A DNA stretch of 64,000 bases, taken from NCBI GenBank assembly GCA_028817225.1, contig JAPPQC010000026.1, forward strand, positions 8,631 to 72,630, in the 5' to 3' direction. Positions within the stretch are counted from its first letter, which is position 1. Every line of letters starts with the position of its first letter. Under the pieces are notes generated by a model. That model searched no databases. It was given only the letters and a program-made list of their open reading frames with translations, and was not told where the DNA came from. Below are positions 1 through 64,000 of the stretch, in pieces. Made by a program: the position numbers and the translations under genes. Source of the stretch: Gammaproteobacteria bacterium (GTDB lineage: Bacteria; Pseudomonadota; Gammaproteobacteria; Poriferisulfidales; Oxydemutatoraceae).

Positions 1-517
1 GCCCGACATGCAGACCGACGCCATTGTCCGCTTCAAGGCCGACAACGCCGCGTGCGCGGCGCTGGCGGCGACGCTGAAACTGGCGGACATCAACGCCGGC
101 GACTACGACGCCGTGTTTTATCCGGGCGGCCACGGGCCGCTGTGGGATCTGGCCGGCGACGCCGACTCGGTTGCGCTGATTGAGGCGATGCACCGCGACG
201 GCAAGCCGGTGGCCGCCGTCTGCCACGGGCCGTGCGTGCTGCTGCGCGCCACCACGCCCGACGGTTCGCCGCTGGTGCGCGGCTGCGCCGTTACCGGCTT
301 TTCCAACACCGAAGAGGATGCGGCGGGGCTGACCGACGCGGTGCCGTTTCTGGTGGAGGACGAATTGAGGCGGCTCGGCGGGCGCTACACGAAGGCCGCC
401 GATTGGCAGGTGTGCGTCGCCGTTGAAGGCAATCTGGTAACCGGGCAGAACCCGGCGTCGTCGGCGGCGGCGGCGGACGAGGTGTTGAAACAACTGGCAA
501 GGCAGCAGGGCGGCTGA
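1..517 (+). CDS. DJ-1/PfpI family protein (class I glutamine amidotransferase-like), 5'-partial at window edge
   Basis: ORF runs into the window start. 'VFYPGGHGP...AVCHGP' matches the DJ-1/PfpI nucleophile-elbow Cys motif. Confidence 0.6.
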   Translation, partial: PDMQTDAIVRFKADNAACAALAATLKLADINAGDYDAVFYPGGHGPLWDLAGDADSVALIEAMHRDGKPVAAVCHGPCVLLRATTPDGSPLVRGCAVTGFSNTEEDAAGLTDAVPFLVEDELRRLGGRYTKAADWQVCVAVEGNLVTGQNPASSAAAADEVLKQLARQQGG

Positions 518-543
518 CCGGGCGGAACCCCCGCCGGGCGCGG

Positions 544-573
544 TTGAGACAGCGGCCCCGGTAACTGGTATAA
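544..573 (+). promoter_or_regulatory. sigma70-like promoter upstream of hflK (GAGACA-N16-TATAAT)
   Basis: TATAAT at 568-573 with a -35-like hexamer 16 nt upstream. A small CCCGG-TTTTT-CCGGG hairpin follows in the leader. Confidence 0.35.
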
Positions 574-619
574 TCCCCCCTCAAGCCCGGTTTTTCCGGG
601 CCTGACGACCGAGAATACA

Positions 620-1786
620 ATGCCTTGGAACCAGTCAAACGGCGAGCGCGACCCGTGGAAAGCGGACGACCGCGGCCCGCCCGATTTGTTCGACCTCTTC
701 CGAAAACTGTTCGGCGGCTTCGGCGGGCGCGGCGGCGGCGGCGGCGGGCGCTTCGGCTCGATGAATATCGGGCTGGTCATCGGGCTGATTGTCGCGGTGT
801 GGCTTTTCTCCGGCATCTACATCGTCAGCGAGGGGCAGCGCGGCGTTGAACTGCGCTTCGGCGCCTACAGCACGACAACGCTGCCCGGCCCGCACTGGCA
901 CATTCCGTACCCGATCGAGACGGTCGAGGAGGTGGATGTGGACCGCATCCGCTCGGCGCAGAACCAGTCGCACATGCTGACGCAGGACGAGAACATCGTC
1001 GAGGTTGAACTGGCGGTGCAGTACCGCATCAAGAGCGCCTCCGATTACCTGTTTCATGTGCGCCTGCCCGATGTCGCCGAGGACTTCCGCGACCAGTCCG
1101 TCGGCACGCTGTTTCAGGTGATGGAAAGCGCGCTGCGCGAGGTCGTCGGCAAGAGCCGCATGGACTTCATCCTCGGCGAGGGGCGCGCCGAAATCGCCGC
1201 GATGATCAAGCAGTTGATGCAGCAGGTGCTGGACGACTACGAATCCGGCCTGGAGGTGGTGACGGTCAATTTGCAGCAGTCGCAGCCGCCGGAGGCGGTG
1301 CAGGGCGCGTTCGCCGACGCCATCAAGGCGCGCGAAGACGAGATACGCTTTATCAACGAGGCCGAGACCTATTCCAACGGCATCATCCCGCAGGCGCGCG
1401 GCGAGGCGGCGCGCATGATGCAGGAGGCGACCGCCTACCGCGAGAAGGTCATCGCCAATTCCGAGGGCGAGGCGCAGCGCTTTCTGAAACTGCACGGGGA
1501 ATACCGCAAGGCGCCGCAGGTGACGCGCAAGCGCCTCTATTTGCAGGCGATGCAGTCGGTGCTGTCGCGCAGCAACAAGGTGATGGTGGATGTCGAGGGC
1601 GGCAACAACATCTTCTATCTGCCGCTCGACCGCCTGATGAAGGGCGGCGATGCGGCGCCGGCGGCGCCGGGCGCGCAGGGCGGCGCGTCGCCGTCCGACG
1701 GCGCGTCGTCGTCGGCGCGCGACAATCTTTCGTCGCAGGTGCGCCAGGCCATACGCGGCGCGCGGGAGGGGCGCAATGCCCGGTAG
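620..1786 (+). CDS. hflK: FtsH protease modulator HflK (SPFH/band-7)
   Basis: N-terminal TM then SPFH domain ('EGQRGVELRFG...'). A Gly-rich low-complexity insert sits near the N-terminus. Overlaps hflC by 11 nt. Confidence 0.9.
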   Translation: MPWNQSNGERDPWKADDRGPPDLFDLFRKLFGGFGGRGGGGGGRFGSMNIGLVIGLIVAVWLFSGIYIVSEGQRGVELRFGAYSTTTLPGPHWHIPYPIETVEEVDVDRIRSAQNQSHMLTQDENIVEVELAVQYRIKSASDYLFHVRLPDVAEDFRDQSVGTLFQVMESALREVVGKSRMDFILGEGRAEIAAMIKQLMQQVLDDYESGLEVVTVNLQQSQPPEAVQGAFADAIKAREDEIRFINEAETYSNGIIPQARGEAARMMQEATAYREKVIANSEGEAQRFLKLHGEYRKAPQVTRKRLYLQAMQSVLSRSNKVMVDVEGGNNIFYLPLDRLMKGGDAAPAAPGAQGGASPSDGASSSARDNLSSQVRQAIRGAREGRNAR

Positions 1787-2636
1787 AATCGCGCTGACCG
1801 TCGCCGGCCTGCTCGCGGTCGTCGTCTATTTCTCGACCTACATCGTGGACGAGCGCGAGAAGGCGCTGCTGTTCCGTCTCGGCGAGATTGTCGAGTCCGA
1901 CATCAAGCCGGGGCTGCACTTCAAGTACCCGCTGATCAACAACGCCGAGGTCTTTGACGCGCGCATCCTGACGCTGAACGCGAGGCCGGAGAGTTTTCTG
2001 ACGGTCGAGAAGAAGAATGTCACGGTGGACTTCTTCGCCAAATGGAGAATCCGCGATGTCTCGCAGTATTACCGCGCCACGCGCGGCGACGAGCGCAACG
2101 CGCAGAGCAGGCTGTCGCAGATCATGAAGGACGGCCTGCGAAACGAGTTCGGCAAGCGCACGATACAGCAGGCGGTTTCCGGCGAGCGCAGCGAGATCAT
2201 GAACATCCTGCGCGGCAAGGCCAACGCGCTGGCCGAGGAACTGGGCATCGAGGTCGTGGATGTGCGCGTCAGCCGCATTGACCTGCCCGACGATGTCAGC
2301 GGCGCGGTGTATTCGCGGATGCGCGCCGAGCGCAACCGCGTGGCGCGCGACTTCCGCGCGCGCGGCATGGAGGAGGCCGAGCGCATCCGCGCCAAGGCCG
2401 ACCGCGAGCGCACCGAGATTGTCGCCAAGGCGTACCGCGACGCCGAGAAGATACGCGGCGACGGCGACGCCGAATCGGCGGCGACCTACGCCGAAGCCTA
2501 CAGCCAGGACCCGGAGTTTTACGCATTCCTGCGCAGCATCAACGCCTACGAGGGCGCCTTCGGCGGCACCGACACGCTGGTGCTTGAGCCGGATTCAGAA
2601 TTCTTCAATTATTTCGGCCAGCAGGGCGGCAACTGA
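1776..2636 (+). CDS. hflC: FtsH protease modulator HflC
   Basis: Internal ATG at 1776 gives 'MPGRIALTVAGLLAVVVYFSTYIVDEREKALLFRLGE', a classic HflC N-terminus. The longer ORF from 1650 is an Arg-rich artefact. Confidence 0.9.
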   Translation: MPGRIALTVAGLLAVVVYFSTYIVDEREKALLFRLGEIVESDIKPGLHFKYPLINNAEVFDARILTLNARPESFLTVEKKNVTVDFFAKWRIRDVSQYYRATRGDERNAQSRLSQIMKDGLRNEFGKRTIQQAVSGERSEIMNILRGKANALAEELGIEVVDVRVSRIDLPDDVSGAVYSRMRAERNRVARDFRARGMEEAERIRAKADRERTEIVAKAYRDAEKIRGDGDAESAATYAEAYSQDPEFYAFLRSINAYEGAFGGTDTLVLEPDSEFFNYFGQQGGN

Positions 2637-2668
2637 AGCCGCCGTCGCTTGCAGCGGGTGACAGCCGG

Positions 2669-2860
2669 ATGAGATGGTCGGACCTGTTCGTCGCCCTCGG
2701 CCTGGTGATGATCATTGAAGGCATCCTGCCGTTTGTCAGCCCCGAAAAATCGCGCGTCGCCGCGAGGGTGACCGAGAGTCTCAGCAACTTCCGGCTGCGG
2801 CTGTTCGGCTTCATCGCGCTGGCGGGCGGCGCGCTGCTGATCTATATCGCCGGATACTGA
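2669..2860 (+). CDS. DUF2065 small membrane protein (YjeT-like)
   Basis: 63-aa protein with two TM segments immediately after hflC, the conserved position of yjeT. Confidence 0.6.
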   Translation: MRWSDLFVALGLVMIIEGILPFVSPEKSRVAARVTESLSNFRLRLFGFIALAGGALLIYIAGY

Positions 2861-2892
2861 ACTCCGCTCGTTGACGAAACCGCAGGCGGGCG

Positions 2893-4098
2893 ATGGCAGG
2901 CCGGGATTCCAGTGCAAACCGATGGCTTTTGCCGGACGGCGTCGAGCAGGCGCTGCCGGGCGAGGCGCGGCGCATCGAGGCCCTGCGGCGGCGCGTTCTT
3001 GATTTGTTTGATGCGTGGGGCTATGAACTGGTCATCACGCCGCTGATTGAGTACCTGGAATCGCTGCTGGCCGACGCCGACGACGAACTGAACCTTCAGG
3101 TCTTCAAACTGACCGACCAGTCGAGCGGGCGCATGCTCGGCATCCGCGCCGACATGACGCCGCAGGTGGCGCGCATGGACGCCCACATGCTGCACCCGCA
3201 CGGCATCAACCGCCTTTGCTACGCCGGCCAGGTGCTGAAGGCGCGCTGCGAGGGCGTTTCCGGGTCGCGCTCGCCGCTGCAATTCGGCGCCGAGATTTAC
3301 GGCCACGAGGGCGTCGGCAGCAGCATTGAGGTGATTCGCCTGATGCTGGCGGCGCTGGAAGCCGCCGGCGTCGGCGGCGTGCACCTGGGGCTTGGGCATG
3401 TCGGCATCTGCCGCGGTTTCGCGCAGGCCGCCGGGCTGGCGCCTGCGCCCAGCGAGCGCCTGCTGGACCTGCTGAACACGAAGGCCGCCCATGAGATCGA
3501 GGCCTACCTGCGCGAGCAGGGCGTGGCGCGCGGCCAGATAGACTGGTTTGTCTCGCTCGCCGACCTCTACGGCGGCGCCGATGTGCTGGAAGAGGCGCGC
3601 AGGCGCTTCGCCGGCGCGGTGCCGCAGGTGGGCGATGCGCTGGACGAACTGCAAAGCGTCGCCGACGCGCTGGCGCGCAGTTGCCCCGGCATTCAACTGC
3701 ATTGCAATCTCGCCGAACTGCCGGGCTACCACTATGAGACGGGTTTGGTGTTTGCCGGATATGTGCCGTCCATCGGCCAGGAAATCGCGCGCGGCGGGCG
3801 CTACAACAATGTCGGCGAATCGTTCGGCAAGGCGCGGCCCGCCGTGGGTTTCAGCAGCGACCTGAAACTGCTGGCCGCGCTCGGCGACGACGCGGCGTCG
3901 GCGTCGGCGTCGGCGCAGACGCCGGCGGCGCCCATCTGCGCGCCGCCCGACGACGACCCGGCGCTGCATGAAAAGATCGCGTCGCTGCGCGCCGCCGGCG
4001 AGCGCGTCGCGGTGCAATTTGACGCCGCCGCGCCCGCCGCCGGCGCGCGCGCGCTGGTGCGCGACGGCGGCAAATGGGTGGTCACGGAACCATCATGA
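2893..4098 (+). CDS. hisZ: ATP phosphoribosyltransferase regulatory subunit HisZ (HisRS paralogue)
   Basis: 'WLLPDGV...DLFDAWGYELVITPLIEYLESLL' class-II aaRS-like core without anticodon-binding domain. Sits between hflC and purA as in many proteobacteria. Confidence 0.75.
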   Translation: MAGRDSSANRWLLPDGVEQALPGEARRIEALRRRVLDLFDAWGYELVITPLIEYLESLLADADDELNLQVFKLTDQSSGRMLGIRADMTPQVARMDAHMLHPHGINRLCYAGQVLKARCEGVSGSRSPLQFGAEIYGHEGVGSSIEVIRLMLAALEAAGVGGVHLGLGHVGICRGFAQAAGLAPAPSERLLDLLNTKAAHEIEAYLREQGVARGQIDWFVSLADLYGGADVLEEARRRFAGAVPQVGDALDELQSVADALARSCPGIQLHCNLAELPGYHYETGLVFAGYVPSIGQEIARGGRYNNVGESFGKARPAVGFSSDLKLLAALGDDAASASASAQTPAAPICAPPDDDPALHEKIASLRAAGERVAVQFDAAAPAAGARALVRDGGKWVVTEPS

Positions 4099-4111
4099 CG
4101 GCGGCGTTTAG

Positions 4112-5398
<1,287 letters not shown>

Positions 5399-5399
5399 G

Positions 5400-6377
5400 T
5401 CAGGCGACGCGGTCGGGCAGGTCGCCGCCGTCCAGCCACGCGCGCAGGTTTTTCAGCACGCGCCGCCCCATCGCAATCCGCGTCTCGCGCGACGCGCTGC
5501 CGAGGTGCGGCAGCAGCACGGCGTTTTCCAGTTCCAGAAAGCCCGGGTCAAGGTTCGGCTCGCCTTCAAAGACATCCAGGCCGGCGCCGGCGATGACGCC
5601 TTTTTTCAGCGCCTCAATCAGCGCCTGGTTGTCAATGACATCGCCGCGCGCGGTGTTGATCAGGAACGAGCCGGGCTTCATCAGCGCGATGCGCTCGCGG
5701 TTCATCAGGTGGCGGGTCTTGTCGCCGCCGGGGCAGTGCAGCGACAGGAAGTCGGCGTCCGGTATCATCTCTTCAAGCGTCGGGTACGAAGTGGCGCCGA
5801 CTTCGCGCACGGCCTTTTCCGGCGGCTCGAACGGGTCGTGGAACAGTATCTTCATGCCGAAGCCGAAGTGCGCGCGGCGCGCGACGGCGCAGGCGATGCG
5901 CCCGAAGCCGACCAGCCCCAGCGTCTTGCCGGTGACCTTCGTGCCGAGCATGTGCGTCGGGCGCCAGCCGCTCCACGCATTGGCGCGGACATGGCGCTCG
6001 CCCTCGCCGATGCGCCGCGCCGCCGTCAGCATCAGTATCATGGCGATGTCGGCGGTGCAGTCGGTCAGCACTTCGGGCGTGTTGGTTACGCGAATGCCGG
6101 CCTTCTTGGCGGCGTCAAGGTCAATGTGGTTGAAGCCGACGCCGAAGTTGCCGAGAAATTGGCAGCGGATGCCGTCGGCGCCGAGCGTCTCGGCGTCCAT
6201 CGGGTCGGTCACCGTCGGCAGCACGCAGTCGGCGCTGCGCAGCGCGTCCTGCAATTCGCCGCGCGACATCGGGCGGTCTTCCTCGTTGAGGCGCACATCG
6301 TTGCACATCTCGCGCAGTTCGTCCTCTACGACGGACGGCCAGCGCCGCGTGACAATGACGGTCGGTGTTTTGCTCAT
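5400..6377 (-). CDS. hprA: D-isomer-specific 2-hydroxyacid dehydrogenase (hydroxypyruvate/glycerate dehydrogenase by context)
   Basis: NAD Rossmann 'GLVGFGRIACAVARRA' and catalytic R/E/H pattern. Last gene of the serine-cycle cluster. Strong SD 'AGAGGAAA' 6 nt upstream. Confidence 0.8.
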   Translation of the reverse strand: MSKTPTVIVTRRWPSVVEDELREMCNDVRLNEEDRPMSRGELQDALRSADCVLPTVTDPMDAETLGADGIRCQFLGNFGVGFNHIDLDAAKKAGIRVTNTPEVLTDCTADIAMILMLTAARRIGEGERHVRANAWSGWRPTHMLGTKVTGKTLGLVGFGRIACAVARRAHFGFGMKILFHDPFEPPEKAVREVGATSYPTLEEMIPDADFLSLHCPGGDKTRHLMNRERIALMKPGSFLINTARGDVIDNQALIEALKKGVIAGAGLDVFEGEPNLDPGFLELENAVLLPHLGSASRETRIAMGRRVLKNLRAWLDGGDLPDRVA

Positions 6378-6395
6378 GGCGGTTTCCTCTTGCTT

Positions 6396-7286
6396 TTATT
6401 TGCGGTCTTTCAGCACTTTGGCCATCGTCGCGCCCAGTTCCGACGGGTTCGGCGCGATGACGACGCCGGCGTTTTTCAGTATTTCGGTCTTCTCGGCGGC
6501 GCTCTCGCCCTTGCCGGAGACGATGGCGCCGGCGTGGCCCATGCGCCGCCCCTTCGGCGCCGTCAGCCCGGCCACATAGGCGACCACCGGCTTGGTCATG
6601 TAACTGCGGATGTATTCGGCGGCCTCGGCTTCCTGCGGGCCGCCGATTTCGCCGATCATCATCACCGCGCGGGTTTCAAGGTCGGTCTCGAACATCTCGA
6701 GGATGTCGCGGTGCGAACTGCCGTTGATGGGGTCGCCGCCGATGCCGACGCTGGTGGAGATGCCGATGCCAGCGGCCTGCATCTGCGACGCGGCCTCGTA
6801 GCCGAGCGTGCCGGAGCGGGCGACGACGCCGATGTTGCCGGCCTTGTAGATGTGGCCGGGCATGATGCCGAGCATCGCCTTGCCGGGGCTGATGGTGCCG
6901 GCGCAGTTGGGGCCGGTCAGCACCATTTTCTTCTCGCGGCGGTAGCGGCGCATGAAGCGCTTGACGCGCATCATGTCGAGCGCCGGGATGCCGTCGGTGA
7001 TGGCGACGCAGTAGCGAATGCCGCCGTCGGCGGCCTCCATGATGGAGTCGGCGGCGGCGGCGGCGGGCACGAACAGCACGCTGGCCTCGGCGCCGGTCTC
7101 GCGCACCGCGTCCTTGACGGTGTTGAAGACGGGCTTGCCGAGGTGGTCGGCGCCGCCCTTGCCGGGCGTCACGCCGCCGACGATGCGGGTGCCGTATTCC
7201 ATCATCTCCTTGGCGTGGAAGGTGCCGATCTTGCCGGTGAAGCCCTGCACGATGACGCGGGTTTTGTCGTCTAACAGTATGGACAT
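6396..7286 (-). CDS. mtkB: malate--CoA ligase (malate thiokinase) alpha subunit (SucD paralogue)
   Basis: CoA-binding/SucD-type alpha subunit ('VIVQGFTGKIGTFH'). Called Mtk rather than Suc because of the adjacent mcl/sga/hprA. Confidence 0.72.
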   Translation of the reverse strand: MSILLDDKTRVIVQGFTGKIGTFHAKEMMEYGTRIVGGVTPGKGGADHLGKPVFNTVKDAVRETGAEASVLFVPAAAAADSIMEAADGGIRYCVAITDGIPALDMMRVKRFMRRYRREKKMVLTGPNCAGTISPGKAMLGIMPGHIYKAGNIGVVARSGTLGYEAASQMQAAGIGISTSVGIGGDPINGSSHRDILEMFETDLETRAVMMIGEIGGPQEAEAAEYIRSYMTKPVVAYVAGLTAPKGRRMGHAGAIVSGKGESAAEKTEILKNAGVVIAPNPSELGATMAKVLKDRK

Positions 7287-7305
7287 GGTCGTTTCTCCGC
7301 GGCGC

Positions 7306-8472
7306 TCAGCGCCGGCTGGCGGCCTCGACGGCCTTGTGGGCGGCTTCGCCGAGCGTTTCCGTCGAGACCAGCGGCAGGCCGCTGTCTTTCAGCATCTTGC
7401 GCCCGACTTCTACATTGGTGCCGGACAGCCGCACGACCAGCGGCACCTTCAGGTTGATGGACTGGATGGCCTTGATCAGGCCCTCGGCGATCCAGTCGCA
7501 GCGGTTGATGCCGGCGTAGATGTTGACCAGCATCGCCTTGACGCTCTTGTCTTGCAGCACCAGTTCAAACGCCTTGGCGACGCGCTCCGGCGACGCGCCG
7601 CCGCCGATGTCGAGGAAGTTGGCGGGTTCGCCGCCGGCGTGCTTGATCATGTCCATCGTCGCCATCGCCAGGCCGGCGCCGTTGATCATGCAGCCGATGT
7701 TGCCTTCCAGGCCGACATAGCTGAGGTCGTGGTCGGAGGCGCTGGTCTCGCGCGGGTCTTCCTGCGACTTGTCGCGCATCTCGGCGATTTCCGGGTGGCG
7801 GAACAGCGCGTTGTCGTCCACGATCATCTTGGCGTCGAGCGCGATCAGTTCGCCGCCCTTGGTGATGACCAGCGGGTTGACCTCGACGAGGCTGGCGTCG
7901 GACTTGATCAGCGCGCGGTAGCAGCCGGTGATGGCGCGTATCGCGTCTTTCAGCAGGGTTTTCGGGATGTTCAGCGCGAACGCGAGTTCGGCGGCCTGAA
8001 AGCGGCGCAGGTCCACCGCCGGGTCAATCGGGATGCGGACAATCGAGTCGGGGCGCTCGGCGGCGAGTTCCTCGATGGCCATGCCGCCGCTGGCCGAGGC
8101 GACGGCGACGATGCGCTCGCTGGCGCGGTCGAGGACGAAGGCGAGGTAGAGTTCGCGGTCAATGTCGGTGCCGGCCTCGATATAGACCTTCTCGACAATC
8201 TTGCCCTGCGGCCCGGTCTGCACCGTCGCCAGCCGCGTGCCGATCATCTGGTTGGTGGCTTTCTGCACCTCTTCCTCGCTTTTGCACAACTTGACGCCGC
8301 CGGCCTTGCCGCGCGCGCCGGAATGAATCTGCGCCTTGACGACGCACGCCGGCGTGCCCAACTGGTGGTAGCAGGTGGTCGCCTGCGCCGGGCTGTACGC
8401 CAGTTTGCCGGCGGCGATGGGGACGCCGTATTGCTGCAAGATTTCCTTCGCCTGGTATTCGTGTATGTCCAC
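7306..8472 (-). CDS. mtkA: malate--CoA ligase (malate thiokinase) beta subunit (SucC paralogue)
   Basis: 'MDIHEYQAKEIL...VVKAQIHSGARGKAGGVKL' ATP-grasp beta subunit. 'AQIH.GARGKAGG' is MtkA-like rather than SucC-like. Confidence 0.72.
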   Translation of the reverse strand: MDIHEYQAKEILQQYGVPIAAGKLAYSPAQATTCYHQLGTPACVVKAQIHSGARGKAGGVKLCKSEEEVQKATNQMIGTRLATVQTGPQGKIVEKVYIEAGTDIDRELYLAFVLDRASERIVAVASASGGMAIEELAAERPDSIVRIPIDPAVDLRRFQAAELAFALNIPKTLLKDAIRAITGCYRALIKSDASLVEVNPLVITKGGELIALDAKMIVDDNALFRHPEIAEMRDKSQEDPRETSASDHDLSYVGLEGNIGCMINGAGLAMATMDMIKHAGGEPANFLDIGGGASPERVAKAFELVLQDKSVKAMLVNIYAGINRCDWIAEGLIKAIQSINLKVPLVVRLSGTNVEVGRKMLKDSGLPLVSTETLGEAAHKAVEAASRR

Positions 8473-8537
8473 TGGTTTTGTCTCCTGTCGCGGCGGCGCG
8501 CGGGCGCGCCGGGCGTGGTTGGTTCAGCGTCGCCGGT

Positions 8538-9485
8538 TCAGCCTTGCCTGGCCTCGATGACCCGGGCCATCTTGACGACATTCTCGGCCATGCGCGCCGA
8601 CGCCGCGTCAATCATCTTGCCGTCGAGCGACGCCGCGCCGCGGCCTTCGGCGGCGGCTTTTTCCAGTTCCTCGAGGATGCGGCGCGCCTTGTTGACCTCG
8701 GCTTCGGGCGGCGAGAACACCTCGTTGGCGAGCGCGATTTGCGACGGGTGGATTGCCCACTTGCCTTCAATGCCGAGCGCCGCGGCGCGGCGCGCCGCCA
8801 GCGTGTAGCCTTCGGCGTCGTTGAAGTCGCCGAACGGGCCGTCTATCGGGCGCAGGCCGAAGGCGCGGCACGCCACCGTCATCCGCGTGATGGCGGCGTG
8901 CCACTGGTCGCCGGGGTAGTCGGGGTTGAGGCCGCCGATGTTGACGGTGCGCGCGCGGTTGCTGGCGGCGTAGTCGGCGACGCCGAAATGCAGCGCCTCA
9001 AGCCGCGTGCACGGCGACGCCGCGATGCGCTCGACATTGGCCATGCCGAGCGCCGTCTCAATCAGCGCCTCGAGGCCGATGCGGTGGCCGATGCCCTTGG
9101 CCTCCTCGATTTGCGACACCATCACATCCACGGTGTAGAGGTCGTCGGGCACGCCGACTTTCGGCACCAGGATGGTGTCCAGATGCTGTCCGGCCTGTTC
9201 GACGACATCCACGACATCGCGGTACATGTAATGCGTGTCAAGGCCGTTGATTCGCACCGACACGGTCTTGCCGGCGTTCTTCCAGTCAAGCGAGTTGAGC
9301 GCCTCGATGATGTTCTTGCGCGCCTGCAACTTGTCGTCGGGGGCGACGGCGTCTTCCAGGTCGAGGAACACATAGTCGGCGTCGCAGGCAAGCGCCTTTT
9401 CAATCATGCGCGGGTTGGAACCGGGCACCGCCAGTTCGCTGCGCTGCAAGCGCTCGCGCGCCGGTTCAAATCTTGTGTGGCTCAT
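8538..9485 (-). CDS. mcl: L-malyl-CoA/beta-methylmalyl-CoA lyase (HpcH/HpaI-CitE aldolase family)
   Basis: 'YVFLDLEDAVAPDDKLQARKN...' CitE-like TIM-barrel lyase in a serine-cycle context. Confidence 0.8.
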   Translation of the reverse strand: MSHTRFEPARERLQRSELAVPGSNPRMIEKALACDADYVFLDLEDAVAPDDKLQARKNIIEALNSLDWKNAGKTVSVRINGLDTHYMYRDVVDVVEQAGQHLDTILVPKVGVPDDLYTVDVMVSQIEEAKGIGHRIGLEALIETALGMANVERIAASPCTRLEALHFGVADYAASNRARTVNIGGLNPDYPGDQWHAAITRMTVACRAFGLRPIDGPFGDFNDAEGYTLAARRAAALGIEGKWAIHPSQIALANEVFSPPEAEVNKARRILEELEKAAAEGRGAASLDGKMIDAASARMAENVVKMARVIEARQG

Positions 9486-9572
9486 CGCGTGTTCTCCGGC
9501 ACGGCGCGGACGGCGGACTTGCGGGCCTTGCGCGCCGGCAATCTTGTGTGGTTCATCTTTGCGTCCCCTGCG

Positions 9573-10835
9573 TCAGCGCCGCACGATGGCGGATTTGGAC
9601 GCCTTGCGGCGGCCTTTCTTCGGCGCCGGCGCCGCTTTCGCGCTGGACAGTTTGGCTTTCAGCGGCGGCGCCGTGCGGCGGTAGTATTCCAGCGCGGCGC
9701 CGACGCCCGCGCCCGGCTCGATGCGAAGCCCGGCGTCGCGCATCGCCATCTCGGCGGTGGCCAGCGCCGCCAGCACCGAAGTCTCGTTGTGGTCGCCCAG
9801 GTGGCCGATGCGAAACGCCTTGCCGGCCAGCACCGACAGCCCGGCGCCGAGCGACAGGTTGTAGCGGTGGTAGGCGATTTCAATGACATCGCGCGCGTCA
9901 AAGCGCGGCGGCACGCGGATGGCGGTGACGGTGTCGGAATGCCATTTCGGGGCCTTCGCCACCAGTTTCAGGCCCCAGGCGTCCACCGCGCGGCGCACGC
10001 CCTCGGCGAGGCGGTGGTGGCGCTTGAAGATGTTCTCCAGCCCTTCCTCCTCAAGCAGGATTTGCAGCGACCGTTTCAGGCCGTGCAGCAGCGGGATGGA
10101 CGGCGTGTACGGAAAGAAGCCGTCCTTGTTGGCGTTGATGTGGTCCTGGATGTCGAGAAAACACCGCGCGCATTTGGCGGTGTTTCGGGCGCGCAGCGCG
10201 CGGCGGCTGAAACAGACGATGGCCATGCCCGCCGGCAGCATGAAGCCCTTTTGCGAGCCGCTGACGGCGACATCCACTTCCCATTCGTCCATGCGGAAAT
10301 CAATGCTGGCGATGGAACTGACGCCGTCCACATAGAGCATCGCCGGGTGGCCGGCGGCGTTCATCGCGCGGCGCAGGCCGGCGATGTCGCTGGTGACGCC
10401 GGTGGCGGTCTCGTTGTGGCACACCATGACGGCCTTGATCTCGTGCTTGTGGTCGCGTTCAAGGCGGCGTTTGAAACGCTCGACCGGCACGCCTTCGCCC
10501 CACGGCACATCAATCGTCTCGACATCAAGGCCGATGCGAACCGCGAGATCCCACCACAGATGGCTGAACTGGCCGAAGCGCGATGTCAGCACCTTGTCGC
10601 CCGGCGACAGCGTGTTGCTGAGCGCGACTTCCCAGCCCGCGGTGCCGGTGGCCGGAAACAGGAAAGTGCGCCCGCTGCCGGTCTTGAAAACGCGGTTGAC
10701 ATCCTTCAGCATCGGTTTCGTCAGTTTGGCGAAATCGGGCCGGCGGTGGTCTTCCTGCGGAATGTTCATCGCGTTCTGAATCGAGACCGGAATGTTGGTC
10801 GGGCCCGGCACGAACAGGAAATTGCGTCCTGGCAT
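9573..10835 (-). CDS. sga: serine--glyoxylate aminotransferase (class V aminotransferase)
   Basis: 'MPGRNFLFVPGPTNIP', PLP-Lys region 'SGSQKGFMLPAG'. Start placed at the internal ATG at 10835, which has a GAGGA SD. Has an unusual Lys/Arg-rich C-terminal tail. Confidence 0.85.
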   Translation of the reverse strand: MPGRNFLFVPGPTNIPVSIQNAMNIPQEDHRRPDFAKLTKPMLKDVNRVFKTGSGRTFLFPATGTAGWEVALSNTLSPGDKVLTSRFGQFSHLWWDLAVRIGLDVETIDVPWGEGVPVERFKRRLERDHKHEIKAVMVCHNETATGVTSDIAGLRRAMNAAGHPAMLYVDGVSSIASIDFRMDEWEVDVAVSGSQKGFMLPAGMAIVCFSRRALRARNTAKCARCFLDIQDHINANKDGFFPYTPSIPLLHGLKRSLQILLEEEGLENIFKRHHRLAEGVRRAVDAWGLKLVAKAPKWHSDTVTAIRVPPRFDARDVIEIAYHRYNLSLGAGLSVLAGKAFRIGHLGDHNETSVLAALATAEMAMRDAGLRIEPGAGVGAALEYYRRTAPPLKAKLSSAKAAPAPKKGRRKASKSAIVRR

Positions 10836-11001
10836 GGTGGTTTGGTCCTCTGTTGTTGTGACTTGTCGTCGTTGGTTGTGGAATTGAAGCCCGGCTGTCG
10901 CGCCCGCCAAAGGCCGCTGCGGGGGCGCAATTATGCCCCAACAACGGGGTGATGCCAAGCCCCCCCTGATGGGGTGCCCCCGGTGCGGGCGTTGCCGCCG
11001 G

Positions 11002-11784
11002 TCAGCGGCGCACGCCCAGCACGATGCCCTTGGCGGCCAGCATCTCCAGTGTTTGCTGGCCGCCTTGCAGCGCCTTTTCGGTGTCGGCGACCTTCAGGTC
11101 GGCGACGACGCGGCGGATTTGTTCGGCGCCGCTGACATCGCCGCCGTCGGTGATTTTCTCCAGCAGCAGCGCGCTCGGCAGGTTCAGTTCCATGAAGCGG
11201 ACGCGGTCGTCGTCAGCGCGCCACACCACCAGCCAGGTCGGCGTCTTGCCCGGTTCGCGCGGCGTGAAGTGCGGGCCGATGCGGTGCACCGGCCATTCGT
11301 AGGCGTGCTGCCACGCCAGCGGCGACGCCACCGGCACGCCGGCCAGCAGGTCGCCGTCGCGGTCAATGGCGCTGTGGTCGGCGGCGTCGTCGGCGCGCGC
11401 CAGCGCCAGTTCCAGCCATTCATAATGCGCCAGTTCCAGCAGGAACGGCGGGTCGCAGGGGCGCGCCTCGTGTTCGTTTTCCAGGTAATCAATGAATTCG
11501 CGCGAGATTTCGGCGAAGTACGGCGAGTGGCAGCGGTGGCGCGCGTAGAAACGCCGCGCCAGTTCGCGCCAGTCGTCCTTGCGGTAGAGCGTTTTCAGCA
11601 CCGGGAAGGCGTCGGTCAGAAAGCCCTCCATATTGCGGATGAACAGGCCGCGATAGACTTCAAGACGCCGCTCTTCAAGCCCCGGCGGCGGCGGTTTGGA
11701 CGGGTCGCGCAGATGCGCGGCAAACTGGCGCTGAATGGCGCGGAAGTTGCCCGGCGGTGTTTCGGGTGGCGTTTTTTCAGGCAA
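11002..11784 (-). CDS. DUF2063 domain protein (MbnC/BufC-like partner of MNIO enzymes)
   Basis: Typical DUF2063 length and sequence. Immediately downstream of the DUF692 gene. Apparent TTG start. N-terminus built from CCTGAAACA-type repeats ('PEKTPPETPPG'). Confidence 0.7.
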   Translation of the reverse strand: MPEKTPPETPPGNFRAIQRQFAAHLRDPSKPPPPGLEERRLEVYRGLFIRNMEGFLTDAFPVLKTLYRKDDWRELARRFYARHRCHSPYFAEISREFIDYLENEHEARPCDPPFLLELAHYEWLELALARADDAADHSAIDRDGDLLAGVPVASPLAWQHAYEWPVHRIGPHFTPREPGKTPTWLVVWRADDDRVRFMELNLPSALLLEKITDGGDVSGAEQIRRVVADLKVADTEKALQGGQQTLEMLAAKGIVLGVRR

Positions 11785-11878
11785 TGTTTCAGGCGGTGTT
11801 TCGGGCGGCCCTTGCAGGCGTGTTTCAGACGGCGTTTCAGGCGTGTTTCAGCCGCGTTGTTTCAGGCATGTTTCAGGC
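11757..11878. repeat. Degenerate tandem array of about 10 units of (N)GTTTCAGG(C) (minus strand CCTGAAACA) spanning the DUF692 3' end, the intergenic region and the DUF2063 5' end
   Basis: Direct reading: ggtgtttcggg/ttttttcagg/caatgtttcagg/cggtgtttcggg/.../catgtttcagg. Unit length 10-15 nt. Confidence 0.7.
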
Positions 11879-12721
11879 GGCATCCGGCACCGGGTGCTGG
11901 TCTTGCAGTGCGCGGATGCGGTTCACCTCGTCCAGCAGGCGCGGCAGCGGCGGGAAATTGAAGTCGCGCTCCAGCAGCGTCGGCACCGCGCCGAACAGCG
12001 AGTAGGCTTTTTCAAGCAGGCGCCAGACCGGGGCGATGACATCGGCGCCGTGCGTGTCCACAATCAGGTCGTCGGCTTCGTTGTAATGGCCGGCGATGTG
12101 GCACCAGGCGATGCGCTGCGCCGGCAGTTTTTCAAGGTAGTCTTCGGCGTTGAAGTGGAAGTTGACCGAATTGACATAGACATTGTTGACATCCAGCAGC
12201 AGGTCGCAGTCGGCTTCCTCGAGCACGAGGCGGAGGAAGTCGGTTTCGTCCATCTCGCGGCCCGGCGCGAGGTAGGCCGACACATTCTCGACGGCGATGC
12301 GCTGGCCGAGAAAGTCCTGCACATCGCGGATGCGCGCGGCGACATGGCGCGCGGCCTCTTCGGTGAACGGAACCGGCATCAGGTCGTAGAGGTGCGCCTC
12401 GTCGGCGCAGTAGCTCAGGTGCTCGCTGTAACGGCGGATGCGGTGCTCGCGCAGGAAGCCGCGGATGTCGGCCAGCAGTTTCATGTCGAGCGGCGCCGGG
12501 CCGCCGAGCGACAGCGACAGGCCGTGACAGACGAACGGCCAGCGCTCGGTGAAGCGGCGAAAACGCCGTCCCGACGCGCCGCCGACGCCGATCCAGTTCT
12601 CCGGCGCGGTCTCCATGAACGACACCTGCGAAGGCCGCGCGGCCTCGAGTTCGTCCATCAGGCCGCGCCGCAGGCCGAGGCCGGCGCCGGCGACCGGGTA
12701 ACTGCCGGCGGCGTGCGTCAC
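11873..12721 (-). CDS. DUF692 family multinuclear non-heme iron oxidative enzyme (MNIO; MbnB/BufB/TglH-like)
   Basis: N-terminal 'AGAGLGLRR' and TIM-barrel xylose-isomerase-like fold signature. GTG start overlapping the doxX stop (GTGA). Confidence 0.8.
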
Positions 12722-13176
12722 CGCCGGTCGCGCCCGGCGATGATGTGGTCAATGCTGAATTTTCCGGCGCCGCTGAGCAGCAGCGGAACCAGCATCACCA
12801 TGAAAATCAGCGGCAGTTTGTAGCCGTTGTCGCAGACATTGTAGCCGCTGCCGGCGTGCACGCTGGCCCACGCCACCGCGTCGAGTATGATCAGGGCGGC
12901 GGCCCAGAAGCGCGTGCCGAGACCGAGCGCCAGTCCGAGCGCGCCGATGATCTCGACCCAGGTCGCAAGAAACCAGCTGACGGCGACCGGCAGCACATTG
13001 AACGGAAACGGAAAGTCGTCGGCGATGTTGGCGAACCAGTTCTCGCCCTGCAACTTGGCGAGGCCGGCCTCGTAGAATTCCCACGCCAGCAGCAGGCGCA
13101 GCCCCAGCAGCGACAGCCAGGCGCCGATGGAGGACAGGCCGCGGTTCAGCGAGCAGATTGTGCTTTGAAGGCTCAT
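12718..13176 (-). CDS. DoxX family membrane protein
   Basis: Start placed at the internal ATG at 13176 (GGAG SD), giving a 152-aa 4-TM DoxX-like protein. The longer ORF from 13341 is probably an artefact. Confidence 0.75.
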
Positions 13177-13364
13177 CGGAGGCTGCTCCGGGGGCCGGGT
13201 TGGGGGTGGGGTGTGGAAGTCATGGTGGGTCTCCTTTATGTAGGTTGGCCTGACGCTGGTGGGGGTTATTATAACCCCCTCCCTCTCTGTTGCCCGCCGC
13301 GCCCGCAAAGCAGATATAATCGGCGATACGCCAACCCGCAACCCACCTGGAAGGATTATTTATT

Positions 13365-13973
13365 ATGAGACCACAATCCCGTCATCAGACCCTTCACCAA
13401 CCCATCTATCAACACTTCGTTGCCTTCGGCCTGGCCGCGGTGATGCTGTTCGGCTGCTCCGCGACGCAGGAGGTCGGCATGGAGGAACCGCAAACCGGGA
13501 CGCCGGGCGCCGGTGACGGCGCGGGCGGGACGCAGACCGCGCGCTATCCGGAGAGCGCCGCGGCCACCGCCGAACAGTTGTACGGCGCCGAGCCGGGCAC
13601 GACCAGCGAGGCGTACCGGCAAGCGATGGAGCGCAACGAGGCGCTGCGTTACAACATCATTTATTTTGAATACAACTCGTCGGTCGTCAACGACGACGGG
13701 CGCGATGCGCTGTCGCACCACGCCGCCTTCATGCAGGACAACCCCGGCGTCACGCTGCGCCTTGAGGGCCACGCCGACGAACGCGGCAGCGCGGGCTACA
13801 ACCTGGCCCTCGGCGAACAGCGCGCGAAGTCGGTGCGCAGCATTTTGCAGGCGGGCGGCGTCGAGGCGGTGCGCATCTCGGTCATCAGTTACGGCGAGGA
13901 ACGCCCCGCCGTTGACGGCTACACCGAAGACGCCTACAGCCGCAACCGCCGCGCCGAGTTAATCTACCAATGA
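13365..13973 (+). CDS. OmpA-family peptidoglycan-associated lipoprotein (Pal-like)
   Basis: Lipobox 'LFGCS', OmpA-like C-terminal domain 'LRLEGHADERGSAGYNLALGEQRAKSV'. Not embedded in a tol operon. Confidence 0.75.
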   Translation: MRPQSRHQTLHQPIYQHFVAFGLAAVMLFGCSATQEVGMEEPQTGTPGAGDGAGGTQTARYPESAAATAEQLYGAEPGTTSEAYRQAMERNEALRYNIIYFEYNSSVVNDDGRDALSHHAAFMQDNPGVTLRLEGHADERGSAGYNLALGEQRAKSVRSILQAGGVEAVRISVISYGEERPAVDGYTEDAYSRNRRAELIYQ

Positions 13974-14120
13974 GGGCCGCCGCCCGCCGGTAGCGGCGAG
14001 CGGCTACTGTGGCGGCAAACGGTTGCTGTGGCGCTGCCAAAAACCGGCCATCTGTCGCTGCCGGCAGCGGGACGCCAGGATGCCGGGACGTCAAGGAAGA
14101 AACGCGGCAGCCGCCCGCCG

Positions 14121-14903
14121 CTACCGGCGGGTGGCGGGTGGTCTTCTCTTCAGGTTCCACTTGCAGTCCATTTCCCACCAGTGCTCCGGCACCTCGTTGA
14201 ACTGGCCGTCCTTGAGTATGCCCCAGCCCTTCGCCGCCAGCGTGTAGTTCGCGGACAGCAGCCGGTTGAACGCGGCTTCATGGTTGTCCGGCAGGTCGCT
14301 GTAGCAATTCCGGTATTTGTCTTTTGTCACCTCGCACGAGATGCTGCCGATTCTGCCGCGCCGGATGAGCGGTTCCAGGGTTTTCAGCACCTCAAGATCC
14401 ATTCCCTGTATGTCGCTGATGTAATCGTCAATGTAGTCAACGCCTTGTTGTTCAAGGAAACGGCACAGGTTCACGCACGGCACCCGGATTGTCTTGACGA
14501 TGCGGATTTCATCGTTGAAATTTTCGTCGAGGCGGCCGATTGAAGAGGAGGCGCCGCCATCGTTGCTGGTGATGTTGAATTCAATCTCGCCGTCGCGGTC
14601 GGCGGCGGCGAGATTGAAAAGGCGGACATTCGGGCATGACCGGTATTCCTCCTGAAGTTCCGCGAACAATTCCGGGTTGGCCTCGAACCCGTAGCACACC
14701 CGGTACCTGTGGAACAGCGGCCTGAACGAACGCCCCGTGTGCAGGCCCACATAAACCAGGACATCTTTTCTTCTTTTCGCCAGATTGCGGGTGAAATCCA
14801 TTGCCTGCTTCAGCATTCTTTTGCCGTTCGGCTTTTTGCCCGCGAGCAGCCCGCGCAGATGGAACAGCAGGAAGCCGGCGATGGGAGGGCGGCGGGATTT
14901 CAT
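14121..14903 (-). CDS. FkbM family methyltransferase
   Basis: Methyltransf_21-like sequence. Noticeably lower GC (about 55%) than its surroundings. Start overlaps the pfp stop (ATGA). Confidence 0.7.
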   Translation of the reverse strand: MKSRRPPIAGFLLFHLRGLLAGKKPNGKRMLKQAMDFTRNLAKRRKDVLVYVGLHTGRSFRPLFHRYRVCYGFEANPELFAELQEEYRSCPNVRLFNLAAADRDGEIEFNITSNDGGASSSIGRLDENFNDEIRIVKTIRVPCVNLCRFLEQQGVDYIDDYISDIQGMDLEVLKTLEPLIRRGRIGSISCEVTKDKYRNCYSDLPDNHEAAFNRLLSANYTLAAKGWGILKDGQFNEVPEHWWEMDCKWNLKRRPPATRR

Positions 14904-16228
14904 TTCTTCGGAGGCGCGCCGGTCTGTTGCCGCGGGTTAAGGCGCTCTTTCAGTTTCTTCGGCACCGGCGCGTGCGCCGGACGCGCATAGCACGGCAGGC
15001 CGTTTTTGTAGGGCGGGTAGTCTTCGCCTTCAATCAGCGGGCGCAGGTAGGTTTTGCAGGCGTCGGTGATGCCGAAGCCGTCTTCGCTGATGTAGTCGCG
15101 CGGCAGTTTCTTTTCGCGGTTGGCGACATCCGCCAGCGGCGCGCTGCCGGTGCGCCAGCGGTAGGGGTTGTCGGATTCGCGCACGATGGTCGCCATGACG
15201 GCGTCCTGGCCGGCAAGCGCCATCTCAATGGCGGCCTCGCCGAGCGCGCGCGCCTGCTCGACATCGGTGCGCGAGGCGATGTGGCGCGCCGAGCGTTGCA
15301 GGTAGTCGGCCACCGCCCAGTGGTGTTTGTGGCCGAGTCGTTCGGTCATTAATTGCGCGATGCGCGGCGCGGCGCCGCCGAGTTGGGCGTGGCCGAATGC
15401 GTCGCGCGTGCCGGCCTCCGACAGAAAGCGCCCGCCGGCGTCGCGCACGCCCTCGGAGACGACGATAACGCAATGGCCGTGTTCGGCGACGCAGCGCCCG
15501 GCCTCGCGCACGACGCGCTCCTCGTCGAACGGAATCTCCGGGAACAGAATCAGGTGCGGGGCGTCGCCGTCGCGCTCGCGCGCAAGGCCGGCGGCGGCGG
15601 CGATCCATCCGGCGTGGCGCCCCATCACTTCCAGCACGAAGATCTTCGTCGAGGTCTTCGCCATTGAGGCGACATCAAGCGCCGCCTCGCGCGTCGAGAC
15701 CGCGACATACTTCGCGGTCGTGCCGAAACCCGGGCAGCAGTCGGTCAGCGGCAGGTCGTTGTCCACCGTCTTCGGGATGCCGATGCAGGTCAGCGGGTAG
15801 TCGTAGGCGCGCCCGAGTTGCGAAATCTTGAGCGTCGTGTCCTGCGAGTCGCCGCCGCCGTTGTAGAAGAACCAGCCGATGTCGTGCGCGCGGAAGACAT
15901 CCAGCAGGCGGCGGTATTCGGCCTCGTTTTCCTCGAGGCTTTTCATCTTGTAGCGGCAGGTGCCGAAGGCGCTCGCCGGCGTGTGCGCGAGCGCCGCGAT
16001 GTCGTCGTCGCCGAGGGCGGCGGTGTCCATCAGGTCTTCGTCGAGCGCGCCGAGGATGCCGTTGTGCGCGGCATAGACGCCGCCGATGACATCACCGCGC
16101 CTGCGCGCCGCCGCAATCAGCCCGGCGGCGGTGGCGTTGATAACGGCGGTAACACCGCCCGACTGGGCGTAGAGGGCGTTGCGCCCCGTCGCCGGCCCCC
16201 TGGTTGGCTCCTTTCCCGCTGCGTTCAT
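14900..16228 (-). CDS. pfp: pyrophosphate-dependent (or ATP) 6-phosphofructokinase
   Basis: 'SGGVTAVINATAAGLI', 'IGIPKTVDNDL', 'MGRHAGWIAA' PFK motifs. Start taken at the internal ATG at 16228; 16285 is an alternative. Divergent from adk. Confidence 0.8.
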   Translation of the reverse strand: MNAAGKEPTRGPATGRNALYAQSGGVTAVINATAAGLIAAARRRGDVIGGVYAAHNGILGALDEDLMDTAALGDDDIAALAHTPASAFGTCRYKMKSLEENEAEYRRLLDVFRAHDIGWFFYNGGGDSQDTTLKISQLGRAYDYPLTCIGIPKTVDNDLPLTDCCPGFGTTAKYVAVSTREAALDVASMAKTSTKIFVLEVMGRHAGWIAAAAGLARERDGDAPHLILFPEIPFDEERVVREAGRCVAEHGHCVIVVSEGVRDAGGRFLSEAGTRDAFGHAQLGGAAPRIAQLMTERLGHKHHWAVADYLQRSARHIASRTDVEQARALGEAAIEMALAGQDAVMATIVRESDNPYRWRTGSAPLADVANREKKLPRDYISEDGFGITDACKTYLRPLIEGEDYPPYKNGLPCYARPAHAPVPKKLKERLNPRQQTGAPPKK

Positions 16229-16311
16229 CGGCGCAATTATAATGGACAACCGCAATCCGCTATAATTCGCACGGCCCGCATTCATTGGGTTCGGGCCGGA
16301 AGAACTTTCTG

Positions 16312-16956
16312 ATGAGAATCATCCTGTTGGGCGCGCCGGGCGTCGGCAAGGGCACGCAGGCGCGGCTGCTTTGCGAGCACCACCGGATTCCGCAAATCTC
16401 CACCGGCGACATGCTGCGCGAGGCGGTGCGCGCCGATGGCGCATTGGGGCGCCGCGCCGCGGGCTTCATGAACCGCGGCGAACTGGTGCCGGACGAGGTC
16501 ATCGTCGGCCTGGTCAGCGAGCGCATCGCCGCCGGCGACTGCCGGCGCGGGTTTTTGTTCGACGGCTTTCCGCGCACGCTGGCGCAGGCGCGCGCGCTGG
16601 AATGGAAGCGCGTGGCGATTGACGCCGTCGTCGAGATTGTCGTGTCGGACGAGGAGATCATCCGCCGCCTCGGCGGGCGGCGCACGCACCCGGCATCGGG
16701 GCGCGCCTACCACATTGAATACCATCCGCCGAAGGTTGATGGCGTGGACGACCTGACCGGCGAGCCGCTGGTGCAGCGCGACGACGACCGGCCCGGCGTT
16801 ATTGCGCGCCGCCTTGAGACCTACCACGAACAGACCGCGCCGCTGGTCGGTTATTACCGCGACATCGCCGACCAGGGGCGCTTGCGCTACCTGGCGGTGG
16901 ACGGCGCCGGCGACATCCGGCAGGTGGGGCAACGGATTCTTGAACAGATTGCCTGA
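16312..16956 (+). CDS. adk: adenylate kinase
   Basis: 'MRIILLGAPGVGKGTQA' P-loop and LID domain. TATAAT at 16261-16266. Confidence 0.92.
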   Translation: MRIILLGAPGVGKGTQARLLCEHHRIPQISTGDMLREAVRADGALGRRAAGFMNRGELVPDEVIVGLVSERIAAGDCRRGFLFDGFPRTLAQARALEWKRVAIDAVVEIVVSDEEIIRRLGGRRTHPASGRAYHIEYHPPKVDGVDDLTGEPLVQRDDDRPGVIARRLETYHEQTAPLVGYYRDIADQGRLRYLAVDGAGDIRQVGQRILEQIA

Positions 16957-17003
16957 GCGCCGTCCGCCGGTGGCGGCGGGCGGCGTGTGCGAGACGGGGC
17001 GTG

Positions 17004-18002
17004 ATGGGTTACCGGGTTCGCTTTGAAGGCCATGACACCGAGGCCGTCGTTGAGCACGGCGAGTCGGTGCTTGAGGCGGCGGTGCGCGCCGGTCTTGCGG
17101 TGGATTATGGTTGCAGCGGCGGCAACTGCGGCCTGTGCATCGCGCGCCTGATGGACGGCGAGGTGCGCCAGGTCAGCGACTGGGACTATGTCTTTGAGCG
17201 CGGCCAGCGCGATGGCCGCCATTTCCTGATGTGTTCGCACACCGCCGCCGCCGACCTGCGCCTGGAGGCGAGCATCGCCGGCGCCGCCGGCCAGATTCCG
17301 GTGCAGCGTTTTCGCGCGAAGGTCAGGCGGGTGGACGAGGCGTCGCCGCAAATCGCGGTGCTGCGCCTGCGCGTGTCGAGAAGCCACCGCCTGCGGTTTC
17401 TGGCCGGGCAGGAGGCGAGTTTGTCGCACCCGCGCTGCGGCGATGCGCGCCTGCCCATCGCCAGTTGCCCGTGCGACGCCGGCGAACTGGAGTTTCATCT
17501 GCGCGCGCGCGGCGGCGTGCGGGACGACGCCTTCGCCGCCTGTGTCGCGCAGCAATGCCAGAGCGGCGAATGGTTTGATGTGGAGGCGCCGCACGGCTCG
17601 TTTGTGTTCACCGGCAACATGGAAAGGCCGGTTGTGCTGCTGGCGTGGGACACCCACTTCGCCTTCGCGCGCAGTCTGCTGGAACACATTGTCGCGCAGG
17701 AGAGCGACTTGCCGATTCATTTGTACCGGTCGGGCGCCGATGAGCCGCCGTATTATCTCGACAACCTGTGCTGCGCGTGGCATGACGCGCTTGATCAACT
17801 GGAGTACACGGCGCTGCCGCCGTCCGCCGCCGGCGACGATGACGCGGCGGATTCGTGGGCCGAACGCATCGCCGCCGACCACGCCGATCTCGCCGAAAGT
17901 GATTACTACCTGTGCCTGCCGCCGCCGCAGGCGCAGCGCGCGGCGCAGGCGCTGGAACGCCGCGGCGCGCGGCCCGGACGCATCTTCCGGGCCGAATCAT
18001 GA
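17004..18002 (+). CDS. 2Fe-2S ferredoxin domain fused to FNR-like FAD/NAD(P)-binding reductase
   Basis: 'CSGGNCGLC' plant-type ferredoxin motif, then a flavin reductase-like domain. Confidence 0.65.
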   Translation: MGYRVRFEGHDTEAVVEHGESVLEAAVRAGLAVDYGCSGGNCGLCIARLMDGEVRQVSDWDYVFERGQRDGRHFLMCSHTAAADLRLEASIAGAAGQIPVQRFRAKVRRVDEASPQIAVLRLRVSRSHRLRFLAGQEASLSHPRCGDARLPIASCPCDAGELEFHLRARGGVRDDAFAACVAQQCQSGEWFDVEAPHGSFVFTGNMERPVVLLAWDTHFAFARSLLEHIVAQESDLPIHLYRSGADEPPYYLDNLCCAWHDALDQLEYTALPPSAAGDDDAADSWAERIAADHADLAESDYYLCLPPPQAQRAAQALERRGARPGRIFRAES

Positions 18003-18009
18003 GCGCGCC

Positions 18010-20107
18010 ATGACAACGCCGAAACCGCCGGTCGCAAAACGCCGCCCGCGCCACTGGACGCTGCACGGGCGGCGGATGACGGACGACTACGCCTGGCTGC
18101 GCGACGACAACTGGCGCGAGGCGATGAACGACATCGGAAAACTCGACGCCGGCATCCGCGCCCACCTTGAGGCCGAGAACGACTACACCGACGCCGTCAT
18201 GCGCGACACCGAGGCGCTGCAAGCGCAACTGTTCGCCGAGATGAGAGGGCGCATCAAGGAGGACGACGACTCGGTGCCGGATCTTGACGGCGACTATGCG
18301 TATTACTTTCGCTACCGCGAGGGCGGGCAGTATCCGCTGCGCTGCCGCCACCCGGCGCGCGCGCCCGCCGCCGAGGAGGTGTTGCTGGACGGCGACGCCG
18401 AGGCCGCCGGCCTTGCGTATCACCATGTCCGCGGTTTCAGGCACAGCCCCGACCACCGCCGCATCGCCTGGTGCGCCGACGACGACGGCGCCGAGTTCTA
18501 CACGCTGCGCGTGCGCGACATTGCAAGCGGCGCGTTGCTGGACGAGGCGATACCGCGCGTGCAGGGCGACATCGCGTGGGCCGCGGACGGCCTGCATCTG
18601 TTCTACACGGTGCTTGACGGGCACCACCGCCCGTACCAGGTTCGCCGCCACCGCCTCGGCGACCCGGTCGCGCGCGACGCGGTGATTTACGAGGAGACCG
18701 ACCCCGGCTTTTTTATCGGCGTCTCGCGCACGCGCTCGGGGCGCTTGATCACAATCCACACCGGCGACCAGCGCACGACCGAGGCGTGGCTGATTCCGGC
18801 GCACGAGCCGCGCGCCGCGCCGCGCCTGGTGCAGGCGCGCGAGCGCGATGTGGAATACGCGGTGGACGAACGCGAGGGCCAACTGCTGATTGTCACCAAC
18901 GCCGGCGGCGCCGAGGACTACAAACTGGCGGTCGCCGACCCGGCGCGCCCCGCGCGCGAGGCGTGGCGCGATTTGTACCTGCCGGGCGACGGCGTGCTGC
19001 TGGAGAATGCGGTCGCGTTCAGGCGCTGGATTGTGCGCCTTGAGCGCGAGGACGCGCTGCCGCGCCTCGTCGTCATGGAGATGGACGAACGCGGGCGCTG
19101 CGTCGGCGAGAACACAATCGCCTTTGACGAGGCGTGCTACGAACTGGCGCCGCTCGCGACCTTCGCCTACGACAGCGACATCCTGCGCTTCACCTACGCC
19201 TCGATGACGACGCCGTACCGCGTGTTTGACTACGACATGCGCCGGCGCACGCGCCGCCTTCGCAAGCAGCAGCCGGTGCCGAGCGGCCACGACCCGGCGG
19301 ACTACGAGACGCGGCGGCTGTTCGCGCGCGCCGCCGACGGCGAGCGCGTGCCCATCAGCCTGCTGCGCCGCAAGACGACGCCGCTCGACGGCGGCGCGCC
19401 GCTGCTGCTCTACGGCTACGGCTCCTACGGTTCATCAATGCCGGCGTACTTTTCGGGCAACCGCTTGTCGCTGGTGGATCGCGGCTTTCTCTACGCCATC
19501 GCGCATGTGCGCGGCGGCATGGAGAAGGGCTACCGCTGGTACCGGGACGGCAGGATGGAGAACAAGCGCAACACCTTTCTTGACTTCATCGCCTGCGCCG
19601 AACACCTGGTGCGCGAGGGTTGCACGCGCCCGCAGCGGATGGCGGCGCACGGCGCCTCCGCCGGCGGCCTGCTGGTCGGCGCCGTCGTCAACATGCGCCC
19701 CGATTTGTTCGGCGCGGCCATCGCCGAGGTGCCGTTTGTGGACGCGCTGAACACGATGTGCGACGCCACGCTGCCGCTGACGCCGATTGAATGGCCGGAG
19801 TGGGGCAACCCCGTTGAGGACGCCGAAGCCTTCGAGCGCATCGCGTCGTGGTCGCCGTACGACAATGTCGCGCGCCGCGACTACCCGCACCTGTTTGTCA
19901 GCGCCGGTTTGAGCGACATGCGCGTGACCTGGTGGGAGCCGGCCAAATGGGTCGCGAAACTGCGCGCCTGCGACACCGGCGGCGGCCTGCTGCTGCTGAA
20001 GACCAACCTGTCCGCCGGGCACGGCGGCTCTTCCGGGCGCTTTGATTACCTGAAGGAAGTGGCGGAGAAGTACGCCTTTCTGCTGAAGGTGTTCGGCGCC
20101 GCCGGCG

Positions 20108-20118
<11 letters not shown>
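18010..20118 (+). CDS. ptrB: oligopeptidase B (S9A prolyl oligopeptidase family)
   Basis: Beta-propeller N-domain plus C-terminal catalytic 'GASAGGLLVGA' (GxSxGG). Start at ATG 18010; the 17443 extension is an artefact. Confidence 0.85.
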
Positions 20119-20890
<772 letters not shown>

Positions 20891-20910
20891 GGGCGGGGGC
20901 GCCGCCGGCG

Positions 20911-21414
20911 TCAGCGCGGTTCCTTTTTGTCGGGGCGCAGCGTCAGCCGGACGCGGTTTTTGTCCTTGGTGGCCTTGACGATTTTTTTGCGCGCGTCATA
21001 GACGATGTGGTCGCCCGACAGCGCCTTCCAGCCGTCGGCGATGCGCGCCTTGCCGCGCAGGTCCATGATGCCCTCGTCGGCGCGGTATTCAATCCGCAGC
21101 GCCTCGGCGCGCAGCGTCTGGCCGTCGCGGCGGCGCACCAGGCGGCTCGGGCCGGCGGTGGCGACGAGTTTGGAGATGGCGCCGTCCTTTGTGAAGACCT
21201 CAACGGTGTCGCCTTTCAGCGTGATTTCACCCTGGACAATCTTGACATTGCCGCGATAGACGCTGATGCCGGTTTCCTCGTTATAGACGACGCTGTCGGC
21301 CTCCAGTTCAAGCGGCTCGCCGCTTTGCTGCGCGGCGGCGGCGGCGGCGAGCGTTGCGGCCAGCAGCAGCGCCGCAAGGCGCGTGATTTCAGGGCGCATG
21401 GGTGACGCGGACAT
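20911..21414 (-). CDS. lptA: LPS transport periplasmic protein LptA
   Basis: Signal peptide and OstA-like beta-jellyroll. Lies between lptC and lptB. Confidence 0.8.
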   Translation of the reverse strand: MSASPMRPEITRLAALLLAATLAAAAAAQQSGEPLELEADSVVYNEETGISVYRGNVKIVQGEITLKGDTVEVFTKDGAISKLVATAGPSRLVRRRDGQTLRAEALRIEYRADEGIMDLRGKARIADGWKALSGDHIVYDARKKIVKATKDKNRVRLTLRPDKKEPR

Positions 21415-21949
21415 TGGCCAGCAGGCGAATCTCGCCGGTGCCGAGGTCGGCGGACATGCCGTCGCCCTGCGTCAGCGTGGCGCCGCGGCGCAGCACCGCG
21501 CGTTCGCCGGTGTGCGCGACCTTGCGTTCGGTTTCAACGGTGACATCGCGGGTGTCGAGCGTTTCCGCCGCGCGCGCGCCGTGGCGCGGGCGTTCGACGA
21601 CGACGGCGCCGGTCAGGTGGATGACGCCGTTTTTGCCGATGCGCCCGGTGTCGGCGGACAGCCGCAGGCCGGGGCCGGGCTGCGAATGGTACTCAAGGCG
21701 CGGGCGCTCAAGGTGGAAGTCCGGCGCGTGCGGCGCGTGGCGCAGGTGCGGGCTGCTGAGCCGGTAGAGCAGTTCGCCGCCGCCGCCGTAGGCGTTGATG
21801 ACGGCCTCGTGGAAGCGGTTTTCGGTCTCGCCCGCCGCCGCCCGCTGCGCGGCCACCGACGGCATCGCCGCCAGCGCCGCGCCGAGCGCGGCCAGCGCGC
21901 CGAGGTAGAGCGCGAACAGCGCGTGGCTGCGTATCGTGTGCAAAGTCAT
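21389..21949 (-). CDS. lptC: LPS export system protein LptC
   Basis: N-terminal TM anchor plus periplasmic domain. Position upstream of lptA. Confidence 0.7.
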   Translation of the reverse strand: MTLHTIRSHALFALYLGALAALGAALAAMPSVAAQRAAAGETENRFHEAVINAYGGGGELLYRLSSPHLRHAPHAPDFHLERPRLEYHSQPGPGLRLSADTGRIGKNGVIHLTGAVVVERPRHGARAAETLDTRDVTVETERKVAHTGERAVLRRGATLTQGDGMSADLGTGEIRLLANVRVTHAP

Positions 21950-22115
21950 CGGGTGGTGCGTCGGTGTCCCTTGTTCAGGCGGCGTATTTTACACCATGGC
22001 CTGGCAGTGCTCCGCCATGGCCCGCCGACGCCCGCCACGGCCTGCCATCTCGCCACCGGCGCTGTTTTGCGCCGCCATCGGCCTGGCATGGCCTGGCATG
22101 GCCCGCCATCAGCGT

Positions 22116-22715
22116 TCAGCGCGGCGCCGGCGGCGCCCAGCCGTCGTTGCAGACGCGGCAGAAGATGCGCGCCGTCATTTCGGCGTCGTAGAGCGCCGAG
22201 TGCGCCTCGGCCTCGTCCCAGCCGAAGCCGGCGGTCTCGGCGATTCTCGACAGCACCGTCTGCTGGTAGGCGAGGGCGCCCAATGTCACCGTGTCAAGGC
22301 TGCTGAAGCGGTGGAACGGGTTGTTCGTGATGCGGGTGCGCCGGGTCGCCGCGTGCAGGAACTTCAGGTCGAACGAGGCGTTGTGGCCGGTCAGGATCGC
22401 GCGCGAGCAGCGGTGGCGCGCGAGCGCGCGCCGCACTTCATCAAACAACTGCCGCAGCACCGTCTCTTCCGGCTGCGCCAGCCGCAGCGGGTGGAACGGG
22501 TCAATGCGGTTGACCTTCAGCGCGGCCTCGTCCAGGTTGGCGTTCTTGAACGGCTCGACATGAAAGTGCAGCGTCTTCTCCGGCAGCAGGCGGTTGTTCT
22601 CGTCGGGGGCGATCAGCACCGCCGCGAGTTCCAGCAGCGCGTCGGTTTTCTCGTTGAAGCCGCCGGTCTCGACATCCACGACCACCGGCAGAAAGCCGCG
22701 AAAGCGCGTCCGCAT
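22116..22715 (-). CDS. rnt: ribonuclease T (DEDDh 3'-5' exoribonuclease)
   Basis: 'FRGFLPVVVDVETGGFN...TDALLE', 'GHNASFDLKFL', 'HSALYDAEMTA' align with E. coli RNase T. Start chosen at the internal ATG by homology. Confidence 0.85.
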   Translation of the reverse strand: MRTRFRGFLPVVVDVETGGFNEKTDALLELAAVLIAPDENNRLLPEKTLHFHVEPFKNANLDEAALKVNRIDPFHPLRLAQPEETVLRQLFDEVRRALARHRCSRAILTGHNASFDLKFLHAATRRTRITNNPFHRFSSLDTVTLGALAYQQTVLSRIAETAGFGWDEAEAHSALYDAEMTARIFCRVCNDGWAPPAPR

Positions 22716-22762
22716 CCAGTCGCCGTCGCCGGCGGCGGCCTTGCCGGTGTCCGCCGCGGCGT

Positions 22763-23806
22763 TCACCGGCGCACGCGCCACGCGACTTCGCGCCCGCCGA
22801 GCAGCGGCACGATTTCGGCGCCGCCGGCGGCGACGCGGCGCGGCACGGTTTCGGCCTCGCGCACCAGCGTGATGCGGTCGCGGTTGACCGGCAGGCGGTA
22901 GAAGCGCGGGCCGTTGAGGCTGGCGAAGGCCTCCAGGCGGTCGAGCGCGCCGGCTTGCTCGAAGATGGCGGCGTAGAGGCCGAGGGCGGCGGGCGCGTTG
23001 AACACGCCGGCGCAGCCGCAGGCGCTTTCCTTGTCATGGCGCGCGTGCGGCGCGCTGTCGGTGCCGAGAAAGAACGACGCCGAACCGCCGCACGCCGCCG
23101 CCACCAGCGCGCGGCGGTGCGCCTCGCGCTGCGGCAGCGGCAGGCAGTAGCGGTGCGGGCGCAGGCCACCGTCGAACAGCGCGCTCCTTGAATAGAGCAG
23201 GTGGTGCGGCGTGATGGTCGCGGCGCTGCGCTCGCCGGCGCCGGCGATGTAGTCCGCCGCGTCGCTTGTCGTGATGTGCTCAAGGACGACGCGCAGCGCC
23301 GGGAAATCCGCGCGCAGCGGAATCAGCGTTTTGTCGAGGAATATTTTTTCGCGGTCGAAGGGGTCAATGCCGGCGCCGGCGGCCTCGCCGTGAATCAGCA
23401 GCGGCAGGTCGTGGCGCTGCATCGCCTCGAGCACGCCGCCGATTTTGCCGGTGTCGCCGACGCCGGCGCCGGAATGCGTCGTCGTGTCTTTCGGGTAGAG
23501 TTTGACGCCGTGGACAAAGCCGCACGCGGCGGCGTCGGCGATGGTTTGCGGCGTTGTCTGTTCGGTCAGGTAGAGCGTCATCAGCGGCTCGAAGCCGGGC
23601 GGCGCGGCGCGCAGGATGCGCTCGCGGTAGGCCGCGCACAGGGCGACATCGGTGACCGGGGGGTCGAGGTTGGGCATGATGATGGCGCGGCGGAACACGC
23701 GCGCGGTGAAAGGCAGCACCGCGCGCAGGGTCTCCCCGTCGCGGAGGTGCAGGTGCCAGTCGTCCGGGGCGGCGATGGTCAGTTCGTCCTGTGGTGTGGA
23801 AGGCAT
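22763..23806 (-). CDS. pyrC: dihydroorotase (homodimeric type)
   Basis: 'DDWHLHLRDG' and 'FLGTDSAPHARHDKESACGCAG' align with E. coli PyrC. Start chosen by homology (MPSTPQDEL...). Confidence 0.85.
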   Translation of the reverse strand: MPSTPQDELTIAAPDDWHLHLRDGETLRAVLPFTARVFRRAIIMPNLDPPVTDVALCAAYRERILRAAPPGFEPLMTLYLTEQTTPQTIADAAACGFVHGVKLYPKDTTTHSGAGVGDTGKIGGVLEAMQRHDLPLLIHGEAAGAGIDPFDREKIFLDKTLIPLRADFPALRVVLEHITTSDAADYIAGAGERSAATITPHHLLYSRSALFDGGLRPHRYCLPLPQREAHRRALVAAACGGSASFFLGTDSAPHARHDKESACGCAGVFNAPAALGLYAAIFEQAGALDRLEAFASLNGPRFYRLPVNRDRITLVREAETVPRRVAAGGAEIVPLLGGREVAWRVRR

Positions 23807-23874
23807 GGGTTTGGCGATTGCGCTGATTTTGATTATCATAGCACCCGTTGCCGGTTCAAGGCCGATTCAAACCG

Positions 23875-25089
<1,215 letters not shown>

Positions 25090-25195
25090 CGAGGGCCGGG
25101 CGGCGGCGCGGCGGCATCGGAGCGGCGTGAAAGTGTTATACTTGGTTGTGAGCCATTTCATGACATCGGGCGCTGCCCGGAGGAGGCGAGAAGTC

Positions 25196-25912
25196 ATGCA
25201 GAAAACAGCATTCATCCTCATTGCCCTTGTCGCGCTCGGCGGCTGCGCCGTCAAGCAGGCGAGCCACGACCCCGCCGACCCGTGGGAGGGTTACAACCGC
25301 GGCGTGTTCGCCGTCAACGACGCGCTGGACAAGGTGGTCGTCAAGCCCGCCGCGCAGGGTTACGGGTTTTTGCCGGCTTTTATTCGCACCCGGATCGGCA
25401 GTTTCTTCGGCAACCTCGGCGACTTGCCGAACGCGGCCAACAACCTGCTGCAAGGGGAGATTGAGCGCGCCGGCAGCGATGTGATGCGCGTCGTCATCAA
25501 CACCACTTTCGGGCTGGTCGGTTTTTTCGATGTCGCGTCGTTCATGAAACTCGAGAAACACGAGGAGGACTTCGGGCAGACGCTGGCGGTCTGGGGCATC
25601 GGGTCGGGGCCTTATTTTGTGATTCCGGTGCTCGGCCCGGCCACGCTGCGCGACTTCGCCGCCGGCGTTGTGGATTTCCTGATGTCGCCGCTGAACTATC
25701 TGGACTTCGGCGTGTCGCACGCCACGCTGAGCGTGGTCGAGACGCTGGATGCGCGCCAGCGTTTCATCGCCAGGGAAGCGCTGGTGCGCGAGATTTCGCC
25801 GGATCTGTACAGCGCGGTGCGGTCTTTTTACCTGGAGAACCGGCGGCGGATGATCAGCAACAGCGAAGATGTTGACGACGACATTATTTACGAGGATTAT
25901 GACGACAACTGA
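25196..25912 (+). CDS. mlaA: MlaA/VacJ family outer-membrane lipoprotein
   Basis: Lipobox 'ALGGCA', 'DPWEGYNRGVFAVND' VacJ motif. GGAGGAGG SD before ATG 25196. Confidence 0.8.
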   Translation: MQKTAFILIALVALGGCAVKQASHDPADPWEGYNRGVFAVNDALDKVVVKPAAQGYGFLPAFIRTRIGSFFGNLGDLPNAANNLLQGEIERAGSDVMRVVINTTFGLVGFFDVASFMKLEKHEEDFGQTLAVWGIGSGPYFVIPVLGPATLRDFAAGVVDFLMSPLNYLDFGVSHATLSVVETLDARQRFIAREALVREISPDLYSAVRSFYLENRRRMISNSEDVDDDIIYEDYDDN

Positions 25913-25954
25913 CGGCGCGCGGCGGCGGCGCCCGGACGCGGGCGCCGCGCGCCA

Positions 25955-26563
25955 ATGCGCGGGCGCGCGGACAAAACAATGGACACGGTGAACGGCAACG
26001 ACAGACTCGCCGACCTCGTCAACCAGCTGCTGCTGGAACTGGGCGAGGACCCGACGCGCGAGGGCCTGGTCAAGACGCCGCAGCGGGTCGCCGACGCGCT
26101 GCGTTTTCTGACCGGCGGCTCCGCCGTCAAGGCCGCCGAAGTCGCGCGCGACGCGATGTTTGATGTCAATTGCGATGAAATGGTCATCGTCAAGGACATT
26201 GAGTTCTATTCGCTTTGCGAGCATCACATCCTGCCGATCACCGGCAATGTGCACATCGGCTACCTGCCCGCCGGCAAGGTCATCGGCCTCAGCAAGATCG
26301 CGCGCGTGGTGGATGTGTATGCGCGGCGCCTGCAAGTGCAGGAGCGCATGACCAACCAGATCGCCGAAAGTCTGATGGAACTGCTGGATGCGCGCGGCGT
26401 CGGCGTCGTCGTCGAGGCGGTGCATTACTGCATGGTCATGCGCGGCGTGCAGAAGCAGAACAGCAAGACCGTGACCAGCGCCATGCTCGGCTCTTTCCGC
26501 GACGATTCCCGCACCCGCACCGAGTTCATGGAACTCATCAAAAGCCGCACCCGGGGGCTATAA
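25955..26563 (+). CDS. folE: GTP cyclohydrolase I
   Basis: '[12 protein letters not shown]...[19 protein letters not shown]' FolE signature. The start could be ATG 25979. Confidence 0.85.
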
Positions 26564-26620
26564 TGCGGCCTTAGTGTGCGCTTCGTTCGCGCGGCGCGGG
26601 CGGCCCCGGCGGCCCGCGCT

Positions 26621-26653
26621 GTGTATAATAATGTTGGTGGCAATTTGCACCAA
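26621..26653 (+). promoter_or_regulatory. Extended -10 promoter (TGtgTATAAT) followed by inverted repeat TTGGTG-N8-CACCAA (candidate operator)
   Basis: TATAAT at 26624-26629. Perfect 6-bp dyad arms at 26634-26639 and 26648-26653. AGAGGGA SD before ATG 26704. Confidence 0.4.
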
Positions 26654-26703
26654 ATTTCATTGCCCGCCCTGCGGCGGGACTGGACTTTAAGAGGGACCAA
26701 AAA

Positions 26704-29028
26704 ATGACATTGAGCACCAAAATACAGGCGCCGGAGGGGCATTCGGTACACCATGTGCCGTGCCCGCACGATTGCCCGGACACCTGCTCCATGCTTGTGA
26801 CGCGCAACGACAAGACCGGCAAGGCGGTGAGGGTGCAGGGCGACCCGAGCCACCCCATCACCAAGGGTTACCTTTGCAACAAGGTCAACCATTATCTTGA
26901 ACTGGTTTACAACGAAAACCGCGTTCTCTATCCGCACAAACGGGTCGGCCCCAAGGGGCCTGGCGCGAAATTCGAGCGCATCGGTTGGGACGAGGCGCTG
27001 GACACGGTGACCGGCGACCTGAAGGAAACCATCGCCCGCCACGGCCCGCAGGCGGTGCAGCCGTATTCGTATTCCGGCACGCTCGGGATGCTCGGCTACT
27101 GGGGCATGGACCAGCGCTTCTGGAACAAGATGAACGCCGCCCGCCTTGAGCAGTCCATCTGCATTTATGCGGCGATGTGGGCCGGCATCTACACCTACGG
27201 CATCGCCAACGGGCCTTCAATTCACGAGGCCTGCGGGGAGGCCGACCTGATCATCCTGTGGGGCGCCAACCTGGTCAGCACCGGCGTGCATGCGATTCCG
27301 TTCATTCAGAAGGCGCGCGCGCGCGGCGCAAAACTGGTCGTCATTGACCCGCGCATCACGCGCACGACGATGATGGCCGACTGGCACCTTCAGCCGCGCC
27401 CGGGCACCGACGGCGCGCTGGCGCTCGGCATGATGAAGATCATCGTGGACGAGGGGCTGCACGACCTGGACTTCCTGAAAGAGCAGACCAAGGGGTGGGA
27501 GGAGTTTCTGGAGAAGAAACTGCCGGATTACCCGGTCGAGCGCGTCGCCGAAATCACCGGGCTTGGCGCCGATGTCATCCGCAAGTTCGCGCTGGAGTAC
27601 GCCGGCACGAAGAAAACCTTCATCCGGGCCAACTACGGGCTGAACCGGCATCAGAACGCCGGCCAGATGTGCCGCGCGATTCTGACGCTGCCGTGCATCA
27701 CCGGCGCGTGGCGCGAGAAGTGCGGCGGCACCGCCTTCGGCACGCTGGAGGAGATGTGGATGAAGTTTCCGCTCGCCAAATTGCAGCGCCCCGACCTCGG
27801 CAACCGCGCCGAGTCGCGCGTTGTCAACATGGTGCAGGTGGGGCGGGCGCTGTCGGAGGACATCGGCGCCGACGATGAAAAACTCGACCCGCCGATCAAG
27901 CATCTGTTTGTGTACAACTCCGACCCGGCCAACTGCGCGCCGAACACCAACAGCGTTCGCAAGGGCCTGATGCGCGACGACCTGTTTGTCACCGTCCACG
28001 AGACCTTCTGGACCGACACCTGCGACTACGCCGACATCGTGCTGCCCGCCGACACGCAACTGGAGCGCATGGATTTGCACGCGGCCTACGGCCACTACTA
28101 TTTCAACATGAACAAGCCGGTCATCGAGCCGCTCGGCGAAAGCGTCTGCAACACCGACTTGTTCAGGAAACTGGCGCAACGCATGGGTTATGTGGAGGAG
28201 GGCGACAACGCCTTCACGCAGACCGACGAGGAGATGGTGCGCGAGATCATAGACGACAAGGACAATCCGCTGATGGAGGGCATCACCTACGAGCAACTCG
28301 AGGAAAACGGCTGGGCCAGGGGAAAGGTTGAGTCGGAGCGGCGTGACTATCTGAAAAACGGCTGGCCAAGCCCCAGCGGCAAGATCGAGATTTACAGCGA
28401 GGCCATCAAGGAGTTGGGGCAGGATCCGCTGCCGACCTACACCCCGGAGGAGGAAGGCCAGGAGGACCACGAGCGCCGCCGGCAATATCCGATCCAGGTG
28501 CTGAGCAGCGCGACGCATTACTTCATCGGCGACTCGTTCCAGTCGGTGCCGCGCCTGCGGGCGATGATGTCGCGCCCGACCGTTGAATTGAGCACGCAGG
28601 ACGCCGCCGAGCGCGGCATCAAGGACGGCGACCTGGTGCGCCTCTACAACGACCGCGGCGAGACCTATTGCCACGCGGTGATTATTGACGGCCTGCTGCC
28701 CGGCGTCTGCGGAACGCAGAAGCAGTTCAAGGGCAGCCACACGGCGGGCGGCGTCAACGCCAACGCGCTCAATTCGCAGCGGCTGACCGATTTCGGCATG
28801 AGCCCGTGTTTTTACTCGGTGCTGGTCGAGATTGAGAAGGCCGAGAACGCCGACCAGTTCACCCGGCAGAAGTTGCTGCAGATGGGCGGCATTGAGGGCT
28901 ATATCCGCGCCTGGCGCAACGACCCCGCCAACGCCGGCGTCGAGGCGAGCGACGAGGAGATCATCGAGTTTGCCAGGAGCCGGCACCCGAGTGTGTTCGC
29001 CGAGGTGCGGAGGTTCGGCAATGAGTGA
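26704..29028 (+). CDS. molybdopterin (bis-MGD) oxidoreductase catalytic subunit with N-terminal 4Fe-4S motif
   Basis: 'CPHDCPDTCS...C' N-terminal Cys cluster. MopB-type molybdopterin dinucleotide-binding domains. 774 aa. Substrate unknown. Confidence 0.8.
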   Translation: MTLSTKIQAPEGHSVHHVPCPHDCPDTCSMLVTRNDKTGKAVRVQGDPSHPITKGYLCNKVNHYLELVYNENRVLYPHKRVGPKGPGAKFERIGWDEALDTVTGDLKETIARHGPQAVQPYSYSGTLGMLGYWGMDQRFWNKMNAARLEQSICIYAAMWAGIYTYGIANGPSIHEACGEADLIILWGANLVSTGVHAIPFIQKARARGAKLVVIDPRITRTTMMADWHLQPRPGTDGALALGMMKIIVDEGLHDLDFLKEQTKGWEEFLEKKLPDYPVERVAEITGLGADVIRKFALEYAGTKKTFIRANYGLNRHQNAGQMCRAILTLPCITGAWREKCGGTAFGTLEEMWMKFPLAKLQRPDLGNRAESRVVNMVQVGRALSEDIGADDEKLDPPIKHLFVYNSDPANCAPNTNSVRKGLMRDDLFVTVHETFWTDTCDYADIVLPADTQLERMDLHAAYGHYYFNMNKPVIEPLGESVCNTDLFRKLAQRMGYVEEGDNAFTQTDEEMVREIIDDKDNPLMEGITYEQLEENGWARGKVESERRDYLKNGWPSPSGKIEIYSEAIKELGQDPLPTYTPEEEGQEDHERRRQYPIQVLSSATHYFIGDSFQSVPRLRAMMSRPTVELSTQDAAERGIKDGDLVRLYNDRGETYCHAVIIDGLLPGVCGTQKQFKGSHTAGGVNANALNSQRLTDFGMSPCFYSVLVEIEKAENADQFTRQKLLQMGGIEGYIRAWRNDPANAGVEASDEEIIEFARSRHPSVFAEVRRFGNE

Positions 29029-30166
29029 TTTTGAGGGGTTTCACGATCCGGCCAGGCATCTCGCCGGGCGGCGGTTGCCGTCGCCCGACAAGACCGTGTA
29101 CGGGTGCCGCGTTGACACCCATCGCGGCAGCGTCAAGAGCGTCAGGAGTCTGACCGACGACACCTATGAACTGGTGGTCGAGTGCGGCGCCGACGCCCAG
29201 GCGGCGCTCAACGCCAAAGCCGGGCAGTATGCGGCGCTGAAGGTGGCCGGCCTCGACAAGCCGCGCTCCTATTCCTTTGCGCGCGCGCCCGAGTGCGAGG
29301 CCGCCGGCCAGAGCACCTTCTTCATCCGCCTGGTTCCGAACGGCAAGTTTTCCGGCTGGCTGTTCGAGAAAGACCGCACCGGCGAGGAGATTGTGCTGAG
29401 CGGCCCGCTCGGCGCCTTCGGCCTTGATCCGTCGTCCGACCGGATGCTGTGCGTCGCCGGCGGCAGCGGCATGAGCGCGATTTTCTCGATACTGGAGCAT
29501 GCGTGCAACGAGCAGGTGGCGCGCGATGCGCTGTTCTTTTACGGCGCCCGCACCCACAAAGACCTGTATTGCCTGGACGAACTCGCCGAGATCGGCAAAC
29601 GCTGGCATTCGGGCCACAGTTTTGAGTTCATCCCGGTTTTGTCGGAGGAGCCGGAAGACAGCGGCTGGGACGGCGCCCGCGGCTTTGTCACCGACTACAT
29701 GAAGAAGACCTGCCTGGACAATGGCAGGATTGATCTCGCGCAATGCAAGGCTTATTTCTGCGGGCCGCCGCCGATGATAGATTCCGGCATCAAGGTGCTG
29801 ATGGACGCGGGCATGTCCGGGTCCGGCATTTTTTACGACAAGTTCGAGGACGCCGCCTCGCCGGCGCCGGTGATAGACAACACGAAGTGCGTGCTGTGCG
29901 ACGAGTGCCTGCTGGTCAAGCCGACGGACAACTGCATCATTGAAGTGTCGAAACTCATCCGCAACAGCGGGCCAGGCTCCGACCGCTACGAGGTGGTCAA
30001 TCCGTCCGAGACCTCCGGGTTGTATTACAATACGCTCTACATAGACGAGGAAAAGTGCATACGCTGCTATGCCTGCGTGGATGCCTGCCCCGCGAACGCC
30101 ATCAGTCCGGACTACGACAAGACGCCGAAGACACTGAGAGGCGTCGCGGCCCGCGGCATTACATAG
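29021..30166 (+). CDS. FAD/NAD(P)-binding (FNR-like) oxidoreductase with C-terminal 2x[4Fe-4S] ferredoxin domain
   Basis: 'RSYSFA' FAD motif, 'GGSGMSA', 'YFCGPPPM', then 'CVLCDEC' and 'CIRCYACVDACP'. Start overlaps the upstream stop by 8 nt. Confidence 0.75.
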   Translation: MSDFEGFHDPARHLAGRRLPSPDKTVYGCRVDTHRGSVKSVRSLTDDTYELVVECGADAQAALNAKAGQYAALKVAGLDKPRSYSFARAPECEAAGQSTFFIRLVPNGKFSGWLFEKDRTGEEIVLSGPLGAFGLDPSSDRMLCVAGGSGMSAIFSILEHACNEQVARDALFFYGARTHKDLYCLDELAEIGKRWHSGHSFEFIPVLSEEPEDSGWDGARGFVTDYMKKTCLDNGRIDLAQCKAYFCGPPPMIDSGIKVLMDAGMSGSGIFYDKFEDAASPAPVIDNTKCVLCDECLLVKPTDNCIIEVSKLIRNSGPGSDRYEVVNPSETSGLYYNTLYIDEEKCIRCYACVDACPANAISPDYDKTPKTLRGVAARGIT

Positions 30167-30219
30167 CGGCGCCGGCGTCTGCCGATTTCCTCCCGGCAAA
30201 GTGCTTGGCCGGCCTGTGA

Positions 30220-30296
30220 GCGCCCGTAGCTCAGTTGGATAGAGTACCTGGCTACGAACCAGGTGGTCGGAGGTTCGAATCCTTCCGGGCGCGCCA
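30220..30296 (+). tRNA. tRNA-Arg (anticodon ACG)
   Basis: Cloverleaf folds. Anticodon loop CU-ACG-AA. Close to E. coli argV. Ends in CCA. Confidence 0.9.
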
Positions 30297-30342
30297 ATTC
30301 CCATTGTTTTTTTGAGATGCGGTATCATGGCGGTTTGTGACC

Positions 30343-31167
30343 ATGCGGTATTCGGCATTTTTGTTGTGGCCGGTGTGGTTGTGCGCCGCGGTTCTCGGAG
30401 CCGTTGCGGTTTCCGCCGACCCCCTTGATGAAGCATCGGACCTCGTCCGCGACGGGGTCGAGAAGGGCGCCGCCTCGCAGCGCGCCATCAACCGGATTGA
30501 CGACGAGACGCGCCGCCTGCGCGAGGAGCGGCGGGCGCTGCTCGCCAGGGTCGAGTCCCTTGAAACCTACCTGCGCCAACTGCGCGCGCTGATTGACGAC
30601 CAGCAGGGCGCCATCGAGCGCTACCGCGACGGCATCGCGCGCGCGCGCGACATGGAGCGCGAGATTCTGCCGCTGGCCGAAAGAATGGTCGGCGCGCTGG
30701 ACGAGTTTGTCCGGTTGGATGTGCCGTTTCTGCCCGGCGAGCGCGGCGCGCGCGTGGAGCGGCTGAAGGCGATGCTGCCGAAGTCCGGCCTGTCGGCGTC
30801 GGAGAAATTCCGCCGCATTCTGGAAGCCTACGGCATTGAGGCCGATTACGGGCGCACCATCGAGGCGCGGCGCGGCGAACTGGGCGCGCCGGAAGGCGGC
30901 GGCGGCCAAGTCGTGGATTTCCTTCGCGTCGGCAGGAATATCCTTGTCTATCAGACGCTGGACGGCGGGCGGCTCGGTGTCTGGGATTCCGCCGCAAAGT
31001 CGTGGCGTCCGCTCGGCGACGAATACCGCCCGGCGGTCCGCCGCGGCCTGCGCATGGCGCGCGAGACGGTGTCGCCCGGCCTGCTGGTGCTGCCGGTGCG
31101 GGCCGCAGACGCGCGCGATGAGGGCGCACGCGATGAGGCCGTGCGCGACGGAGAGGCGGCGCAATGA
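30343..31167 (+). CDS. DUF3450 family periplasmic protein (TtpB-like, TonB2-system associated)
   Basis: Signal peptide, coiled-coil. First gene of the TonB2-type cluster. The ORF track starts at GTG 30337; ATG 30343 is preferred. Confidence 0.65.
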   Translation: MRYSAFLLWPVWLCAAVLGAVAVSADPLDEASDLVRDGVEKGAASQRAINRIDDETRRLREERRALLARVESLETYLRQLRALIDDQQGAIERYRDGIARARDMEREILPLAERMVGALDEFVRLDVPFLPGERGARVERLKAMLPKSGLSASEKFRRILEAYGIEADYGRTIEARRGELGAPEGGGGQVVDFLRVGRNILVYQTLDGGRLGVWDSAAKSWRPLGDEYRPAVRRGLRMARETVSPGLLVLPVRAADARDEGARDEAVRDGEAAQ

Positions 31168-32558
31168 AGCAATACCTCGCGGCGCTGATGCTGGCGTGGA
31201 TGTTGTGCGCGCCGGTTTCTGCACAGCAACCCGCGCAGCAACCCGCGCAGCAAACACCGCCGCCGGCGTCGTCGTTCAAGCAACTGCTGGAGAAAATCCG
31301 CGGCGATTACCGCGAAGACCTTGCACAGCGCCGCCAACGCGAGAGCCGCTTCGCCGGCGACAGGGACCAGCAGGCGCAGGCGCTGGCCGCGGCGCAGCGG
31401 CGTCTTGACCAATTGATGAAGGAAAGCGCGGCGCTGGAGGCGCGCTTCAACGACAACGAGGAGAAACTGCTTGAACTGCGGCAGTTGCACCGCCAGCGCG
31501 CCGGCGATCTGGAGGAACTGTCGGCGGTGGTCGTGCGCAGCGTCGCCGACATCCGCGCGACTTTGGCGGAATCGTTCATGACGCTGCTGCTGCCCGGCGC
31601 CGACGACCAACTCGCGCGCCTGATGCGCCAGGACGGCCTGCCCGACCTCGCCGGCCTTGAAGACCTGTGGTATCTGATGACCGAAATCATGACGCTGCAG
31701 GGCGGCAGCCACCGCTTTGAGGCCGATGTCATCCTGTCCGACGGGCGCCGCGAGCGCCGCGAGGTGACGGGCATCGGCCCGTTCACCGCGATCTCGCAGG
31801 GGCGCTTCCTGAAATACCTGCCCGACAGCCGCGGCCTCGCCGACCTCGCCCGCCAGCCGGCGTCGCGTTATCTGGCCGCCGCCGAGACCGTCTCGCAAGC
31901 CGGCGCCGATTCGGGCTTTGTCGCGGCGCCGGTGGACCCGTCGCGCGGCGCCATTCTGGCGACGCTGGTCCAGGCGCCGACGCTGGTTGAGCGCATCGGC
32001 CAGGGCGGCTGGATCGCCTACCTGATTCTGGCGCTCGGCCTCGCCGGCCTGCTGCTGGCGGCGGAGCGCATCGTGTCGCTGACGCGCGCGGTCGGCGGCG
32101 TGCGCCGGCAGAAGGACGCGCCCGAACCGTCGCCGGCCAATCCGCTGGGCCGCGTGCTCGGGGTTTCGCGCGAGCACGACGGCGCCGATGTGGAAAGCCT
32201 TGAACTGAGCCTGCACGACGCCGTCATCCGCGAAATGCCGCCGCTTGAACGCGGCCTCGGCGCCCTCAAGGTGCTGGCCGCGATTGCGCCGCTGCTGGGG
32301 CTGCTCGGCACCGTCGTCGGCATGATCGAGACTTTCCAGGCAATCACGCTGTTCGGCACCGGCGACCCGCGCACGATGGCCGGCGGCATCAGCCAGGCGC
32401 TGGTGACGACGGCGCTGGGGCTGATGGTCGCGGTGCCGCTGCTGCTGCTGCACACCTTCGCCGCCGCGCGCAGCCGTGAAATCCGTCAGATTCTCGAGGA
32501 GCAAAGCGCCGGCATCGTCGCGCTGCACGCGCGCCGCGGCGCCGCCGGGGGGGCGTGA
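31164..32558 (+). CDS. MotA/TolQ/ExbB family protein with large N-terminal periplasmic domain (TtpC-like)
   Basis: Signal peptide and a periplasmic domain of about 270 aa, then the ExbB signature 'LAAIAPLLGLLGTVVGMIETF'. Confidence 0.75.
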   Translation: MKQYLAALMLAWMLCAPVSAQQPAQQPAQQTPPPASSFKQLLEKIRGDYREDLAQRRQRESRFAGDRDQQAQALAAAQRRLDQLMKESAALEARFNDNEEKLLELRQLHRQRAGDLEELSAVVVRSVADIRATLAESFMTLLLPGADDQLARLMRQDGLPDLAGLEDLWYLMTEIMTLQGGSHRFEADVILSDGRRERREVTGIGPFTAISQGRFLKYLPDSRGLADLARQPASRYLAAAETVSQAGADSGFVAAPVDPSRGAILATLVQAPTLVERIGQGGWIAYLILALGLAGLLLAAERIVSLTRAVGGVRRQKDAPEPSPANPLGRVLGVSREHDGADVESLELSLHDAVIREMPPLERGLGALKVLAAIAPLLGLLGTVVGMIETFQAITLFGTGDPRTMAGGISQALVTTALGLMVAVPLLLLHTFAAARSREIRQILEEQSAGIVALHARRGAAGGA

Positions 32559-33091
32559 TGCCGGCGCTGCACACGCTGGTCTGGCCGGTGCAGGATTTTC
32601 TGGCGCTGGGCGGCCCCGTGCTGTTCGCCGTCATGCTCGTCACTTTCGTGATGTGGTTTCTGATTGCCGAGCGCTACTGGTATTTCGCGACCTGGTCGCC
32701 GCGCGCGATGCGGCGCTACGCGGCGATGTGGCGCCAACTTGTGGATGCGCCGGCGTGGCGGCGGCGCGCCGTTCGCCGCTGCTGGCTGTCCGAGTACCGC
32801 GTCGAGAACGAAAGGCGCCTGGCGCTGATTCGCGCGCTGGTGCGGCTGAGTTTGCTGCTCGGCCTGCTGGGCACGGTGGTCGGCATGATCGAGGTCTTCG
32901 ACGCGCTCGCCTCGACCGGCTCAAGCGACGCCCGCACCATCGCGTCGGGCGTTTCCAGGGCGACGATTCCGACGATGGCCGGCATGGTCGCGGCGCTGTC
33001 CGGCTTTTATTTTTCGGTGCATCTGCGCCACCGCGAAAAGCGCATGCTCGGGCGGCTCGAGGAACACTTTCACCGGGGCGCCGCCGCATGA
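32555..33091 (+). CDS. exbB: biopolymer transport protein ExbB
   Basis: 3-TM ExbB with 'LLGLLGTVVGMIEVF'. Confidence 0.85.
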   Translation: MMPALHTLVWPVQDFLALGGPVLFAVMLVTFVMWFLIAERYWYFATWSPRAMRRYAAMWRQLVDAPAWRRRAVRRCWLSEYRVENERRLALIRALVRLSLLLGLLGTVVGMIEVFDALASTGSSDARTIASGVSRATIPTMAGMVAALSGFYFSVHLRHREKRMLGRLEEHFHRGAAA

Positions 33092-33101
33092 GGGGCCGCG
33101 C

Positions 33102-33515
33102 ATGAGACAGCGATCCCTGTCGCGGCGGCCCGGCGAGGAGGAGGCGGACATCAACCTGACGCCGATGCTGGATGTCGTTTTCATCCTGCTGATTTTCTTC
33201 ATCGTGACCGCGTCGTTCGTCAAGGAGGCCGGCGTCGAGGTGTCGCGCCCGACCGCGGAGTCCGCCGTGCGCCAGGAACACGCCTCGATCCTGGTCGCGA
33301 TAGACGCCGGCGGCGGCGTCTGGATAGACAAGCGCACTGTGGATATCCGCGCGGTGCGCGCCAACATTGAGAGACTGCACCTGCAAAACCCGCAGGGTTC
33401 GGTCGTCATCCTCGCCGACCGCATGTCGAACAACGGCGTGCTGGTCGAGGTGCTCGACCAGGTGCGGCTGGCCGGCGTCGAGAAAATCGCCATCGCCGCG
33501 CGCAACGATGAATGA
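33102..33515 (+). CDS. exbD: biopolymer transport protein ExbD/TolR
   Basis: 'DINLTPMLDVVFILLIFFIV' TM with the conserved Asp. Confidence 0.85.
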   Translation: MRQRSLSRRPGEEEADINLTPMLDVVFILLIFFIVTASFVKEAGVEVSRPTAESAVRQEHASILVAIDAGGGVWIDKRTVDIRAVRANIERLHLQNPQGSVVILADRMSNNGVLVEVLDQVRLAGVEKIAIAARNDE

Positions 33516-34122
33516 CGCCGCCGCCGCGCGCCTGCTGGGCAGTCTGCTGGCGGCGGCGGCGGTCACCTACGGGTTGTTTCTGCTGATGTCGCGGCTGGTT
33601 GGCACCGACGCGCTGAGCGAACTGGAGACGCCGCCGCCGCTGCTGGTGGACTTCATCCGCGTCGAGCGCGACGAACAGACGGTGCCCGACCGCCGCCCGC
33701 CGCCGCCGGAGCCTGACAAGACCGAGCCGCTGCCGCCGACGATACGCAAGTTCACCGTCAACAAGCCCGCCGCCGCGCTGCCCGGCCTGGACGCGAGCCT
33801 CGCGCGTGCGCTCGACATCCGCACCGACCTGTCGGGTTTCGCCGTCGGCGACGGCGGCACGCCGCTGGTGCGGGTCAGCCCGGTGTATCCGCTGCGGGCG
33901 TCGAGCCGCGGCATCGAGGGCTGGGTCGAGATTGAATTCACGATCGCCGCCGACGGAGGCGTCGTCGCGCCGCGCGTCGTCGAGTCGGAGCCGCCGGCGG
34001 TGTTCGACCGCGCCGCGCTGCGCGCGGTTTCGCGGTGGCGCTACCGCCCGCCGGTGCAGGACGGGCGCCCGGTGCGCCGCGACGGGGTTCGCGTCGTCAT
34101 CGAGTTTCAACTGGAACGATGA
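33508..34122 (+). CDS. tonB: energy transducer TonB
   Basis: N-terminal TM, Pro-rich spacer 'RRPPPPEPDKTEPLPP', C-terminal TonB domain. ATGA overlap with exbD. Confidence 0.75.
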   Translation: MNDAAAARLLGSLLAAAAVTYGLFLLMSRLVGTDALSELETPPPLLVDFIRVERDEQTVPDRRPPPPEPDKTEPLPPTIRKFTVNKPAAALPGLDASLARALDIRTDLSGFAVGDGGTPLVRVSPVYPLRASSRGIEGWVEIEFTIAADGGVVAPRVVESEPPAVFDRAALRAVSRWRYRPPVQDGRPVRRDGVRVVIEFQLER

Positions 34123-35321
34123 GGCCGTTTGCGCGCCGCTGTCCCGCCGCGCTGCTCGCCGCCGCCTTGTGCGCGGCGCCGGCGCAGGCCGCCTGGCTGC
34201 TGTCGCAGAAGGTGTACGACGCCGTCGCCGCCGCCGCCGCGCAGGCCGAAGACGGCCAGCACGACGCCGCCCGCGCGGCACTGGAGCGGCTGGCGGCGCG
34301 CGGTTCGCTGAACCCCTACGAACGCGCGGCGGTCGAGCAGCAACTCGGCGCCTTCGCGTCGGCGCGCGGTGATTACCCCAAAGCGGCGTCGCATTTCGAG
34401 ACGGCGCTCGCCGCCGACGGCCTGCCGGAAGCGTTCGCCGGCCAGTTGCGCTACAACACCGCGCAGATTTACCTTGCGCTGGACCGCGCCGGCGACGCGC
34501 TTGCGTTGCTGAAACCGCTGTTTGACGGCGACGCCGAGCCGCCGCCGGAAAGTTACTTCTCGATGGCCTCGGCGCTGCACTATCTTGAACGCGACGCCGA
34601 GGCGCTGGAATGGGCCGAGCAGGGCCTGCGCGGCCATCCGTCGCCTGCGGAGGGGCATTATGCGCTGGTTTCCGGGCTGAACCTGCGGCTGGAACGCTGG
34701 CGCCGCGCGCGCGAACTGCTGCAGGAAATGATCCGGCGTTTCCCGGACAAGGCGGTGTACTGGCGCCAACTGACGGCGGTGTGGATGGAACTGGGCGACG
34801 ACAAGCAGGCGCTGGTCGTCGGCGAACTCGGCCACAGCCGCGGCGTGCTGGCGCAAGGCCGCGATGTGCTGCAACTGGCGCGGCTGTATCTCTACCACGA
34901 CTTCCCGCACAAGGCCGCGCACCTGTTGCAGCGCGGCCTTGACGACGGCGTCGTCGCCGGCAAGGCGGCGCATTGGGCATTGCTCGCGTCGGCGTGGAGC
35001 AACGCCCGCGAACACGCGCGCGCGGTGGCGCCGCTGCAAAAGGCGGCGCAATTGTCCGACACCGGCGAATTGTTTTTGCGGCTGGCGCGGCTGCGCGTGG
35101 AAGACGAGGACTGGCCGCGCGCGCACCGCTCGCTGGCCGCCGCTCTCCGGCGCGGCGGTCTCGCCGACGAACCCGGCGCGCGCCTGCTGAACGGCATCGT
35201 GCTGGCGAAACTTGACCGCACCGCCGAGGCCGAGGCCGAATTCTCGTACTGCCTGGGCTTTAAAACAACGCGCACCGACGCGACGCGCTGGCTGGAGTAT
35301 CTCGGCCAGGCGAACCGCTGA
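34119..35321 (+). CDS. tetratricopeptide-repeat protein (TtpD-like, TonB2-system associated)
   Basis: Signal peptide plus multiple TPR-like helices. Overlaps the tonB stop. Confidence 0.7.
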   Translation: MRPFARRCPAALLAAALCAAPAQAAWLLSQKVYDAVAAAAAQAEDGQHDAARAALERLAARGSLNPYERAAVEQQLGAFASARGDYPKAASHFETALAADGLPEAFAGQLRYNTAQIYLALDRAGDALALLKPLFDGDAEPPPESYFSMASALHYLERDAEALEWAEQGLRGHPSPAEGHYALVSGLNLRLERWRRARELLQEMIRRFPDKAVYWRQLTAVWMELGDDKQALVVGELGHSRGVLAQGRDVLQLARLYLYHDFPHKAAHLLQRGLDDGVVAGKAAHWALLASAWSNAREHARAVAPLQKAAQLSDTGELFLRLARLRVEDEDWPRAHRSLAAALRRGGLADEPGARLLNGIVLAKLDRTAEAEAEFSYCLGFKTTRTDATRWLEYLGQANR

Positions 35322-35328
35322 CCGGCGC

Positions 35329-36921
35329 CTACGATTCGCCGTCGAGGACGATGCGAAAGCCGATGCGCGGCGAGTGGAACGATGCCGGCACGCGGTTCTC
35401 GAAGTCGATGCGCGCGGTTTCTTTGCCCGGCAGCGAGAAGTTGCCGCCCTTGACGACGACCGCGTAGCCGTTGCCGGAGACGCCGATGCTGCGGGTCCAC
35501 TCGGAGACATTGCCGCCCATGTTCAGGATGGCGCCGTGCGGCGTGACATCGCCGCGGTTTTCCAGCGCCGGCAGCGGCGCGGTCGCCGGGTTCTCGGCGG
35601 TGGCGGCGCGGCCTTTCTCGTAAAAGGCGCCCCACGGATAGGCGTAGCGCCCGTTGGACGACGCCGCCGCGGTCCATTCGGCGGCGCTCGGCAGGCGCCC
35701 GCCGGCCCATCTTGCGAACGCATAGGCCGACCACCAGTCAATGCCGGTCGCGGGCAGGCGGTCGTCGTCCGTCTCCGGCCACGGCGGCGGGCGGTAGTCG
35801 TGGTCTTTCGGTTCGTTCTCGTTGGCGTAGAAGCCGAGTTGCGCGATCGGGTCTTGCAGAAAACGGCGGTACTGGGCGCGCGTCACCTCGTGGCGCAGAA
35901 TGCGGAAGGTCTGTTGCCGGCGGTCGCGGTCGAACAGTTTCTCGATGACTTCAAGATGCCGGCGCGACAGCGCCGCCAGCAGCCCCGGAATTCTCGCGTC
36001 CTGCGGCAGGCCGAGCGGGTAGGCGCCCGGCGCAATCCGCGCGATTGGCGTGTCTTGCTGCGACCACGGCGGTCTTTGCGGCGCCCGCTCATAGACGCAG
36101 CGAAAACCGACATAGGGCGAGCGGTAGGCCGGCGGCGCGTGGCGGTAGAGCGCGTTCAGGCTGTAGATTTCATACGGGCGGTTGAAGGCATTGCCGCCGT
36201 GCAGGCTCGGGCGCGGGTCGTCGCGCGTTCCCTGCGCCCATTCGGACACATTGCCGCCGAGGTCGTGCAGCCCCTGCGGCGTGTCGAGGCCGGGGTGCAC
36301 GCCGCACCGCTGCGCCGCGTTGAGGCGCGCGTCGAGGTGCGGCCAGCCGGAGGCGTTGAAGGCGCCGCCCCACGGGTAGAGCCGCGCCTCGACGCCGCCG
36401 GCGAGCGCCATCCATTCGCGGCGCGTCGGCAGGCGGCCTCCGGCGGCGCGGCAGTAGGCGTGGGCGTCGTAATAACTGACGCCGTTGGCCGGCGCCGCGA
36501 GACGCCCGCTGATCTTGTGGTCGCGGCTGGCGCTGTCGTAGCTCCAGCCGCCGGGCTGGCCGGGCGCGGCGATGCCCGGCGGGCGGTGCAGCGCCTGCCA
36601 TTTTGAGAACTTGTAGAAATTCTCCTGGCGCACCTCGCAGCGGTCGGCCCAGAGGGTGCTCTGGTTGTGCGTGAACGGCTTCCCGGCCAGCAGGTGGTCG
36701 AACGAGCGGATGTACTCGAAGGCGCGGAGGTTGGACAGCAGAATGCGGTCGAGTCGCCGGCCCTGCGTGTCGCCGCCGCCGGCATTGCCGTCGCCGCCGC
36801 GCACGGCGACGGTGTCGAAGTCGTGGAAGGTGACGCGCAGTTTGTAGTAACTGGCGACGGCGATCGCGAGCACGAAAAGCGCCAGCGCGGTGTTCAGCAA
36901 CGCCGAAAAAACGCGCTTCAT
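35329..36921 (-). CDS. membrane-anchored protein with two tandem FGE-sulfatase (SUMF1/EgtB/PvdO) domains
   Basis: N-terminal TM, then two domains each carrying 'RLP...EW' and 'GGNVSEW' FGE-like motifs. ATGA overlap with the upstream gene. Confidence 0.75.
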   Translation of the reverse strand: MKRVFSALLNTALALFVLAIAVASYYKLRVTFHDFDTVAVRGGDGNAGGGDTQGRRLDRILLSNLRAFEYIRSFDHLLAGKPFTHNQSTLWADRCEVRQENFYKFSKWQALHRPPGIAAPGQPGGWSYDSASRDHKISGRLAAPANGVSYYDAHAYCRAAGGRLPTRREWMALAGGVEARLYPWGGAFNASGWPHLDARLNAAQRCGVHPGLDTPQGLHDLGGNVSEWAQGTRDDPRPSLHGGNAFNRPYEIYSLNALYRHAPPAYRSPYVGFRCVYERAPQRPPWSQQDTPIARIAPGAYPLGLPQDARIPGLLAALSRRHLEVIEKLFDRDRRQQTFRILRHEVTRAQYRRFLQDPIAQLGFYANENEPKDHDYRPPPWPETDDDRLPATGIDWWSAYAFARWAGGRLPSAAEWTAAASSNGRYAYPWGAFYEKGRAATAENPATAPLPALENRGDVTPHGAILNMGGNVSEWTRSIGVSGNGYAVVVKGGNFSLPGKETARIDFENRVPASFHSPRIGFRIVLDGES

Positions 36922-38636
36922 TGCGTGAACGGCAGCCGTCCGAATCTGCGTAAAAGCCCCAGCACCAGCAGCAGCGCGGCGATGCCGCTGGCGAGGAACA
37001 TCTCGCGCTCCTTGCGGTGGCGCACCGGCGGGCGGTAGGTCATCCACGACACTTCGTTGACGCGAATGCCGTTTTCGTCGGTCGCCAGCCGCAGGCGCCC
37101 GTCGCCGTCAAGCGCCGCATAGACGAACGCGATCAGGTAGTCGTCCCTTTCCGGGCTGACGAAGGTCGCGACGCGCCAGCGCCAGGCGCGCGGCTCGCGC
37201 TGCGCCGGCGGCATCAGCACCAGGGTTCCCTGTTTCAGCGGCGTTTGCAGGCCGCGGTAAATCGCCGGGTACAGTCCGAGGCGGCTGGTGACCTCGGCCT
37301 CGCCGGGCAGGAAGGCGAGGGCTTCCTGGCGTTCGTTGCCGGCGAGTTCCGCCTTTTTCAGCGGGCGGTTGCGTTCCAGCGCCAGTTGGTTGTCGGCGAG
37401 GCCGGGCGCCGTTTGCTGCGACACGCGCAAAGGCCGGCCCGCGGAGACGGTTTGCACCTGCTCGCCGAGTTGTTTCAGCAGCGCCAGTTGCGCCGGGTCG
37501 CGCGGCAGTTGCGTCGCCGCCGCCGGGGTCAGCACATCGCGGCGGAAGTCAAACCGTTCCAGCGTCAGGTAGCGGCCGCTGTCGGCGTCGTTTTGCGCCT
37601 TTTCCATGAAACCGAACAGCGCGGCCAGCAGCCGGGTGTAGTCAATCCGGTTTTCGCCGCCGCCGCGCGAGGTCTCGACGATTTCGCTGTTTTTCCTGTC
37701 CGCCGACTTGCTCGCCGACGGCACCGCCGTGCGGAAGCGGATGACCGACGGCGCCTGCCCCTGCTGCGCGCCCGGGTTCATGGCCTGTCCCATCAGTTGC
37801 GACAGCGCGTTGAACATCGCGTCGCTGCGGCGCGACAGTTCGCTTTGCTCGGCGCGCCCGTCGCCGGGCAGGTCGGACGGCGGCGTTTCGGCATCCCACG
37901 CGAGGTCGTCGAACGGGTACGGCTCGCTCGCGGCGTCGCCGGACAGGTCGGTGTCCTGCGGAAACGCCTGCCACGCCTTGCCGCCGTGGCGCGGGCCGTC
38001 GTCGGCCCGGCCCTCGCCGGGTTCGGCGGGCGGCTTCTCCTCATCGGCCCCGTCCGCCGGTTCGCCGCCCGCCGCGGCCCAATCGGCGCCGGGCACCGGC
38101 GCGCCGTCTTCGTAGCCGATGAAGTGCCAGTGCCCGGGCAGCCGCCCGTGGTGCTGGCGCAGGATGGACATCGTGATGTAGAACATCCGCACATCGTAGA
38201 TGTCCACGCGAATCCGCGCCTTCTGCTGCGGCGTCATCGCCGCGAGGAAATGGTCGAAGGCGTTGTTCTGTTTCAGCAGTTCGTCGCGCCGGAACACGCG
38301 CTTGCTGTAATAGTCGCGCACGAAGTCGGTGTGGAGTTCAATGATCGGCATGACCCGGAAGTCGAGCACGCGGTCAAGCGGCGAGTTGTGGTAGTCGTGC
38401 AGCCGCGCCGGCGCCGAGGTCGGCAGGCCGTTCATGACCACCGATGTCGCCAGGTCGCGGCTGAGCAGCACCGAGATGTCCTCGACCTCGGCCAGGCGCT
38501 CCTGCTCCTGCGCGTGCTTGGTCGCAATCGTGATCACAATCAGGATGATGATGATGGCGACGCTGTTGGCGAGGATGTCGGCCAGCGCGATGCCGGCGAA
38601 ACCCGGGAAAAGACGCGGCTGTGCGCGGCTGCTCAT
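36918..38636 (-). CDS. hypothetical 572-aa protein with ExbD/TolR-like N-terminal TM (Asp-containing), long acidic linker and C-terminal TM
   Basis: 'FAGIALADILANSVAIIIILIVITIA' resembles the ExbD/TolR TM segment. Low-complexity D/E/P/G linker. Ends with a hydrophobic helix. Confidence 0.55.
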   Translation of the reverse strand: MSSRAQPRLFPGFAGIALADILANSVAIIIILIVITIATKHAQEQERLAEVEDISVLLSRDLATSVVMNGLPTSAPARLHDYHNSPLDRVLDFRVMPIIELHTDFVRDYYSKRVFRRDELLKQNNAFDHFLAAMTPQQKARIRVDIYDVRMFYITMSILRQHHGRLPGHWHFIGYEDGAPVPGADWAAAGGEPADGADEEKPPAEPGEGRADDGPRHGGKAWQAFPQDTDLSGDAASEPYPFDDLAWDAETPPSDLPGDGRAEQSELSRRSDAMFNALSQLMGQAMNPGAQQGQAPSVIRFRTAVPSASKSADRKNSEIVETSRGGGENRIDYTRLLAALFGFMEKAQNDADSGRYLTLERFDFRRDVLTPAAATQLPRDPAQLALLKQLGEQVQTVSAGRPLRVSQQTAPGLADNQLALERNRPLKKAELAGNERQEALAFLPGEAEVTSRLGLYPAIYRGLQTPLKQGTLVLMPPAQREPRAWRWRVATFVSPERDDYLIAFVYAALDGDGRLRLATDENGIRVNEVSWMTYRPPVRHRKEREMFLASGIAALLLVLGLLRRFGRLPFTQ

Positions 38637-39163
38637 TGCGCCCGCTCGCGGACGACCTCGTCAATGTAGGGGGGGATGTCGTCGAGCGAGACCGATTTCA
38701 GCAGTTCCCTGTCGGCGATGATCCAGCCGATGGTCAGGTTTTTGCCGGGCATGATCTGCATCATGCAGTTGCGCGCCTCGGCCATCGTCGCGACGCTGTT
38801 TTCAAGGATGGTGAAGACGATTTGGCGGTCGCGCGCCTGGTAGATGCGGCGCGCGTAGCGCGTGAACGGGCTGTTCCCGGCGCAGATGGCGCCCTTGCGC
38901 ACGGTCTCGGAGGTCTCGGCGATTCGCAGTTCGCCGGGAAAGGCGATGACGACATGGCCGGAGCCGCGCGTGCCCCAGTCCACCTTGTAGGCGCCGCCTT
39001 CGTTGATGTCCGACAGGCGCTCCTGCAGCGACGCCTGCGAGAAGGTGTTGATCAGCAGGAACAGCACCAGCAGCAGCGCGAACACGCCGCCGAAAATCTC
39101 GACCGAGGGCGCGTTGTTCTTTTCCTGGTCGCGCAGGCTGTCGCGGTGGCCTCGTTGTCGCAT
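38633..39163 (-). CDS. hypothetical single-pass membrane protein (ExbD/TolR-like architecture)
   Basis: Basic N-terminus, TM 'VEIFGGVFALLLVLFLLI', periplasmic domain of about 120 aa. ATGA overlap downstream. Confidence 0.5.
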   Translation of the reverse strand: MRQRGHRDSLRDQEKNNAPSVEIFGGVFALLLVLFLLINTFSQASLQERLSDINEGGAYKVDWGTRGSGHVVIAFPGELRIAETSETVRKGAICAGNSPFTRYARRIYQARDRQIVFTILENSVATMAEARNCMMQIMPGKNLTIGWIIADRELLKSVSLDDIPPYIDEVVRERAQ

Positions 39164-39168
39164 CGGCG

Positions 39169-40215
39169 TCAGTCGTTCAGGTTGAGGATGCGGTTCTCGT
39201 AAATCGTCAGCAGGTTGTTTTCCCAGCGTTGCAGCATGGTCTGGAGCAGCGTCAGGACGATGCTGAGCGACAGCGCGATCAGCGTCGTGTCAAAGGCGAT
39301 GCCGAGCGGCGAGATGGCCTTGCCGAGTTCGTTCGACAACTGCGCGAGGCCGTGCTGGTTGCTGATGATCTGCTGGATGCCGTCGGAGGCGAGCGAGATG
39401 CCGAACACGGTGCCGATGAAGCCGAGTATCGGGATGGCCCAGTTGAGGTAGCGCGGCAGGATGTAGAAGTCGCCCGATTTCTTCCAAATCAGGTCGAGGT
39501 AGATCTCCGGCGTCGTGTTGGCGTTTTCGTACATGGTCTGGCGGTAGGCGCGTATCAGCAGCGAGCGCGCCGGCTTCGACAGCAGGCGCTGTTCGCGCCA
39601 CAGCACATAGCCCTTGCCGAGCAGCATCACCAGGCCCCAGCTGAACAGCAGGATGGTCAGCGGCGGAATCGGGCCGCGGTCGAGAAACTTGCCGGTGAAA
39701 AACGCCAGGTCGGGGCGCGCCGCCGCGAGGTTGTGCACCGCGACCAGAATGCCGGTGGACAGCACCACCGCGGCGGACAGCGTCAGCAGCAGCGGCGGCC
39801 CGGACAGCGCCGCCTCCAGTTTGCCGGTGACGCTTTGCGTGTGCTCGTCGGCGGACAGGCGGCTCATCAGGATATAGAACACATAGAGCGCCATCGTCAC
39901 CGCCAGCAGCGGCAGCGAGCGTTCCAGCAGCGCGCTGTGCTTGCCGATCAGCGGAATGAAAATCTGGTAGGCGACGACGGCGCTGATCAGTATCAGCGAC
40001 AGCAGCGTCGTCCATTCCAGCGTCTTGTAGATGGCCAGGCGGTTTTGCAGCGCCAGCGCCGCCAGCGGCAGCGCCCCGGCGGCGACGCCGGCGGCGATGC
40101 CGTAGATGACCGCGGCGCCGGTGGCGTAGAATAAACTGCCGAAGGCCGCCGGGAACAGCAGCAGCGCCAAAACCGCCGGCACGGTTTTCGCCGGTGTCAG
40201 GTCGGGTTTTTGCAT
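39169..40215 (-). CDS. MotA/TolQ/ExbB proton-channel family protein with extended N-terminal TM region
   Basis: C-terminal 'NWAIPILGFIGTVFGISLA...GIAFDTTLIALSLSIV' matches the MotA/ExbB signature. About 200 aa of extra TM helices lie N-terminal to it. Confidence 0.7.
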   Translation of the reverse strand: MQKPDLTPAKTVPAVLALLLFPAAFGSLFYATGAAVIYGIAAGVAAGALPLAALALQNRLAIYKTLEWTTLLSLILISAVVAYQIFIPLIGKHSALLERSLPLLAVTMALYVFYILMSRLSADEHTQSVTGKLEAALSGPPLLLTLSAAVVLSTGILVAVHNLAAARPDLAFFTGKFLDRGPIPPLTILLFSWGLVMLLGKGYVLWREQRLLSKPARSLLIRAYRQTMYENANTTPEIYLDLIWKKSGDFYILPRYLNWAIPILGFIGTVFGISLASDGIQQIISNQHGLAQLSNELGKAISPLGIAFDTTLIALSLSIVLTLLQTMLQRWENNLLTIYENRILNLND

Positions 40216-40283
40216 AACCGCTGATTATAGTCCAGGCGGCGGCGCAATGCACCGCGCACGGCGAAGTCCGTGTGATAGACTGC

Positions 40284-40949
40284 ATGACGAAGATGAACAC
40301 GGCTTCCTTGCACCGGGTCAGCGGCAGGCCGCTGGCGCCGCCGTTTCCCGAAGGCGCCGAACAGGCGCTGTTCGCGCTCGGCTGTTTCTGGGGCGCCGAG
40401 CGCTGTTTCTGGACCTTGCCCGGCGTCTATGTGACGGCGGTCGGCTACGCCGGCGGGCACACCGACCATCCGACCTACGAGCAGGTTTGCGGCGGCGCCA
40501 CCGGCCACGCCGAGGCGGTGCTTGTCGTCTATCGCGGCACGCGCGCGGCGTGGCCGGAATTGCTGAAGGTGTTCTGGGAGGCGCACGACCCGACGCAGGG
40601 GATGCGCCAGGGCAACGACATCGGCAGCCAGTACCGTTCGGCGATTTTCTGCGGCAGCGGCGAGCAACTGGAGTCGGCGCGGCGTTCGCGCGAACACTAC
40701 CAGGCGGCGCTGAGCGCCGCAGGCCGCGGCGCCATCACGACGGAAATCGCGCCGGCGCCGGCGTTCTTCTACGCCGAGGATGTCCACCAGCAGTATCTGG
40801 CGAAGAATCCGCGCGGCTATTGCGGGCTGGGCGGCACCGGTGTCCGCTTTGACGGTTTCGACGCCGCGCCGTCACAGGCCGGCGCCCAGCAGGTCGTGCA
40901 TGTTGAGCGCGCCGACCAGCGTCTTGCGGTCGTCAAAGACCGGCATTGA
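40284..40949 (+). CDS. msrA: peptide-methionine (S)-S-oxide reductase
   Basis: '[12 protein letters not shown]' active site. The C-terminus is extended by about 30 aa and overlaps the convergent kdsD by 78 nt. Confidence 0.88.
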
Positions 40950-41846
40950 ACTGATTTTTTTCGCCTCCATCAGGTTCAGCGCCTCGACGGCGAGGTCGTC
41001 GCGCCCGACGGAGTGGAAGGCGCGCGTCATCATCGTGTCAATCGTCGCCCCCATGATGTCGGTGTCGTTGTCGAGCGCGCGCCGCAGGTCGCCGTCGGTG
41101 AACAGGCCGTGCACGGTGCCGGCGTCGTCCACGACCAGCGTCATGCCCAGCCCCTTGCGCGACATTTCGTAGAGCGCGTCGGTCAGTTGCGCGCCCGGCG
41201 GCACCCTCGGGATGGCGTCGCCGGTGCGCATCAGGTCGGCGACTTTCAGAATCAGGCGCTTGCCGAGATGGCCGCCGGGGTGCGAGCGCGCGAAGTCCTC
41301 GGCGGTGAAGTCGCGGTTGCTGAGCAGCGCGATGGCGAGGGCGTCGCCCATCGCCAGCGCCGCCGCGGTGCTCGCCGTCGGCGCCAGCCCCAGCGGGCAG
41401 GCCTCCTGCTCGACGGCGGTGTCGAGGCACACATCGGCGGCCCTGCCGAGGGTCGAGTCGCAGTTGCCGGTCAGCACAATCAGCGGCGTGCGCAGCCTTT
41501 TCAGCGACGGCAGCAGCGAGTTGATTTCGGCGGTCTCGCCGGAGTGCGACAGCACGACAATCACATCGTCGCCGCTGATCATGCCGAGGTCGCCGTGGCC
41601 GGCCTCCGCCGGGTGAATGTAGAAGGCGGTGCTGCCGGTGCTCGCCAGCGTCGAGGTGATCTTGTTGGCGATGTGGCCGGATTTGCCGATGCCCATCAGC
41701 ACGATGCGCCCGGCGCATTCGTTCAGCAGGCGGCACGCGCGGTGGAAGTTCTCGTCAATCCGCCCGCGCAGCGCGCGGATGGCCTCGGCCTCGGTGTCGA
41801 GCACCGCGATGGCGAGTTTTCGGACTTCCTCGAATTCAAATTTCAT
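40872..41846 (-). CDS. kdsD: arabinose-5-phosphate isomerase (SIS + tandem CBS)
   Basis: '[17 protein letters not shown]' SIS motif and C-terminal CBS pair. Start at the internal ATG 41846. The 723-aa ORF extension is an artefact. Confidence 0.88.
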
Positions 41847-42811
41847 GGCAGCGCGGCGACCTCCTGCCGGTAGAGCAGCCACTGATACAGGCAGAAACCG
41901 CCGAGCAGCAGCGCCCCCTTCAGCCTGTCCAGTTGCAGGCGCCGCGGAACCAGCGTCAGCAGCAGCAACAGCGCGACCGTCAGTGTAACACTGGCGAAGA
42001 AATCGCGCTGCAAGACCTTGCCGGGCAGCGTCGTCGGGCTTAGCAGCGCGGCGATGCCGACGACGCCGAGGCTGTTGAAAAGGTTGGAGCCGAGAATGTT
42101 GCCGACGGTGATGTCGTGGTGTTTTCTCCAGGTGCTGGCGACGGTCGCGGCCAGTTCCGGCAGGCTGGTTCCGACGGCGACGATGGTCAGGCCAATCAGC
42201 AGTTCGCTGACGCCGAAATGGTGCGCGATGCCGGTGGCGGAGCGGACGATCAGGTGCGACGCCAGCAGCAGCACCGCAAGCCCGCCGGCAAACCACGCCC
42301 ACGCGCGCGCCGCGCCCGGATGCCGCACATCCTCCTCCACCGCTTCCTCGGCTGCGGCGGGCAGCGTCCTGACCAGCAGGTAGAGAATCAGGAACAGCGC
42401 CGACACCAGGATGACGCCGTCGTCCACGCCGAGTTCGGAATCGGCCAGCACCAGTCCCAGCGTGACGGTGGCGGCGGCCAGTATCGTGAACTTGACCGTC
42501 ATCACCGGCGCCTTGACGGTGATGGCGTGGGTGATGGAGACGGCGCCCAGCACCAGGCCGATGTTGGCGATGTTGGAGCCGATGGCGTTGCCGACGGCGA
42601 TTTGCGGCGTGCCGCCGAGCGCCGCCAGCGCCGACACCAGCAGTTCCGGCGCCGAGGTGCCGAAGCCGATGACGATGCCGATGCCGACCGCCGAAATGCC
42701 CAGCAGGCGGGCGACGACGACCGCGCCGCGCATCATGCGGTCGGCGGACCACATCAGCAGCCCGATGCCGGCGGCGAGGCCGAGCCACAGCGGTGTCATT
42801 CCGGTCAGCAT
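41843..42811 (-). CDS. yrbG: Na+/Ca2+ exchanger family inner-membrane protein (YrbG-like)
   Basis: Two alpha-repeat regions 'GTSAPEL' and 'GTSLPEL'. Conserved position upstream of kdsD. Confidence 0.8.
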   Translation of the reverse strand: MLTGMTPLWLGLAAGIGLLMWSADRMMRGAVVVARLLGISAVGIGIVIGFGTSAPELLVSALAALGGTPQIAVGNAIGSNIANIGLVLGAVSITHAITVKAPVMTVKFTILAAATVTLGLVLADSELGVDDGVILVSALFLILYLLVRTLPAAAEEAVEEDVRHPGAARAWAWFAGGLAVLLLASHLIVRSATGIAHHFGVSELLIGLTIVAVGTSLPELAATVASTWRKHHDITVGNILGSNLFNSLGVVGIAALLSPTTLPGKVLQRDFFASVTLTVALLLLLTLVPRRLQLDRLKGALLLGGFCLYQWLLYRQEVAALP

Positions 42812-42833
42812 TTGTCGGTGGGGGTTCGGGGCG

Positions 42834-42863
42834 CTTGCAACGCGCGCAGGCGCGTATTATAAT
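42834..42863 (+). promoter_or_regulatory. candidate sigma70 promoter TTGCAA-N18-TATAAT upstream of the tRNA-Ile/tRNA-Ala/23S unit
   Basis: Same -35 hexamer (TTGCAA) as the promoter in front of the 5S gene. Confidence 0.35.
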
Positions 42864-42868
42864 GCCCC

Positions 42869-42899
42869 GGTCATGCCGTTGCGGCATGGCCGTTTTTTT
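42869..42899 (+). terminator. terminator-like hairpin (10-bp stem GGTCATGCCG/CGGCATGGCC, loop TTG) followed by a U-tract
   Basis: Direct reading. Function ambiguous because it lies just downstream of the candidate promoter. Confidence 0.35.
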
Positions 42900-42965
42900 G
42901 ACGCAGTCCGTGTGGACCGGGGGCATGCAATCCGGGTGTTGACGCCCGTTGCCGTGAAGACAACC

Positions 42966-43042
42966 GGGTCTGTAGCTCAGCTGGTTAGAGCACACCCCTG
43001 ATAAGGGTGAGGTCGGTGGTTCAAGTCCACCCAGACCCACCA
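42966..43042 (+). tRNA. tRNA-Ile (anticodon GAT)
   Basis: Near-identical to E. coli tRNA-Ile(GAU). Anticodon loop CU-GAU-AA. Confidence 0.92.
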
Positions 43043-43060
43043 CGATGCACCGCGATGCGC

Positions 43061-43136
43061 GGGGCCGTAGCTCAGCCGGGAGAGCGCCTGCTTTGCAAGC
43101 AGGAGGTCAGGAGTTCGATCCTCCTCGGCTCCACCA
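43061..43136 (+). tRNA. tRNA-Ala (anticodon TGC)
   Basis: Near-identical to E. coli tRNA-Ala(UGC), 'GCCTGCTTTGCAAGCAGG'. Confidence 0.92.
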
Positions 43137-43307
43137 GCGGGGCGGCGAAACCCAATGCCGTTTTATTTGCAAGCCGCATTGGGCTTCGCTGCAAGCGAAG
43201 GGTTTTTTGACAATTAGCAAAGCCAGGATTCGCGGAAACATCCCGTTTCCGTGAATAACATTGTATCCAACACCAGTAACCTCGGCGGAGACTGCTTGAG
43301 GTTATAT

Positions 43308-46192
<2,885 letters not shown>

Positions 46193-46257
46193 TAACACTC
46201 AAGCACTTTCGTGCCTGTTGCAATGTGATTCAATGTGATTCCCGGCTTTGTTCATGT

Positions 46258-46291
46258 CAAAGGCGCCGCCCGCGCGGGCGGCGCCTTTTTT
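46258..46291 (+). terminator. rho-independent terminator directly after 23S (GGCGCCGCCCG-CGC-GGGCGGCGCC + T7)
   Basis: Perfect GC stem followed by TTTTTTT. Confidence 0.7.
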
Positions 46292-46380
46292 TGTGCGTTT
46301 TTGCGTGTTTTGCCGGCGGCGGCGCGGCGCCGGGGAAGGGCGGTTTTGCGAAAAGCGCGGCCTGTGTGTGTTCTCCGCTA

Positions 46381-46423
46381 TTGACTTTGGCATAGAGGGG
46401 GGTAGCATGGCGCATTCCACCCA
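46381..46423 (+). promoter_or_regulatory. promoter/operator motif copy 1 (TTGACT-N16-TAGCAT + GCGCATTCCAC)
   Basis: Conserved with the 48838-48881 copy. GGAGGA SD before ATG 46442. Confidence 0.4.
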
Positions 46424-46441
46424 TAACTCATCTGGAGGAGA

Positions 46442-47746
46442 ATGATGATATTAACCAAAAATTTCGCTCGTGGATTCAAACGGGCATCTTCGGGGCTTGG
46501 TTACGCAATGGTTTGTTTTTCCGCCGTCATGGCTTGTTTCTCATCCGTTGTCGCCGCTCCGAAGGTCGCTCACGAGACGGTGTTGTCCAATCTCGACAAT
46601 CCATGGGACATGGCGTTTCTGCCGGACGGAACAATGTTCTTCACCGAGAAATGTCACGGCCTTTCGGTGCGGCTGCCTTCGGGCAAAGTCAACAAATTGC
46701 TCGGCATGAAAGACAGCAAGGGTTACGCCTCGACCGCGCGTGATCTCTTCTGCGAGGGCCAGGCCGGCATGCAGGGCGTGGCCGTTGACCCCGATTTTTC
46801 CAAAAACCGGCAGATTTATGTCTATTCCACATCCGACAAGAGCGCATCCGGCAGCAACCGCCTGATGCGGATGAAGGTCAACAGCGGTTTCAGCGGCGTG
46901 TCCGGCAGGACCGACATCATTGACGATGTCCCGTACAAGCCGAAGGCGACCAATCACCCGTTCGGCGGGCCTGGCGCGCACAACGGAGGCCGTGTTCGTT
47001 TCGGGCCGGACGGGTATATCTACCTGACCACCGGCGACACGCACAACGGCAAGGTTCCGCAAAGCCCGACGCTGCTCGGCGGCAAAGTGCTGCGCGTTGA
47101 CCGCGACGGCAAGGCGGCGTCCGGCAACAAGCCGCCGAAAGGCTACGACAAGCGCATCTACACCTACGGGCACCGCAATGTGCAGGGCATCGCCTTCCGC
47201 CCGGGTGACGGCACGCCGGTGGTGGCCGAGCACGGCCCCTGGCACTCCGATGAAATCACCGTGCTGAAGAACGGCGGCAACGCCGGCTGGGATCCGCGCC
47301 CCAATGTGGCCGGTCGCGGCGACTGCCCGAACGGCTACTGCGGCTACATGCCGAACCAGATGGAAGGCGTGAATCCGATGGAACGGGCAAAATACATGCC
47401 GATGACGGATCTCAAGACCTACCCGGACGCCATGCGCCCGGCCTGGGTCAACAAAGGGCTGTCGCAGGGCACCTCCAGCGCCGCGTTTCTGACCGGCAAG
47501 CAGTGGGGCGACTGGAATGGCCGTCTCGCCGTCGGAATCCTCGGAATCGGTTTCGGCGGGACGCCGGTCGGCCACCGCATTGATGTGATTGAACTCTCCA
47601 AAGACGGCATGTCCGCGGGCGAAGTCATCCCGATGTCGCTGCCGATGGCATCGGGCCGCTTCCGGTCGGTGGTGCAGGGGCCGGACGGCAGCCTCTACGC
47701 AGCCGTGGATGAAGGCGCAATCTTCAAACTGACGCCCAGGAGTTAA
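46442..47746 (+). CDS. PQQ-dependent sugar dehydrogenase (soluble aldose/glucose-sorbosone dehydrogenase family)
   Basis: Signal peptide and six-bladed beta-propeller GSDH motifs. AT-rich 5' end. Confidence 0.8.
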   Translation: MMILTKNFARGFKRASSGLGYAMVCFSAVMACFSSVVAAPKVAHETVLSNLDNPWDMAFLPDGTMFFTEKCHGLSVRLPSGKVNKLLGMKDSKGYASTARDLFCEGQAGMQGVAVDPDFSKNRQIYVYSTSDKSASGSNRLMRMKVNSGFSGVSGRTDIIDDVPYKPKATNHPFGGPGAHNGGRVRFGPDGYIYLTTGDTHNGKVPQSPTLLGGKVLRVDRDGKAASGNKPPKGYDKRIYTYGHRNVQGIAFRPGDGTPVVAEHGPWHSDEITVLKNGGNAGWDPRPNVAGRGDCPNGYCGYMPNQMEGVNPMERAKYMPMTDLKTYPDAMRPAWVNKGLSQGTSSAAFLTGKQWGDWNGRLAVGILGIGFGGTPVGHRIDVIELSKDGMSAGEVIPMSLPMASGRFRSVVQGPDGSLYAAVDEGAIFKLTPRS

Positions 47747-47775
47747 TCAACCCGGCTCTGCCGCGCCGCCCGGCG

Positions 47776-48132
47776 GTGCGGCAGGGTCTTGCGCCTGTTC
47801 AATCATCAATGAAAGCGTTGGCATTTTCCGCCGCCGTTCTTGTGCTGATGCCCGTTGCGGCGTCAGCGCAGGAGACGGGCGCCGACACCGTGGCGAAGGT
47901 TTATGCGGAGGTGTGCTCCAAGTGTCACGGCCCGACCGCGCGGGGAATGGCGAGTTTCCCGCGGCTTTCGGACAAGGAGAAGGCGTATCTCGCCGACCGG
48001 CTCAGGCGATACCGCGCCGGAGAAATGGTCGGCCCCAATACCCCCCTGATGATGCCGCACGCGGTCAACCTGACCGACGCCGAGATTGACGAACTGGCGG
48101 CCTATATTTCCACGGCTTTTGCAGGGAACTGA
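47776..48132 (+). CDS. class I c-type cytochrome
   Basis: Signal peptide and a single 'CSKCHG' CXXCH haem motif. Start ambiguous (47776 or 47809). Confidence 0.7.
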   Translation: MRQGLAPVQSSMKALAFSAAVLVLMPVAASAQETGADTVAKVYAEVCSKCHGPTARGMASFPRLSDKEKAYLADRLRRYRAGEMVGPNTPLMMPHAVNLTDAEIDELAAYISTAFAGN

Positions 48133-48235
48133 AGAACCGCCCTGGCTGGCCGGGGAGCGGCGATTCGTTGTGATTCAGCGCGCCGCCTGACACCGGCGCC
48201 GCACCCCGGCAATGCCTGCCGGTTTTGTACATGTC

Positions 48236-48270
48236 AAAGGCGCCGCCCCGCACGGGCGGCGCCTTTTTTT
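48236..48270 (+). terminator. rho-independent terminator between the convergent cytochrome c and SRPBCC genes (near-copy of the 23S terminator)
   Basis: GGCGCCGCCCCG-CAC-GGGCGGCGCC + T7. The about 55 bp around it repeat the element at 46247-46295. Confidence 0.6.
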
Positions 48271-48292
48271 GTCGCCGGCGCCGGCGCCCCGC

Positions 48293-48823
48293 TCAGTTGA
48301 AGTGGCGCGCGAGGCTGCCGAGGCCCGCCTCATAGACGCCGGCCATCGTCTCGACGGCTTTTTCGTCCGGCGCGTCCTTGGCGTCGAAAGTGCCCGACCA
48401 GGTCACCGTGGCCTTGCCGCCCGGCGCGCCTTTGACGGCAACGACCGACTCGTAGTTTTTCACCGGCAGCGGCCCGCCGGTAATCCGGTAGGTGTAACTC
48501 TTGTCGTAGTCGCTGTGTTTGACCAGCACCTCAGTCACTTCGGCGCCGTCGGCCAGCGTCAGCACGCGCACCGCGCCTTCCTTGTTGTGTTGCCCCTTCT
48601 TGAGGGTGCTCATGACGACGACGGGGTGCCAGACATCAAGATGGTTGAAGTGGCCGATCATCTTCCAGGCCGTTTCCGGCGATGCATTGACCGTCGTCTG
48701 TTTCTCGACGCTGAGTTTTCCGCCGGCCTGCGCGGACGGCGCCGCAAGGCACAAGGCCGCGGCCAGTGCGATGCCGGTTGCGATTCCGGAAAAGGGCGAT
48801 TTTGTGCAAAGTGTGTTTTTCAT
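48293..48823 (-). CDS. SRPBCC (Bet v1-like/polyketide cyclase) family secreted protein
   Basis: Signal peptide then the SRPBCC fold. Start at internal ATG 48823 with a GGGAGAA SD. Confidence 0.6.
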   Translation of the reverse strand: MKNTLCTKSPFSGIATGIALAAALCLAAPSAQAGGKLSVEKQTTVNASPETAWKMIGHFNHLDVWHPVVVMSTLKKGQHNKEGAVRVLTLADGAEVTEVLVKHSDYDKSYTYRITGGPLPVKNYESVVAVKGAPGGKATVTWSGTFDAKDAPDEKAVETMAGVYEAGLGSLARHFN

Positions 48824-48837
48824 GTTTTCTCCCAGTA

Positions 48838-48881
48838 TTGATTTTGGTATAGGAGAGGGTAATATAGCGCATTTCCACGCC
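48838..48881 (+). promoter_or_regulatory. promoter/operator motif copy 2 (TTGATT-N16-TAATAT + GCGCATTTCCAC); partial third copy at 48897-48925
   Basis: Aligns position for position with copy 1. Upstream of the TonB-dependent receptor. Confidence 0.4.
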
Positions 48882-48960
48882 GCTCTTTCCCGAATATTGA
48901 CTTTGACGGGGGTGGCATTCGGCACATTTTTACACCCCGAAAACCTCAAGGAGTCCCGAC

Positions 48961-51357
48961 ATGCAAGCATTGCACCACGGCGGGCACGGTTGCAAAACCG
49001 CCGCCGCCGCTGCCGCGCTTCTCTGCGTTCTGACAGGCGTTCCCGCGCCGGTGCAGGGCGCGGAGGCCGAGAAAATCATCGTCATCGGCACCACGCCGGT
49101 GCGCCAGGACGACCTCGACGCGGGCGACTTTCCGGGGCGCATCCAGAGCGCCGGCAGCAAGGAACTCGGCGCCAGCGTCAGCGCCGACATTTCCGGCTAC
49201 CTGAACCGCTATTTCGGCGGCGTGCACATCAACTCGGCGCAGGGCAATCCGCTGCAGGTGGATTTGTACTACCGCGGCTTCGCCGCATCGCCGCTGCTCG
49301 GCCTGCCGATGGGCATGGCGGTGTACCAGAACGGCGTGCGCCTGAACGAACCGCTCGGCGACACCGTGAACTGGGATCTGGTGCCGATGAACGCCGTCGC
49401 CGGCCTCAGCCTGCTGAGCGGCTCCAACCCGCTTTACGGCCTCAACACACTGGGCGGCGCAATCGTGATTGAGATGAAGAACGGCTTTACCCATCCGGGG
49501 CACGCGGTCGAGGCCGAGGGCGGCTCGTATGAGCGCTTCATCGGCAACTTCGAGAGCGGCGGCAACAACGGCGAGTTCGCCTGGTATGTCAACGCGCAGC
49601 GCTTCTACGAGGGCGGCTGGCGCGACTTGTCGAAGTCGTGGGCCGAGAACCTCTACGCGAGTTTCGACTGGCGCGGCGACGGAGCGACGCTCGGGCTGAA
49701 CTACCACCGCGGACGCTCCGACCTGAAGGGCAACGGCCTGCTGCCGGCGGGCCTGCTCGACGGCGAGCGCGATGCGATTTTCACGGCGCCCGACATCACC
49801 GAGAACGATATGTACCTGTGGGCGCTCCGGGGCGACTATCAAATCGGCGACGATGTGCGCCTGTCGGGCAACCTCTATTACCGCGACAACGCCACCGACT
49901 CGTTCAACGGCGACGGCGCCGAAGAGGAACTGATTGATCCCGCCGACCCGATGGACCGGGTGCAGGCGTGCGAGGACATCTCATGCGACGCGGTCAACAA
50001 CATCAGCGAACGCAGCCAGCGCGCGCACGGCGGCGTGCTGGAACTGGACTTCCCGCTCGACTGGTTCGGCCTTCAGCACGACCTCAACGCCGGCATGGGC
50101 TATTACGAGGGCCGCAGCACCTTCGACTCGCGCGTGCAATACGCCACACTCGACCCGAACACGCGCTCAACGCGCGGGCCGCGATCCGTCGCCGGCGCCT
50201 TCAGCGACGACGACGATGACATCACCGATGTCAAGACGCGCGTCAAGCGCACCTATCTGTATCTCGGCGACAGCATCTCCGTCGGTGACGCCTGGACGGT
50301 CAACCTGGCCGGCTTCTACCACGACAGCGAAATCCGGCTGACCGACCGCACCGGCGACCAGCCCGAACTGAACGGCAGCCACGACTACGACAACTTCAAC
50401 TGGAGCACCGGCGCCGTCTGGCACTGGCGTTCCGACACCGACTTCTACGGCAGTTACAGCGAATCAAGCCGCCTGCCGACGCCGATAGAACTCGCGTGCA
50501 GCGAGGAGATTCTGGCCGCACGGGCCGCTTCCGGCGGCGGCGACGAAGTGGAGTGCCGCCTGCCCAATGCGTTCCTCGCCGACCCGCCGCTTGACGAGGT
50601 CATCTCGGAGACCTTCGAGTTCGGCGTGCGCGGCGCCGCCGCCAACGGCTGGCTGTGGTCGCTGGGCGCGTTCCACACCGAGAACAACGACGACATCATC
50701 TGGCAGACAACGGGCCGCGCCCACGGCGCATTCCGCAATGTGGACAAGACCCGGCGGGTCGGCCTTGAGGCGTCGCTTGCGGGCGACTACGGGCGGCTCG
50801 ATTGGAGACTGAACTACACCTGGCTTGAGGCGACATTCGAGGACGACTTCGAGGCGCTGGTCAGCGAGGACTACGCGGCCCTCGGCGCCACGGTGCGCGA
50901 GGTGTGCCCGAACCGCGGCACCGGATGCGCCGCCGCCGACATGGTGGAGGTCGCCAGTGTCGGCAAGGGCGACGACATTCCCGGCATTCCGCAGCATCTG
51001 TTCAAGGCCGCCGCGGATTACGCGTTCACCGACCGGTTTTCGATGGGAGTGGACATGATCGCGGTTTCCGACAGCCATCTGCGCGGCGACGAGTCCAACC
51101 AGTTGGACGAGGTCAGCGGCTACGCCGTGTTCAACGCGCGCGCCAACTACCGCGCCGGCGGTTTCGAGGCGTTTGTGCTGGTTGAGAACCTGTTCGACCG
51201 CGACTACGAGAACTTCGGCCTGATCGGCGAGGAGCCGGAACTCGGCAGGGAAGTGGGCGGCGACCCGTCGGTGCTGGAACTCGACGACGAAAGAGCGCTC
51301 TACTACGCCCCCGGCGCCCCGTTGTCGGTGTGGGGCGGCGTGCGCTGGCGCTTCTGA
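48961..51357 (+). CDS. TonB-dependent outer-membrane receptor
   Basis: Signal peptide, plug and beta-barrel. Terminal 'RWRF' aromatic residue. AAGGAG SD. Confidence 0.88.
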   Translation: MQALHHGGHGCKTAAAAAALLCVLTGVPAPVQGAEAEKIIVIGTTPVRQDDLDAGDFPGRIQSAGSKELGASVSADISGYLNRYFGGVHINSAQGNPLQVDLYYRGFAASPLLGLPMGMAVYQNGVRLNEPLGDTVNWDLVPMNAVAGLSLLSGSNPLYGLNTLGGAIVIEMKNGFTHPGHAVEAEGGSYERFIGNFESGGNNGEFAWYVNAQRFYEGGWRDLSKSWAENLYASFDWRGDGATLGLNYHRGRSDLKGNGLLPAGLLDGERDAIFTAPDITENDMYLWALRGDYQIGDDVRLSGNLYYRDNATDSFNGDGAEEELIDPADPMDRVQACEDISCDAVNNISERSQRAHGGVLELDFPLDWFGLQHDLNAGMGYYEGRSTFDSRVQYATLDPNTRSTRGPRSVAGAFSDDDDDITDVKTRVKRTYLYLGDSISVGDAWTVNLAGFYHDSEIRLTDRTGDQPELNGSHDYDNFNWSTGAVWHWRSDTDFYGSYSESSRLPTPIELACSEEILAARAASGGGDEVECRLPNAFLADPPLDEVISETFEFGVRGAAANGWLWSLGAFHTENNDDIIWQTTGRAHGAFRNVDKTRRVGLEASLAGDYGRLDWRLNYTWLEATFEDDFEALVSEDYAALGATVREVCPNRGTGCAAADMVEVASVGKGDDIPGIPQHLFKAAADYAFTDRFSMGVDMIAVSDSHLRGDESNQLDEVSGYAVFNARANYRAGGFEAFVLVENLFDRDYENFGLIGEEPELGREVGGDPSVLELDDERALYYAPGAPLSVWGGVRWRF

Positions 51358-51380
51358 CGCCGCGCCGCGCCGCGCGGCGG

Positions 51381-51409
51381 TTGCAATCCACCCCGGCGCC
51401 CGTTATAAT
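51381..51409 (+). promoter_or_regulatory. near-consensus sigma70 promoter TTGCAA-N17-TATAAT in front of the 5S rRNA
   Basis: Direct reading. Only 1 mismatch to TTGACA, with a perfect TATAAT. Confidence 0.55.
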
Positions 51410-51447
51410 CGCCGTTTCCGACAAACCAGACTGTGAGATTTGCAGCC

Positions 51448-51540
51448 ATGATGAAAGTACCGCTGGAAAACATGATCTCGCCGATCATCTTTTTCGCCAT
51501 ATTGGGTTTTCTGGATTACCTGATTGCCACCGCGCGCTGA
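51448..51540 (+). CDS. possible 30-aa hydrophobic leader peptide (MMKVPLENMISPIIFFAILGFLDYLIATAR)
   Basis: ATG-initiated ORF between the promoter and the 5S. No clear SD. Possibly spurious. Confidence 0.15.
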   Translation: MMKVPLENMISPIIFFAILGFLDYLIATAR

Positions 51541-51558
51541 GCTGCGCGACAACCGGTT

Positions 51559-51678
51559 TGCCTGGCGGCCATAGAGTGCTGGTACCACCCGATCCCATTC
51601 CGAACTCGGAAGTGAAACGGCGCATCGCCGATGGTAGTACGGGGCCTCCCCGTGTGAGAGTAGGACACCGCCAGGCAT
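51559..51678 (+). rRNA. rrf: 5S ribosomal RNA
   Basis: 'TGCCTGGCGGCCATAG...GAAGTGAAAC...GATGGTAGT...GAGAGTAGGACACCGCCAGGCAT' aligns with E. coli 5S along its whole length. Confidence 0.9.
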
Positions 51679-51696
51679 TGTTTTTGCGCGCGCGCG

Positions 51697-52482
51697 ATGG
51701 ATTTTGACCTTGAATTTTTTCTGGTGCTCGGGACGCTGGTCACCGGGCTGGTCGCGCTCGCCGCGCGCCTGTCCGCCAGGCGCACGCAGGACGAAGACAA
51801 GGCGGCGGAAAAGCCGGCCCGCTTCGGCTGGGCCGTGGACGGCGCGCGGTCTTTCTTTCCGATTCTGCTGATTGTCCTTCTGCTGCGAAGTTTCGTCGTC
51901 GAGCCGTTCCGGATTCCGTCCGGCTCGATGCTGCCGACGCTGGAAATCGGCGACTTCATACTCGTCAACAAATACACCTACGGCCTGAAACTGCCGGTTT
52001 TGCACGACACCATCGTTCCCGTCGGCGCGCCGCGCACCGGTGATGTCGCCGTGTTCCGCTACCCGCGCGACGCCAGCCAGGACTACATCAAGCGCATCGT
52101 CGGCGTGCCCGGCGACCACATCATCTACCGCGACAAGCAACTCCAGATTAACGGCGAGGTCATCGGGCAGGCCGAACGGGAGGACCTCGGCGTGTTTTCG
52201 GAGATGCTGCCGATTGAGATGCAGCGCAGGAGCGAATCGCTGCCGGGCGCCGGCCACGACATTCTGCTGGCGCCGTCGGTCAGCCAGCCGATGGGGCAGT
52301 GGCGCGTGCCGCCCGGCCACTATTTCGTCATGGGCGACAACCGCGACAACAGCAACGACAGCCGCGCCTGGGGATTTGTTCCGGAGGCCAACCTCGTCGG
52401 CAGGGCGTTCCTGATCTGGATGCACTGGGACTACGGCGCGGGCCGTTTTGATCTCTCGCGCATCGGCACGGTCATCCGCTAA
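51697..52482 (+). CDS. lepB: signal peptidase I
   Basis: 'IPSGSMLPTL' Ser box, 'KRIVGVPGD' Lys box, 'GDNRDNSNDSR'. Confidence 0.88.
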   Translation: MDFDLEFFLVLGTLVTGLVALAARLSARRTQDEDKAAEKPARFGWAVDGARSFFPILLIVLLLRSFVVEPFRIPSGSMLPTLEIGDFILVNKYTYGLKLPVLHDTIVPVGAPRTGDVAVFRYPRDASQDYIKRIVGVPGDHIIYRDKQLQINGEVIGQAEREDLGVFSEMLPIEMQRRSESLPGAGHDILLAPSVSQPMGQWRVPPGHYFVMGDNRDNSNDSRAWGFVPEANLVGRAFLIWMHWDYGAGRFDLSRIGTVIR

Positions 52483-53202
52483 ATGCCGGCGCTCGAAGAT
52501 CTGCTGAAACCGGGTTTTCTCGACCAGCCGCTGTTCCGGCGGGCCGTCACGCACCGCAGCGCCGGCAGCGGCCACAACGAACGCCTTGAATTTCTCGGCG
52601 ACGCGGTGCTGCAACTGGTCATCACCGAGACGCTCTACGAACGCTTCCCCGAAGCCGACGAGGGCGCCCTCAGCAAACTGCGCGCGCACCTCGTGCGCCG
52701 CGAGACGCTGTCGGCCATCGCGCGCCGGTGGCGCCTTGGCGACAATCTGGTGCTGGGGCCGGGCGAGGTCAAGAGCGGCGGCGGCGCGCGCGAGTCCATT
52801 CTTGCCGATGCGTTCGAGGCCGTCGTCGGCGCGCTGTATCTGTGCGAGGGCCTGCGCGCCGCGCGCGGTTTCATCGCCGCCGTCTTCGGCGAGCGGCTGT
52901 CGTCGCCGGCGCCCGCCGGGCGCTTGCAGGACGCCAAAAGCCAGCTGCAGGAATACGCGCAATCGCGCGGCGCGCAACTGCCGGTGTATCAGGTCATCGC
53001 GCAAGACACGCGCGGCGGCGACCGCTTCTTCCGCGTCGCGTGCACGCTGCCGGGCCTCGGCGTCGAGGCGCGCGGCGAGGGCGCGTCCAAGCGCAAGGCC
53101 GAACAAAACGCCGCCGAATCCGCGCTGCGGTGGATTGCCGATGACCGCCATGGCGAGGCCGATCATCGCTGCGGCGATGCCGATGACCGCGACGGCGATT
53201 GA
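52483..53202 (+). CDS. rnc: ribonuclease III
   Basis: 'ERLEFLGDAVL' RNase III signature and dsRBD. Unusual acidic C-terminal tail. Confidence 0.9.
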   Translation: MPALEDLLKPGFLDQPLFRRAVTHRSAGSGHNERLEFLGDAVLQLVITETLYERFPEADEGALSKLRAHLVRRETLSAIARRWRLGDNLVLGPGEVKSGGGARESILADAFEAVVGALYLCEGLRAARGFIAAVFGERLSSPAPAGRLQDAKSQLQEYAQSRGAQLPVYQVIAQDTRGGDRFFRVACTLPGLGVEARGEGASKRKAEQNAAESALRWIADDRHGEADHRCGDADDRDGD

Positions 53203-54088
53203 TTGCGCGCCGACGCGCTGCGGCGCCGTCGCCCTCGTCGGCAAGCCCAACGCCGGCAAGTCCACGCTGTTCAACCGCCTGGTCGGGCGGCGCCTGTCGC
53301 CGGTTACGCACAAACCGCAGACGACGCGGCGCAATGTGCGCGGCATCCTGACCGGCGACGACTTTCAGATCATCTTCATTGACACGCCGGGGCTGTACCG
53401 CGGCGGCCACGGCGTGATGGACCGCGTGCTGAACAGAAACGCGCGCAACGCGCTGTCGGAAGTGGACCTGGTGGCGCTGGTCACGCCGGCGCTGCGGTGG
53501 AGCCGCGGCGACGAGGCGGTGCTCGGGCTGGCGCGCGAATCGGGCCGCGCCGTGGTGCTGGTGCTCAGCAAGGTGGACCTGGTGAAGGAAAAGGGGCGGC
53601 TGCTGCCGGTGATGAAGGAATTCTCCGAACAACGCGGCTGCGCCCGGATTGTGCCGGTGTCGGCGCTGACCGGCGAGGGCGTCGCGCGCCTGACGGCGGA
53701 ACTGGCCGAATCGCTGCCCGAGGCCGGCTTCCTGTTCCCGCGCGACTGCGACAGCGACCGCGGCCCGGGCTTCACCGCCTGCGAGTTGATACGCGGCAAG
53801 GTCATGGAAGTGCTGCACCAGGAACTGCCGTACAACACGCATGTCGCGCTCCGCTCGTTTGAGGACGGGCCGTCGCTGCTGCGCATCGCCGCGGTGCTGA
53901 TGGTCGGCAAGCCCGGCCAGCGCGGCATCGTCATCGGCGCCGGCGGCGCGCGGCTGAAACAGATCGGAACGCTGGCGCGGCTGGAACTGGAGCGCGTCTT
54001 TGACAAGCGCGTGTTTCTGAAACTGTCGGTCGAGGTCAGGCCGCACTGGCAGCGCGACCCGGCCATCCTGCGCGAATACCTCGGATAG
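53177..54088 (+). CDS. era: GTPase Era
   Basis: 'GKPNAGKSTL', 'DTPG' G-motifs and a KH domain. Start is 53177 or 53183. Confidence 0.88.
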   Translation: MPMTATAIDCAPTRCGAVALVGKPNAGKSTLFNRLVGRRLSPVTHKPQTTRRNVRGILTGDDFQIIFIDTPGLYRGGHGVMDRVLNRNARNALSEVDLVALVTPALRWSRGDEAVLGLARESGRAVVLVLSKVDLVKEKGRLLPVMKEFSEQRGCARIVPVSALTGEGVARLTAELAESLPEAGFLFPRDCDSDRGPGFTACELIRGKVMEVLHQELPYNTHVALRSFEDGPSLLRIAAVLMVGKPGQRGIVIGAGGARLKQIGTLARLELERVFDKRVFLKLSVEVRPHWQRDPAILREYLG

Positions 54089-54101
54089 CGGGGGCAACGA
54101 T

Positions 54102-54821
54102 ATGCTCGTCTTTGAGGCCGAACCGGCGTTCGTCATCCACAAGCGCCCGTACCGCGACAACAGCAGTCTGGTGCAATTCCTGACGCCGTCGCACGGGCGC
54201 ATCACCGTCGTCGCGCGGCTGTCGTCGAAACTGATCGGCAAGACGCTGCAACCCTTCATCCCGGCGCGCCTGACTTGCAGCGGGCGCGGCAGTCTGCTGA
54301 ACCTGCGCCACTTTGAACCCGAGGGCGCCGGCCTGCTGGCCGACACCCGCCGCCGCATGGTCGGCATGTATGTCAACGAACTGGTCGCGCGGCTGACGCC
54401 GTCGGCCAGCCCGTCGCGGCGGCTGTTTGAACTCTACCGCGAGTGTCTGCAAGCGCTCGCCGCCGCCGCCGACGCATCGGCGGACGAGACCGAGCGCGCG
54501 CTGCGCCATTTTGAGTTGCGCCTGCTCGACCTGACCGGCAACGGCCTGCAACTGGAGCACGAACACGACACGCTGAAGCCCGTCGCCGCCGACGAGGACT
54601 ACCATTACCGCCCCGGCGACGGCCCGGAACGCGCGCGCGCCGCCGCCGGGCGCGCGGTGTACCGCGGCGAAACGCTGATTGCGCTGCGCGGCGAGCCGCG
54701 CCAGTGGCGCCGCGAAATCCTGCCCGAAAGCAAACGCCTGCTGCGCGCGGTGATTGACCACCACCTGCACGGCAACCTCCAGGCGCGGCGGATATTCGAT
54801 TACCTGAAGCACCTGGCGTGA
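54102..54821 (+). CDS. recO: DNA repair protein RecO
   Basis: RecO N-terminal OB fold plus a C-terminal domain. Conserved era-recO-pdxJ-acpS order. Confidence 0.85.
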   Translation: MLVFEAEPAFVIHKRPYRDNSSLVQFLTPSHGRITVVARLSSKLIGKTLQPFIPARLTCSGRGSLLNLRHFEPEGAGLLADTRRRMVGMYVNELVARLTPSASPSRRLFELYRECLQALAAAADASADETERALRHFELRLLDLTGNGLQLEHEHDTLKPVAADEDYHYRPGDGPERARAAAGRAVYRGETLIALRGEPRQWRREILPESKRLLRAVIDHHLHGNLQARRIFDYLKHLA

Positions 54822-54833
54822 GCGGCGCAAACG

Positions 54834-55562
54834 ATGAAAGAGTTCACGACGACCCTCGGCGTCAACATTGACCATGTGGCGACGCTGCGCCAGGCGCGGC
54901 GCACGCCGTACCCCGATTTTGGCGGCGCCATCGAGGCCGTCGAACGCGCCGGCGCCGACGGTGTGACGATGCACCTGCGCGAAGACCGCCGCCATGTTCA
55001 GGACGCCGATGTCCATGCCGCGCGCGAAAAGATCACGACCCACCTGAACCTGGAGATGGCGCCGACGCGCGAGATGCTCGCCATCGCGCTCGATGTCCGG
55101 CCCGACTACTGCTGCCTGGTGCCGGAGAAGCGCGAGGAACTGACGACCGAGGGCGGGCTGGATGTGGCCGCGCACGCCGGCAGAATCGGCGAAGTCTGCG
55201 CGGCGTTGGCCGAGGCCGGCATTCTTGTGTCGCTGTTCATCGAGCCTGCGCCCGAAGTCATTGACCGCGCCGCCGCGCTCGGCGCGCCCATCGTCGAGTT
55301 GCACACCGGCGAATATGCGCTGGCCGGCGGCGACGAGCGGCGGCGGCAGTTGCGCCGCATCGAGCAGGCCGCCGCCCACGCCGCGCGCGCCGGATTGCAG
55401 CCCAACGCCGGCCACGGCCTGCACCGCGGCAATGTGCGCGCGGTCGCCGCCATCGCCGCCGTCGCCGAACTGAACATCGGCCACTCGATTGTCGCCGACG
55501 CCGTCTTTGTCGGCCTGGAGGAGGCGGTGCGCCGGATGCGCGCCGCGATGCGGGGTGAATGA
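54834..55562 (+). CDS. pdxJ: pyridoxine 5'-phosphate synthase
   Basis: '[15 protein letters not shown]' and 'TTEGGLDV' motifs. Confidence 0.9.
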
Positions 55563-55565
55563 CGG

Positions 55566-55937
55566 ATGATATACGGCGTCGGCATTGACATCGTCGAGGT
55601 CGAGCGGGTGCGGCGTGTGCTGCGCCGCCACCCGTCGCGCTTCCCGGCGAAGGTGCTGCATCCGCGCGAGCGCGCGCTCTACGACGGGCAGCGCGACCCG
55701 GCGGCTTTCCTCGCGCGCCAGTTCGCGCTGAAAGAGGCCGTCGCCAAGGCATTGGGGCGCGGTTTCTCGTGCGGCCTGCACCCGTCGCGCATTCTCGTCG
55801 GGCGCGACGGCGCGGGCCGCCCGTATGCGGTGCTGCCGCCCGGCTTTGACGCACACACGGTCGCCGTCAGCGTCTCGGCGGAACGGCGCTACGCCGTCGC
55901 CCACGCCACCGCCTTTGACGCCGCCGGCGCCGGTTGA
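55566..55937 (+). CDS. acpS: holo-[acyl-carrier-protein] synthase
   Basis: 'GVGIDIVEV' and 'FALKEAVAKALG' motifs. Confidence 0.85.
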   Translation: MIYGVGIDIVEVERVRRVLRRHPSRFPAKVLHPRERALYDGQRDPAAFLARQFALKEAVAKALGRGFSCGLHPSRILVGRDGAGRPYAVLPPGFDAHTVAVSVSAERRYAVAHATAFDAAGAG

Positions 55938-55969
55938 CCCGCCGCGACGCAAGCGCCATTATTACCCCG

Positions 55970-56878
55970 ATGAACGATTCACCCGCCACCGCCGCCCCGA
56001 CCATCGCCGACTGCATCGGCAACACGCCGCTGGTGCGCTTGCAGCGCATGGCCGCCGGCACCGGCAGCGAGGTGCTGGTTAAACTCGAGGGCGACAACCC
56101 GGCGGGTTCGGTCAAGGACCGCCCGGCGTTCAACATGATCGCCGCCGCCGAACGCCGTGGCGACATCCGCCCGGGCGACACGCTGATCGAGGCGACCAGC
56201 GGCAACACCGGCATCGCGCTGGCGATGGCCGCCGCCATCAAGGGCTACCGGATGATTCTGATTATGCCGGAGAACATGAGCGAGGAACGGCGCGCCTGCA
56301 TGAAGGCGTACGGCGCCGAGATTATCCTCGTGCCGGAAGAGGCCAGCATGGAGGGCGCGCGCGACCTCGCCGCCGAAATGGGGCGCGACGGCAAGGGCCT
56401 GGTGCTCGACCAGTTCGCCAACCCCGACAACCCGCTGTCGCACTACCGCGGCACCGGGCCCGAGATCTGGCGCGACAGCGGCGGCGGCCTGACGCACTTT
56501 GTCAGTTCAATGGGCACCACCGGCACCATCGTCGGCGTCTCGCGCTTCCTGAAGGAGAAGAACCCGGCGGTGGAAATCGTCGGCGTGCAGCCGGAGGAAG
56601 GCTCGAAAATTCCCGGCATCCGCGCGTGGCCGCCGGCCTACCTGCCGAAGATATACGACGCATCGTGCGTGCACCGCATGCTGGAGGTGTCGCGCGACGC
56701 CGCCGAGGATGTCATGCGCCGGATGGCGGCGGAAGAGGGGATCTTCTGCGGCATCTCGTCGGGCGGCTGCGTGCACGCCGCGCTGCGCGTCGCGCGCGAG
56801 GAGCGCGGGCGCGTCGTCGTCGCCATCGTCTGCGACCGCGGCGACCGCTACATCTCGACGGGGGTTTTTCCGGCGTGA
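55970..56878 (+). CDS. cysM: cysteine synthase B (O-acetylserine sulfhydrylase)
   Basis: Aligns with E. coli CysM throughout ('GSVKDRPAF', 'ATSGNTGIALAM'). Start at the internal ATG. Confidence 0.85.
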   Translation: MNDSPATAAPTIADCIGNTPLVRLQRMAAGTGSEVLVKLEGDNPAGSVKDRPAFNMIAAAERRGDIRPGDTLIEATSGNTGIALAMAAAIKGYRMILIMPENMSEERRACMKAYGAEIILVPEEASMEGARDLAAEMGRDGKGLVLDQFANPDNPLSHYRGTGPEIWRDSGGGLTHFVSSMGTTGTIVGVSRFLKEKNPAVEIVGVQPEEGSKIPGIRAWPPAYLPKIYDASCVHRMLEVSRDAAEDVMRRMAAEEGIFCGISSGGCVHAALRVAREERGRVVVAIVCDRGDRYISTGVFPA

Positions 56879-57645
56879 AAGTGCTGGTGTACGACATCGA
56901 GACGGTGCCGGACACGCAGTCGGGGCGGCGCCTGCTGGGCCTCGGCGACGACCTGCCCGACGCCGACATCGTGCGCGCGCTGGAGCAGATTCAGTTCCAG
57001 AAGAACGGCAGAACCTTCCTGCCGCACCACCTGCACCGCATCGTCTCGATTTCGCTGCTGCTGGAGTCCGCGGCGGAGGAAGAGCCGACGCTGTGGTCGC
57101 TCGACGGCGACGAGACCGAGATACTGGAGCGCTTTTTCACCGGCATAGATCAGTACGCGCCGCAACTCGTCAGCTGGAACGGCGCGCACTTTGACTTGCC
57201 GGTCATCCACTACCGTTCGCTGCTGCACGGCATCGTCGCGCCGCGCTACTGGGAGACCGGCGACGAAGACCGCGAGTTTCGCTACAACAACTACCTCAAC
57301 CGCTACCACTGGCGCCACCTCGACCTGATGGATGTGCTGTCGCTGTACGACTTCCACGCCGCCGCCTCGCTCGACAACATCTCCAAACTGATCGGCGCGC
57401 CCGGCAAGCAGGGCATGGACGGCGGCCAGGTGTGGGAGGCGTTTCAGGCCGGCGAGCGCGAGCGCATCAGCAACTACTGCGAGACCGATGTGCTGAACAC
57501 CTACCTGGTGTTTCTGCGTTTTGAGTTGATGCGCGGGCGCATCGGCAGGGCCGCCTGCGACGACCGCTGCCGGCGGCTGCGCGAGATGCTGGAAGCCTCC
57601 GGCAAACCGCACCTGGAAGAGTTTGCCGCGTCAATGCAGCAGTAG
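56875..57645 (+). CDS. predicted 3'-5' exonuclease (RNase H-like, PolB-exonuclease-related)
   Basis: '[11 protein letters not shown]' DEDD-type exo I motif. GTG start overlapping the cysM stop. Confidence 0.55.
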
Positions 57646-58756
57646 TTTCTCGGCCAGGCGCAGGTAGATGTCGGCCAGCACGCCGAGGTCGGCGGCGGCG
57701 ACATGCTCGTCCACCTGGTGGATGCTCGCGTTGACCGGGCCGAGTTCTATCGTCTGAATGCCGTGCGGCGCGATGAAGCGCGCGTCCGATGTGCCGCCGC
57801 CGGTGGACAGCCGCGGCTCGCGCCCGGTCACCTCGCGCACCGCCTCGCGCGACGCCGCCAGCAATTCGCCGTGCGCGGTGATGAACGGCAGGCCCGACAG
57901 CCGCCATTCAATCCGGCAGTCAAGGCCCTCGGCCTCGATCATCGCGGCTACGCGCCGCTTCAATTCGTCCTCGCCGGTCTCGGGCGAGAAGCGGAAGTTG
58001 AAGTTGATGCGGATGTCGCCGGGAATGACATTGTCGGCGCCGGCGCCGGCGCGCACCGCCGACACCTGGAAGGTGGTCGGCGGGAAATCGCGGTTGCCCC
58101 CGTCCCATTGCTGCGCGCACAGTTTCGCGAGCAGCGGCGCGGCCAGATGTATCGGGTTGCGCGCAAGGTGCGGGTAGGCGACATGCCCCTGTTTGCCGCG
58201 TATCGTCAGACTCGCCGACAGCGAGCCGCGGCGCCCGTGCTTGATGGTGTCGCCAAGATGTTCCTCGCTCGACGGCTCGCCGACGACGCACCACGCGATG
58301 CGCTCGCCGCGCGCCAGCAGCGTGTCCATGACATGGCGCGTGCCGTCGCGGCCCGCGCCTTCCTCGTCGCTGGTCAGCAGCAGCGCGATGGAGCCGCGGT
58401 GGCGCGGGTGCGCCTCGGCGAAGCGCCGGCACGCGCACACCATCGCCGCGAGGCCGCCCTTCATGTCGGCGCTGCCGCGCCCGTAGAGCAGGCCGCCGTC
58501 CTCGGTGGCGTCGAACGGCGGGTGTTTCCATCCCGCGCCGTCGCCCGCCGGCACGACATCGGTGTGGCCGGCGAAGACCAGCAGCGGCGCCGCGCCGCCG
58601 CGCCGCATCCATGAATTGACGACCTCGCCGCAGTCCATCGCCTCGCGCCCGAAGCCGCAGCCCGCGAGGCGCTCGTGTATCAGCCGCTGGCAGCCGGCGT
58701 CGTCCGGTGTCACCGACGGGCGGCGTATCAACTCCTTTGCGAGATGCAGCGTCTCG

Positions 58757-58764
<8 letters not shown>
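57631..58764 (-). CDS. dapE: succinyl-diaminopimelate desuccinylase
   Basis: M20 peptidase motifs 'GHTDVVP' and 'GRGSADMKG'. Confidence 0.9.
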
Positions 58765-59593
<829 letters not shown>

Positions 59594-59677
59594 CGTTCGT
59601 TGATTGGTTTTGTTGTCCGCCGCCGCGGACGGGCGCTACTTTACCGCATTTGCCGCCGCCATGCGCCGCCGCCGCGT

Positions 59678-60442
59678 TCACAACGCCTCGTCCGTGCGCC
59701 GCGTCAGCACCTCGTGGCCGGTTTCGGTTACCAGGATGGTGTGCTCCCACTGCGCCGACAGCGAATGGTCGCAGGTGACGACGGTCCAGCCGTCGGGCAG
59801 CAGGCGCACATGGCGCTTGCCGGCGTTCAGCATCGGCTCGATGGTGAAGGTCATGCCCGGCGCCAGTTCCTCGCCGGTGCCGGGCCTGCCGTAATGCAGC
59901 ACCTGCGGCTCCTCGTGAAACTCCAGGCCGATGCCGTGGCCGCAATACTCGCGCACGATGCTGTAATGGCGGTGCTCGGCGAAGCGCTGAATGGCGTAAC
60001 CGACATCGCCCAGCCGGGCGCCGGGTTTGACCTCTTCAATGCCGCGCTGCATCGCCTCGCGCGCGGCCTCGACCAGGCGCCGCGCCTGCACGCCCGCCTT
60101 GCCGGCCACGAACATGCGGCTGGTGTCGCCGTGGTAGCCGTCCTTGATGACGGTGACATCCACATTGATGATGTCGCCGTTCTTCAGCCGCCGCGGGCCG
60201 GGAATGCCGTGGCAGACCTGGTGGTTGACCGAGGTGCAGACGGATTTCGGAAAGCCCCTGTAATTCAGCGGCGCCGGCACGCAGCCGAGTTCGCCGACGA
60301 TGTAGTCGTGGCAGATGCGGTTGATGGCGTCGGTCGTCACGCCGGGCGCGATGTGGGTCTCGATCATTTCGAGCACCTGCGCGGCCAGCCGCCCGGCCAC
60401 GCGCATTTTGCCGATTGCTTCGGGCGATTTGATGTCAGCCAT
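59678..60442 (-). CDS. map: type I methionine aminopeptidase
   Basis: 'GHGIG', metal ligands D/D/H/E/E. Conserved position next to rpsB. Confidence 0.92.
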   Translation of the reverse strand: MADIKSPEAIGKMRVAGRLAAQVLEMIETHIAPGVTTDAINRICHDYIVGELGCVPAPLNYRGFPKSVCTSVNHQVCHGIPGPRRLKNGDIINVDVTVIKDGYHGDTSRMFVAGKAGVQARRLVEAAREAMQRGIEEVKPGARLGDVGYAIQRFAEHRHYSIVREYCGHGIGLEFHEEPQVLHYGRPGTGEELAPGMTFTIEPMLNAGKRHVRLLPDGWTVVTCDHSLSAQWEHTILVTETGHEVLTRRTDEAL

Positions 60443-60575
60443 TGTCCCGGAAACGGAGTGAACCGCCAGTTTATCACACCGCCGCGCCCGCGGGCGGCGG
60501 GCGCGGCGGTGCTTGCCTTGCGCGGCGTCTTGCGGTTATAATGCCGCGTTTCGGAGGAACCTTATACATGCAGAC

Positions 60576-61334
60576 ATGGAAACGCGGGACATGCCCGAAG
60601 TAACCGTGCGCCAGTTGTTCGAGGCGGGCGTTCATTTCGGGCACCGGCCCTGCTTCTGGAACCCCAAACTCGCCCCCTACATCTACGGCGAGCACAACGG
60701 CGTTCACATCATTGATCTTGACAAGACCCTGCCGCTTCTGAAAGAGGCGCTTAATTTCGTGTCCTCGCTCGCGGCCAACGGCGGCACCATCCTGTTCGTC
60801 GGCACCAAAAAGGCCGCGTCGCGCACCATCCGGGAGAACGCCGAACGCTGCGACATGCCGTATGTGGACCACCACTGGCTCGGCGGCGCGCTGACGAATT
60901 TCAAGACGGTGCGCCGTTCCATCATCCGCTACGGCGAGATGAAGGCGCTGGTCGAGAACGGCAAACTCGAGTCGCTGCGCAAGAAAGAGGCGCAGCGTGT
61001 GCGCCGCAAACTGCAGAAACTGAGCCGCAGTTTCGAGGGCATCAGAAACCTCGAGCGCATGCCCGACGCGATGTTCATCGTGGATGTCGGCTACGAGGAG
61101 ATTGCGGTGAAAGAGGCCGCCAAACTGGGGATACCGGTCGTCGCCATTGTGGATACCAACGGCTCGACCGACCATGTGGACTATGTCGTGCCGGCCAACG
61201 ACGACGCCATCCGCTCGGTGCAGTTGTATGCGACGCTCGTCGCCGACACGATACTCGAGAGCGTGGACGAGGCGAAAAAGAAAACGCAGGACGACAGCCC
61301 GTATGTAGAGGTCGCCTCCGACGAGGCGTTTTGA
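60576..61334 (+). CDS. rpsB: 30S ribosomal protein S2
   Basis: 'LFEAGVHFGH'. Start is 60576 or 60591; 60591 fits the E. coli length better. Confidence 0.9.
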   Translation: METRDMPEVTVRQLFEAGVHFGHRPCFWNPKLAPYIYGEHNGVHIIDLDKTLPLLKEALNFVSSLAANGGTILFVGTKKAASRTIRENAERCDMPYVDHHWLGGALTNFKTVRRSIIRYGEMKALVENGKLESLRKKEAQRVRRKLQKLSRSFEGIRNLERMPDAMFIVDVGYEEIAVKEAAKLGIPVVAIVDTNGSTDHVDYVVPANDDAIRSVQLYATLVADTILESVDEAKKKTQDDSPYVEVASDEAF

Positions 61335-61366
61335 GCGCCGGCGCGGGCGTCCGGGGCGGAAAGACA

Positions 61367-62242
61367 ATGCAGATTACCGCGGCCATGGTCAAGGCGCTGC
61401 GCGAGAAGACCGGCGTCGGCATGATGGAGTGCAAGAAATTCCTGGCCGAGGCCGGCGGCGACATGGAGCGCGCCGTTGAACTGCTGCGAAAGTCGGGGCA
61501 GGCGAGGGCCGACCGCAAGGGCGGGCGCGCGGCGGCGGAAGGCGTGGTGCTGATGGAGACCGGCGACGACGGCGCCGTCGTCATGCTCGAGGCCAACTGC
61601 GAGACCGACTTTGTCGCCAAAGACGCGCAATTCACCGGTTTCTGCAGAAAAGCCGCGCGCGCCGCGCTGGAAAACGCGCCCGCCGACATCGAGGCGCTGG
61701 CGCAACTCGACATCGGCGGCGCCACCGTCGAGGCGGCGCGGCTTGAACTGGTCTCGCGCATCGGCGAGAACATCCAGTTGCGGCGCTTCCTGCGCGTGAC
61801 GCCTGCGGGCGAGCGCTGCGGCGCCTATCTGCACGGCACGCGCATCGGCGTTGTTGTCGAGATGGACGGCGGCGACGACGGCCTGGCGCGCGATGTCGCG
61901 ATGCACATCGCCGCGAGCCGCCCGCTGTGCCTGTCCGAGGACGACGCCCCGGCGGGCGCGCTGGAGCGCGAACGCGAGATTCTGACGGCGCAGGCCGGGC
62001 AGACCGGCAAGCCCGCCGACATCGTCGCCCGCATCGTCGAGGGGCGCCTGCAGAAATACCTGCAGGAGATTGCGCTGCTGAAACAGCCGTTTGTCAAGGA
62101 CGAAGACCAGTCGGTCGGCCAGTTGCTGAAGCGGCATTCGGCCACGGTGCGCGGCTTTCACCGCTACGAGGTCGGCGAGGGTATCGAGAAGAAGAAGGAG
62201 AACTTCGCCGAAGAGGTCATGGCCCAGGCCCGGAGCGGCTGA
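61367..62242 (+). CDS. tsf: elongation factor Ts
   Basis: '[24 protein letters not shown]' UBA-like N-terminus. Confidence 0.92.
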
Positions 62243-62253
62243 CGCGCGGTGCG

Positions 62254-62982
62254 GTGTCCAATCTTCGCATTCTTCTGAAGTTGAGCGGCGAGGCGCTGAC
62301 GAGGGGGCGCTCGCGCGGCATTGACATCGAGGCGGTCGAGCGCCTCGTCGGCGAAATCAGGGCGGTGCGCGCCGCCGGCGTGGAAATCGCCATCGTCATC
62401 GGCGGCGGCAACATCGTTCGCGGCGGCGACTTCGCCGCCACCGGCATGGACCGCGTCGCCGCCGACCAGATGGGCATGCTGGCGACCGTCATCAACGCGC
62501 TGGCGCTGCAACAGGCGCTGGAACGCCAGGACATTCACACGCGGGTCATGTCCGCGGTCGAGATTAAGCAGGTGTGCGAGAGTTACATCCGCCGCCGCGC
62601 GGTGCGCCACCTGGAGAAGGGGCGCGTCGTTGTTTTCGCCGCCGGTACCGGCAACCCGTTCTTCACGACCGACTCGGCGGCGAGTCTGCGCGCGGTCGAG
62701 ATCGGCGCCGGCCTGCTGCTGAAGGCGACCAAGGTGGACGGCGTCTATGACGCCGACCCCGGCGACAAGCCCGGCGCCGAACGCTACGAGCGCCTGACCT
62801 ACGACAAGGTGCTGCAAGACCGTCTGGAATTCATGGACGCCACCGCCATTGTCATGTGCCGCGACCACCGGATTCCGATTCGCATTTTCAACATGAACGA
62901 GCCGGGCGCCCTCGGCAGAATCGTCGGCGGCGAGCCTGTCGGCACGCTGGTCGCGGGGCGCGGGGCGGAGGACGCGCAATGA
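62254..62982 (+). CDS. pyrH: UMP kinase
   Basis: '[11 protein letters not shown]', 'GGGNIVRG'. GTG start. Confidence 0.9.
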
Positions 62983-63536
62983 TCGAGGAAATCAAAAGCC
63001 AGGCGGGCGAGCGGATGAAGAAAAGCGTCGAGGTGCTGCGCTCGGAACTCGCCAGGATACGCACCGGGCGCGCGCACTCGAGTCTGCTCGACCACATCAC
63101 GGTGGAGTACTACGGCAGCGAGGCGCCGCTCAACCAGGTTTCCAACATCACCGTCGAGGACGCGAGGACGCTGGTCATCAATGTCTGGGAGAAGGACATG
63201 GTGAAGAAAATCGAGAAGGCGATTCTGGAGTCGGACCTGGGGCTGAACCCGGCGGTCAGGGGCGCCGTCGTGCATGTGCCGATGCCGCCGCTGACCGGCG
63301 AGCGGCGCAAGGAACTGGTGAAACTGGTGCGCCAGCAGGGCGAGAACGCGCGCGTCGCGGTGCGCAATGTGCGCCGCGACGCCAATCAGAAGATCAAGGA
63401 GAAAATCAAGGCGAAGGAACTCGGCAAGGACGACGAGAAGGCGGCGCACGACCTGGTCGAGAAAATGACCGCCGACTGCGTGCGCTCGATTGACGAAATT
63501 CTGGAAGAGAAAGAGAAAGAATTGACGGAGATGTGA
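62979..63536 (+). CDS. frr: ribosome recycling factor
   Basis: Aligns along the full length. ATGA overlap with pyrH. Confidence 0.92.
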
Positions 63537-64000
63537 CCGCGCCCGTGTCGATTGAGAAAAAGCGGCCGCGGCATGTTGCCATCATCATGGACGGAAACGG
63601 CCGCTGGGCCGAGACCAGGCGCGAGGAAAGAATCCACGGCCACCGCAAGGGGCTTGACGGCGTGCGCATGGTCATCGAGACCAGCGTTGAGTACGGCATC
63701 GCGGCGCTGACGCTGTTCACTTTCAGCAGCGAGAACTGGCGCAGGCCGCGGCGCGAGGTTCGCGGCCTGATGGACCTTTTCGTGCGCGCGCTGCGCGACG
63801 AGGTGGACGAACTGGCCGGCAACGGCGTGCGCATCCGCTTTCTCGGCGACACCACGGCCTTCGGCCCGGTGCTGCGCGACGAAATCCGGCGCGCCGAGGA
63901 GCGCACCGCCCGCCTCGACCGCCTGCGCCTGAACATCGCCGCCAATTACGGGGGCCGCTGGCACATCGCCGACGCGGTCGAGCACCTGTTGCGCGAGCAG
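63533..64000 (+). CDS. uppS: undecaprenyl diphosphate synthase, 3'-partial at window edge
   Basis: 'HVAIIMDGNGRWA' cis-prenyltransferase motif. GTG start overlapping the frr stop. Confidence 0.85.
   Translation, partial: MTAPVSIEKKRPRHVAIIMDGNGRWAETRREERIHGHRKGLDGVRMVIETSVEYGIAALTLFTFSSENWRRPRREVRGLMDLFVRALRDEVDELAGNGVRIRFLGDTTAFGPVLRDEIRRAEERTARLDRLRLNIAANYGGRWHIADAVEHLLREQ

Follow-up and report, generated by a model that had tools for sequence, protein, structure and literature searches.

Organisation of the operon

The window, a 64-kb stretch of DNA (64,000 nucleotides), carries on its minus strand, between positions 5400 and 10835, five intact and co-oriented genes in the order sga-mcl-mtkA-mtkB-hpr. 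The first of these, sga (10835-9573), encodes a protein of 420 amino acids and begins at an ATG codon preceded by GAGGA as ribosome-binding site. It is followed by mcl (9485-8538; 315 aa), which encodes malyl-CoA lyase, by mtkA (8472-7306; 388 aa, with a GTG start) and mtkB (7286-6396; 296 aa), which encode the beta and alpha subunits respectively of malate--CoA ligase (malate thiokinase), and finally by hpr (6377-5400; 325 aa), which encodes a D-2-hydroxyacid dehydrogenase of the hydroxypyruvate/glyoxylate reductase group. The gaps between the genes, from sga to hpr, are 87, 65, 19 and 18 nt and a GGAG-type ribosome-binding site is present ahead of each of the five. A first-pass annotation of this DNA had described five consecutive co-oriented genes at this position and both the extent and the five identities that it gave are borne out, those of Sga and Hpr at the level of enzyme type.

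A predicted sigma-70-like promoter (TTGGCA-17-CATAAT; 10930..10958, minus strand) lies approximately 95 nt upstream of the sga ATG. This candidate agrees with the consensus at 10 of 12 positions and is the sole minus-strand match between 5200 and 11200. An Rfam scan of the sga leader detected no riboswitch or other RNA element and a scan of the minus strand for terminators returned none. Composition gives no sign of horizontal acquisition, there being no anomaly in either GC or GC3; the GC3 of the operon (0.82-0.92) is similar to that of the rest of the genome. The cluster is far beyond what could be expected by chance, since E-values as low as 1e-193 are obtained for the gene assignments and around 30 independent genomes have the five genes in this order.

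Assignment of the gene products

Malate thiokinase and succinyl-CoA synthetase (SucCD) share a fold and a domain architecture (ATP-grasp_2 plus Ligase_CoA in one subunit, CoA_binding plus Ligase_CoA in the other), and the phosphohistidine loop is kept in the window's proteins. It could therefore be argued that mtkAB is simply the succinyl-CoA synthetase of the organism's TCA cycle and that the five genes do not form a pathway unit, and the two proteins do score above the cut-offs of the SucC and SucD models (549 and 426 bits). The first-pass annotation had suggested comparing MtkA with SucC, and the comparison favours MtkA. The protein scores 641 bits on the malate--CoA ligase beta subunit model NF010647, which passes the equivalog cut-off of 604 and exceeds the SucC score by 92 bits. 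It is 61-69% identical to MtkA proteins encoded beside mcl, as against 48-49% to SucC of E. coli and Francisella, and has the MtkA state in 15 of 16 columns that distinguish the two families (for example NIYAGINRCD where SucC has NIFGGIVRCD). It also groups with MtkA of Methylomonas, Methylobacter, Hyphomicrobium, Aminobacter and Roseovarius, apart from SucC. For the alpha subunit the 426 bits are a score on a SucD-type model, the library used having none specific to MtkB. MtkB consists of Pfam CoA_binding and Ligase_CoA domains, with a GHAGA phosphohistidine loop at residue 250; its gene begins 19 nt past mtkA and the protein is 67-84% identical to MtkB of related loci. The combination of a best assignment to SucC/SucD with linkage to sucAB/sdh, by which a succinyl-CoA synthetase would be recognised, is not found for mtkAB, whose partners are mcl, sga and hpr rather than sucAB and which always lies between mcl and hpr. 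A TCA-cycle identity for mtkAB is accordingly very improbable. The label given to the MtkA protein by the NCBI pipeline is already correct.

Mcl contains the Pfam domains HpcH_HpaI and C-C_Bond_Lyase. Its top match among solved structures is the malyl-CoA/beta-methylmalyl-CoA lyase of Methylobacterium extorquens (PDB 5ugr; 418 bits over residues 1-309), followed by the Rhodobacter Mcl (4l9y; 314 bits), and it falls under the cut-offs of the CitE, RipC and haloarchaeal Mcl equivalogs. Of the methylotroph-type gene set of the serine cycle, malyl-CoA lyase and both subunits of malate thiokinase are present.

Sga is a class-V aminotransferase (Pfam Aminotran_5) with a basic C-terminal tail of approximately 30 residues rich in Lys, Ala and Pro. 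The best solved homologue is a serine--glyoxylate aminotransferase (6pk1; 432 bits over residues 2-392), and identity to the product of the sga gene that adjoins hpr in Methylobacter and Methylomonas loci is 59-68%. NCBIfam has no Sga-specific model and the best-scoring model in that collection is BhcA, which raises the idea that the cluster serves the beta-hydroxyaspartate cycle for assimilation of glycolate or glyoxylate. The score of 592 bits is, however, under the BhcA cut-off of 650, and bhcB, bhcC and bhcD (encoding the dehydratase, aldolase and iminosuccinate reductase) are absent from both the operon and the window, so that this most improbable of the readings is already contradicted by gene content. 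The best matches indicate an enzyme of the serine--glyoxylate aminotransferase type, a class within which the specificity for the amino donor cannot be read from sequence.

Hpr (Pfam 2-Hacid_dh and 2-Hacid_dh_C) meets no NCBIfam equivalog cut-off. Its matches in the PDB are led by glyoxylate reductases at 231-248 bits, with D-glycerate dehydrogenase of Hyphomicrobium (1gdh) at 221 bits, and it belongs to the GRHPR-type enzymes, a group in which hydroxypyruvate reductase and glyoxylate reductase are not separable at the level of sequence. It is named hydroxypyruvate reductase here because its position in the operon is conserved, the gene being the last in around 30 loci.

The operon in other genomes

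Around 30 genomes of gamma- and alphaproteobacteria have the order sga-mcl-mtkA-mtkB-hpr. Among marine Gammaproteobacteria there are 8-12 loci (L009-L013, L019, L022, L026, L037, L039, L049 and L060) at which the operon forms part of an extended cluster in which genes for MTHFS, an Ftr/FhcD-like protein and FolD lie upstream and genes for Ppc and an MtdA-like protein (Mpt_N) lie downstream. A search for the Ftr/FhcD-like protein in the closed genomes of the window's lineage covered the best 120 matches, which reach down to about 75% identity. The core of this extended cluster has a gene order identical to that of the window, Sga has the Lys-rich C-terminal tail in both, and the MtkA proteins are 63-70% identical. 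In contrast, the locus in the window's lineage has neither the upstream C1-transfer genes nor the downstream ppc and mtdA-like genes, and its core instead adjoins purA-hisZ-hflKC.

Counterparts of all five proteins are also found in the serine-cycle clusters of methylotrophs such as Methylobacterium/Methylorubrum extorquens, Hyphomicrobium and the type I methanotrophs. In M. extorquens the genes are arranged as sga-hprA-mtdA-fch and mtkA-mtkB-ppc-mcl, while type I methanotrophs have a partial serine pathway. The genes of the window are orthologous to those of the methylotrophs, with identities to the proteins of Hyphomicrobium, Methylobacter, Methylomonas and Aminobacter of 61-66% for MtkA and 70-79% for Mcl. 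The arrangement differs in that the window has all five genes in one operon, whereas the loci of methanotrophs have hpr-sga and mcl-mtkAB in divergent orientation and the serine-cycle genes adjoin glyA and that for glycerate 2-kinase. Moreover, mtdA, fch, ppc, glyA and gck are missing from the window's locus, and the host itself, unlike the methylotrophs compared, is uncultured, with relatives whose closed genomes are of about 2 Mb.

Among the matches listed, the nearest named family is Candidatus Oxydemutatoraceae (Chromatiales), which are sponge symbionts. The operon order in this family is identical, and the proteins are 83% (Mcl), 81% (MtkB), 75% (Hpr), 72% (Sga) and 67% (MtkA) identical to those of the window. 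A neighbour-joining tree places the family as sister to the window's lineage with weak support (68%). The two loci differ in that Ca. Oxydemutatoraceae has ppc after hpr, restriction/defence genes as flanks, a different insertion site and a GC content of 0.55, as against 0.67 in the window's lineage. When the Ppc of this family was used as a query, no protein from the three closed genomes of the window's lineage was seen among the best 120 matches, which extend to about 48% identity, a search that also missed a known relative at 51%.

Host lineage and constraint

The host is an uncultured gammaproteobacterium that is probably associated with sponges. The closed chromosomes of its relatives measure 1.83, 2.05 and 2.38 Mb and keep the operon at the same site beside purA. 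Throughout the window's lineage only the five-gene core is found at this locus, next to purA-hisZ-hflKC. The dN/dS of the operon genes (0.06-0.19) is lower than that of purA and hisZ, and the operon is therefore under stronger purifying selection than its housekeeping neighbours. No paper linking this lineage to the serine cycle was found in the open-access literature.

Other genes of one-carbon metabolism

The first-pass annotation had called the cluster a complete serine-cycle core, which overstates its content. Profile searches of the 64-kb window found no glyA, gck, ppc, mtdA, fch, ftfL or formate dehydrogenase genes and, as a further difference from the methylotroph clusters, no genes for the oxidation of methanol, methane or methylamine. 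No gene for the supply of methylene-H4F (mtdA, fch, ftfL or folD, C1 dehydrogenases, demethylases) lies within the window, and genes for enolase and malate dehydrogenase were likewise not found there. A molybdopterin oxidoreductase encoded at 26704-29028 was considered as a formate dehydrogenase but gave no support for this; it is an unclassified member of the DMSO-reductase family that passes no equivalog cut-off.

A probable role in the serine cycle

On balance it seems probable, if modestly so, that the five proteins are the dedicated serine-cycle enzymes of a gammaproteobacterium that has a small genome and is probably associated with sponges. In such a pathway MtkAB would convert malate to malyl-CoA with the use of ATP and Mcl would cleave malyl-CoA to acetyl-CoA and glyoxylate. 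Glyoxylate would then be aminated by Sga with serine as the donor, which yields glycine and hydroxypyruvate, and Hpr would reduce the latter to D-glycerate. A housekeeping serine hydroxymethyltransferase could reload glycine with methylene-H4F, so that the net effect would be the entry of a folate-bound C1 unit into C3 metabolism and the conversion of malate to acetyl-CoA. GlyA, glycerate kinase and a C3 carboxylase would presumably be encoded elsewhere in the genome, and the C1 units may come from formate or from methyl groups derived from the host. The pairing of a glyoxylate-producing step with a glyoxylate-consuming step is that of the serine-cycle direction, and because the operon pairs Mcl, which makes glyoxylate, with Sga, which uses it, flux is likely to run in this direction. 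The C1-transfer and Ppc flanks in relatives support a role for the module in C1 assimilation. The capacity for C1 or C2 assimilation put forward in the first-pass annotation is thus reasonable in the light of the FolD, MTHFS, Ftr/FhcD-like, Ppc and MtdA-like flanks of relatives. The absence from the window of C1-oxidation genes and of the other serine-cycle genes named above counts against the serine-cycle reading, as do the lack at the locus of the C1-transfer genes and ppc seen in relatives and the similarity of Hpr to glyoxylate reductases, from which its sequence does not separate it.

Salvage of glyoxylate or phosphoglycolate in a CO2-fixing mixotroph, with no external C1 assimilated, is a realistic alternative because the named relatives have been described as sulfur-oxidising mixotrophs (PMC11685487), although we regard it as rather unlikely. 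Sga and Hpr would act as in a plant-like C2 cycle (glyoxylate to glycine, and serine via hydroxypyruvate to glycerate) and Mcl with MtkAB would join surplus glyoxylate and acetyl-CoA to form malate. It would be consistent with such a role that the best solved homologue of Sga, 6pk1, is the plant photorespiratory SGAT, that the top scores of Hpr are to glyoxylate reductases, that the window has no C1-oxidation genes and that not only Ca. Oxydemutatoraceae but also other gammaproteobacteria of sponges have been modelled as sulfur-oxidising, CO2-fixing mixotrophs (PMC11685487). The operon of relatives, however, is linked to genes for FolD, MTHFS, the MtdA-like protein and Ppc and not to those for RuBisCO, gph or glcDEF; genes for RuBisCO, prk, gph and glycolate oxidase are absent from the window and from all flanks of relatives examined; and the orthologues of the five genes are serine-pathway genes of methylotrophs.

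Both Mcl and ligases of the succinyl-CoA synthetase type are reversible, and this lends itself to a C2 anaplerotic role in which Mcl and MtkAB would run in reverse (acetyl-CoA and glyoxylate to malyl-CoA, then to malate and ATP) in place of malate synthase. Growth would be on acetyl-CoA derived from taurine, hypotaurine or fatty acids, with Sga and Hpr balancing the pools of glyoxylate, glycine and serine. The lack of ppc at the locus in the window's lineage would fit, as would the prediction that gammaproteobacterial symbionts of sponges subsist on hypotaurine and laurate, two substrates from which acetyl-CoA is formed (PMC11685487). Such a role nevertheless requires isocitrate lyase, none of which was seen within the window, and leaves unexplained both why sga and hpr are invariably co-transcribed with these genes and why there is linkage to FolD, MtdA and Ppc in relatives; we consider it improbable.

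Within the serine-cycle reading, a bolder proposal may be made, which we put forward tentatively and regard as rather unlikely. The lineage, with its streamlined genomes, could be a cryptic C1 assimilator, having the five-gene core alone, detached from ppc and the C1-transfer genes and under constraint above that of purA and hisZ. Carbon from formate or from host methyl groups (by demethylation of betaine, choline, creatine or DMSP) would be built into biomass, with malate drawn from the TCA cycle. An animal symbiont would then possess a 'serine shunt', minimal and open, in place of the classical closed cycle.

An active module would allow the lineage, which is widespread and apparently associated with sponges, to feed central metabolism with C1 units bound to folate or with glyoxylate, and a further route of carbon exchange between host and symbiont (via methylated osmolytes, formate or glycine/serine) might exist, of which no discussion was found in the open-access literature searched. 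The value of the finding is ecological and annotational rather than mechanistic, since the enzymes and this type of operon are already well known and MtkA is correctly labelled by NCBI.

A neighbouring phosphofructokinase

The first-pass annotation had also drawn attention to a PPi-type phosphofructokinase (PFK) 4 kb away as typical of some methanotrophs. Such a gene does lie at 14900-16285 on the minus strand, 4.07 kb from sga, and its product belongs to the PPi-type subfamily, with a score of 613 bits on NF010675 (cut-off 273). It cannot serve as a marker of methanotrophy: membership of the subfamily is uninformative in this respect because the closest solved homologues (3k2q and 3hno; 605-617 bits) are from Marinobacter and Nitrosospira. 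Five unrelated genes separate it from the operon, and in three relatives (L088, L090 and L091) the two are not adjacent. The proximity of the PFK gene to the serine-cycle operon is coincidental.

Operon structure and protein identity

ORF calling with a GC3 filter gave an unambiguous gene map of the window, which has a high GC content of about 0.67, and placed five consecutive minus-strand genes exactly at 5400-10835, as the first-pass annotation had them in both coordinates and gene list. These encode a class-V aminotransferase (sga, 10835-9573, 420 aa), an HpcH/CitE-type lyase (mcl, 9485-8538, 315 aa), the beta subunit of an ATP-grasp ligase (mtkA, 8472-7306, 388 aa), the CoA-binding alpha subunit of the ligase (mtkB, 7286-6396, 296 aa) and a D-2-hydroxyacid dehydrogenase (hpr, 6377-5400, 325 aa). 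The intergenic gaps, in this order, are 87, 65, 19 and 18 nt and every gene is preceded by a GGAG-type ribosome-binding site. The sole minus-strand sigma-70-like site in the operon region is a predicted promoter, TTGGCA-17-CATAAT (10958-10930), about 95 nt 5' of the first ATG; an Rfam search of the sga leader found no element. At the other end purA is convergent with hpr, which ends 1 base from the purA stop codon.

The same annotation had left it to phylogeny to separate MtkA from SucC, and the protein falls on the MtkA side. In a small neighbour-joining tree it groups, at 61-69% identity, among mcl-linked MtkAs of Methylomonas, Methylobacter, Hyphomicrobium, Aminobacter, Mesorhizobium, Roseovarius and Ruegeria, compared with 48-49% identity to the SucCs of E. 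coli and Francisella, and it has the MtkA residue in 15 of the 16 alignment columns that separate the tree MtkAs from these two SucCs. Its score on the NCBI malate--CoA ligase beta equivalog is 641 bits, above the cut-off of 604 and 92 bits higher than on the SucC model. MtkB retains the GHAGA phosphohistidine loop, and the alignment of Mcl to 5ugr, a malyl-CoA lyase structure from Methylobacterium, covers the full length of the protein (418 bits). The top solved homologue of Sga is the serine--glyoxylate aminotransferase 6pk1 (432 bits); its top NCBIfam model is BhcA, at 592 bits under a cut-off of 650, and no bhcBCD genes are present alongside. Hpr is a member of the glyoxylate/hydroxypyruvate reductase group, with similar scores against archaeal glyoxylate reductases and the Hyphomicrobium D-glycerate dehydrogenase 1gdh, and from its genomic context we infer that its substrate is hydroxypyruvate.

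A basic tail, 15-35 residues long and rich in Lys, Ala and Pro (such as ...KKGRRKASKSAIVRR or ...KKKKKKK), ends the Sga of the window lineage (9573-9670), that is, the window organism and near relatives with the operon beside purA, and of a marine gammaproteobacterial clade (loci L007-L013, L019, L022, L026, L037, L039 and L049). The Sga of methanotrophs and Alphaproteobacteria is without it.

Host and conservation

An identical MtkA protein was found on 23 contigs from metagenomes or MAGs, among them GCA_028816675.1 ('Gammaproteobacteria bacterium'); one of the 23, of 112.5 kb, is collinear with the window. A sponge-associated host is suggested by names, those of samples (such as ROBB21) and that of the nearest named family, Ca. 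Oxydemutatoraceae (Chromatiales), whose members have been described as sulfur-oxidising mixotrophs of sponges (PMC11685487). The chromosomes of three relatives are closed, at 1.83, 2.38 and 2.05 Mb (MtkA 91%, 85% and 78% identical respectively), and all carry the same operon at the same site, beside purA-hisZ-DUF2065-hflC-hflK. Comparison with these genomes gives dN/dS values of 0.06-0.19 for the operon genes, which are better conserved than purA and hisZ: in the 2.05-Mb genome, for example, amino-acid identities are 71-83% as against 50-58%. Such conservation marks the module as clearly functional and as important to organisms with genomes this small. Base composition gives no sign of recent transfer.

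Gene neighbourhoods

A scan of GTDB species genomes, with gene order read by tblastn using the window proteins, gave at least 80 loci with MtkA 61-70% identical. The order sga-mcl-mtkA-mtkB-hpr is identical in about 30 of the 80 listed, in both Gamma- and Alphaproteobacteria, whereas in Methylococcales hpr-sga is divergent from mcl-mtkAB. Flanking ORFs were clustered and cluster representatives annotated. PEP carboxylase lies directly 3' of the operon in 21 of the loci listed, and glyA and glycerate 2-kinase are nearby in Methylococcaceae. In 8-12 marine gammaproteobacterial loci the core is preceded by 5-formyl-THF cyclo-ligase (MTHFS), an Ftr/FhcD-like formyltransferase and FolD, and followed by Ppc and by an MtdA-like dehydrogenase with an Mpt_N domain. 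In contrast, the window lineage has the five-gene core alone at the locus; in Ca. Oxydemutatoraceae ppc follows hpr.

The extended cluster (L009-L013, L019, L022, L026, L037, L039, L049 and L060; in L037 at 4774-16810) is carried by many uncultured marine Gammaproteobacteria of GC 0.31-0.60, some with closed genomes of 1.3-2.6 Mb. Its FhcD-like formyltransferase scores 311 on the NCBIfam model, for which the cut-off is 297. More than 120 database clusters share at least 75% identity among the matches listed, and the protein is very abundant; the L037 flanks hold no further fhc gene.

A PPi-type phosphofructokinase at 14900-16285 had been taken as a link to methanotroph-type metabolism. The enzyme is genuinely PPi-type, but the link does not hold: among solved structures its nearest homologues come from Marinobacter and Nitrosospira, the stretch between it and the operon is occupied by an FkbM-type methyltransferase gene, ompA and a DoxX/MbnB-like/HvfC-like cluster, and neither the relatives with 78% and 85% MtkA identity nor Oxydemutatoraceae show the adjacency. 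It was thus rejected as evidence of methylotrophy.

The intervening region varies among strain-level relatives. The window, L003 and L004 have the FkbM-type gene beside pfp (14121-14903), which L001, L002 and L006 lack, and a 176-aa DUF4760 gene between hvfC and sga (window 10836-11001) is present in L001, L002, L003 and L005 and missing in the window, L004 and L006. Directly upstream of the operon the minus-strand trio of DoxX, MbnB/TglH/ChrH-family (DUF692) and HvfC-like (DUF2063) genes (11002-13341) is kept in L087 and L090, which are relatives at genus level.

Proposed role

One branch of the pathway would produce glyoxylate (malate to malyl-CoA, then to acetyl-CoA and glyoxylate) and another would consume it by transamination, pulled by hydroxypyruvate reduction. 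The presence of both in one operon argues for the serine-cycle direction. Together with GlyA, the pathway would on balance carry methylene-H4F into glycerate and yield acetyl-CoA from malate. The strongest argument that the module works as a serine-cycle unit, with folate-bound C1 as its input, is guilt-by-association from the gene neighbours of relatives. The proposal of C1 or C2 assimilation thus gains from the linkage to C1 genes and ppc in relatives, but loses its phosphofructokinase argument, and the 64-kb window contains no glyA, gck, ppc, C1-transfer or C1-oxidation gene. Its other 58 kb are housekeeping genes (hflKC, hisZ, purA, adk; lptABC, argG, folE; exbBD-tonB; 23S and 5S rRNA genes; lepB-rnc-era-recO-pdxJ; dapDE, map, rpsB-tsf-frr) and a few unclassified ones. 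Among the best 120 matches to the Oxydemutatoraceae Ppc, which reach down to about 48% identity, none is from the three closed genomes of the lineage, but a known 51% relative is missing from them as well; the best 120 matches to the Ftr-like protein go down to 75% identity. Salvage of glyoxylate or phosphoglycolate by a CO2-fixing mixotroph is a realistic alternative, as is a reversed Mcl/Mtk reaction that would replace malate synthase during growth on host compounds yielding acetyl-CoA.

The enzyme set is well known, the operon arrangement is known and the NCBI label of the MtkA protein is already malate--CoA ligase. What is new is that this set is noted here in a streamlined and probably sponge-associated gammaproteobacterial lineage.

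Other features of the window

A four-gene minus-strand run (35329-40215) begins with an FGE-sulfatase-domain protein of 572 aa; for the three further ORFs, of 572, 176 and 348 aa, Pfam gave no match, and neither did an NCBIfam scan of the 572- and 348-aa ones. The region 26704-30166 encodes an unclassified DMSO-reductase-family molybdoenzyme of 774 aa that reaches no NCBIfam cut-off and, after it, an FNR-like FAD/NAD reductase that carries a 4Fe-4S domain at its C-terminus; this pair adjoins folE. The rRNA genes are unlinked (42966-51676). The tRNA-Ile, tRNA-Ala and full-length 23S (43308-46191) genes have no 16S upstream, its place being taken by genes for a Na/Ca exchanger and a KpsF-like protein, and the 5S gene (51561-51676) follows the 23S only after 5.4 kb, beyond genes for a GSDH-type dehydrogenase, a cytochrome c, an SRPBCC protein and a TonB-dependent receptor. 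Independent contigs show this neighbourhood too.

Follow-up and report, generated by a model that had tools for sequence, protein, structure and literature searches.

A predicted hvf-type maturation cassette lacking hvfA in a sponge-symbiont lineage related to Ca. Porisulfidus

The window, by which we mean the whole 64,000-nt (64-kb) stretch of DNA analysed here, contains a minus-strand set of three genes, hvfX (DoxX), hvfB (MNIO/DUF692) and hvfC (DUF2063 plus RRE partner), which is flanked, as the first-pass annotation had it, by a gene for a Pal-like lipoprotein (TIGR02802, 125.5 bits) and the class-V aminotransferase gene sga. The features of the locus, in positions of the window, are as follows.

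11002-11784, minus strand: hvfC, PME-type-1 partner with an N-terminal DUF2063 and a C-terminal RRE-type domain, 260 aa from the TTG at 11784
11775-11880, minus strand: 12-nt tandem repeat, about 8.8 copies with a GCCTGAAAC core, filling the hvfB-hvfC junction
11873-12721, minus strand: hvfB, multinuclear non-haem iron oxidative enzyme (MNIO/DUF692), 282 aa, GTG start overlapping the hvfX stop (GTGA)
12718-13176, minus strand: hvfX, DoxX-family inner-membrane protein, 152 aa (PF07681, NF050144)
13173-13223, minus strand: 16-codon leader uORF, stop overlapping the hvfX ATG (ATGA), with an AAGGAGA Shine-Dalgarno sequence at 13230-13236
13177-13190, minus strand: small hairpin CGGAG-CAGC-CTCCG, which includes the GGAG immediately 5' of the hvfX ATG
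13261-13279, minus strand: perfect 19-nt palindrome GGGGGTTATAATAACCCCC, with a TATAAT box inside it at 13268-13273

Hvf machinery normally converts the cysteines of a small secreted peptide to copper-binding rings. The DoxX, DUF692 and DUF2063 genes that had been read from the sequence are confirmed by Pfam matches (PF07681, PF05114, and PF09836 together with PF22106, respectively). HvfX (PF07681, E = 1e-17; NF050144, 140 bits against a cut-off of 80), HvfB (PF05114, E = 2e-100; NF003818, 421 bits against 360) and HvfC (PF09836, DUF2063, and PF22106, NGO1945_C; NF050145, 296 bits against 142) all exceed the NCBIfam equivalog cut-offs, whereas the BufB (NF050167, 262 bits against 310), MbnB (TIGR04159, 45 against 325), ApyH (72 against 400) and ChrH (38.5 against 600) models all stay below theirs in a subfamily scan that holds no separate TglH model. 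The enzyme, earlier grouped loosely with MbnB, BufB and TglH, is HvfB-type by this comparison, and among solved structures 3BWW comes nearest to it (E = 4e-74), followed at a distance by 8HCI, a DUF692 protein (E = 2e-15). Since the characterised Haemophilus order is hvfX-hvfA-hvfB-hvfC, as in the oxazolin (hvf) operon of nontypeable Haemophilus influenzae (NTHi; Manley et al, 2024, PMC11252979; 2026 preprint, 10.64898/2026.07.17.739211), whose enzyme product chemistry has been reassigned to 5-thiooxazole, we read the locus from its gene families as a putative hvf-type (oxazolin/'captophorin') RiPP maturation cassette, that is, the Haemophilus-type operon minus hvfA. It is a variant of the known MNIO/Hvf system and, the enzyme being HvfB-type, the missing partner would be an EGKCG-repeat HvfA and not a DUF2282 or MbnA peptide.

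Two details of the initial gene map had to be revised. The DoxX reading frame does not reach 13341, the 207-aa TTG ORF being an over-extension; the gene starts at the ATG at 13176, and on six identical metagenome contigs gene callers give it a length of 152 aa. Of the coupled starts proposed for the operon, that of hvfX and hvfB holds (GTGA overlap at 12718-12721, a junction identical in the window and in the related loci L007 and L008), whereas hvfB and hvfC are 88 nt apart, the interval being made of the 12-nt tandem repeat. This array (TRF score 94-115) codes for the (P)PET N-terminus of HvfC and varies in copy number between strains, L008 having none (hvfC starts 7 nt past the hvfB stop). 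The window contains nine exact copies of its GCCTGAAAC core, where chance would give 0.4, and four of them lie in the hvfB-hvfC array. Expression of hvfC is uncertain because the gene begins with TTG, shows no visible Shine-Dalgarno sequence and has the 88-nt repeat in front of it. An Rfam scan of the locus returned no riboswitch or leader family, and a CRISPR-DR20 match inside pal was sub-threshold only (E = 0.022).

In neighbour-joining (NJ) trees, the window belongs to a clade whose relatives include Ca. Porisulfidus, a symbiont of sponges. In all ten clade lineages sampled hvfX abuts hvfB, and no hvfA was found within 4-10 kb, in at least four different genomic contexts; at 18 related loci outside the clade, an EGKCG-type hvfA lies immediately upstream of hvfB. 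The nearest NJ outgroups are hvfA-positive (L017, L036 Porticoccus group, L012), and by this distribution the ancestor of the clade probably lost hvfA from its canonical place, where it would separate hvfX from hvfB. L033, basal to the clade in a small tree, lies outside it in the 145-sequence tree and is treated, together with L032, as an independent hvfA-less case.

The iron-ligand residues, on which the earlier assignment of the DUF692 protein depended, are all present: H66, H101, E145, D177, N180, H208, H212, D222, H224 and E251 of HvfB are invariant in 145 sequences (20 from the clade and 125 others). In the 3BWW alignment, N180, D222 and H224 correspond to N175, D242 and H244, the site-3 Asn, Asp and His that are essential in NTHi HvfB. 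In addition, R18-R19 and D253-F254 match the Arg-Arg pair and the catalytic Asp followed by Phe which were linked to Lys-Cys (EGKCG) substrates by Gadgil et al (10.1101/2025.11.18.689057), the equivalence with FonB Arg15/16 and Asp249/Phe250 being drawn by motif position and not by direct FonB alignment; in A6, R19 and E251-R252-D253-F254 do not vary.

In the canonical arrangement, hvfA separates hvfX from hvfB (PMC11252979) and does not precede doxX; as hvfX and hvfB overlap here by 4 nt, this slot has no room for a gene. Six-frame searches of the window for repeated GxCG motifs and regex searches for DUF2282-like sequences gave no match, bufferin precursors (DUF2282, BUF_6/12Cys) being sought by regex and heuristics and not by Pfam models. 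An HvfA HMM run over all six frames reached at best E = 0.24 (positive controls 1e-12 to 1e-29), and signal-peptide-like ORFs with at least three Cys comprised a ferredoxin-like ORF and off-frame junk. Off-frame Cys-rich ORFs such as the third frame of the tandem repeat (KHACK/KHCLK) were discarded for having no start codon, no signal peptide and a high-GC off-frame composition. The NPF...GY leader motif matched neither in the window nor in the clade loci scanned, and when all clade loci were scanned in six frames with the HMM and by regex, no precursor came up (best E 0.05-0.9), the controls being clearly positive. Gene callers often miss small low-complexity ORFs; these scans nevertheless make it very improbable that a canonical precursor gene lies adjacent and was overlooked, and the earlier statement that the neighbourhood holds no DUF2282-like or Cys-rich signal-peptide ORF stands for the whole 64-kb window. 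The search for a precursor in trans covered these 64 kb of a genome of about 2 Mb. A profile of ten HvfA leaders with their first repeat was also run against 5.8 billion proteins, and none of the best 120 of 7,337 matches lies on the closed contigs of the clade; a scan of metagenome contigs with HvfB returned seven loci, none within the clade.

The region upstream of hvfX holds the 16-codon uORF, and its position, its AAGGAGA Shine-Dalgarno sequence and its ATGA overlap with hvfX are exactly as first described. Start, Shine-Dalgarno sequence, length and overlap are kept in the window and in L007, L008, L028 and L029, the L007 uORF being shifted in frame relative to hvfX and ending 11 nt inside it. 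The encoded peptide varies among lineages (MTSTIHPATGAVSDEP, MTSKTDYSRTRRRSSLR, MHDTTHDRENRAERRR), and L030, L031 and L034 have no uORF, hvfX carrying its own Shine-Dalgarno sequence there. We consider it hardly credible that this peptide is a non-canonical substrate of the enzyme. A strong Shine-Dalgarno sequence, its standing as the sole reading frame upstream of hvfX, and the preservation of presence, length and stop position in five lineages would fit such a role; against it, the peptide contains no Cys and no signal peptide, whereas PME-type-1 partners accompany Cys-containing precursors with Sec signals (PMC12452194), its sequence is not conserved, its frame is shifted in L007, it is missing from half of the clade, and it lies outside the hvfA slot. 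The arrangement is best explained if the uORF is a leader to which translation of hvfX is coupled. The hairpin at 13177-13190 appears in both the MFE and the centroid fold, and its stem is kept in L007 by a G-U pair; the hvfX leader as a whole has a folding z-score of only -1.56. Further upstream, the TATAAT within the palindrome is kept in all five aligned relatives and also in L028 and L029, and is probably the -10 element of the hvfXBC promoter, judging by this conservation; no match to a -35 element was found. A conserved CCTTCC upstream of hvfX, which resembles half of a CueR box, is accounted for by the pal Shine-Dalgarno sequence (GGAAGGA) read on the opposite strand.

The operon is still kept by purifying selection in the clade. 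No internal stops occur in hvfX, hvfB or hvfC of the seven clade loci checked, with HvfB identity down to about 67%, and dN/dS within the clade lies at 0.13-0.40 (hvfX and hvfB) or 0.26-0.52 (hvfC), compared with 0.19 for the neighbouring sga. These values bear on a reading that was added to those first proposed, in which the operon of a reduced symbiont genome, having lost its substrate gene, would be a remnant heading for pseudogenisation. The small genomes of the clade (closed contigs of 1.85-2.38 Mb), the weak TTG start of hvfC behind a strain-variable repeat and an hvfC dN/dS of 0.52 against L007 could be taken as signs of decay. We nonetheless regard decay as improbable: the three ORFs are full-length, dN/dS is well under 1 and similar to that of sga, the metal-site residues are all invariant, and the machinery is maintained across ten lineages. 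What looks like a loss of hvfC in L001 is, in the alignment, a run of Ns where the scaffold is interrupted at the tandem repeat, and no deletion. Relaxed selection on the RRE domain of HvfC was likewise considered, with Nei-Gojobori omega values of 0.40-0.88 for the clade and 0.05-0.26 for hvfA-positive pairs; normalised to the divergence of HvfB, however, its amino-acid divergence is equal in both groups (0.53 against 0.55).

Within this conserved framework, the clade enzyme carries fixed substitutions. Y149A, H188F and Y190F occupy sites that are 95-99% invariant elsewhere and, together with F195Y and V124A, form a set that is specific to the clade and invariant in it at positions 90-99% conserved in the 125 other HvfB sequences; HvfB of L037 and L038 shows the same motifs. 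In an AF2 model of HvfB (pLDDT 86.7), position 149 lies in the loop after the strand bearing E145, and positions 188-195 follow the strand and helix with D177 and N180, so that in the predicted fold Y149A, H188F and Y190F sit in loop and helix segments of the catalytic face. HvfX of the hvfA-less loci also appears to be a distinct subtype, in which one loop is 10 aa shorter than in hvfA-linked HvfX and contains a conserved Cys (GYNVCDNG) that the latter lacks, a comparison in which the hvfA-linked side consists of four sequences from two lineages only. The HvfB substitutions and the HvfX subtype together could be a sign of a changed substrate.

These features, the place of the substitutions after the E145, D177 and N180 segments in the model, the lack of a nearby hvfA in ten of ten lineages and the presence at L022 of an HvfB relative beside a 256-aa secreted protein in place of the EGKCG peptide are what speaks for a possible, if rather unlikely, reading, in which HvfB, HvfC and the HvfX subtype came to act after the loss of hvfA on a non-EGKCG substrate, perhaps another protein, or have no dedicated precursor. 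The clade HvfB, however, retains the Arg-Arg and Asp-Phe motifs of EGKCG recognition, the RRE-type domain of HvfC diverges, relative to HvfB, no faster than in hvfA-positive lineages, and the HvfX contrast rests on the four hvfA-linked sequences. In its stronger form, that the sponge-symbiont HvfX-HvfB-HvfC has long been without a cis precursor and was re-tuned (Y149A/H188F/Y190F, Cys-bearing short-loop HvfX) to another RiPP substrate or to none, we consider the idea doubtful.

The core of the first-pass annotation, an MNIO/DUF2063/DoxX maturation operon without a cis-encoded Cys-rich precursor, survives the scans of the window and holds in the ten lineages, and since no such precursor is encoded in cis, the substrate should be either encoded elsewhere or non-canonical, as had been proposed. 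We favour, at a probability of roughly 0.55, the first of these: an hvf cassette of a Ca. Porisulfidus relative that lost hvfA from its slot and whose substrate has its gene at another place in the genome. A precedent exists in bufferin/EGKCG precursor genes that stand alone, without linkage to MNIO genes (PMC12452194). Under the favoured reading, transcription would probably start at the conserved TATAAT, translation of hvfX would be coupled to the leader uORF in the sub-lineage of the window, without the uORF being a substrate, and HvfB would act as a di- or tri-iron oxidase on a Sec-exported, EGKCG-like, Cys-rich peptide or protein, with HvfX as a presumed accessory membrane component.

Compared with known systems, the locus is closest in kind to NTHi hvf, with which it shares the HvfX, HvfB and HvfC families (NCBIfam), the gene order with hvfX in the lead, an HvfC with DUF2063 and RRE domains and every iron-site residue, among them the essential Asn, Asp and His of site 3. 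It differs from it in having no hvfA, with hvfX directly against hvfB, in Y149A, H188F and Y190F of the clade HvfB, and in the hvfX-coupled leader uORF and the tandem repeat between hvfB and hvfC; the shorter, Cys-bearing loop sets the clade HvfX apart from hvfA-linked HvfX within the sample compared. The fontiphorin/'captophorin' MNIO-PME1 systems (10.1101/2025.11.18.689057) have the same MNIO and PME1 core and the Arg-Arg and Asp-Phe motifs, but their class definition includes a Cys-rich precursor in the locus, of which there is none here, and the fon cluster has no DoxX. Bufferin clusters (BufABCD; Antoine et al, 2025, PMC12452194) follow the same four-component logic of precursor, MNIO, DUF2063 and DoxX, whereas the BufB score of the window (262 against 310) and the lack of a DUF2282-like ORF in it set the locus apart from Buf1/DUF2282 and Buf2/BUF_6-12Cys. 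Methanobactin MbnABC shares the enzyme superfamily and Cys oxidation by an iron cluster and differs in its MbnB, whose model gives the enzyme of the window 45 bits against 325, in a partner that is MbnC and not DUF2063-type, and in MbnA, which the window does not have.

For about 4,000 MNIO loci no neighbouring precursor was recognised in a survey that also reports stand-alone precursor genes (PMC12452194), and MNIO-PME1 clusters occur in about half of the Pseudomonadota reference genomes. Were the precursor merely elsewhere in the genome, the finding would be ordinary; were the system re-targeted or precursor-free, an MNIO-PME1 pair would have escaped the one-operon-one-peptide rule. The hvfXBC clade would also bear on copper handling in reduced-genome sponge symbionts, and it offers a clean, phylogenetically defined test case for whether precursor-less MNIO-PME1 loci are dead, served in trans or in another role, with a probable single ancestral excision of hvfA, ten lineages with intact, constrained machinery, three diagnostic substitutions on the active-site face and several closed genomes (OY843752.1, Ca. 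Porisulfidus, 1.83 Mb, and circular contigs of 2.38, 1.85 and 1.94 Mb, namely ctg22198_26x_c of ERZ25068400, ctg256697_60x_c of ERZ25072670 and ctg137346_77x_c of ERZ25070185, respectively).

The locus at 11002-13223 belongs to the known hvf/captophorin system (captophorins being the MNIO-PME1 cluster class) but represents a variant that lacks the precursor and is conserved in a sponge-symbiont clade. It comprises three genes that all run in the same direction on the minus strand:

12718-13176, minus strand: hvfX, DoxX protein, 152 aa
11873-12721, minus strand: hvfB, DUF692/MNIO enzyme, 282 aa
11002-11784, minus strand: hvfC, DUF2063 + NGO1945_C protein, 260 aa

Each product passes the corresponding NCBIfam equivalog cut-off (HvfX, 140 bits versus 80; HvfB, 421 versus 360; HvfC, 296 versus 142). 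In the subfamily comparison that the first-pass annotation had proposed, the MNIO enzyme passes as HvfB and stays below the cut-offs of BufB (262 bits versus 310), ApyH, MbnB and ChrH; its nearest solved structure is 3BWW, a DUF692 protein of Histophilus somni (E 4e-74). The 207-aa doxX reading frame assigned initially was too long, the gene encoding 152 aa in six of six metagenome contigs with identical HvfB. Coupled starts, claimed for the whole operon, were found for hvfX and hvfB, which are joined by a GTGA overlap, but not for hvfB and hvfC, which lie 88 nt apart with a 12-nt tandem repeat as spacer. This repeat (11775-11880, about 8.8 copies, core GCCTGAAAC) looks like an amplified hvfB stop/junction sequence; with it in place, hvfC starts at TTG and lacks a Shine-Dalgarno sequence. 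The copy number varies among near-identical strains, whose HvfC is 260 or 264 aa long and contains (P)PET repeats, and the array broke one metagenome scaffold (Ns in contig L001). Ca. Porisulfidus has no such array, and its hvfC starts 7 nt past hvfB.

In nontypeable Haemophilus influenzae (NTHi), the characterised operon consists of hvfX (NTHI1440), hvfA (NTHI1441), hvfB and hvfC; HvfA is 95 aa long, carries a Sec signal and contains AEGKCGEGKCG repeats (PMC11252979). The window contains hvfX, hvfB and hvfC but no hvfA and, given the NTHi gene order, therefore represents that operon minus hvfA, with an empty slot between hvfX and hvfB. An HMM built on 11 HvfA sequences adjoining HvfB relatives and run on all stop-to-stop segments yielded a best match of only E 0.24 across the 64-kb window; at the held-out control loci L014, L023 and L024 it gave 1e-12 to 1e-29. 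Regex scans of the window for GxCG repeats, an NPF...GY leader motif and a DUF2282-like Cys pattern returned zero matches, and screening its signal-peptide ORFs with at least three Cys produced no credible candidate. An adjacent canonical precursor had thus not been overlooked. The observation of a DoxX/DUF692/DUF2063 operon without one is confirmed, and the initial reading of it is supported and sharpened to the Hvf type.

Outside the window's lineage, an EGKCG-type hvfA, in some cases of the EF-hand chimaera type, lies directly 5' of hvfB in 18 loci with readable upstream DNA. The closest relatives of the window by HvfB identity are a sponge MAG (L007, 95%) and Ca. Porisulfidus (L008, 84%), the latter already known to live in symbiosis with sponges (PMC12988363). 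Together with further metagenomic genomes they form a 20-tip clade in a 145-sequence NJ tree, whose nearest outgroups (L017, the Porticoccus group and L012) are all hvfA-positive. Gene context was read in ten clade lineages (the window, L007, L008, L028-L031, L034, L037 and L038). In all ten hvfX abuts hvfB, followed by hvfC, and none has an HvfA-like sequence within 4-10 kb of the cassette; the GTGA junction is identical across the window, L007 and L008. The upstream flank is pfk-pal in 7 of the 10 loci, with other neighbours in L031 and L034 and only pal readable in L007, and the downstream flank varies by lineage (sga in the window, cysG or other genes elsewhere). As the flanks differ between lineages, the cassette has stayed together while its surroundings were rearranged.

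An HvfA-like ORF within 4 kb is also missing from two unrelated HvfB-HvfC-DoxX loci that fall outside the clade (L032, ordered DUF1841-hvfB-hvfC-doxX; L033, 39% GC, with a 217-aa DoxX carrying a large insertion), so that the precursor gene has been lost or relocated repeatedly. On a 1.06 Mb low-GC metagenome contig, an HvfB homologue of 60% identity (L022:4168-4938) is preceded by a 256-aa signal-peptide protein with a CGC motif instead of an EGKCG peptide; this protein may represent another type of MNIO substrate.

An operon that has lost its precursor might be a decaying remnant, and hvfC indeed appears lost in one contig, but this apparent loss is a scaffold gap. In the seven clade loci checked, none of the three ORFs is truncated or interrupted by a stop, and dN/dS between pairs lies at 0.13-0.40 for hvfX and hvfB and at 0.26-0.52 for hvfC (neighbouring genes: sga 0.19, pal 0.33). 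The iron-ligand residues of the DUF692 protein are present: ten metal-site positions of HvfB (H66, H101, E145, D177, N180, H208, H212, D222, H224 and E251) do not vary among 20 clade and 125 other sequences, and N180, D222 and H224 align with N175, D242 and H244, whose essential role has been demonstrated for NTHi HvfB. The Arg-Arg pair, catalytic Asp and Phe that Gadgil et al. (10.1101/2025.11.18.689057) associate with Lys-Cys (EGKCG) substrates are matched by R18-R19 and D253-F254. Decay is therefore unlikely.

[quoted passage not shown] For the precursor-less variant, we infer that the target of the same oxidation would be a Cys-rich substrate that is exported by Sec and whose gene lies at another place in the genome. 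Such a trans-encoded precursor is the most probable outcome and, if found, would be ordinary. Precursor genes unlinked to the MNIO gene are documented for bufferins and EGKCG proteins, and about 4,000 MNIO loci have no recognised neighbouring precursor (PMC12452194). A leader-profile search for a trans gene listed the best 120 of 7,337 matches, and none of these 120 lay on the clade's closed contigs. MNIO loci lacking a precursor are known as an unsolved class, and the closed genomes and diagnostic substitutions of this clade allow the precursor question to be tested directly.

Fixed HvfB replacements in the clade, at sites 90-99% invariant elsewhere, are Y149A, H188F, Y190F, F195Y and V124A; the first three occur in 100% of the clade (elsewhere Tyr 95% at 149, His and Tyr 99% at 188 and 190). 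An AlphaFold model (pLDDT 86.7) puts residue 149 in the loop that follows the E145-bearing strand, and residues 188-195 just after the strand and helix that carry D177 and N180; both segments lie on the catalytic face of the barrel. In HvfX of hvfA-less loci (window 12718-13176, residues about 107-120; L028-L032), a loop is 10 aa shorter and has a conserved Cys (GYNVCDNG), whereas the small sample of four hvfA-linked sequences (L013-L015, L024) shows GY(S/A)ITD(H/K)GFGN plus a 10-aa insertion and no Cys. The short loop would be periplasmic by the positive-inside rule. For the HvfC RRE domain, a hint of relaxed selection vanished after normalising to HvfB divergence.

Upstream of hvfX, the 16-codon uORF is as first described, and it is kept with its Shine-Dalgarno sequence and a stop overlapping the hvfX ATG in five lineages (the window, L007, L008, L028 and L029). 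Its peptide sequences differ widely between these lineages, and in L007 its frame is shifted relative to hvfX; L030, L031 and L034 have no uORF and a strong Shine-Dalgarno sequence right before hvfX. Because it has no Cys and no signal peptide and lies outside the hvfA slot, the uORF is best read as a coupling or regulatory leader and not a substrate. A small hairpin (CGGAG-CAGC-CTCCG) covers the GGAG ahead of the hvfX ATG, and an Rfam search of the operon leader matched no family. A perfect 19-nt palindrome at 13261-13279 (GGGGGTTATAATAACCCCC) is centred on a TATAAT that the clade retains upstream of hvfX. It may represent a -10 box within an operator, and the genes nearby include no regulator.

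Elsewhere in the window, the rRNA genes are fragmented (42966-46191 and 51561-51676). tRNA-Ile, tRNA-Ala and 23S rRNA are contiguous, with a Na/Ca exchanger gene upstream in place of 16S, and 5S rRNA lies 5.4 kb downstream of 23S, beyond four protein genes (a PQQ-type glucose/sorbosone dehydrogenase, cytochrome c, an SRPBCC protein and a TonB-dependent receptor). Between pal and pfk, an FkbM-family methyltransferase gene (14121-14903; GC 0.53-0.59 versus about 0.66) is missing at this site from L001 and L002, two near-identical contigs, and resembles an insertion specific to the strain. A further indel between strains concerns a DUF4760 gene of 176 aa, which some strains (L002:5660-6615, L003) have between hvfC and sga and which the window (10836-11001) lacks. 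Directly downstream of hvfC, on the minus strand at about 5600-10835 and likewise in L001-L003, lies a serine-cycle-like cluster encoding an sga-type aminotransferase, an HpcH/malyl-CoA-lyase-like protein, a two-subunit CoA ligase (ATP-grasp_2/Ligase_CoA) and a 2-hydroxyacid dehydrogenase. At 10930-10958 there is a separate promoter-like site for sga.

Follow-up and report, generated by a model that had tools for sequence, protein, structure and literature searches.

Which kind of machine is encoded by a compact cluster of four membrane-associated genes that lies between positions 35,329 and 40,215 of a gammaproteobacterial stretch of 64,000 nucleotides (the window)? The initial annotation of this locus proposed an undescribed envelope machine powered by the proton motive force, consisting of a MotA/ExbB-type channel, two ExbD/TolR-like single-pass proteins and a protein with tandem FGE/SUMF1 domains. 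We refer to the four genes, in the order of their transcription, as A to D.

A four-gene operon of sponge symbionts

Gene A (39169-40215) encodes a protein of 348 amino acids, gene B (38633-39163) one of 176, gene C (36918-38636) one of 572 and gene D (35329-36921) one of 530, if counted from its ATG; in a mechanical ORF list, D begins at an upstream GTG at position 37047. The genes, like all features located below, are on the minus strand. As read from the sequence, A and B are separated by five nucleotides (TGA-cgccg-ATG), the B/C and C/D junctions are ATGA overlaps (38633-38636 and 36918-36921), and all junctions between A and D are translationally coupled. The initial annotation had given the coordinates, the gap and the overlaps correctly, and every motif that it quoted is present. 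Public gene calls on an identical contig list the same four products. By hydropathy, A has eight hydrophobic segments, B one, C two (N- and C-terminal) and D one. With respect to expression, a TATAAT hexamer read from the sequence 10 nt upstream of the A start codon (40226-40231) is a candidate -10 box, in which case the transcript may be nearly leaderless; a promoter scan gave no full sigma-70 match. A consensus scan for minus-strand terminators detected none inside the operon, the sole site being a terminator-like hairpin with a T-run (35270-35288) 41 nt 3' of the D stop codon, within the 3' end of a convergent TPR gene.

In a tblastn search, 67 of 80 related loci had the complete set A-B-C-D with order and strand conserved, at identities of 27-96%, which argues that A to D are genuine genes rather than chance ORFs of GC-rich DNA. 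Seven further loci are incomplete solely because of a contig end, in four B-D are missing from the vicinity of A, and two have no adjacent D. Since the synteny extends across several phyla, the genes are co-inherited, and the fortuitous juxtaposition that the initial annotation had allowed for can be set aside. All 80 loci come from metagenome-assembled genomes of several phyla, most of them of sponge symbionts, and the hosts of the operon comprise Gammaproteobacteria, Nitrospirales, Spirochaetales, Myxococcota and 'Deltaproteobacteria' genomes; there is no cultured host among the 80. Porisulfidus and Spongiihabitans have been described as known symbionts of sponges (PMC12988363), and Oxydemutator and Spongiihabitans as symbionts of Stylissa (PMC11685487). 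So far, the operon has been encountered almost exclusively in uncultured symbionts of sponges (and corals) that belong to unrelated phyla.

The restriction to symbiont genomes had not been part of the earlier note. The operon is also found in other genomic contexts, and around the 80 loci there are no further conserved neighbours beyond lineage-specific MsrA and TonB2 genes. We found no published description of the operon in the literature on ExbB/TolQ with FGE-sulfatase/SUMF1, in that on sponge symbionts, or in reviews and surveys of 5:2 motors.

The four proteins

The evidence supports the assignment of A, with its approximately eight membrane helices, to the MotA/TolQ/ExbB superfamily, of which it is a divergent member, as initially annotated. 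The protein of the window matches PF01618 (MotA_ExbB) over residues 261-340 at E 7.5e-4 and 19.7 bits, which is below the gathering cut-off of 22.9, but 46 of 67 family members match at E <= 0.01 (best E 8.3e-7), and one relative (P0371) reaches 28.5 bits. In NCBI, identical proteins bear the name 'MotA/TolQ/ExbB proton channel family protein'. When compared by hhalign to a small ExbB/TolQ alignment (E 7.7e-5, probability only 62%), residues 171-348 (39172-39705) align with residues 26-222 of E. coli ExbB, such that T269 falls on ExbB T148 and T311 on ExbB T181. Together with the conserved residues, this delimits an ExbB/TolQ-like core of three helices, in which the motifs GxxGTVxG (with T269) and AFDTT (with D309 and T311) stand out: G265, G268, T269, G272, D309, T310 and T311 are invariant in all 77 orthologues. 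The AF2 model is all-helical (pLDDT 89). Its top match in a Foldseek search of the PDB is a designed helical pore, and the biological matches are dominated by TolQ (9ddm, 8odt, 9kpz), ExbB (5zfp, 5sv0) and ZorA (8qyk, probability 0.98), which recur with weak E values (0.08-0.55) and large rmsd; the A-family profile returned no match from PDB sequences. Residues 1-170 (39706-40215), for which there is no Pfam match, contribute five extra, family-specific hydrophobic helices according to hydropathy (11-29, 36-54, 72-90, 100-118 and 142-160) and AF2. The initial annotation had thus rightly pointed to extra helices, but their part is about 170 rather than about 200 amino acids long, because the ExbB-like core begins near residue 171.

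Protein C has no family match in Pfam, NCBIfam or PADLOC, including PF02472 (ExbD) and the OmpA-like peptidoglycan-binding domain, and its profile produced noise against the PDB, with no ExbD, TolR or MotB chain at E <= 1. Its N-terminal membrane helix (residues 14-38; 38523-38597) carries the motif A-L-A-D20-I-L-A-N24, which by eye resembles 'AYADFMTAMMAFF' of E. coli MotB and 'PFIDVMLVLL' of ExbD; D20 (codon at 38577-38579) and N24 are kept by all 75 orthologues. The helix is followed by a periplasmic domain (residues 86-172; 38121-38381) with a putative TolR/ExbD-like beta-alpha fold; hhalign detected nothing when the domain was compared with a small ExbD/TolR alignment. This succession of an Asp20-bearing membrane helix and a putative TolR-like domain is the reason why we regard C as the probable equivalent of MotB, ExbD and TolR. 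Beyond it lies an acidic, Pro/Gly-rich linker of variable length (residues 174-293; 37758-38117), which is disordered (pLDDT < 50 in AF2) and contains conserved short motifs, namely P226 and an aromatic-P-x-D at 240-243 (Tyr in 42 and Trp in 26 sequences at position 240, P241 in 73/75, D243 in 52/75). A C-terminal alpha+beta domain without convincing PDB counterpart (residues 298-535; 37032-37745) then leads to a second membrane helix predicted by hydropathy and AF2 (residues 541-566; 36939-37016) and a basic tail, RRFGR; R541, E543 and G560 are nearly invariant. The initial annotation had described the Asp-bearing helix, the long acidic linker, the domain of unknown fold and the second terminal helix, and all of them hold up. 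A protein that is anchored at both ends fits poorly with an axle that rotates freely towards the outer membrane, and the mechanics may therefore differ from those of Ton, Tol and GldLM.

Protein B is a single-pass membrane protein by hydropathy, with a helix at residues ~20-42 and a periplasmic domain. No orthologue that covers P19, F24 or G25 departs from these residues, and position 26 is Gly in 67 of 69. There is no match to B in Pfam, NCBIfam or PADLOC. The family is tiny, since an exhaustive profile search yielded 55 clusters among 1.84 billion representatives, and the search revealed no bridge to ExbD, its weak tail consisting of NHL-repeat proteins. The initial annotation had highlighted a Glu at the edge of the membrane helix. 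This residue is present in the window protein as Glu22, but across 69 orthologues the position is Glu in 39, Ala in 28 and Ser in 2, and the non-Glu forms include whole clades with an intact operon. As 30 of the 69 have Ala or Ser there, the description of two ExbD/TolR-like proteins was overstated; for B, it comes down to a weak profile alignment of the membrane helix. Glu22 was considered as a coupling residue and rejected. Because it is not conserved, B is not an obligatory ion-coupling subunit; it constitutes a family of its own and probably serves as an accessory subunit.

Protein D combines an N-terminal signal anchor or signal peptide with two domains of the FGE-sulfatase fold (residues ~90-280 and 333-525), as had been claimed: PF03781 matches in two stretches (E 3.3e-49), the best match among solved structures is pFGE/SUMF2 (1y4j, E 1.2e-8), and FGE, CalU17 and OvsA are other relatives in the PDB. 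The only conserved cysteines are C95, C157, C206 and C275. We take the catalytic, copper-binding Cys pair to lie as in human FGE, near the C-terminus of the domain. Placed against this position, the D family sequences have no conserved Cys in the segment before 'GFRC', and domain 2 is devoid of any conserved Cys. Judging from these sequences, D is probably non-catalytic. Like pFGE/SUMF2, PvdO and GldK/PorK, it keeps the fold and the probable structural disulfide cysteines and has no catalytic pair; it differs from them in its tandem architecture, in the membrane or signal segment at its N-terminus and in that its gene invariably accompanies those of a MotA/ExbB-type motor.

A candidate ion-driven motor and competing explanations

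With a probability that we put at roughly 0.55, the gene products form a machine in the inner membrane that is driven by ion motive force after the manner of the MotA/ExbB '5:2 motors' and is equipped with a new set of partners. A would form the channel ring, by analogy a pentamer, with five extra N-terminal helices per subunit. C, probably a dimer, would contribute the axle helices in the centre, each bearing the ion-binding Asp20 ahead of the TolR-like periplasmic domain, and ion passage by Asp20 of C and Thr269, Thr311 and Asp309 of A would lead to relative motion of A versus C. Work would be delivered into the periplasm via the acidic linker and the novel C-terminal domain of C, tied to the membrane by the second helix. 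B would be an accessory single-pass subunit, and D, membrane-tethered or periplasmic and with its catalytic Cys lost, would most likely act as a binding or scaffold partner of the periplasmic parts of C. It is thus the stoichiometry, the ion coupling, the protein contacts and the output of the machine that we infer. As for the output, we would guess at a role in the envelope or at the host interface, given that sponge and coral symbionts from unrelated phyla account for nearly all occurrences of the operon.

More tentatively, and at less than even odds, the operon may represent an undescribed class of MotA/ExbB-type machine, characterized by a doubly anchored Asp axle and a non-catalytic tandem FGE partner, that has spread horizontally among unrelated sponge and coral symbionts for a host-specific function. 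If this is the case, it would have a role in life with the host, for instance in remodelling the envelope or holding it against the host matrix or phagocytosis. To our knowledge, only a handful of outputs of 5:2-type motors are known, which are flagella, Ton, Tol-Pal, T9SS/gliding, Agl-Glt and Zorya, and each new system has shown another route by which inner-membrane energy reaches the envelope. The operon would add a further output, in which the 'B-subunit' is unusual for its two anchors and an FGE-fold protein is the partner. The hosts in which it occurs suggest a role in animal-microbe symbiosis, a field with few known mechanistic determinants, and B and C, to date annotated as 'hypothetical', would gain a testable role.

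By membership tests, the operon lies outside Ton, Tol, the flagellar stator, T9SS GldKLMN and Zorya, and searches of Pfam, NCBIfam, PADLOC and the literature bear out the initial statement that no characterised system matches it. What it shares with ExbB-ExbD and TolQ-TolR is the alignment of the last three helices of A with TM1-3, where the channel Thr pair and the acidic residue of the last helix are kept, and, in C, one N-terminal helix that bears the invariant Asp and lies ahead of a putative TolR-like domain. It differs from them in the five additional helices and the short cytoplasmic insert (~50 aa) of A, in that C is four times longer than ExbD/TolR, with linker, novel domain and second anchor and without a match to PF02472, and, from Ton and Tol-Pal, in the lack of TonB, TolA, Pal, TolB and a TonB-dependent receptor and in the extra B and FGE-fold D. 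AglR-AglQ-AglS in Myxococcus gliding and SiiA-SiiB in Salmonella SPI-4 are MotA/TolQ-type channels that have two single-pass partners (AglQ/S) or power an envelope process that is neither flagellar nor Ton; the Glt or T1SS components of those systems are absent from the operon, which is thus set apart from them by linkage. As has been proposed for AglR with AglQ/AglS, B and C could both be coupling subunits of the ExbD/TolR type that form a heterodimeric B:C axle inside the A ring, which we consider unlikely. The topology of B is ExbD-like (short basic N-terminus, one helix, periplasmic domain), the B gene invariably sits between A and C and is translationally coupled to them, and hhalign places its 'NNAPxVE22' on 'INVTPFID25' of ExbD (E 0.006), the same membrane helix on which a weak match to ZorB falls (8qyd_F, E 1.2); whether AglQ/AglS is a heterodimer or homodimers is undecided in the literature (PMC9389320). 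However, the probability of the hhalign comparison with a small ExbD/TolR alignment is 6% for the helix and ~0 for the periplasmic domain, the B profile otherwise retrieved only noise from the PDB and no ExbD, TolR or MotB chain at E <= 1, homology between B and C is not detectable (probability 1.5-4%), and position 22 varies as described above. It is decidedly improbable that the machine is built after Ton or Tol, with a B dimer as the ExbD/TolR core and C as a TonB/TolA transducer whose helix is peripheral to the A ring and which reaches D or another periplasmic or outer-membrane target. C does share the TonB/TolA plan of N-terminal anchor, long disordered Pro/acidic linker and globular C-terminal domain, and the short motifs of the linker recall the TonB D-box that binds ExbD (PDB 8vgd is among the matches), but it has no TonB_C (PF03544) or TolA C-terminal domain, and its C-terminus returns to the inner membrane; furthermore, the invariant membrane Asp and the TolR-like domain reside on C and not on B, whose acidic residue is dispensable.

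The same holds, in our view with even slimmer prospects, for the idea that there is no motor at all, that D is an oxidative enzyme of the FGE/EgtB/PvdO type acting on a periplasmic substrate, and that A-C, as a membrane channel or scaffold, provide D with a cofactor or substrate or control it. Among the four proteins, D alone has a strong family match, its NCBI name is 'SUMF1/EgtB/PvdO family nonheme iron enzyme', and it weakly matches the models of EgtB (66 bits, cut-off 360) and SenA (62 bits, cut-off 420). These scores are far below the cut-offs, a family-model search found no DinB-type metal domain, the catalytic Cys pair is missing, the closest solved relative, pFGE, is itself a non-catalytic paralogue, and the invariant residues of A and C are of the channel type. 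Hardly credible, finally, is a new form of a Zorya-like anti-phage module or of a secretion or gliding motor akin to that of T9SS. GldL/GldM/GldK come to mind because a motor is combined with an FGE-fold protein (PMC9389320), and as in GldK-GldL-GldM-GldN (PorKLMN), a four-gene operon would join an ion-driven motor and a long periplasmic anchor coupled by Asp or charge to such a protein. This parallel, already drawn in the initial annotation, is sound for the architecture but fails for homology: A matches MotA_ExbB and not GldL, B and C match neither GldM nor GldN, SprA matches are absent as well, and D is a tandem protein that scores 24 bits with the GldK model TIGR03525 (cut-off 350). D of the window has no lipobox, a lipobox-like pattern being found in 4 of 66 family sequences (window D and 65 orthologues), which is consistent with chance, and the hosts are Gammaproteobacteria and other non-Bacteroidota. 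With ZorA-ZorB, the operon has in common a divergent, non-flagellar MotAB-type pair, and the weak matches of A and B lie in the membrane core of ZorA/ZorB. The matches of A to ZorA are confined to the core and sub-threshold in PADLOC (E 0.006 or worse), and NF033915 of NCBIfam gives 14.7 bits against a cut-off of 100. A ends at residue 348, ~20 aa past its last membrane helix, and therefore has no ZorA cytoplasmic tail; there is no peptidoglycan-binding domain as in ZorB, no cytoplasmic effector gene in the operon and no defence-island context. The genes beside the operon are unrelated and not conserved, its position is stable beside housekeeping genes in its lineage, and a scan of viral contigs did not find it. 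We thus retain the ion-driven motor with C as its axle as the preferred reading.

The neighbouring TonB2 cluster

The initial annotation had also drawn attention to a conventional TonB2-type cluster adjoining the operon. This cluster is real, lies tail-to-tail with the operon and carries a true TonB_C protein, but the adjacency is found in the closest lineage only. A functional link between the two was considered and rejected, since a lineage-specific adjacency is uninformative on the function of the operon. Across the 80 loci, ExbB, ExbD and the TtpC-like gene lie beside the operon in six, TonB in seven and the TPR gene in nine.

Operon layout and distribution

The four genes of the operon, A, B, C and D, lie on the minus strand at 39169-40215, 38633-39163, 36918-38636 and 35329-36921 and encode proteins of 348, 176, 572 and 530 aa (D counted from its ATG); the ORF list confirms the positions proposed in the initial annotation. 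Read directly, the A/B junction consists of the TGA of A, five bases and the ATG of B, while the B/C and C/D junctions are ATGA overlaps. Gene calls on a public contig with an identical C give matching product lengths (348, 176, 572 and 530 aa), and NCBI names the identical proteins 'MotA/TolQ/ExbB proton channel family protein' (A), 'hypothetical protein' (B and C) and 'SUMF1/EgtB/PvdO family nonheme iron enzyme' (D). Because the G+C content of the window is about 67%, long ORFs alone prove little, and it is conservation, as seen in the synteny, that settles the reality of the four predicted genes. By hydropathy, A has eight hydrophobic segments, B one, C one at each end and D one at its N-terminus.

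A terminator-like hairpin on the minus strand (35288-35270) follows D, inside the 3′ end of a convergent TPR gene, and a scan found no such minus-strand site within the operon. A perfect TATAAT is located at 40226-40231 (minus strand), 10 nt upstream of the ATG of A, which as a -10 element would imply a nearly leaderless A transcript; a promoter scan found no full sigma-70 promoter.

More than 400 relatives of A were found. A pattern scan over the GTDB species, each represented by a single genome, yielded 151, of which we kept the best 80, and all 80 of these lie in metagenome-assembled genomes. Among these best 80 of 151, names of sponge symbionts overwhelmingly prevail (Ca. Porisulfidus, Oxydemutatoraceae, Poriferihabitaceae, Spongiihabitans, Azotimanducaceae), joined by sponge-project bins of Pseudomonadales and Gammaproteobacteria and by single bins of Nitrospirales, Spirochaetales, Myxococcota and 'Deltaproteobacteria'. 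One bin, with the isolate name Plut_88873, is presumably coral-derived. A Papua New Guinea sponge bin shares 95% identity with the window, and a Ca. Porisulfidus chromosome shares 91%. Porisulfidus and Spongiihabitans are known sponge symbionts (PMC12988363), and Oxydemutator is a symbiont of Stylissa (PMC11685487).

In tblastn searches with A-D, 67 of the best 80 of 151 loci carried the complete A-B-C-D unit with order and strand kept, such that the four-gene order is indeed conserved across genomes. The operon was interrupted by a contig end at 7 of the 80, A-B-C lacked an adjacent D at 2, and A stood alone at 4; median identities to the window proteins were 44% (A), 58% (B), 40% (C) and 45% (D). 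The two loci without D belong to Porisulfidus genomes (L005, L007) and have unrelated genes after A-B-C in its place. At L029, L036, L040 and L045 the A homologue has no B-D nearby, and at L036 the gene next to A resembles a transposase or nuclease. The unit occurs in quite different gene neighbourhoods, with no additional conserved gene beside it among the best 80 of 151 loci. With 55 clusters at E <= 0.001 among 1.84 billion representatives, the family of B is very small, and a scan of viral contigs did not find the operon. Given the synteny, the varied neighbourhoods, the small B family and the viral-contig result, the operon is a self-contained, co-inherited module, and its distribution is narrow and linked to ecology.

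The membrane proteins A, B and C

In Pfam, the match of A to MotA_ExbB is sub-threshold (19.7 vs 22.9 bits, residues 261-340), and matches to ZorA in NCBIfam and PADLOC are far sub-threshold. Scanned one by one, 46 of 67 members of the A family match PF01618, the best with E 8.3e-7. Using hhalign against a small ExbB/TolQ alignment (sequences from E. coli, the window and the loci), the A family aligned with E 7.7e-5 and a probability of 62%, placing A 171-348 on ExbB 26-222. This alignment pairs PILGFIGTVLGIS of A with PFVGLFGTVWGIM of ExbB, with T269 on ExbB T148, and 'AFDTTLIAL' of A with 'EALLATAIGL' of ExbB, with T311 on ExbB T181; G265, G268, T269, G272, D309, T310 and T311 of A are invariant in 77 orthologues. 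AF2 predicts a confident, all-helical monomer (pLDDT 89), whose biological PDB matches in Foldseek are mostly TolQ, ExbB and ZorA and are weak (E 0.08-0.55), with a probability of 0.98 for ZorA 8qyk; a profile search of PDB sequences with the A family returned no match. We place A in the MotA/TolQ/ExbB superfamily as a divergent member whose three-helix core is ExbB/TolQ-like; what sets it apart are five extra helices at the N-terminus and a short insert on the cytoplasmic side.

Protein C has no Pfam match, including to ExbD, and profile comparisons with ExbD were negative. D20 and N24 in its motif A-L-A-D-I-L-A-N are invariant in 75/75 orthologues, and the motif itself looks similar, by eye, to MotB 'AYADFMTAMM' and ExbD 'PFIDVMLVLL'. 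In the AF2 model (overall pLDDT 68.6), an N-terminal helix from residue 14 is followed by a compact domain (86-172, pLDDT 83-89), a disordered acidic linker (174-293, pLDDT below 50), an alpha+beta domain (298-535, pLDDT about 90) and a C-terminal helix (541-566); a search with this model found no convincing PDB counterpart for the C-terminal domain. Since the last helix is followed by a basic tail, the positive-inside rule would place the two termini of C on the cytoplasmic side and the entire middle in the periplasm. Neither the length nor the sequence of the linker is constant, but P226 and (Y/W)240-P241-x-D243 are kept (residues about 225-245, window about 37905-37965), and we consider P226 and the aromatic-P-x-D sequence candidate docking motifs.

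The topology of B is ExbD-like, and the initial annotation had counted B and C as two ExbD/TolR-like proteins, which for B cannot be upheld. B has no match in Pfam, and hhalign aligns its 'NNAPxVE22' to ExbD 'INVTPFID25' with a probability of only 6%. Of its orthologues, 39 have Glu at position 22, 28 have Ala and 2 have Ser, with Ala22 present in whole clades that keep the operon (Poriferihabitaceae/Spongiihabitans, part of Azotimanducaceae) and likewise in the Nitrospirales, Spirochaetales and Myxococcota bins. P19, F24 and G25 are invariant in all orthologues covering the position, and G26 is Gly in 67/69. As position 22 is Ala or Ser in 30/69, the acidic residue of B is, judging from its orthologues, dispensable, and B is on the same grounds not an obligatory ion-coupling subunit; by analogy, this role would fall to C.

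The periplasmic domain of B shows, by eye only, a beta-beta-alpha-beta-alpha-beta pattern. An exhaustive search with the B profile has a weak tail of matches (E 1e-7 to 1e-3) to long repetitive proteins with 5-11 matching stretches each, and the two that were checked in Pfam are NHL-repeat beta-propeller proteins. For this reason it may be mentioned that 'GxYxVxWGxxGSGxxVIxFP' in B (residues about 43-90, window 38900-39040) resembles a single NHL blade, which may be chance.

Protein D, known systems and a possible mechanism

Pfam finds two FGE-sulfatase stretches in D (E 3.3e-49), and its matches to EgtB, SenA and GldK in NCBIfam/PADLOC are far sub-threshold. The closest solved structure is pFGE/SUMF2, a non-catalytic paralogue (E 1.2e-8). 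The cysteines conserved over 66 sequences (D of the window plus 65 orthologues) are C95, C157, C206 and C275, all of them in domain 1, with C157 ('AYC') and C275 ('GFRC') at the positions of the FGE structural disulfide; in the same 66 sequences there is no Cys at the catalytic-pair position, which we take to be as in human FGE, and no conserved Cys in domain 2. D has no lipobox, whereas GldK/PorK carry one. With pFGE closest and neither a catalytic Cys pair nor a lipobox, D is most likely not an enzyme but a module for binding or scaffolding, whether periplasmic, membrane-tethered or secreted.

Comparison with known systems places the operon outside Ton/Tol, the flagellar stator, T9SS and Zorya. 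It lacks the ExbD Pfam match and the TonB_C or TolA domain of Ton/Tol and the OmpA-like domain of a flagellar stator. For T9SS, D reaches a GldK score of 24 vs 350 bits, without a lipobox and without GldL/M/N, and for Zorya, A reaches a ZorA score of 14.7 vs 100 bits, without tail or effectors. Neither of two surveys covering 5:2 motors and MotAB homologues refers to a group linked to FGE, and full-text searches turned up no account of the operon. The proposal of a candidate undescribed PMF-driven envelope machine stands and is strengthened by the conserved synteny.

The model with the best support has the operon encode an ion-driven machine of the MotA/ExbB type. In this machine A would form the ring and C, with its putative TolR-like domain, the Asp-bearing axle; B would be an accessory subunit, and D a periplasmic partner of the linker or C-terminal domain of C. 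Stoichiometry (A5C2), ion coupling and contacts are here extrapolated from solved 5:2 motors (PMC9389320), with a pentameric ring around a dimeric partner. TonB, TolA and GldM reach the outer membrane, whereas C is predicted to be anchored at both ends, and its mechanics may for this reason differ from theirs. Restriction to symbionts together with presence in unrelated phyla suggests that the operon has spread horizontally and serves the envelope in some way related to the host.

Genes around the operon

A complete TonB2-type cluster (30337-35321, plus strand; DUF3450, a large ExbB-like protein of 464/472 aa, ExbB, ExbD, TonB and TPR) is convergent with the operon, the stop codons lying 7 nt apart. 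The initial annotation had pointed to this neighbour, but among the best 80 of 151 loci ExbB, ExbD and a TtpC-like gene accompany the operon at 6, TonB at 7 and the TPR gene at 9. The adjacency is limited to the closest lineage, and its supposed relevance falls away. The commonest neighbour is a methionine sulfoxide reductase gene (PMSR/MsrA; 40272-40949, plus strand), divergent from A and found at 15/80 loci (best 80 of 151), in related lineages only.

By eye, a sulfotransferase-like or glycosyltransferase-plus-sulfotransferase-like gene lies upstream of A at about 11 loci (L034, L036, L039 and about 8 more), all in one Pseudomonadales/Gammaproteobacteria lineage.

The window also has an unusual rRNA layout (42966-51676), with tRNA-Ile(GAT) and tRNA-Ala(TGC) directly upstream of a complete 23S (43308-46191) and, upstream of these tRNAs, a Na/Ca exchanger gene instead of a 16S. 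The 5S rRNA (51561-51676) is about 5.3 kb from the 23S, with three protein-coding ORFs between them, one of which (48961-51357, 798 aa) looks, by eye from its translation, like a TonB-dependent receptor.

Follow-up and report, generated by a model that had tools for sequence, protein, structure and literature searches.

Bacterial rRNA genes in which the 16S lies apart from the 23S-5S have been surveyed by Brewer et al. (bioRxiv 10.1101/705046) and in PMC7761764, with examples in Buchnera, Rickettsiales, Helicobacter and Deinococcus-Thermus. In the survey's passage on the Gammaproteobacteria, Buchnera is the sole group of the class that is named (bioRxiv 10.1101/705046). Dispersal goes further in Leptospira, where rrs, rrl and rrf are scattered and not in operons (PMC4274889), and in Thermoplasma acidophilum, whose rRNA genes are fully dispersed (cited in PMC7761764).

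The locus described here, within a 64-kb stretch of DNA (the window), is a real, conserved and unusual form of this unlinked-rRNA-gene theme. It shares with the surveyed taxa a 23S gene without a preceding 16S, a promoter of its own and, in relatives, small genomes. However, in those taxa the 5S normally stays with the 23S, whereas here it is detached too. Unlike Buchnera, the clade is an uncultured metagenomic lineage, with a GC content of 46-68%. As in Leptospira and Thermoplasma acidophilum, the 16S, 23S and 5S genes occupy separate loci, and the 5S is predicted from sequence to be expressed on its own. But those organisms belong to different phyla, and here tRNA-Ile and tRNA-Ala remain with the 23S, and the 5S is fixed and conserved inside a protein gene cluster, smORF-5S-lepB-rnc-era.

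In E. coli, stable RNAs are co-transcribed with protein genes in thrU-tyrU-glyT-thrT-tufB and metY-rimP-nusA-infB. The present arrangement is similar in that a strong promoter serves a stable RNA gene with protein genes immediately downstream, and the RNA would likewise be cut from a mixed transcript. The E. coli RNAs are tRNAs and their co-transcription has been demonstrated, whereas here the RNA is an rRNA, its co-transcription is predicted, and a translated smORF precedes it. Relative to the canonical gammaproteobacterial lepA-lepB / rnc-era-recO cluster, the downstream order lepB-rnc-era-recO-pdxJ-acpS is unchanged, but promoter-(smORF)-5S replaces lepA.

The tRNA-23S unit

The site where a 16S gene would be expected is occupied by a yrbG-type Na+/Ca2+ exchanger gene (41843-42811, minus strand; Pfam Na_Ca_ex, E = 1.4e-54), which is transcribed away from the tRNA/23S unit and whose start codon is 155 nt upstream of tRNA-Ile. 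Rfam detected no 16S in the whole 64 kb, i.e., 42.9 kb upstream and 17.8 kb downstream of the 23S unit, and none was found adjacent to the 23S in four relatives (L087, L097, L098 and L099). The 16S is unlinked from the 23S and located elsewhere.

Upstream of the tRNAs is a promoter (TTGCAA, 17-nt spacer, TATAAT; 42835-42863, plus strand) that matches 10 of 12 consensus positions. Its hexamers and spacing are identical upstream of tRNA-Ile in L087, L097 and L098, and TATTATAAT in the promoter region is invariant in alignment A3. The pattern TTGCRA-N16-18-TATRAT occurs at just two sites on both strands of the 64 kb, and these are the two rRNA promoters (0.00 expected from shuffles). Between the promoter and tRNA-Ile, a leader hairpin (42868-42892) is followed by TTTTTTTGACGCAGTCC, the whole element spanning 42868-42909 on the plus strand. 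The hairpin is kept in four lineages, with 86% of cells paired versus 34-57% in slid registers and three pairs altered on both sides, and the GTTTTTT that follows it is invariant in the alignment.

Next come tRNA-Ile (GAT; 42966-43042) and tRNA-Ala (TGC; 43061-43136), both on the plus strand and identified by Rfam and ARAGORN. The spacer before the 23S carries a second, boxB/boxA-like hairpin with GGTTTTTTGACAATTAGC (43184-43218, plus strand), and counterparts with a T-run are present in L087, L097 and L098. A hairpin followed by (G)TTTTTTGAC is found at two places, after the promoter and in this spacer, and it also looks like an intrinsic terminator; the (G)TTTTTTGAC motif resembles boxA consensus sequences only loosely. 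Because of its position and its boxA resemblance, we assume that the leader element acts as an rrn-type boxB/boxA-like antitermination element, even though it is terminator-shaped (a stem plus U7 right after the promoter).

The 23S gene is full length (43308-46191, plus strand; Rfam RF02541, model positions 1-2925, 2854.6 bits). Inspection of its flanks (43293-43314 and 46184-46206) reveals complementarity that could form a processing stem. Directly downstream is an intrinsic terminator on the plus strand with a 13-bp stem, 10 pairs of which are GC (46259-46288), and a T7 run that ends at 46295. A GC-rich hairpin with a T-rich tail is found at this position in L087/L099 and L097 as well. The 23S in L001 is a variant with 46 mismatches confined to 45298-45671, and the short-read contig L002 ends exactly after the 23S 3' flank. 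The order yrbG, promoter, tRNAs, 23S, hairpin, SRPBCC gene is conserved in four lineages, and a 5S was never found after the 23S in these lineages; yrbG is the neighbour of the unit in L087, L099, L097 and L098.

Much of this layout had been anticipated. The original prediction placed yrbG rather than a 16S ahead of tRNA-Ile, an intrinsic terminator rather than a 5S behind the 23S, and the only 5S 5.3 kb further on behind a TTGCAA-N17-TATAAT promoter, all of which stand. It also recognized the hexamers upstream of tRNA-Ile, but that promoter begins at 42835 rather than 42834 and its spacer is 17 rather than 18 nt. The suggested comparison with relatives extends the pattern: on a circular 2.38-Mb contig (ctg22198_26x_c), the 23S (L097) and the 5S (L104) are ~111 kb apart.

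The 5S gene and the lepB-rnc-era cluster

The window contains one 5S rRNA gene, which is intact (51559-51678, plus strand; Rfam RF00001 match at 51561-51676, 100.1 bits, full model). By analogy with the E. coli termini, the ends of the mature RNA would be 51559 and 51678. Across six lineages the sequence is almost invariant, and the canonical fold is retained with compensatory changes. The 5S promoter (TTGCAA, 17-nt spacer, TATAAT; 51381-51409, plus strand) again matches 10 of 12 consensus positions. It is conserved in seven lineages (relatives L087, L088-L091 and L104), in which the -35 TTGCRA and the -10 TATRAT are retained while the spacer and the upstream DNA diverge.

Between this promoter and the 5S lies a smORF for a 30-aa hydrophobic, presumably membrane, peptide, MMKVPLENMISPIIFFAILGFLDYLIATAR (51448-51540, plus strand), which is also called as a gene in independent assemblies. 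The 30-codon frame is kept throughout, synonymous changes outnumber nonsynonymous changes 5:1 relative to L087 and 7:1 relative to L088, and the smORF is under purifying selection. The peptide belongs to no Pfam or NCBIfam family, and its only matches among 1.8 billion proteins are two representative clusters. The smORF is absent in L095 and just 38% identical in L093, and is therefore inessential to the arrangement. Its distance to the 5S is 18 nt, as is that from the 5S to lepB.

Downstream on the plus strand are lepB (51697-52482), rnc (52483-53202) and era (53141-54088), followed by recO-pdxJ-acpS. No Shine-Dalgarno sequence is visible ahead of lepB. The 5S is directly upstream of lepB in eight lineages (L087, L088-L091, L093, L095 and L104), and a neighbour-joining tree of LepB from 59 taxa groups these eight in a clade with no other members. 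The linkage holds in lineages with LepB identity of just 57-79%, and the DNA upstream of the unit varies across at least five contexts (a TonB receptor gene, a NIF3/his cluster, yrbG, CRISPR-Cas and a sulfotransferase gene). Among 80 other gammaproteobacterial lepB loci, blastn (with Rfam in addition for five) found no 5S or 23S within 10 kb of lepB. Of 39 outgroup loci, 30 have lepA ahead of lepB, an order never seen in the 5S-lepB clade; within the clade, the 5S, with its promoter and mostly with the smORF, takes the place of the lepA of other Gammaproteobacteria. The original prediction of a stand-alone 5S displaced by inserted cargo gives way to a 5S embedded in a conserved promoter-smORF-5S-lepB-rnc-era unit.

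The age of the separation and the alternatives

The 23S and 5S share a strand and follow the canonical order, with a gap of 5.3 kb that contains five ORFs, one of them on the opposite strand. Four are the Pfam-confirmed genes that were recognized originally, and the fifth is the smORF, which had been overlooked. The four encode a GSDH / PQQ-type sugar dehydrogenase (46445-47746, plus strand; Pfam GSDH, E = 5e-57), a cytochrome c (47809-48132, plus strand), an SRPBCC (Polyketide_cyc2) protein (48293-48823, minus strand, convergent with the 23S) and a TonB-dependent receptor (48961-51357, plus strand). A promoter-like site (46381-46408) precedes the GSDH gene. Co-transcription of the 23S and 5S seems unlikely, because the terminator and the convergent SRPBCC gene intervene.

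A 1978-bp segment with the GSDH and cytochrome c genes is bounded by a 53-nt direct repeat and is missing in L087 and L099, the closest relatives. The left copy (46242-46294, plus strand) comprises the terminator and its flank; the right copy (48219-48272, plus strand) has a terminator hairpin of its own (48236-48266). They are 92.6% identical over 54 nt (blastn), and the right flank of the right copy matches the single terminator/SRPBCC junction of L087. This segment is evidently a recent insertion in the window lineage, and the sole demonstrably recent one. The SRPBCC gene, in contrast, adjoins the 23S in L087, L099, L097 and L098, and in L097/L098 both it and the TonB receptor gene accompany the 23S and not the 5S. 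These two are, by their distribution, older neighbours of the 23S, and the earlier notion of cargo inserted between 23S and 5S holds for the GSDH-cytochrome c pair but not for them.

Could a tRNA-23S-5S operon nevertheless have been split only lately by the four genes, with the 5S a stranded remnant and its promoter match fortuitous or newly acquired? The shared strand, the canonical order, the short distance of just 5.3 kb and the truly recent, repeat-flanked GSDH-cytochrome c segment would suit such a history. Yet the 5S-lepB linkage and the promoter persist at 57-79% LepB identity next to unrelated upstream DNA, the SRPBCC and TonB receptor genes remain beside the 23S even where 111 kb separate it from the 5S, and the position of the 23S terminator is conserved. 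No genome of the clade has a contiguous 23S-5S followed by lepB, which refutes a recent split, and we consider it quite improbable. It is also improbable that the 23S and 5S here are extra, perhaps poorly expressed or decaying copies alongside a normal 16S-23S-5S operon elsewhere. The L001 mismatch patch could reflect a second 23S allele, and the end of the L002 contig just past the 23S would be compatible with extra copies, but metagenomic contigs can be expected to break at rRNA genes for other reasons too. Neither gene is truncated and both score very high with Rfam, the 5S hardly varies across the clade and has compensatory changes, and conservation extends to promoters, leader elements and processing stems. 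Moreover, the genomes of the relatives are small, with circular contigs of 1.8-2.6 Mb, and small genomes usually have a single rRNA set. Intactness and conservation speak for functional genes but not for their being the only copies, as we presume the 23S and 5S of this locus to be. An assembly or binning artefact, in which a chimeric contig joined an rRNA fragment to unrelated DNA, is the least credible explanation of all. Although rRNA genes are frequent misassembly sites in metagenomes and L001 has its local mismatch patch, six short-read assemblies made independently have the locus, junctions included, in identical form. The long-read contigs L087 and L099 differ in layout just by the lack of the GSDH-cytochrome c segment, and homologous junctions occur in several long-read contigs, some of them circular.

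A further alternative concerns where transcription from 51381 ends. It might stop right after the 5S, at helix I with a U-rich tail or at the hairpins seen in relatives, with lepB-rnc-era served by a separate, unrecognised promoter. In L093 the 5S is followed by a clear terminator ahead of lepB (10-bp stem, ATTTCTTTTT), L088 and L104 have weaker terminator-like hairpins after the 5S, and transcription at rRNA levels would far exceed what lepB needs. More generally, relatives with longer 5S-lepB spacers have a hairpin and a T-rich tail there. In the window, however, as in L087/L099, the lepB start codon follows the 5S after just 18 nt, and in the window this spacer holds a weak 5-bp hairpin alone. 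No promoter-like site was found in or after the 5S in the window, and lepA, the usual upstream partner and promoter donor, is absent. An unrecognised lepB promoter could overlap the 5S, but an autonomous 5S unit strikes us as rather unlikely.

Proposed expression of the dispersed genes and its meaning

We favour clade-wide dispersal of the rRNA genes into separate transcription units, and assign this reading, with the processing route and history proposed below, a probability of roughly 0.7. One unit (42835-46295) would comprise a near-consensus sigma70 promoter, the leader hairpin with its U-rich boxA-like element, tRNA-Ile, tRNA-Ala, the second hairpin/boxA-like element, the 23S in its processing stem and the terminator. 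The other, from 51381, would combine a promoter of the same type with the translated 30-codon membrane smORF, the 5S and lepB-rnc-era-recO-pdxJ-acpS. Both promoters are predicted to be active. The 5S would be made from its own strong promoter within an mRNA-like transcript and excised by RNase E-type cleavage at U-rich flanking sites, a putative route; pairing of the 5S flanks is predicted to be no better than in shuffled sequence (z = -0.79). Judged by the geometry of the locus, 5S and lepB are probably co-transcribed, such that polymerases passing the 5S would supply transcription of lepB-rnc-era; in several relatives they would also have to pass the hairpin/T-rich element after the 5S.

As to origin, the 23S and 5S probably derive from an operon once located upstream of lepB and split long ago. 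An ancient split of this kind would still suit two genes that share a strand, keep the canonical order and lie just 3-5 kb from each other in the window lineage, so that the evolutionary idea of the original prediction may hold after all, but for a far more distant past. The GSDH-cytochrome c segment would have been added recently, in an event that also duplicated 53 nt of the 23S terminator.

More tentatively, the 5S may be produced clade-wide from a polycistronic, mRNA-like transcript of the translated smORF, 5S and lepB-rnc-era, with an rRNA-type promoter driving lepB-rnc-era and attenuation at or after the 5S setting their expression. Translation of the smORF might protect the 5S segment, itself untranslated, against Rho-dependent termination, taking the place of the presumed boxA antitermination of the 23S unit. 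We regard this extension as possible, but short of probable.

Discussion of unlinked rRNA genes usually concerns a 16S apart from a 23S-5S, and mostly symbionts or a few phyla; here all three are apart. There is a practical warning in this: taxonomy from rRNA-operon long reads and 16S-ITS-23S amplicon methods would miss the lineage. The clade has a simple synteny marker in its 5S-lepB junction. With the 5S fixed in an essential protein operon, that of RNase III and Era, the locus is a natural system for how equal rRNA amounts are reached without co-transcription. It also allows study of rRNA release from an mRNA-like precursor and bears on whether ribosome-biogenesis factors can sit under rRNA promoter control. 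If the polycistronic scheme is true, an rRNA-type promoter would drive the genes of signal peptidase I, of RNase III, which processes rRNA, and of the ribosome-assembly GTPase Era, and the synthesis of ribosome-biogenesis factors would be coupled directly to the control of an rRNA promoter.

Separate units for the 23S and 5S rRNA genes

From sequence and comparative evidence, the 23S and 5S rRNA genes belong to two separate predicted units, and a conserved promoter close to consensus precedes each. The first holds tRNA-Ile(GAT) (42966-43042) and tRNA-Ala(TGC) (43061-43136), both found by Rfam and ARAGORN, and a full-length 23S (43308-46191; Rfam, 2854.6 bits, model positions 1-2925), all on the plus strand. 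The single 5S in the window (51561-51676, plus strand; Rfam, 100.1 bits), whose mature form would span 51559-51678 by analogy with the E. coli termini, lies in the second. Rfam found no 16S in the 64 kb, and the sole other RNA gene is a lone tRNA-Arg(ACG) (30220-30296) unrelated to the rRNA loci. As originally predicted, the tRNA-Ile/23S unit has no 16S beside it: the Na+/Ca2+ exchanger gene yrbG (Na_Ca_ex) adjoins upstream (Rfam, ARAGORN, Pfam). A SIS/CBS gene accompanies it; both adjoin tRNA-Ile on its upstream side and are read from the minus strand (Pfam and gene calls of independent assemblies).

A consensus scan located TTGCAA-17-TATAAT at 42835-42863 and 51381-51409. The pattern TTGCRA-N16-18-TATRAT occurs at these two sites only on both strands of the window, with 0.00 matches expected from shuffles. 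The 5S promoter is where the original prediction put it, and its hexamers are conserved in relatives; the tRNA-Ile promoter is also real, but its start had been misplaced by one (it is 42835) and its spacer is 17 nt rather than 18. The latter promoter recurs upstream of tRNA-Ile in three loci from relatives (L087, L097 and L098), and TATTATAAT is invariant there in an alignment of 23S units. The terminator foreseen after the 23S, a 13-bp GC-rich hairpin followed by T7, was recovered at 46259-46295 by the consensus scan. Past the 23S, the window, L087/L099 and L097 each have a GC-rich hairpin and T-rich tail, at the same position across lineages but with differing sequence. Given this terminator and a convergent SRPBCC (Polyketide_cyc2) gene between 23S and 5S, co-transcription of the two rRNAs is implausible.

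In every lineage compared, the 23S-unit promoter is followed by a hairpin and an invariant GTTTTTT, and the spacer from tRNA-Ala to the 23S has a second hairpin with GGTTTTTTGA. In an alignment of only four sequences, 86% of cells in the leader hairpin are paired, versus 34-57% in slid registers, and three pairs have changes on both sides. Both hairpin/T-run elements may serve in antitermination, as the boxB/boxA-like parts of an rrn-type leader. This tentative reading draws on position, recurrence and a loose likeness to boxA consensus sequences, in elements that formally resemble intrinsic terminators. A hairpin and T7 directly after a promoter might instead terminate the upstream gene. We rejected this alternative because the sole upstream gene is on the opposite strand and because the same hairpin/U-run design appears again between the tRNAs and the 23S and is shared by all relatives. 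The complementary 23S flanks (43293-43314 and 46184-46206) fit a putative normal processing stem. The 9-mer GACAACCGG, common to the sequences preceding tRNA-Ile and 5S, was rejected as a processing signal, as its 3 copies in the window were matched by 6 of 100 shuffles and its placement relative to the mature ends is not the same.

An assembly artefact can be dismissed. Nine contigs encode the exact LepB protein, the 5S is identical at the six places listed, and gene order is unchanged wherever the LepB-bearing contigs are long enough to show it. One ENA contig (L001) equals window 41697-62482 but for 46 mismatches, all inside a 370-nt stretch of the 23S (45298-45671). These could represent a second 23S allele, strain heterogeneity, or chimeric short-read assembly through conserved rRNA.

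Genes between the 23S and the 5S

Pfam and independent gene calls confirm the four protein genes named between the rRNA genes in the original prediction: a PQQ-type sugar dehydrogenase (GSDH, 46445-47746), cytochrome c (47809-48132), SRPBCC (48293-48823, minus strand) and a TonB-dependent receptor (48961-51357). They had been described together as inserted cargo, which holds for only one of the two pairs. GSDH and cytochrome c were inserted recently. Their 1978-bp segment, which also has a promoter-like site, lies between the two copies of a 53-nt direct repeat (46242-46294 and 48219-48272, 92.6% identical) that includes the terminator hairpin. L087 and L099 lack this segment and have one terminator at this place; of the single junction in L087, one side corresponds to the left flank of the left copy and the other to the right flank of the right copy. 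The SRPBCC and TonB receptor genes are older than the insertion, and in L097/L098 they stay with the 23S, not the 5S.

An independent Logan contig (L002, position 1) begins precisely at the left boundary of the 53-nt repeat (window 46244), so that sequence up to the 23S 3' flank acts as repeat or shared sequence in that assembly graph. The TonB-dependent receptor aligns weakly and in part with PqqU, a family of PQQ receptors (NCBIfam NF041535, E = 3.2e-17), scoring far short of the cutoff for that family, and its closeness to the inserted PQQ-type dehydrogenase suggests a possible functional link.

The 5S unit and its distribution among relatives

The 5S had been placed behind its own promoter. 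The promoter stands, and a 30-codon ORF (smORF, 51448-51540, MMKVPLENMISPIIFFAILGFLDYLIATAR) that had been missed lies between. The 5S begins 18 nt past the smORF stop codon, and lepB (51697-52482, followed by rnc, era, recO, pdxJ and acpS) begins 18 nt past the 5S. Independent assemblies annotate the smORF as a gene. Its constant frame (always 30 codons) and its ratios of synonymous to nonsynonymous codon changes (5:1 vs L087, 7:1 vs L088) argue that it is a real coding gene. It belongs to no Pfam or NCBIfam family, and an exhaustive HMMER search of 1.8 billion proteins yielded just two representative clusters. A homologue with 70% identity and a strong Shine-Dalgarno occurs on a further circular contig of 2.1 Mb (L100, 10001-10811), upstream of a class I methyltransferase gene and with no 5S nearby; this small membrane peptide thus occurs apart from the 5S, and its gene belongs to the lineage in its own right rather than being a by-product of the 5S flank.

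Closer relatives were obtained by protein search and exact-protein context look-ups, and their layouts were established by Rfam and blastn. The layout of the window is minus-strand yrbG, then promoter-tRNAs-23S-terminator, GSDH-cytochrome c with its own terminator copy, minus-strand SRPBCC, TonB receptor, and promoter-smORF-5S-lepB. L087 and L099 (LepB 79% and YrbG 90% identical to the window; 1.83-Mb circular contig) share it without GSDH-cytochrome c. In L097 and L098 (YrbG 71-72%), minus-strand yrbG precedes promoter-tRNAs-23S, minus-strand SRPBCC, TonB receptor and petABC. The original prediction left room for a contiguous 23S-5S pair in relatives; the two genes are separated in L087/L099, and no 5S occurs in the 6 kb downstream of the 23S in L097/L098. 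The promoter-smORF-5S-lepB unit follows a his cluster and NIF3 in L088 and L091 (LepB 70-72%), and minus-strand yrbG plus ~520 nt in L089 and L090 (LepB 70%). In L104, on the circular 2.38-Mb contig of L097, it lies beyond CRISPR-cas genes and has a hairpin before lepB. By record coordinates, the 23S (L097) and 5S (L104) are ~111 kb apart on the same strand of this closed contig. More distant loci have promoter-smORF-like (28 aa)-5S-terminator-lepB (L093; LepB 57%, GC 46%) or promoter-hairpin leader-5S-lepB without the smORF (L095; LepB 59%).

Comparison of these loci thus presents the 5S as fixed beside lepB. In the alignment of 5S units, L104 included, the -35 (TTGCRA) and -10 (TATRAT) are kept, the spacer and all upstream DNA have diverged, and the promoter leads into a conserved 5' UTR, the smORF and a 5S that hardly varies. 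The 5S consensus fold is canonical, with compensatory changes in helices I, II and IV/V across six lineages. Among the 80 best LepB matches in the genome collection (≤56% identity), blastn found neither 5S nor 23S in the 10 kb preceding lepB, and 5 of the 80 were also checked for rRNA with Rfam. lepA precedes lepB, the canonical arrangement, in 30 of the 39 outgroup loci with full flanks. A neighbour-joining tree of LepB from 59 taxa groups the eight that have a 5S before lepB into one exclusive clade, which indicates a single origin, and the 5S-lepB junction is ancestral to this clade. A 39-nt clade-specific 5S pattern had no match in a JGI metagenome scan.

Several neighbouring features were recorded. 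In L104 (3723-9238), the smORF-5S-lepB unit is directly preceded by cas1-cas2-cas4, a 3.3-kb stretch free of genes (a probable CRISPR array) and a PBECR2-domain gene, and downstream of it comes an IS605/Cas12f-like TnpB gene. L089/L090 (9100-9620) and L098 (9379-10012), from the same sample, share ~330 nt beyond yrbG and then diverge, L098 into the tRNA/23S promoter and L089/L090 into the smORF-5S-lepB promoter. The LepB of L088 is identical to that of L089/L090, yet NIF3 lies upstream. These differences look like structural polymorphism of co-occurring strains, with breakpoints beside the rRNA units. In two other small-genome gammaproteobacterial MAGs (L058, 9143-9216; L011, 9488-9561), a tRNA gene, not lepA, lies 0.5-0.9 kb upstream of lepB, again a stable-RNA gene in the lepA position.

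Expression and origin of the dispersed arrangement

Read-through from the promoter at 51381 would transcribe lepB-rnc-era. This is the simplest reading because lepA is absent, the spacer is 18 nt, and a consensus scan of the window found no promoter-like site in or after the 5S. We give co-transcription of 5S and lepB roughly even odds. E. coli offers a parallel in the tufB and metY operons, where tRNAs are co-transcribed with protein genes. Where the 5S-lepB spacer of a relative is longer, the additional nucleotides form a hairpin and T-rich tail; L093 has a clear terminator there, L088 and L104 weaker ones. These hairpins fit a design in which most transcripts would stop past the 5S and a minority would run on into lepB. 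No Shine-Dalgarno is recognisable before lepB at 51679-51700 (GCGCGCGCGCGATG) or in relatives, and the start codon lies inside a GC-alternating tract able to pair with sequence just 5' of the 5S.

The 5S is predicted to be released like E. coli 9S RNA, via U-rich single-stranded flanks (GG|UUU on the 5' side, GU|UUU on the 3' side) that fit the loose sequence preference of RNase E. Folding also predicted a long processing stem from the 5S flanks; it was dropped, as the fold is no better than shuffles (z = -0.79) and its conservation is not clear.

In the window, L087 and L099 lineages, the 5S follows the 23S on the same strand, in canonical order and 3-5 kb away. Chance would hardly produce this combination in a genome of 2 Mb, and it suggests an ancestral rrn operon upstream of lepB that was later split. 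The 5S would have stayed attached to lepB at the split, and later rearrangements would have carried off the 23S block, which in the L097/L104 genome is now 111 kb away. We place the probability of this structural and comparative model of dispersed rRNA units at about 0.7.

Unlinked 16S and 23S genes are described as widespread (bioRxiv 10.1101/705046; PMC7761764), and the sole passage on Gammaproteobacteria in that survey names Buchnera. Fully scattered rRNA genes are described for Leptospira (PMC4274889) and for Thermoplasma (as cited in PMC7761764). The literature thus holds precedents for unlinked and scattered rRNA genes, and our search turned up no paper that places a 5S in a fixed position before lepB-rnc-era. 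On that basis, the arrangement in this lineage appears to be a new form of a known kind of rRNA gene dispersal.
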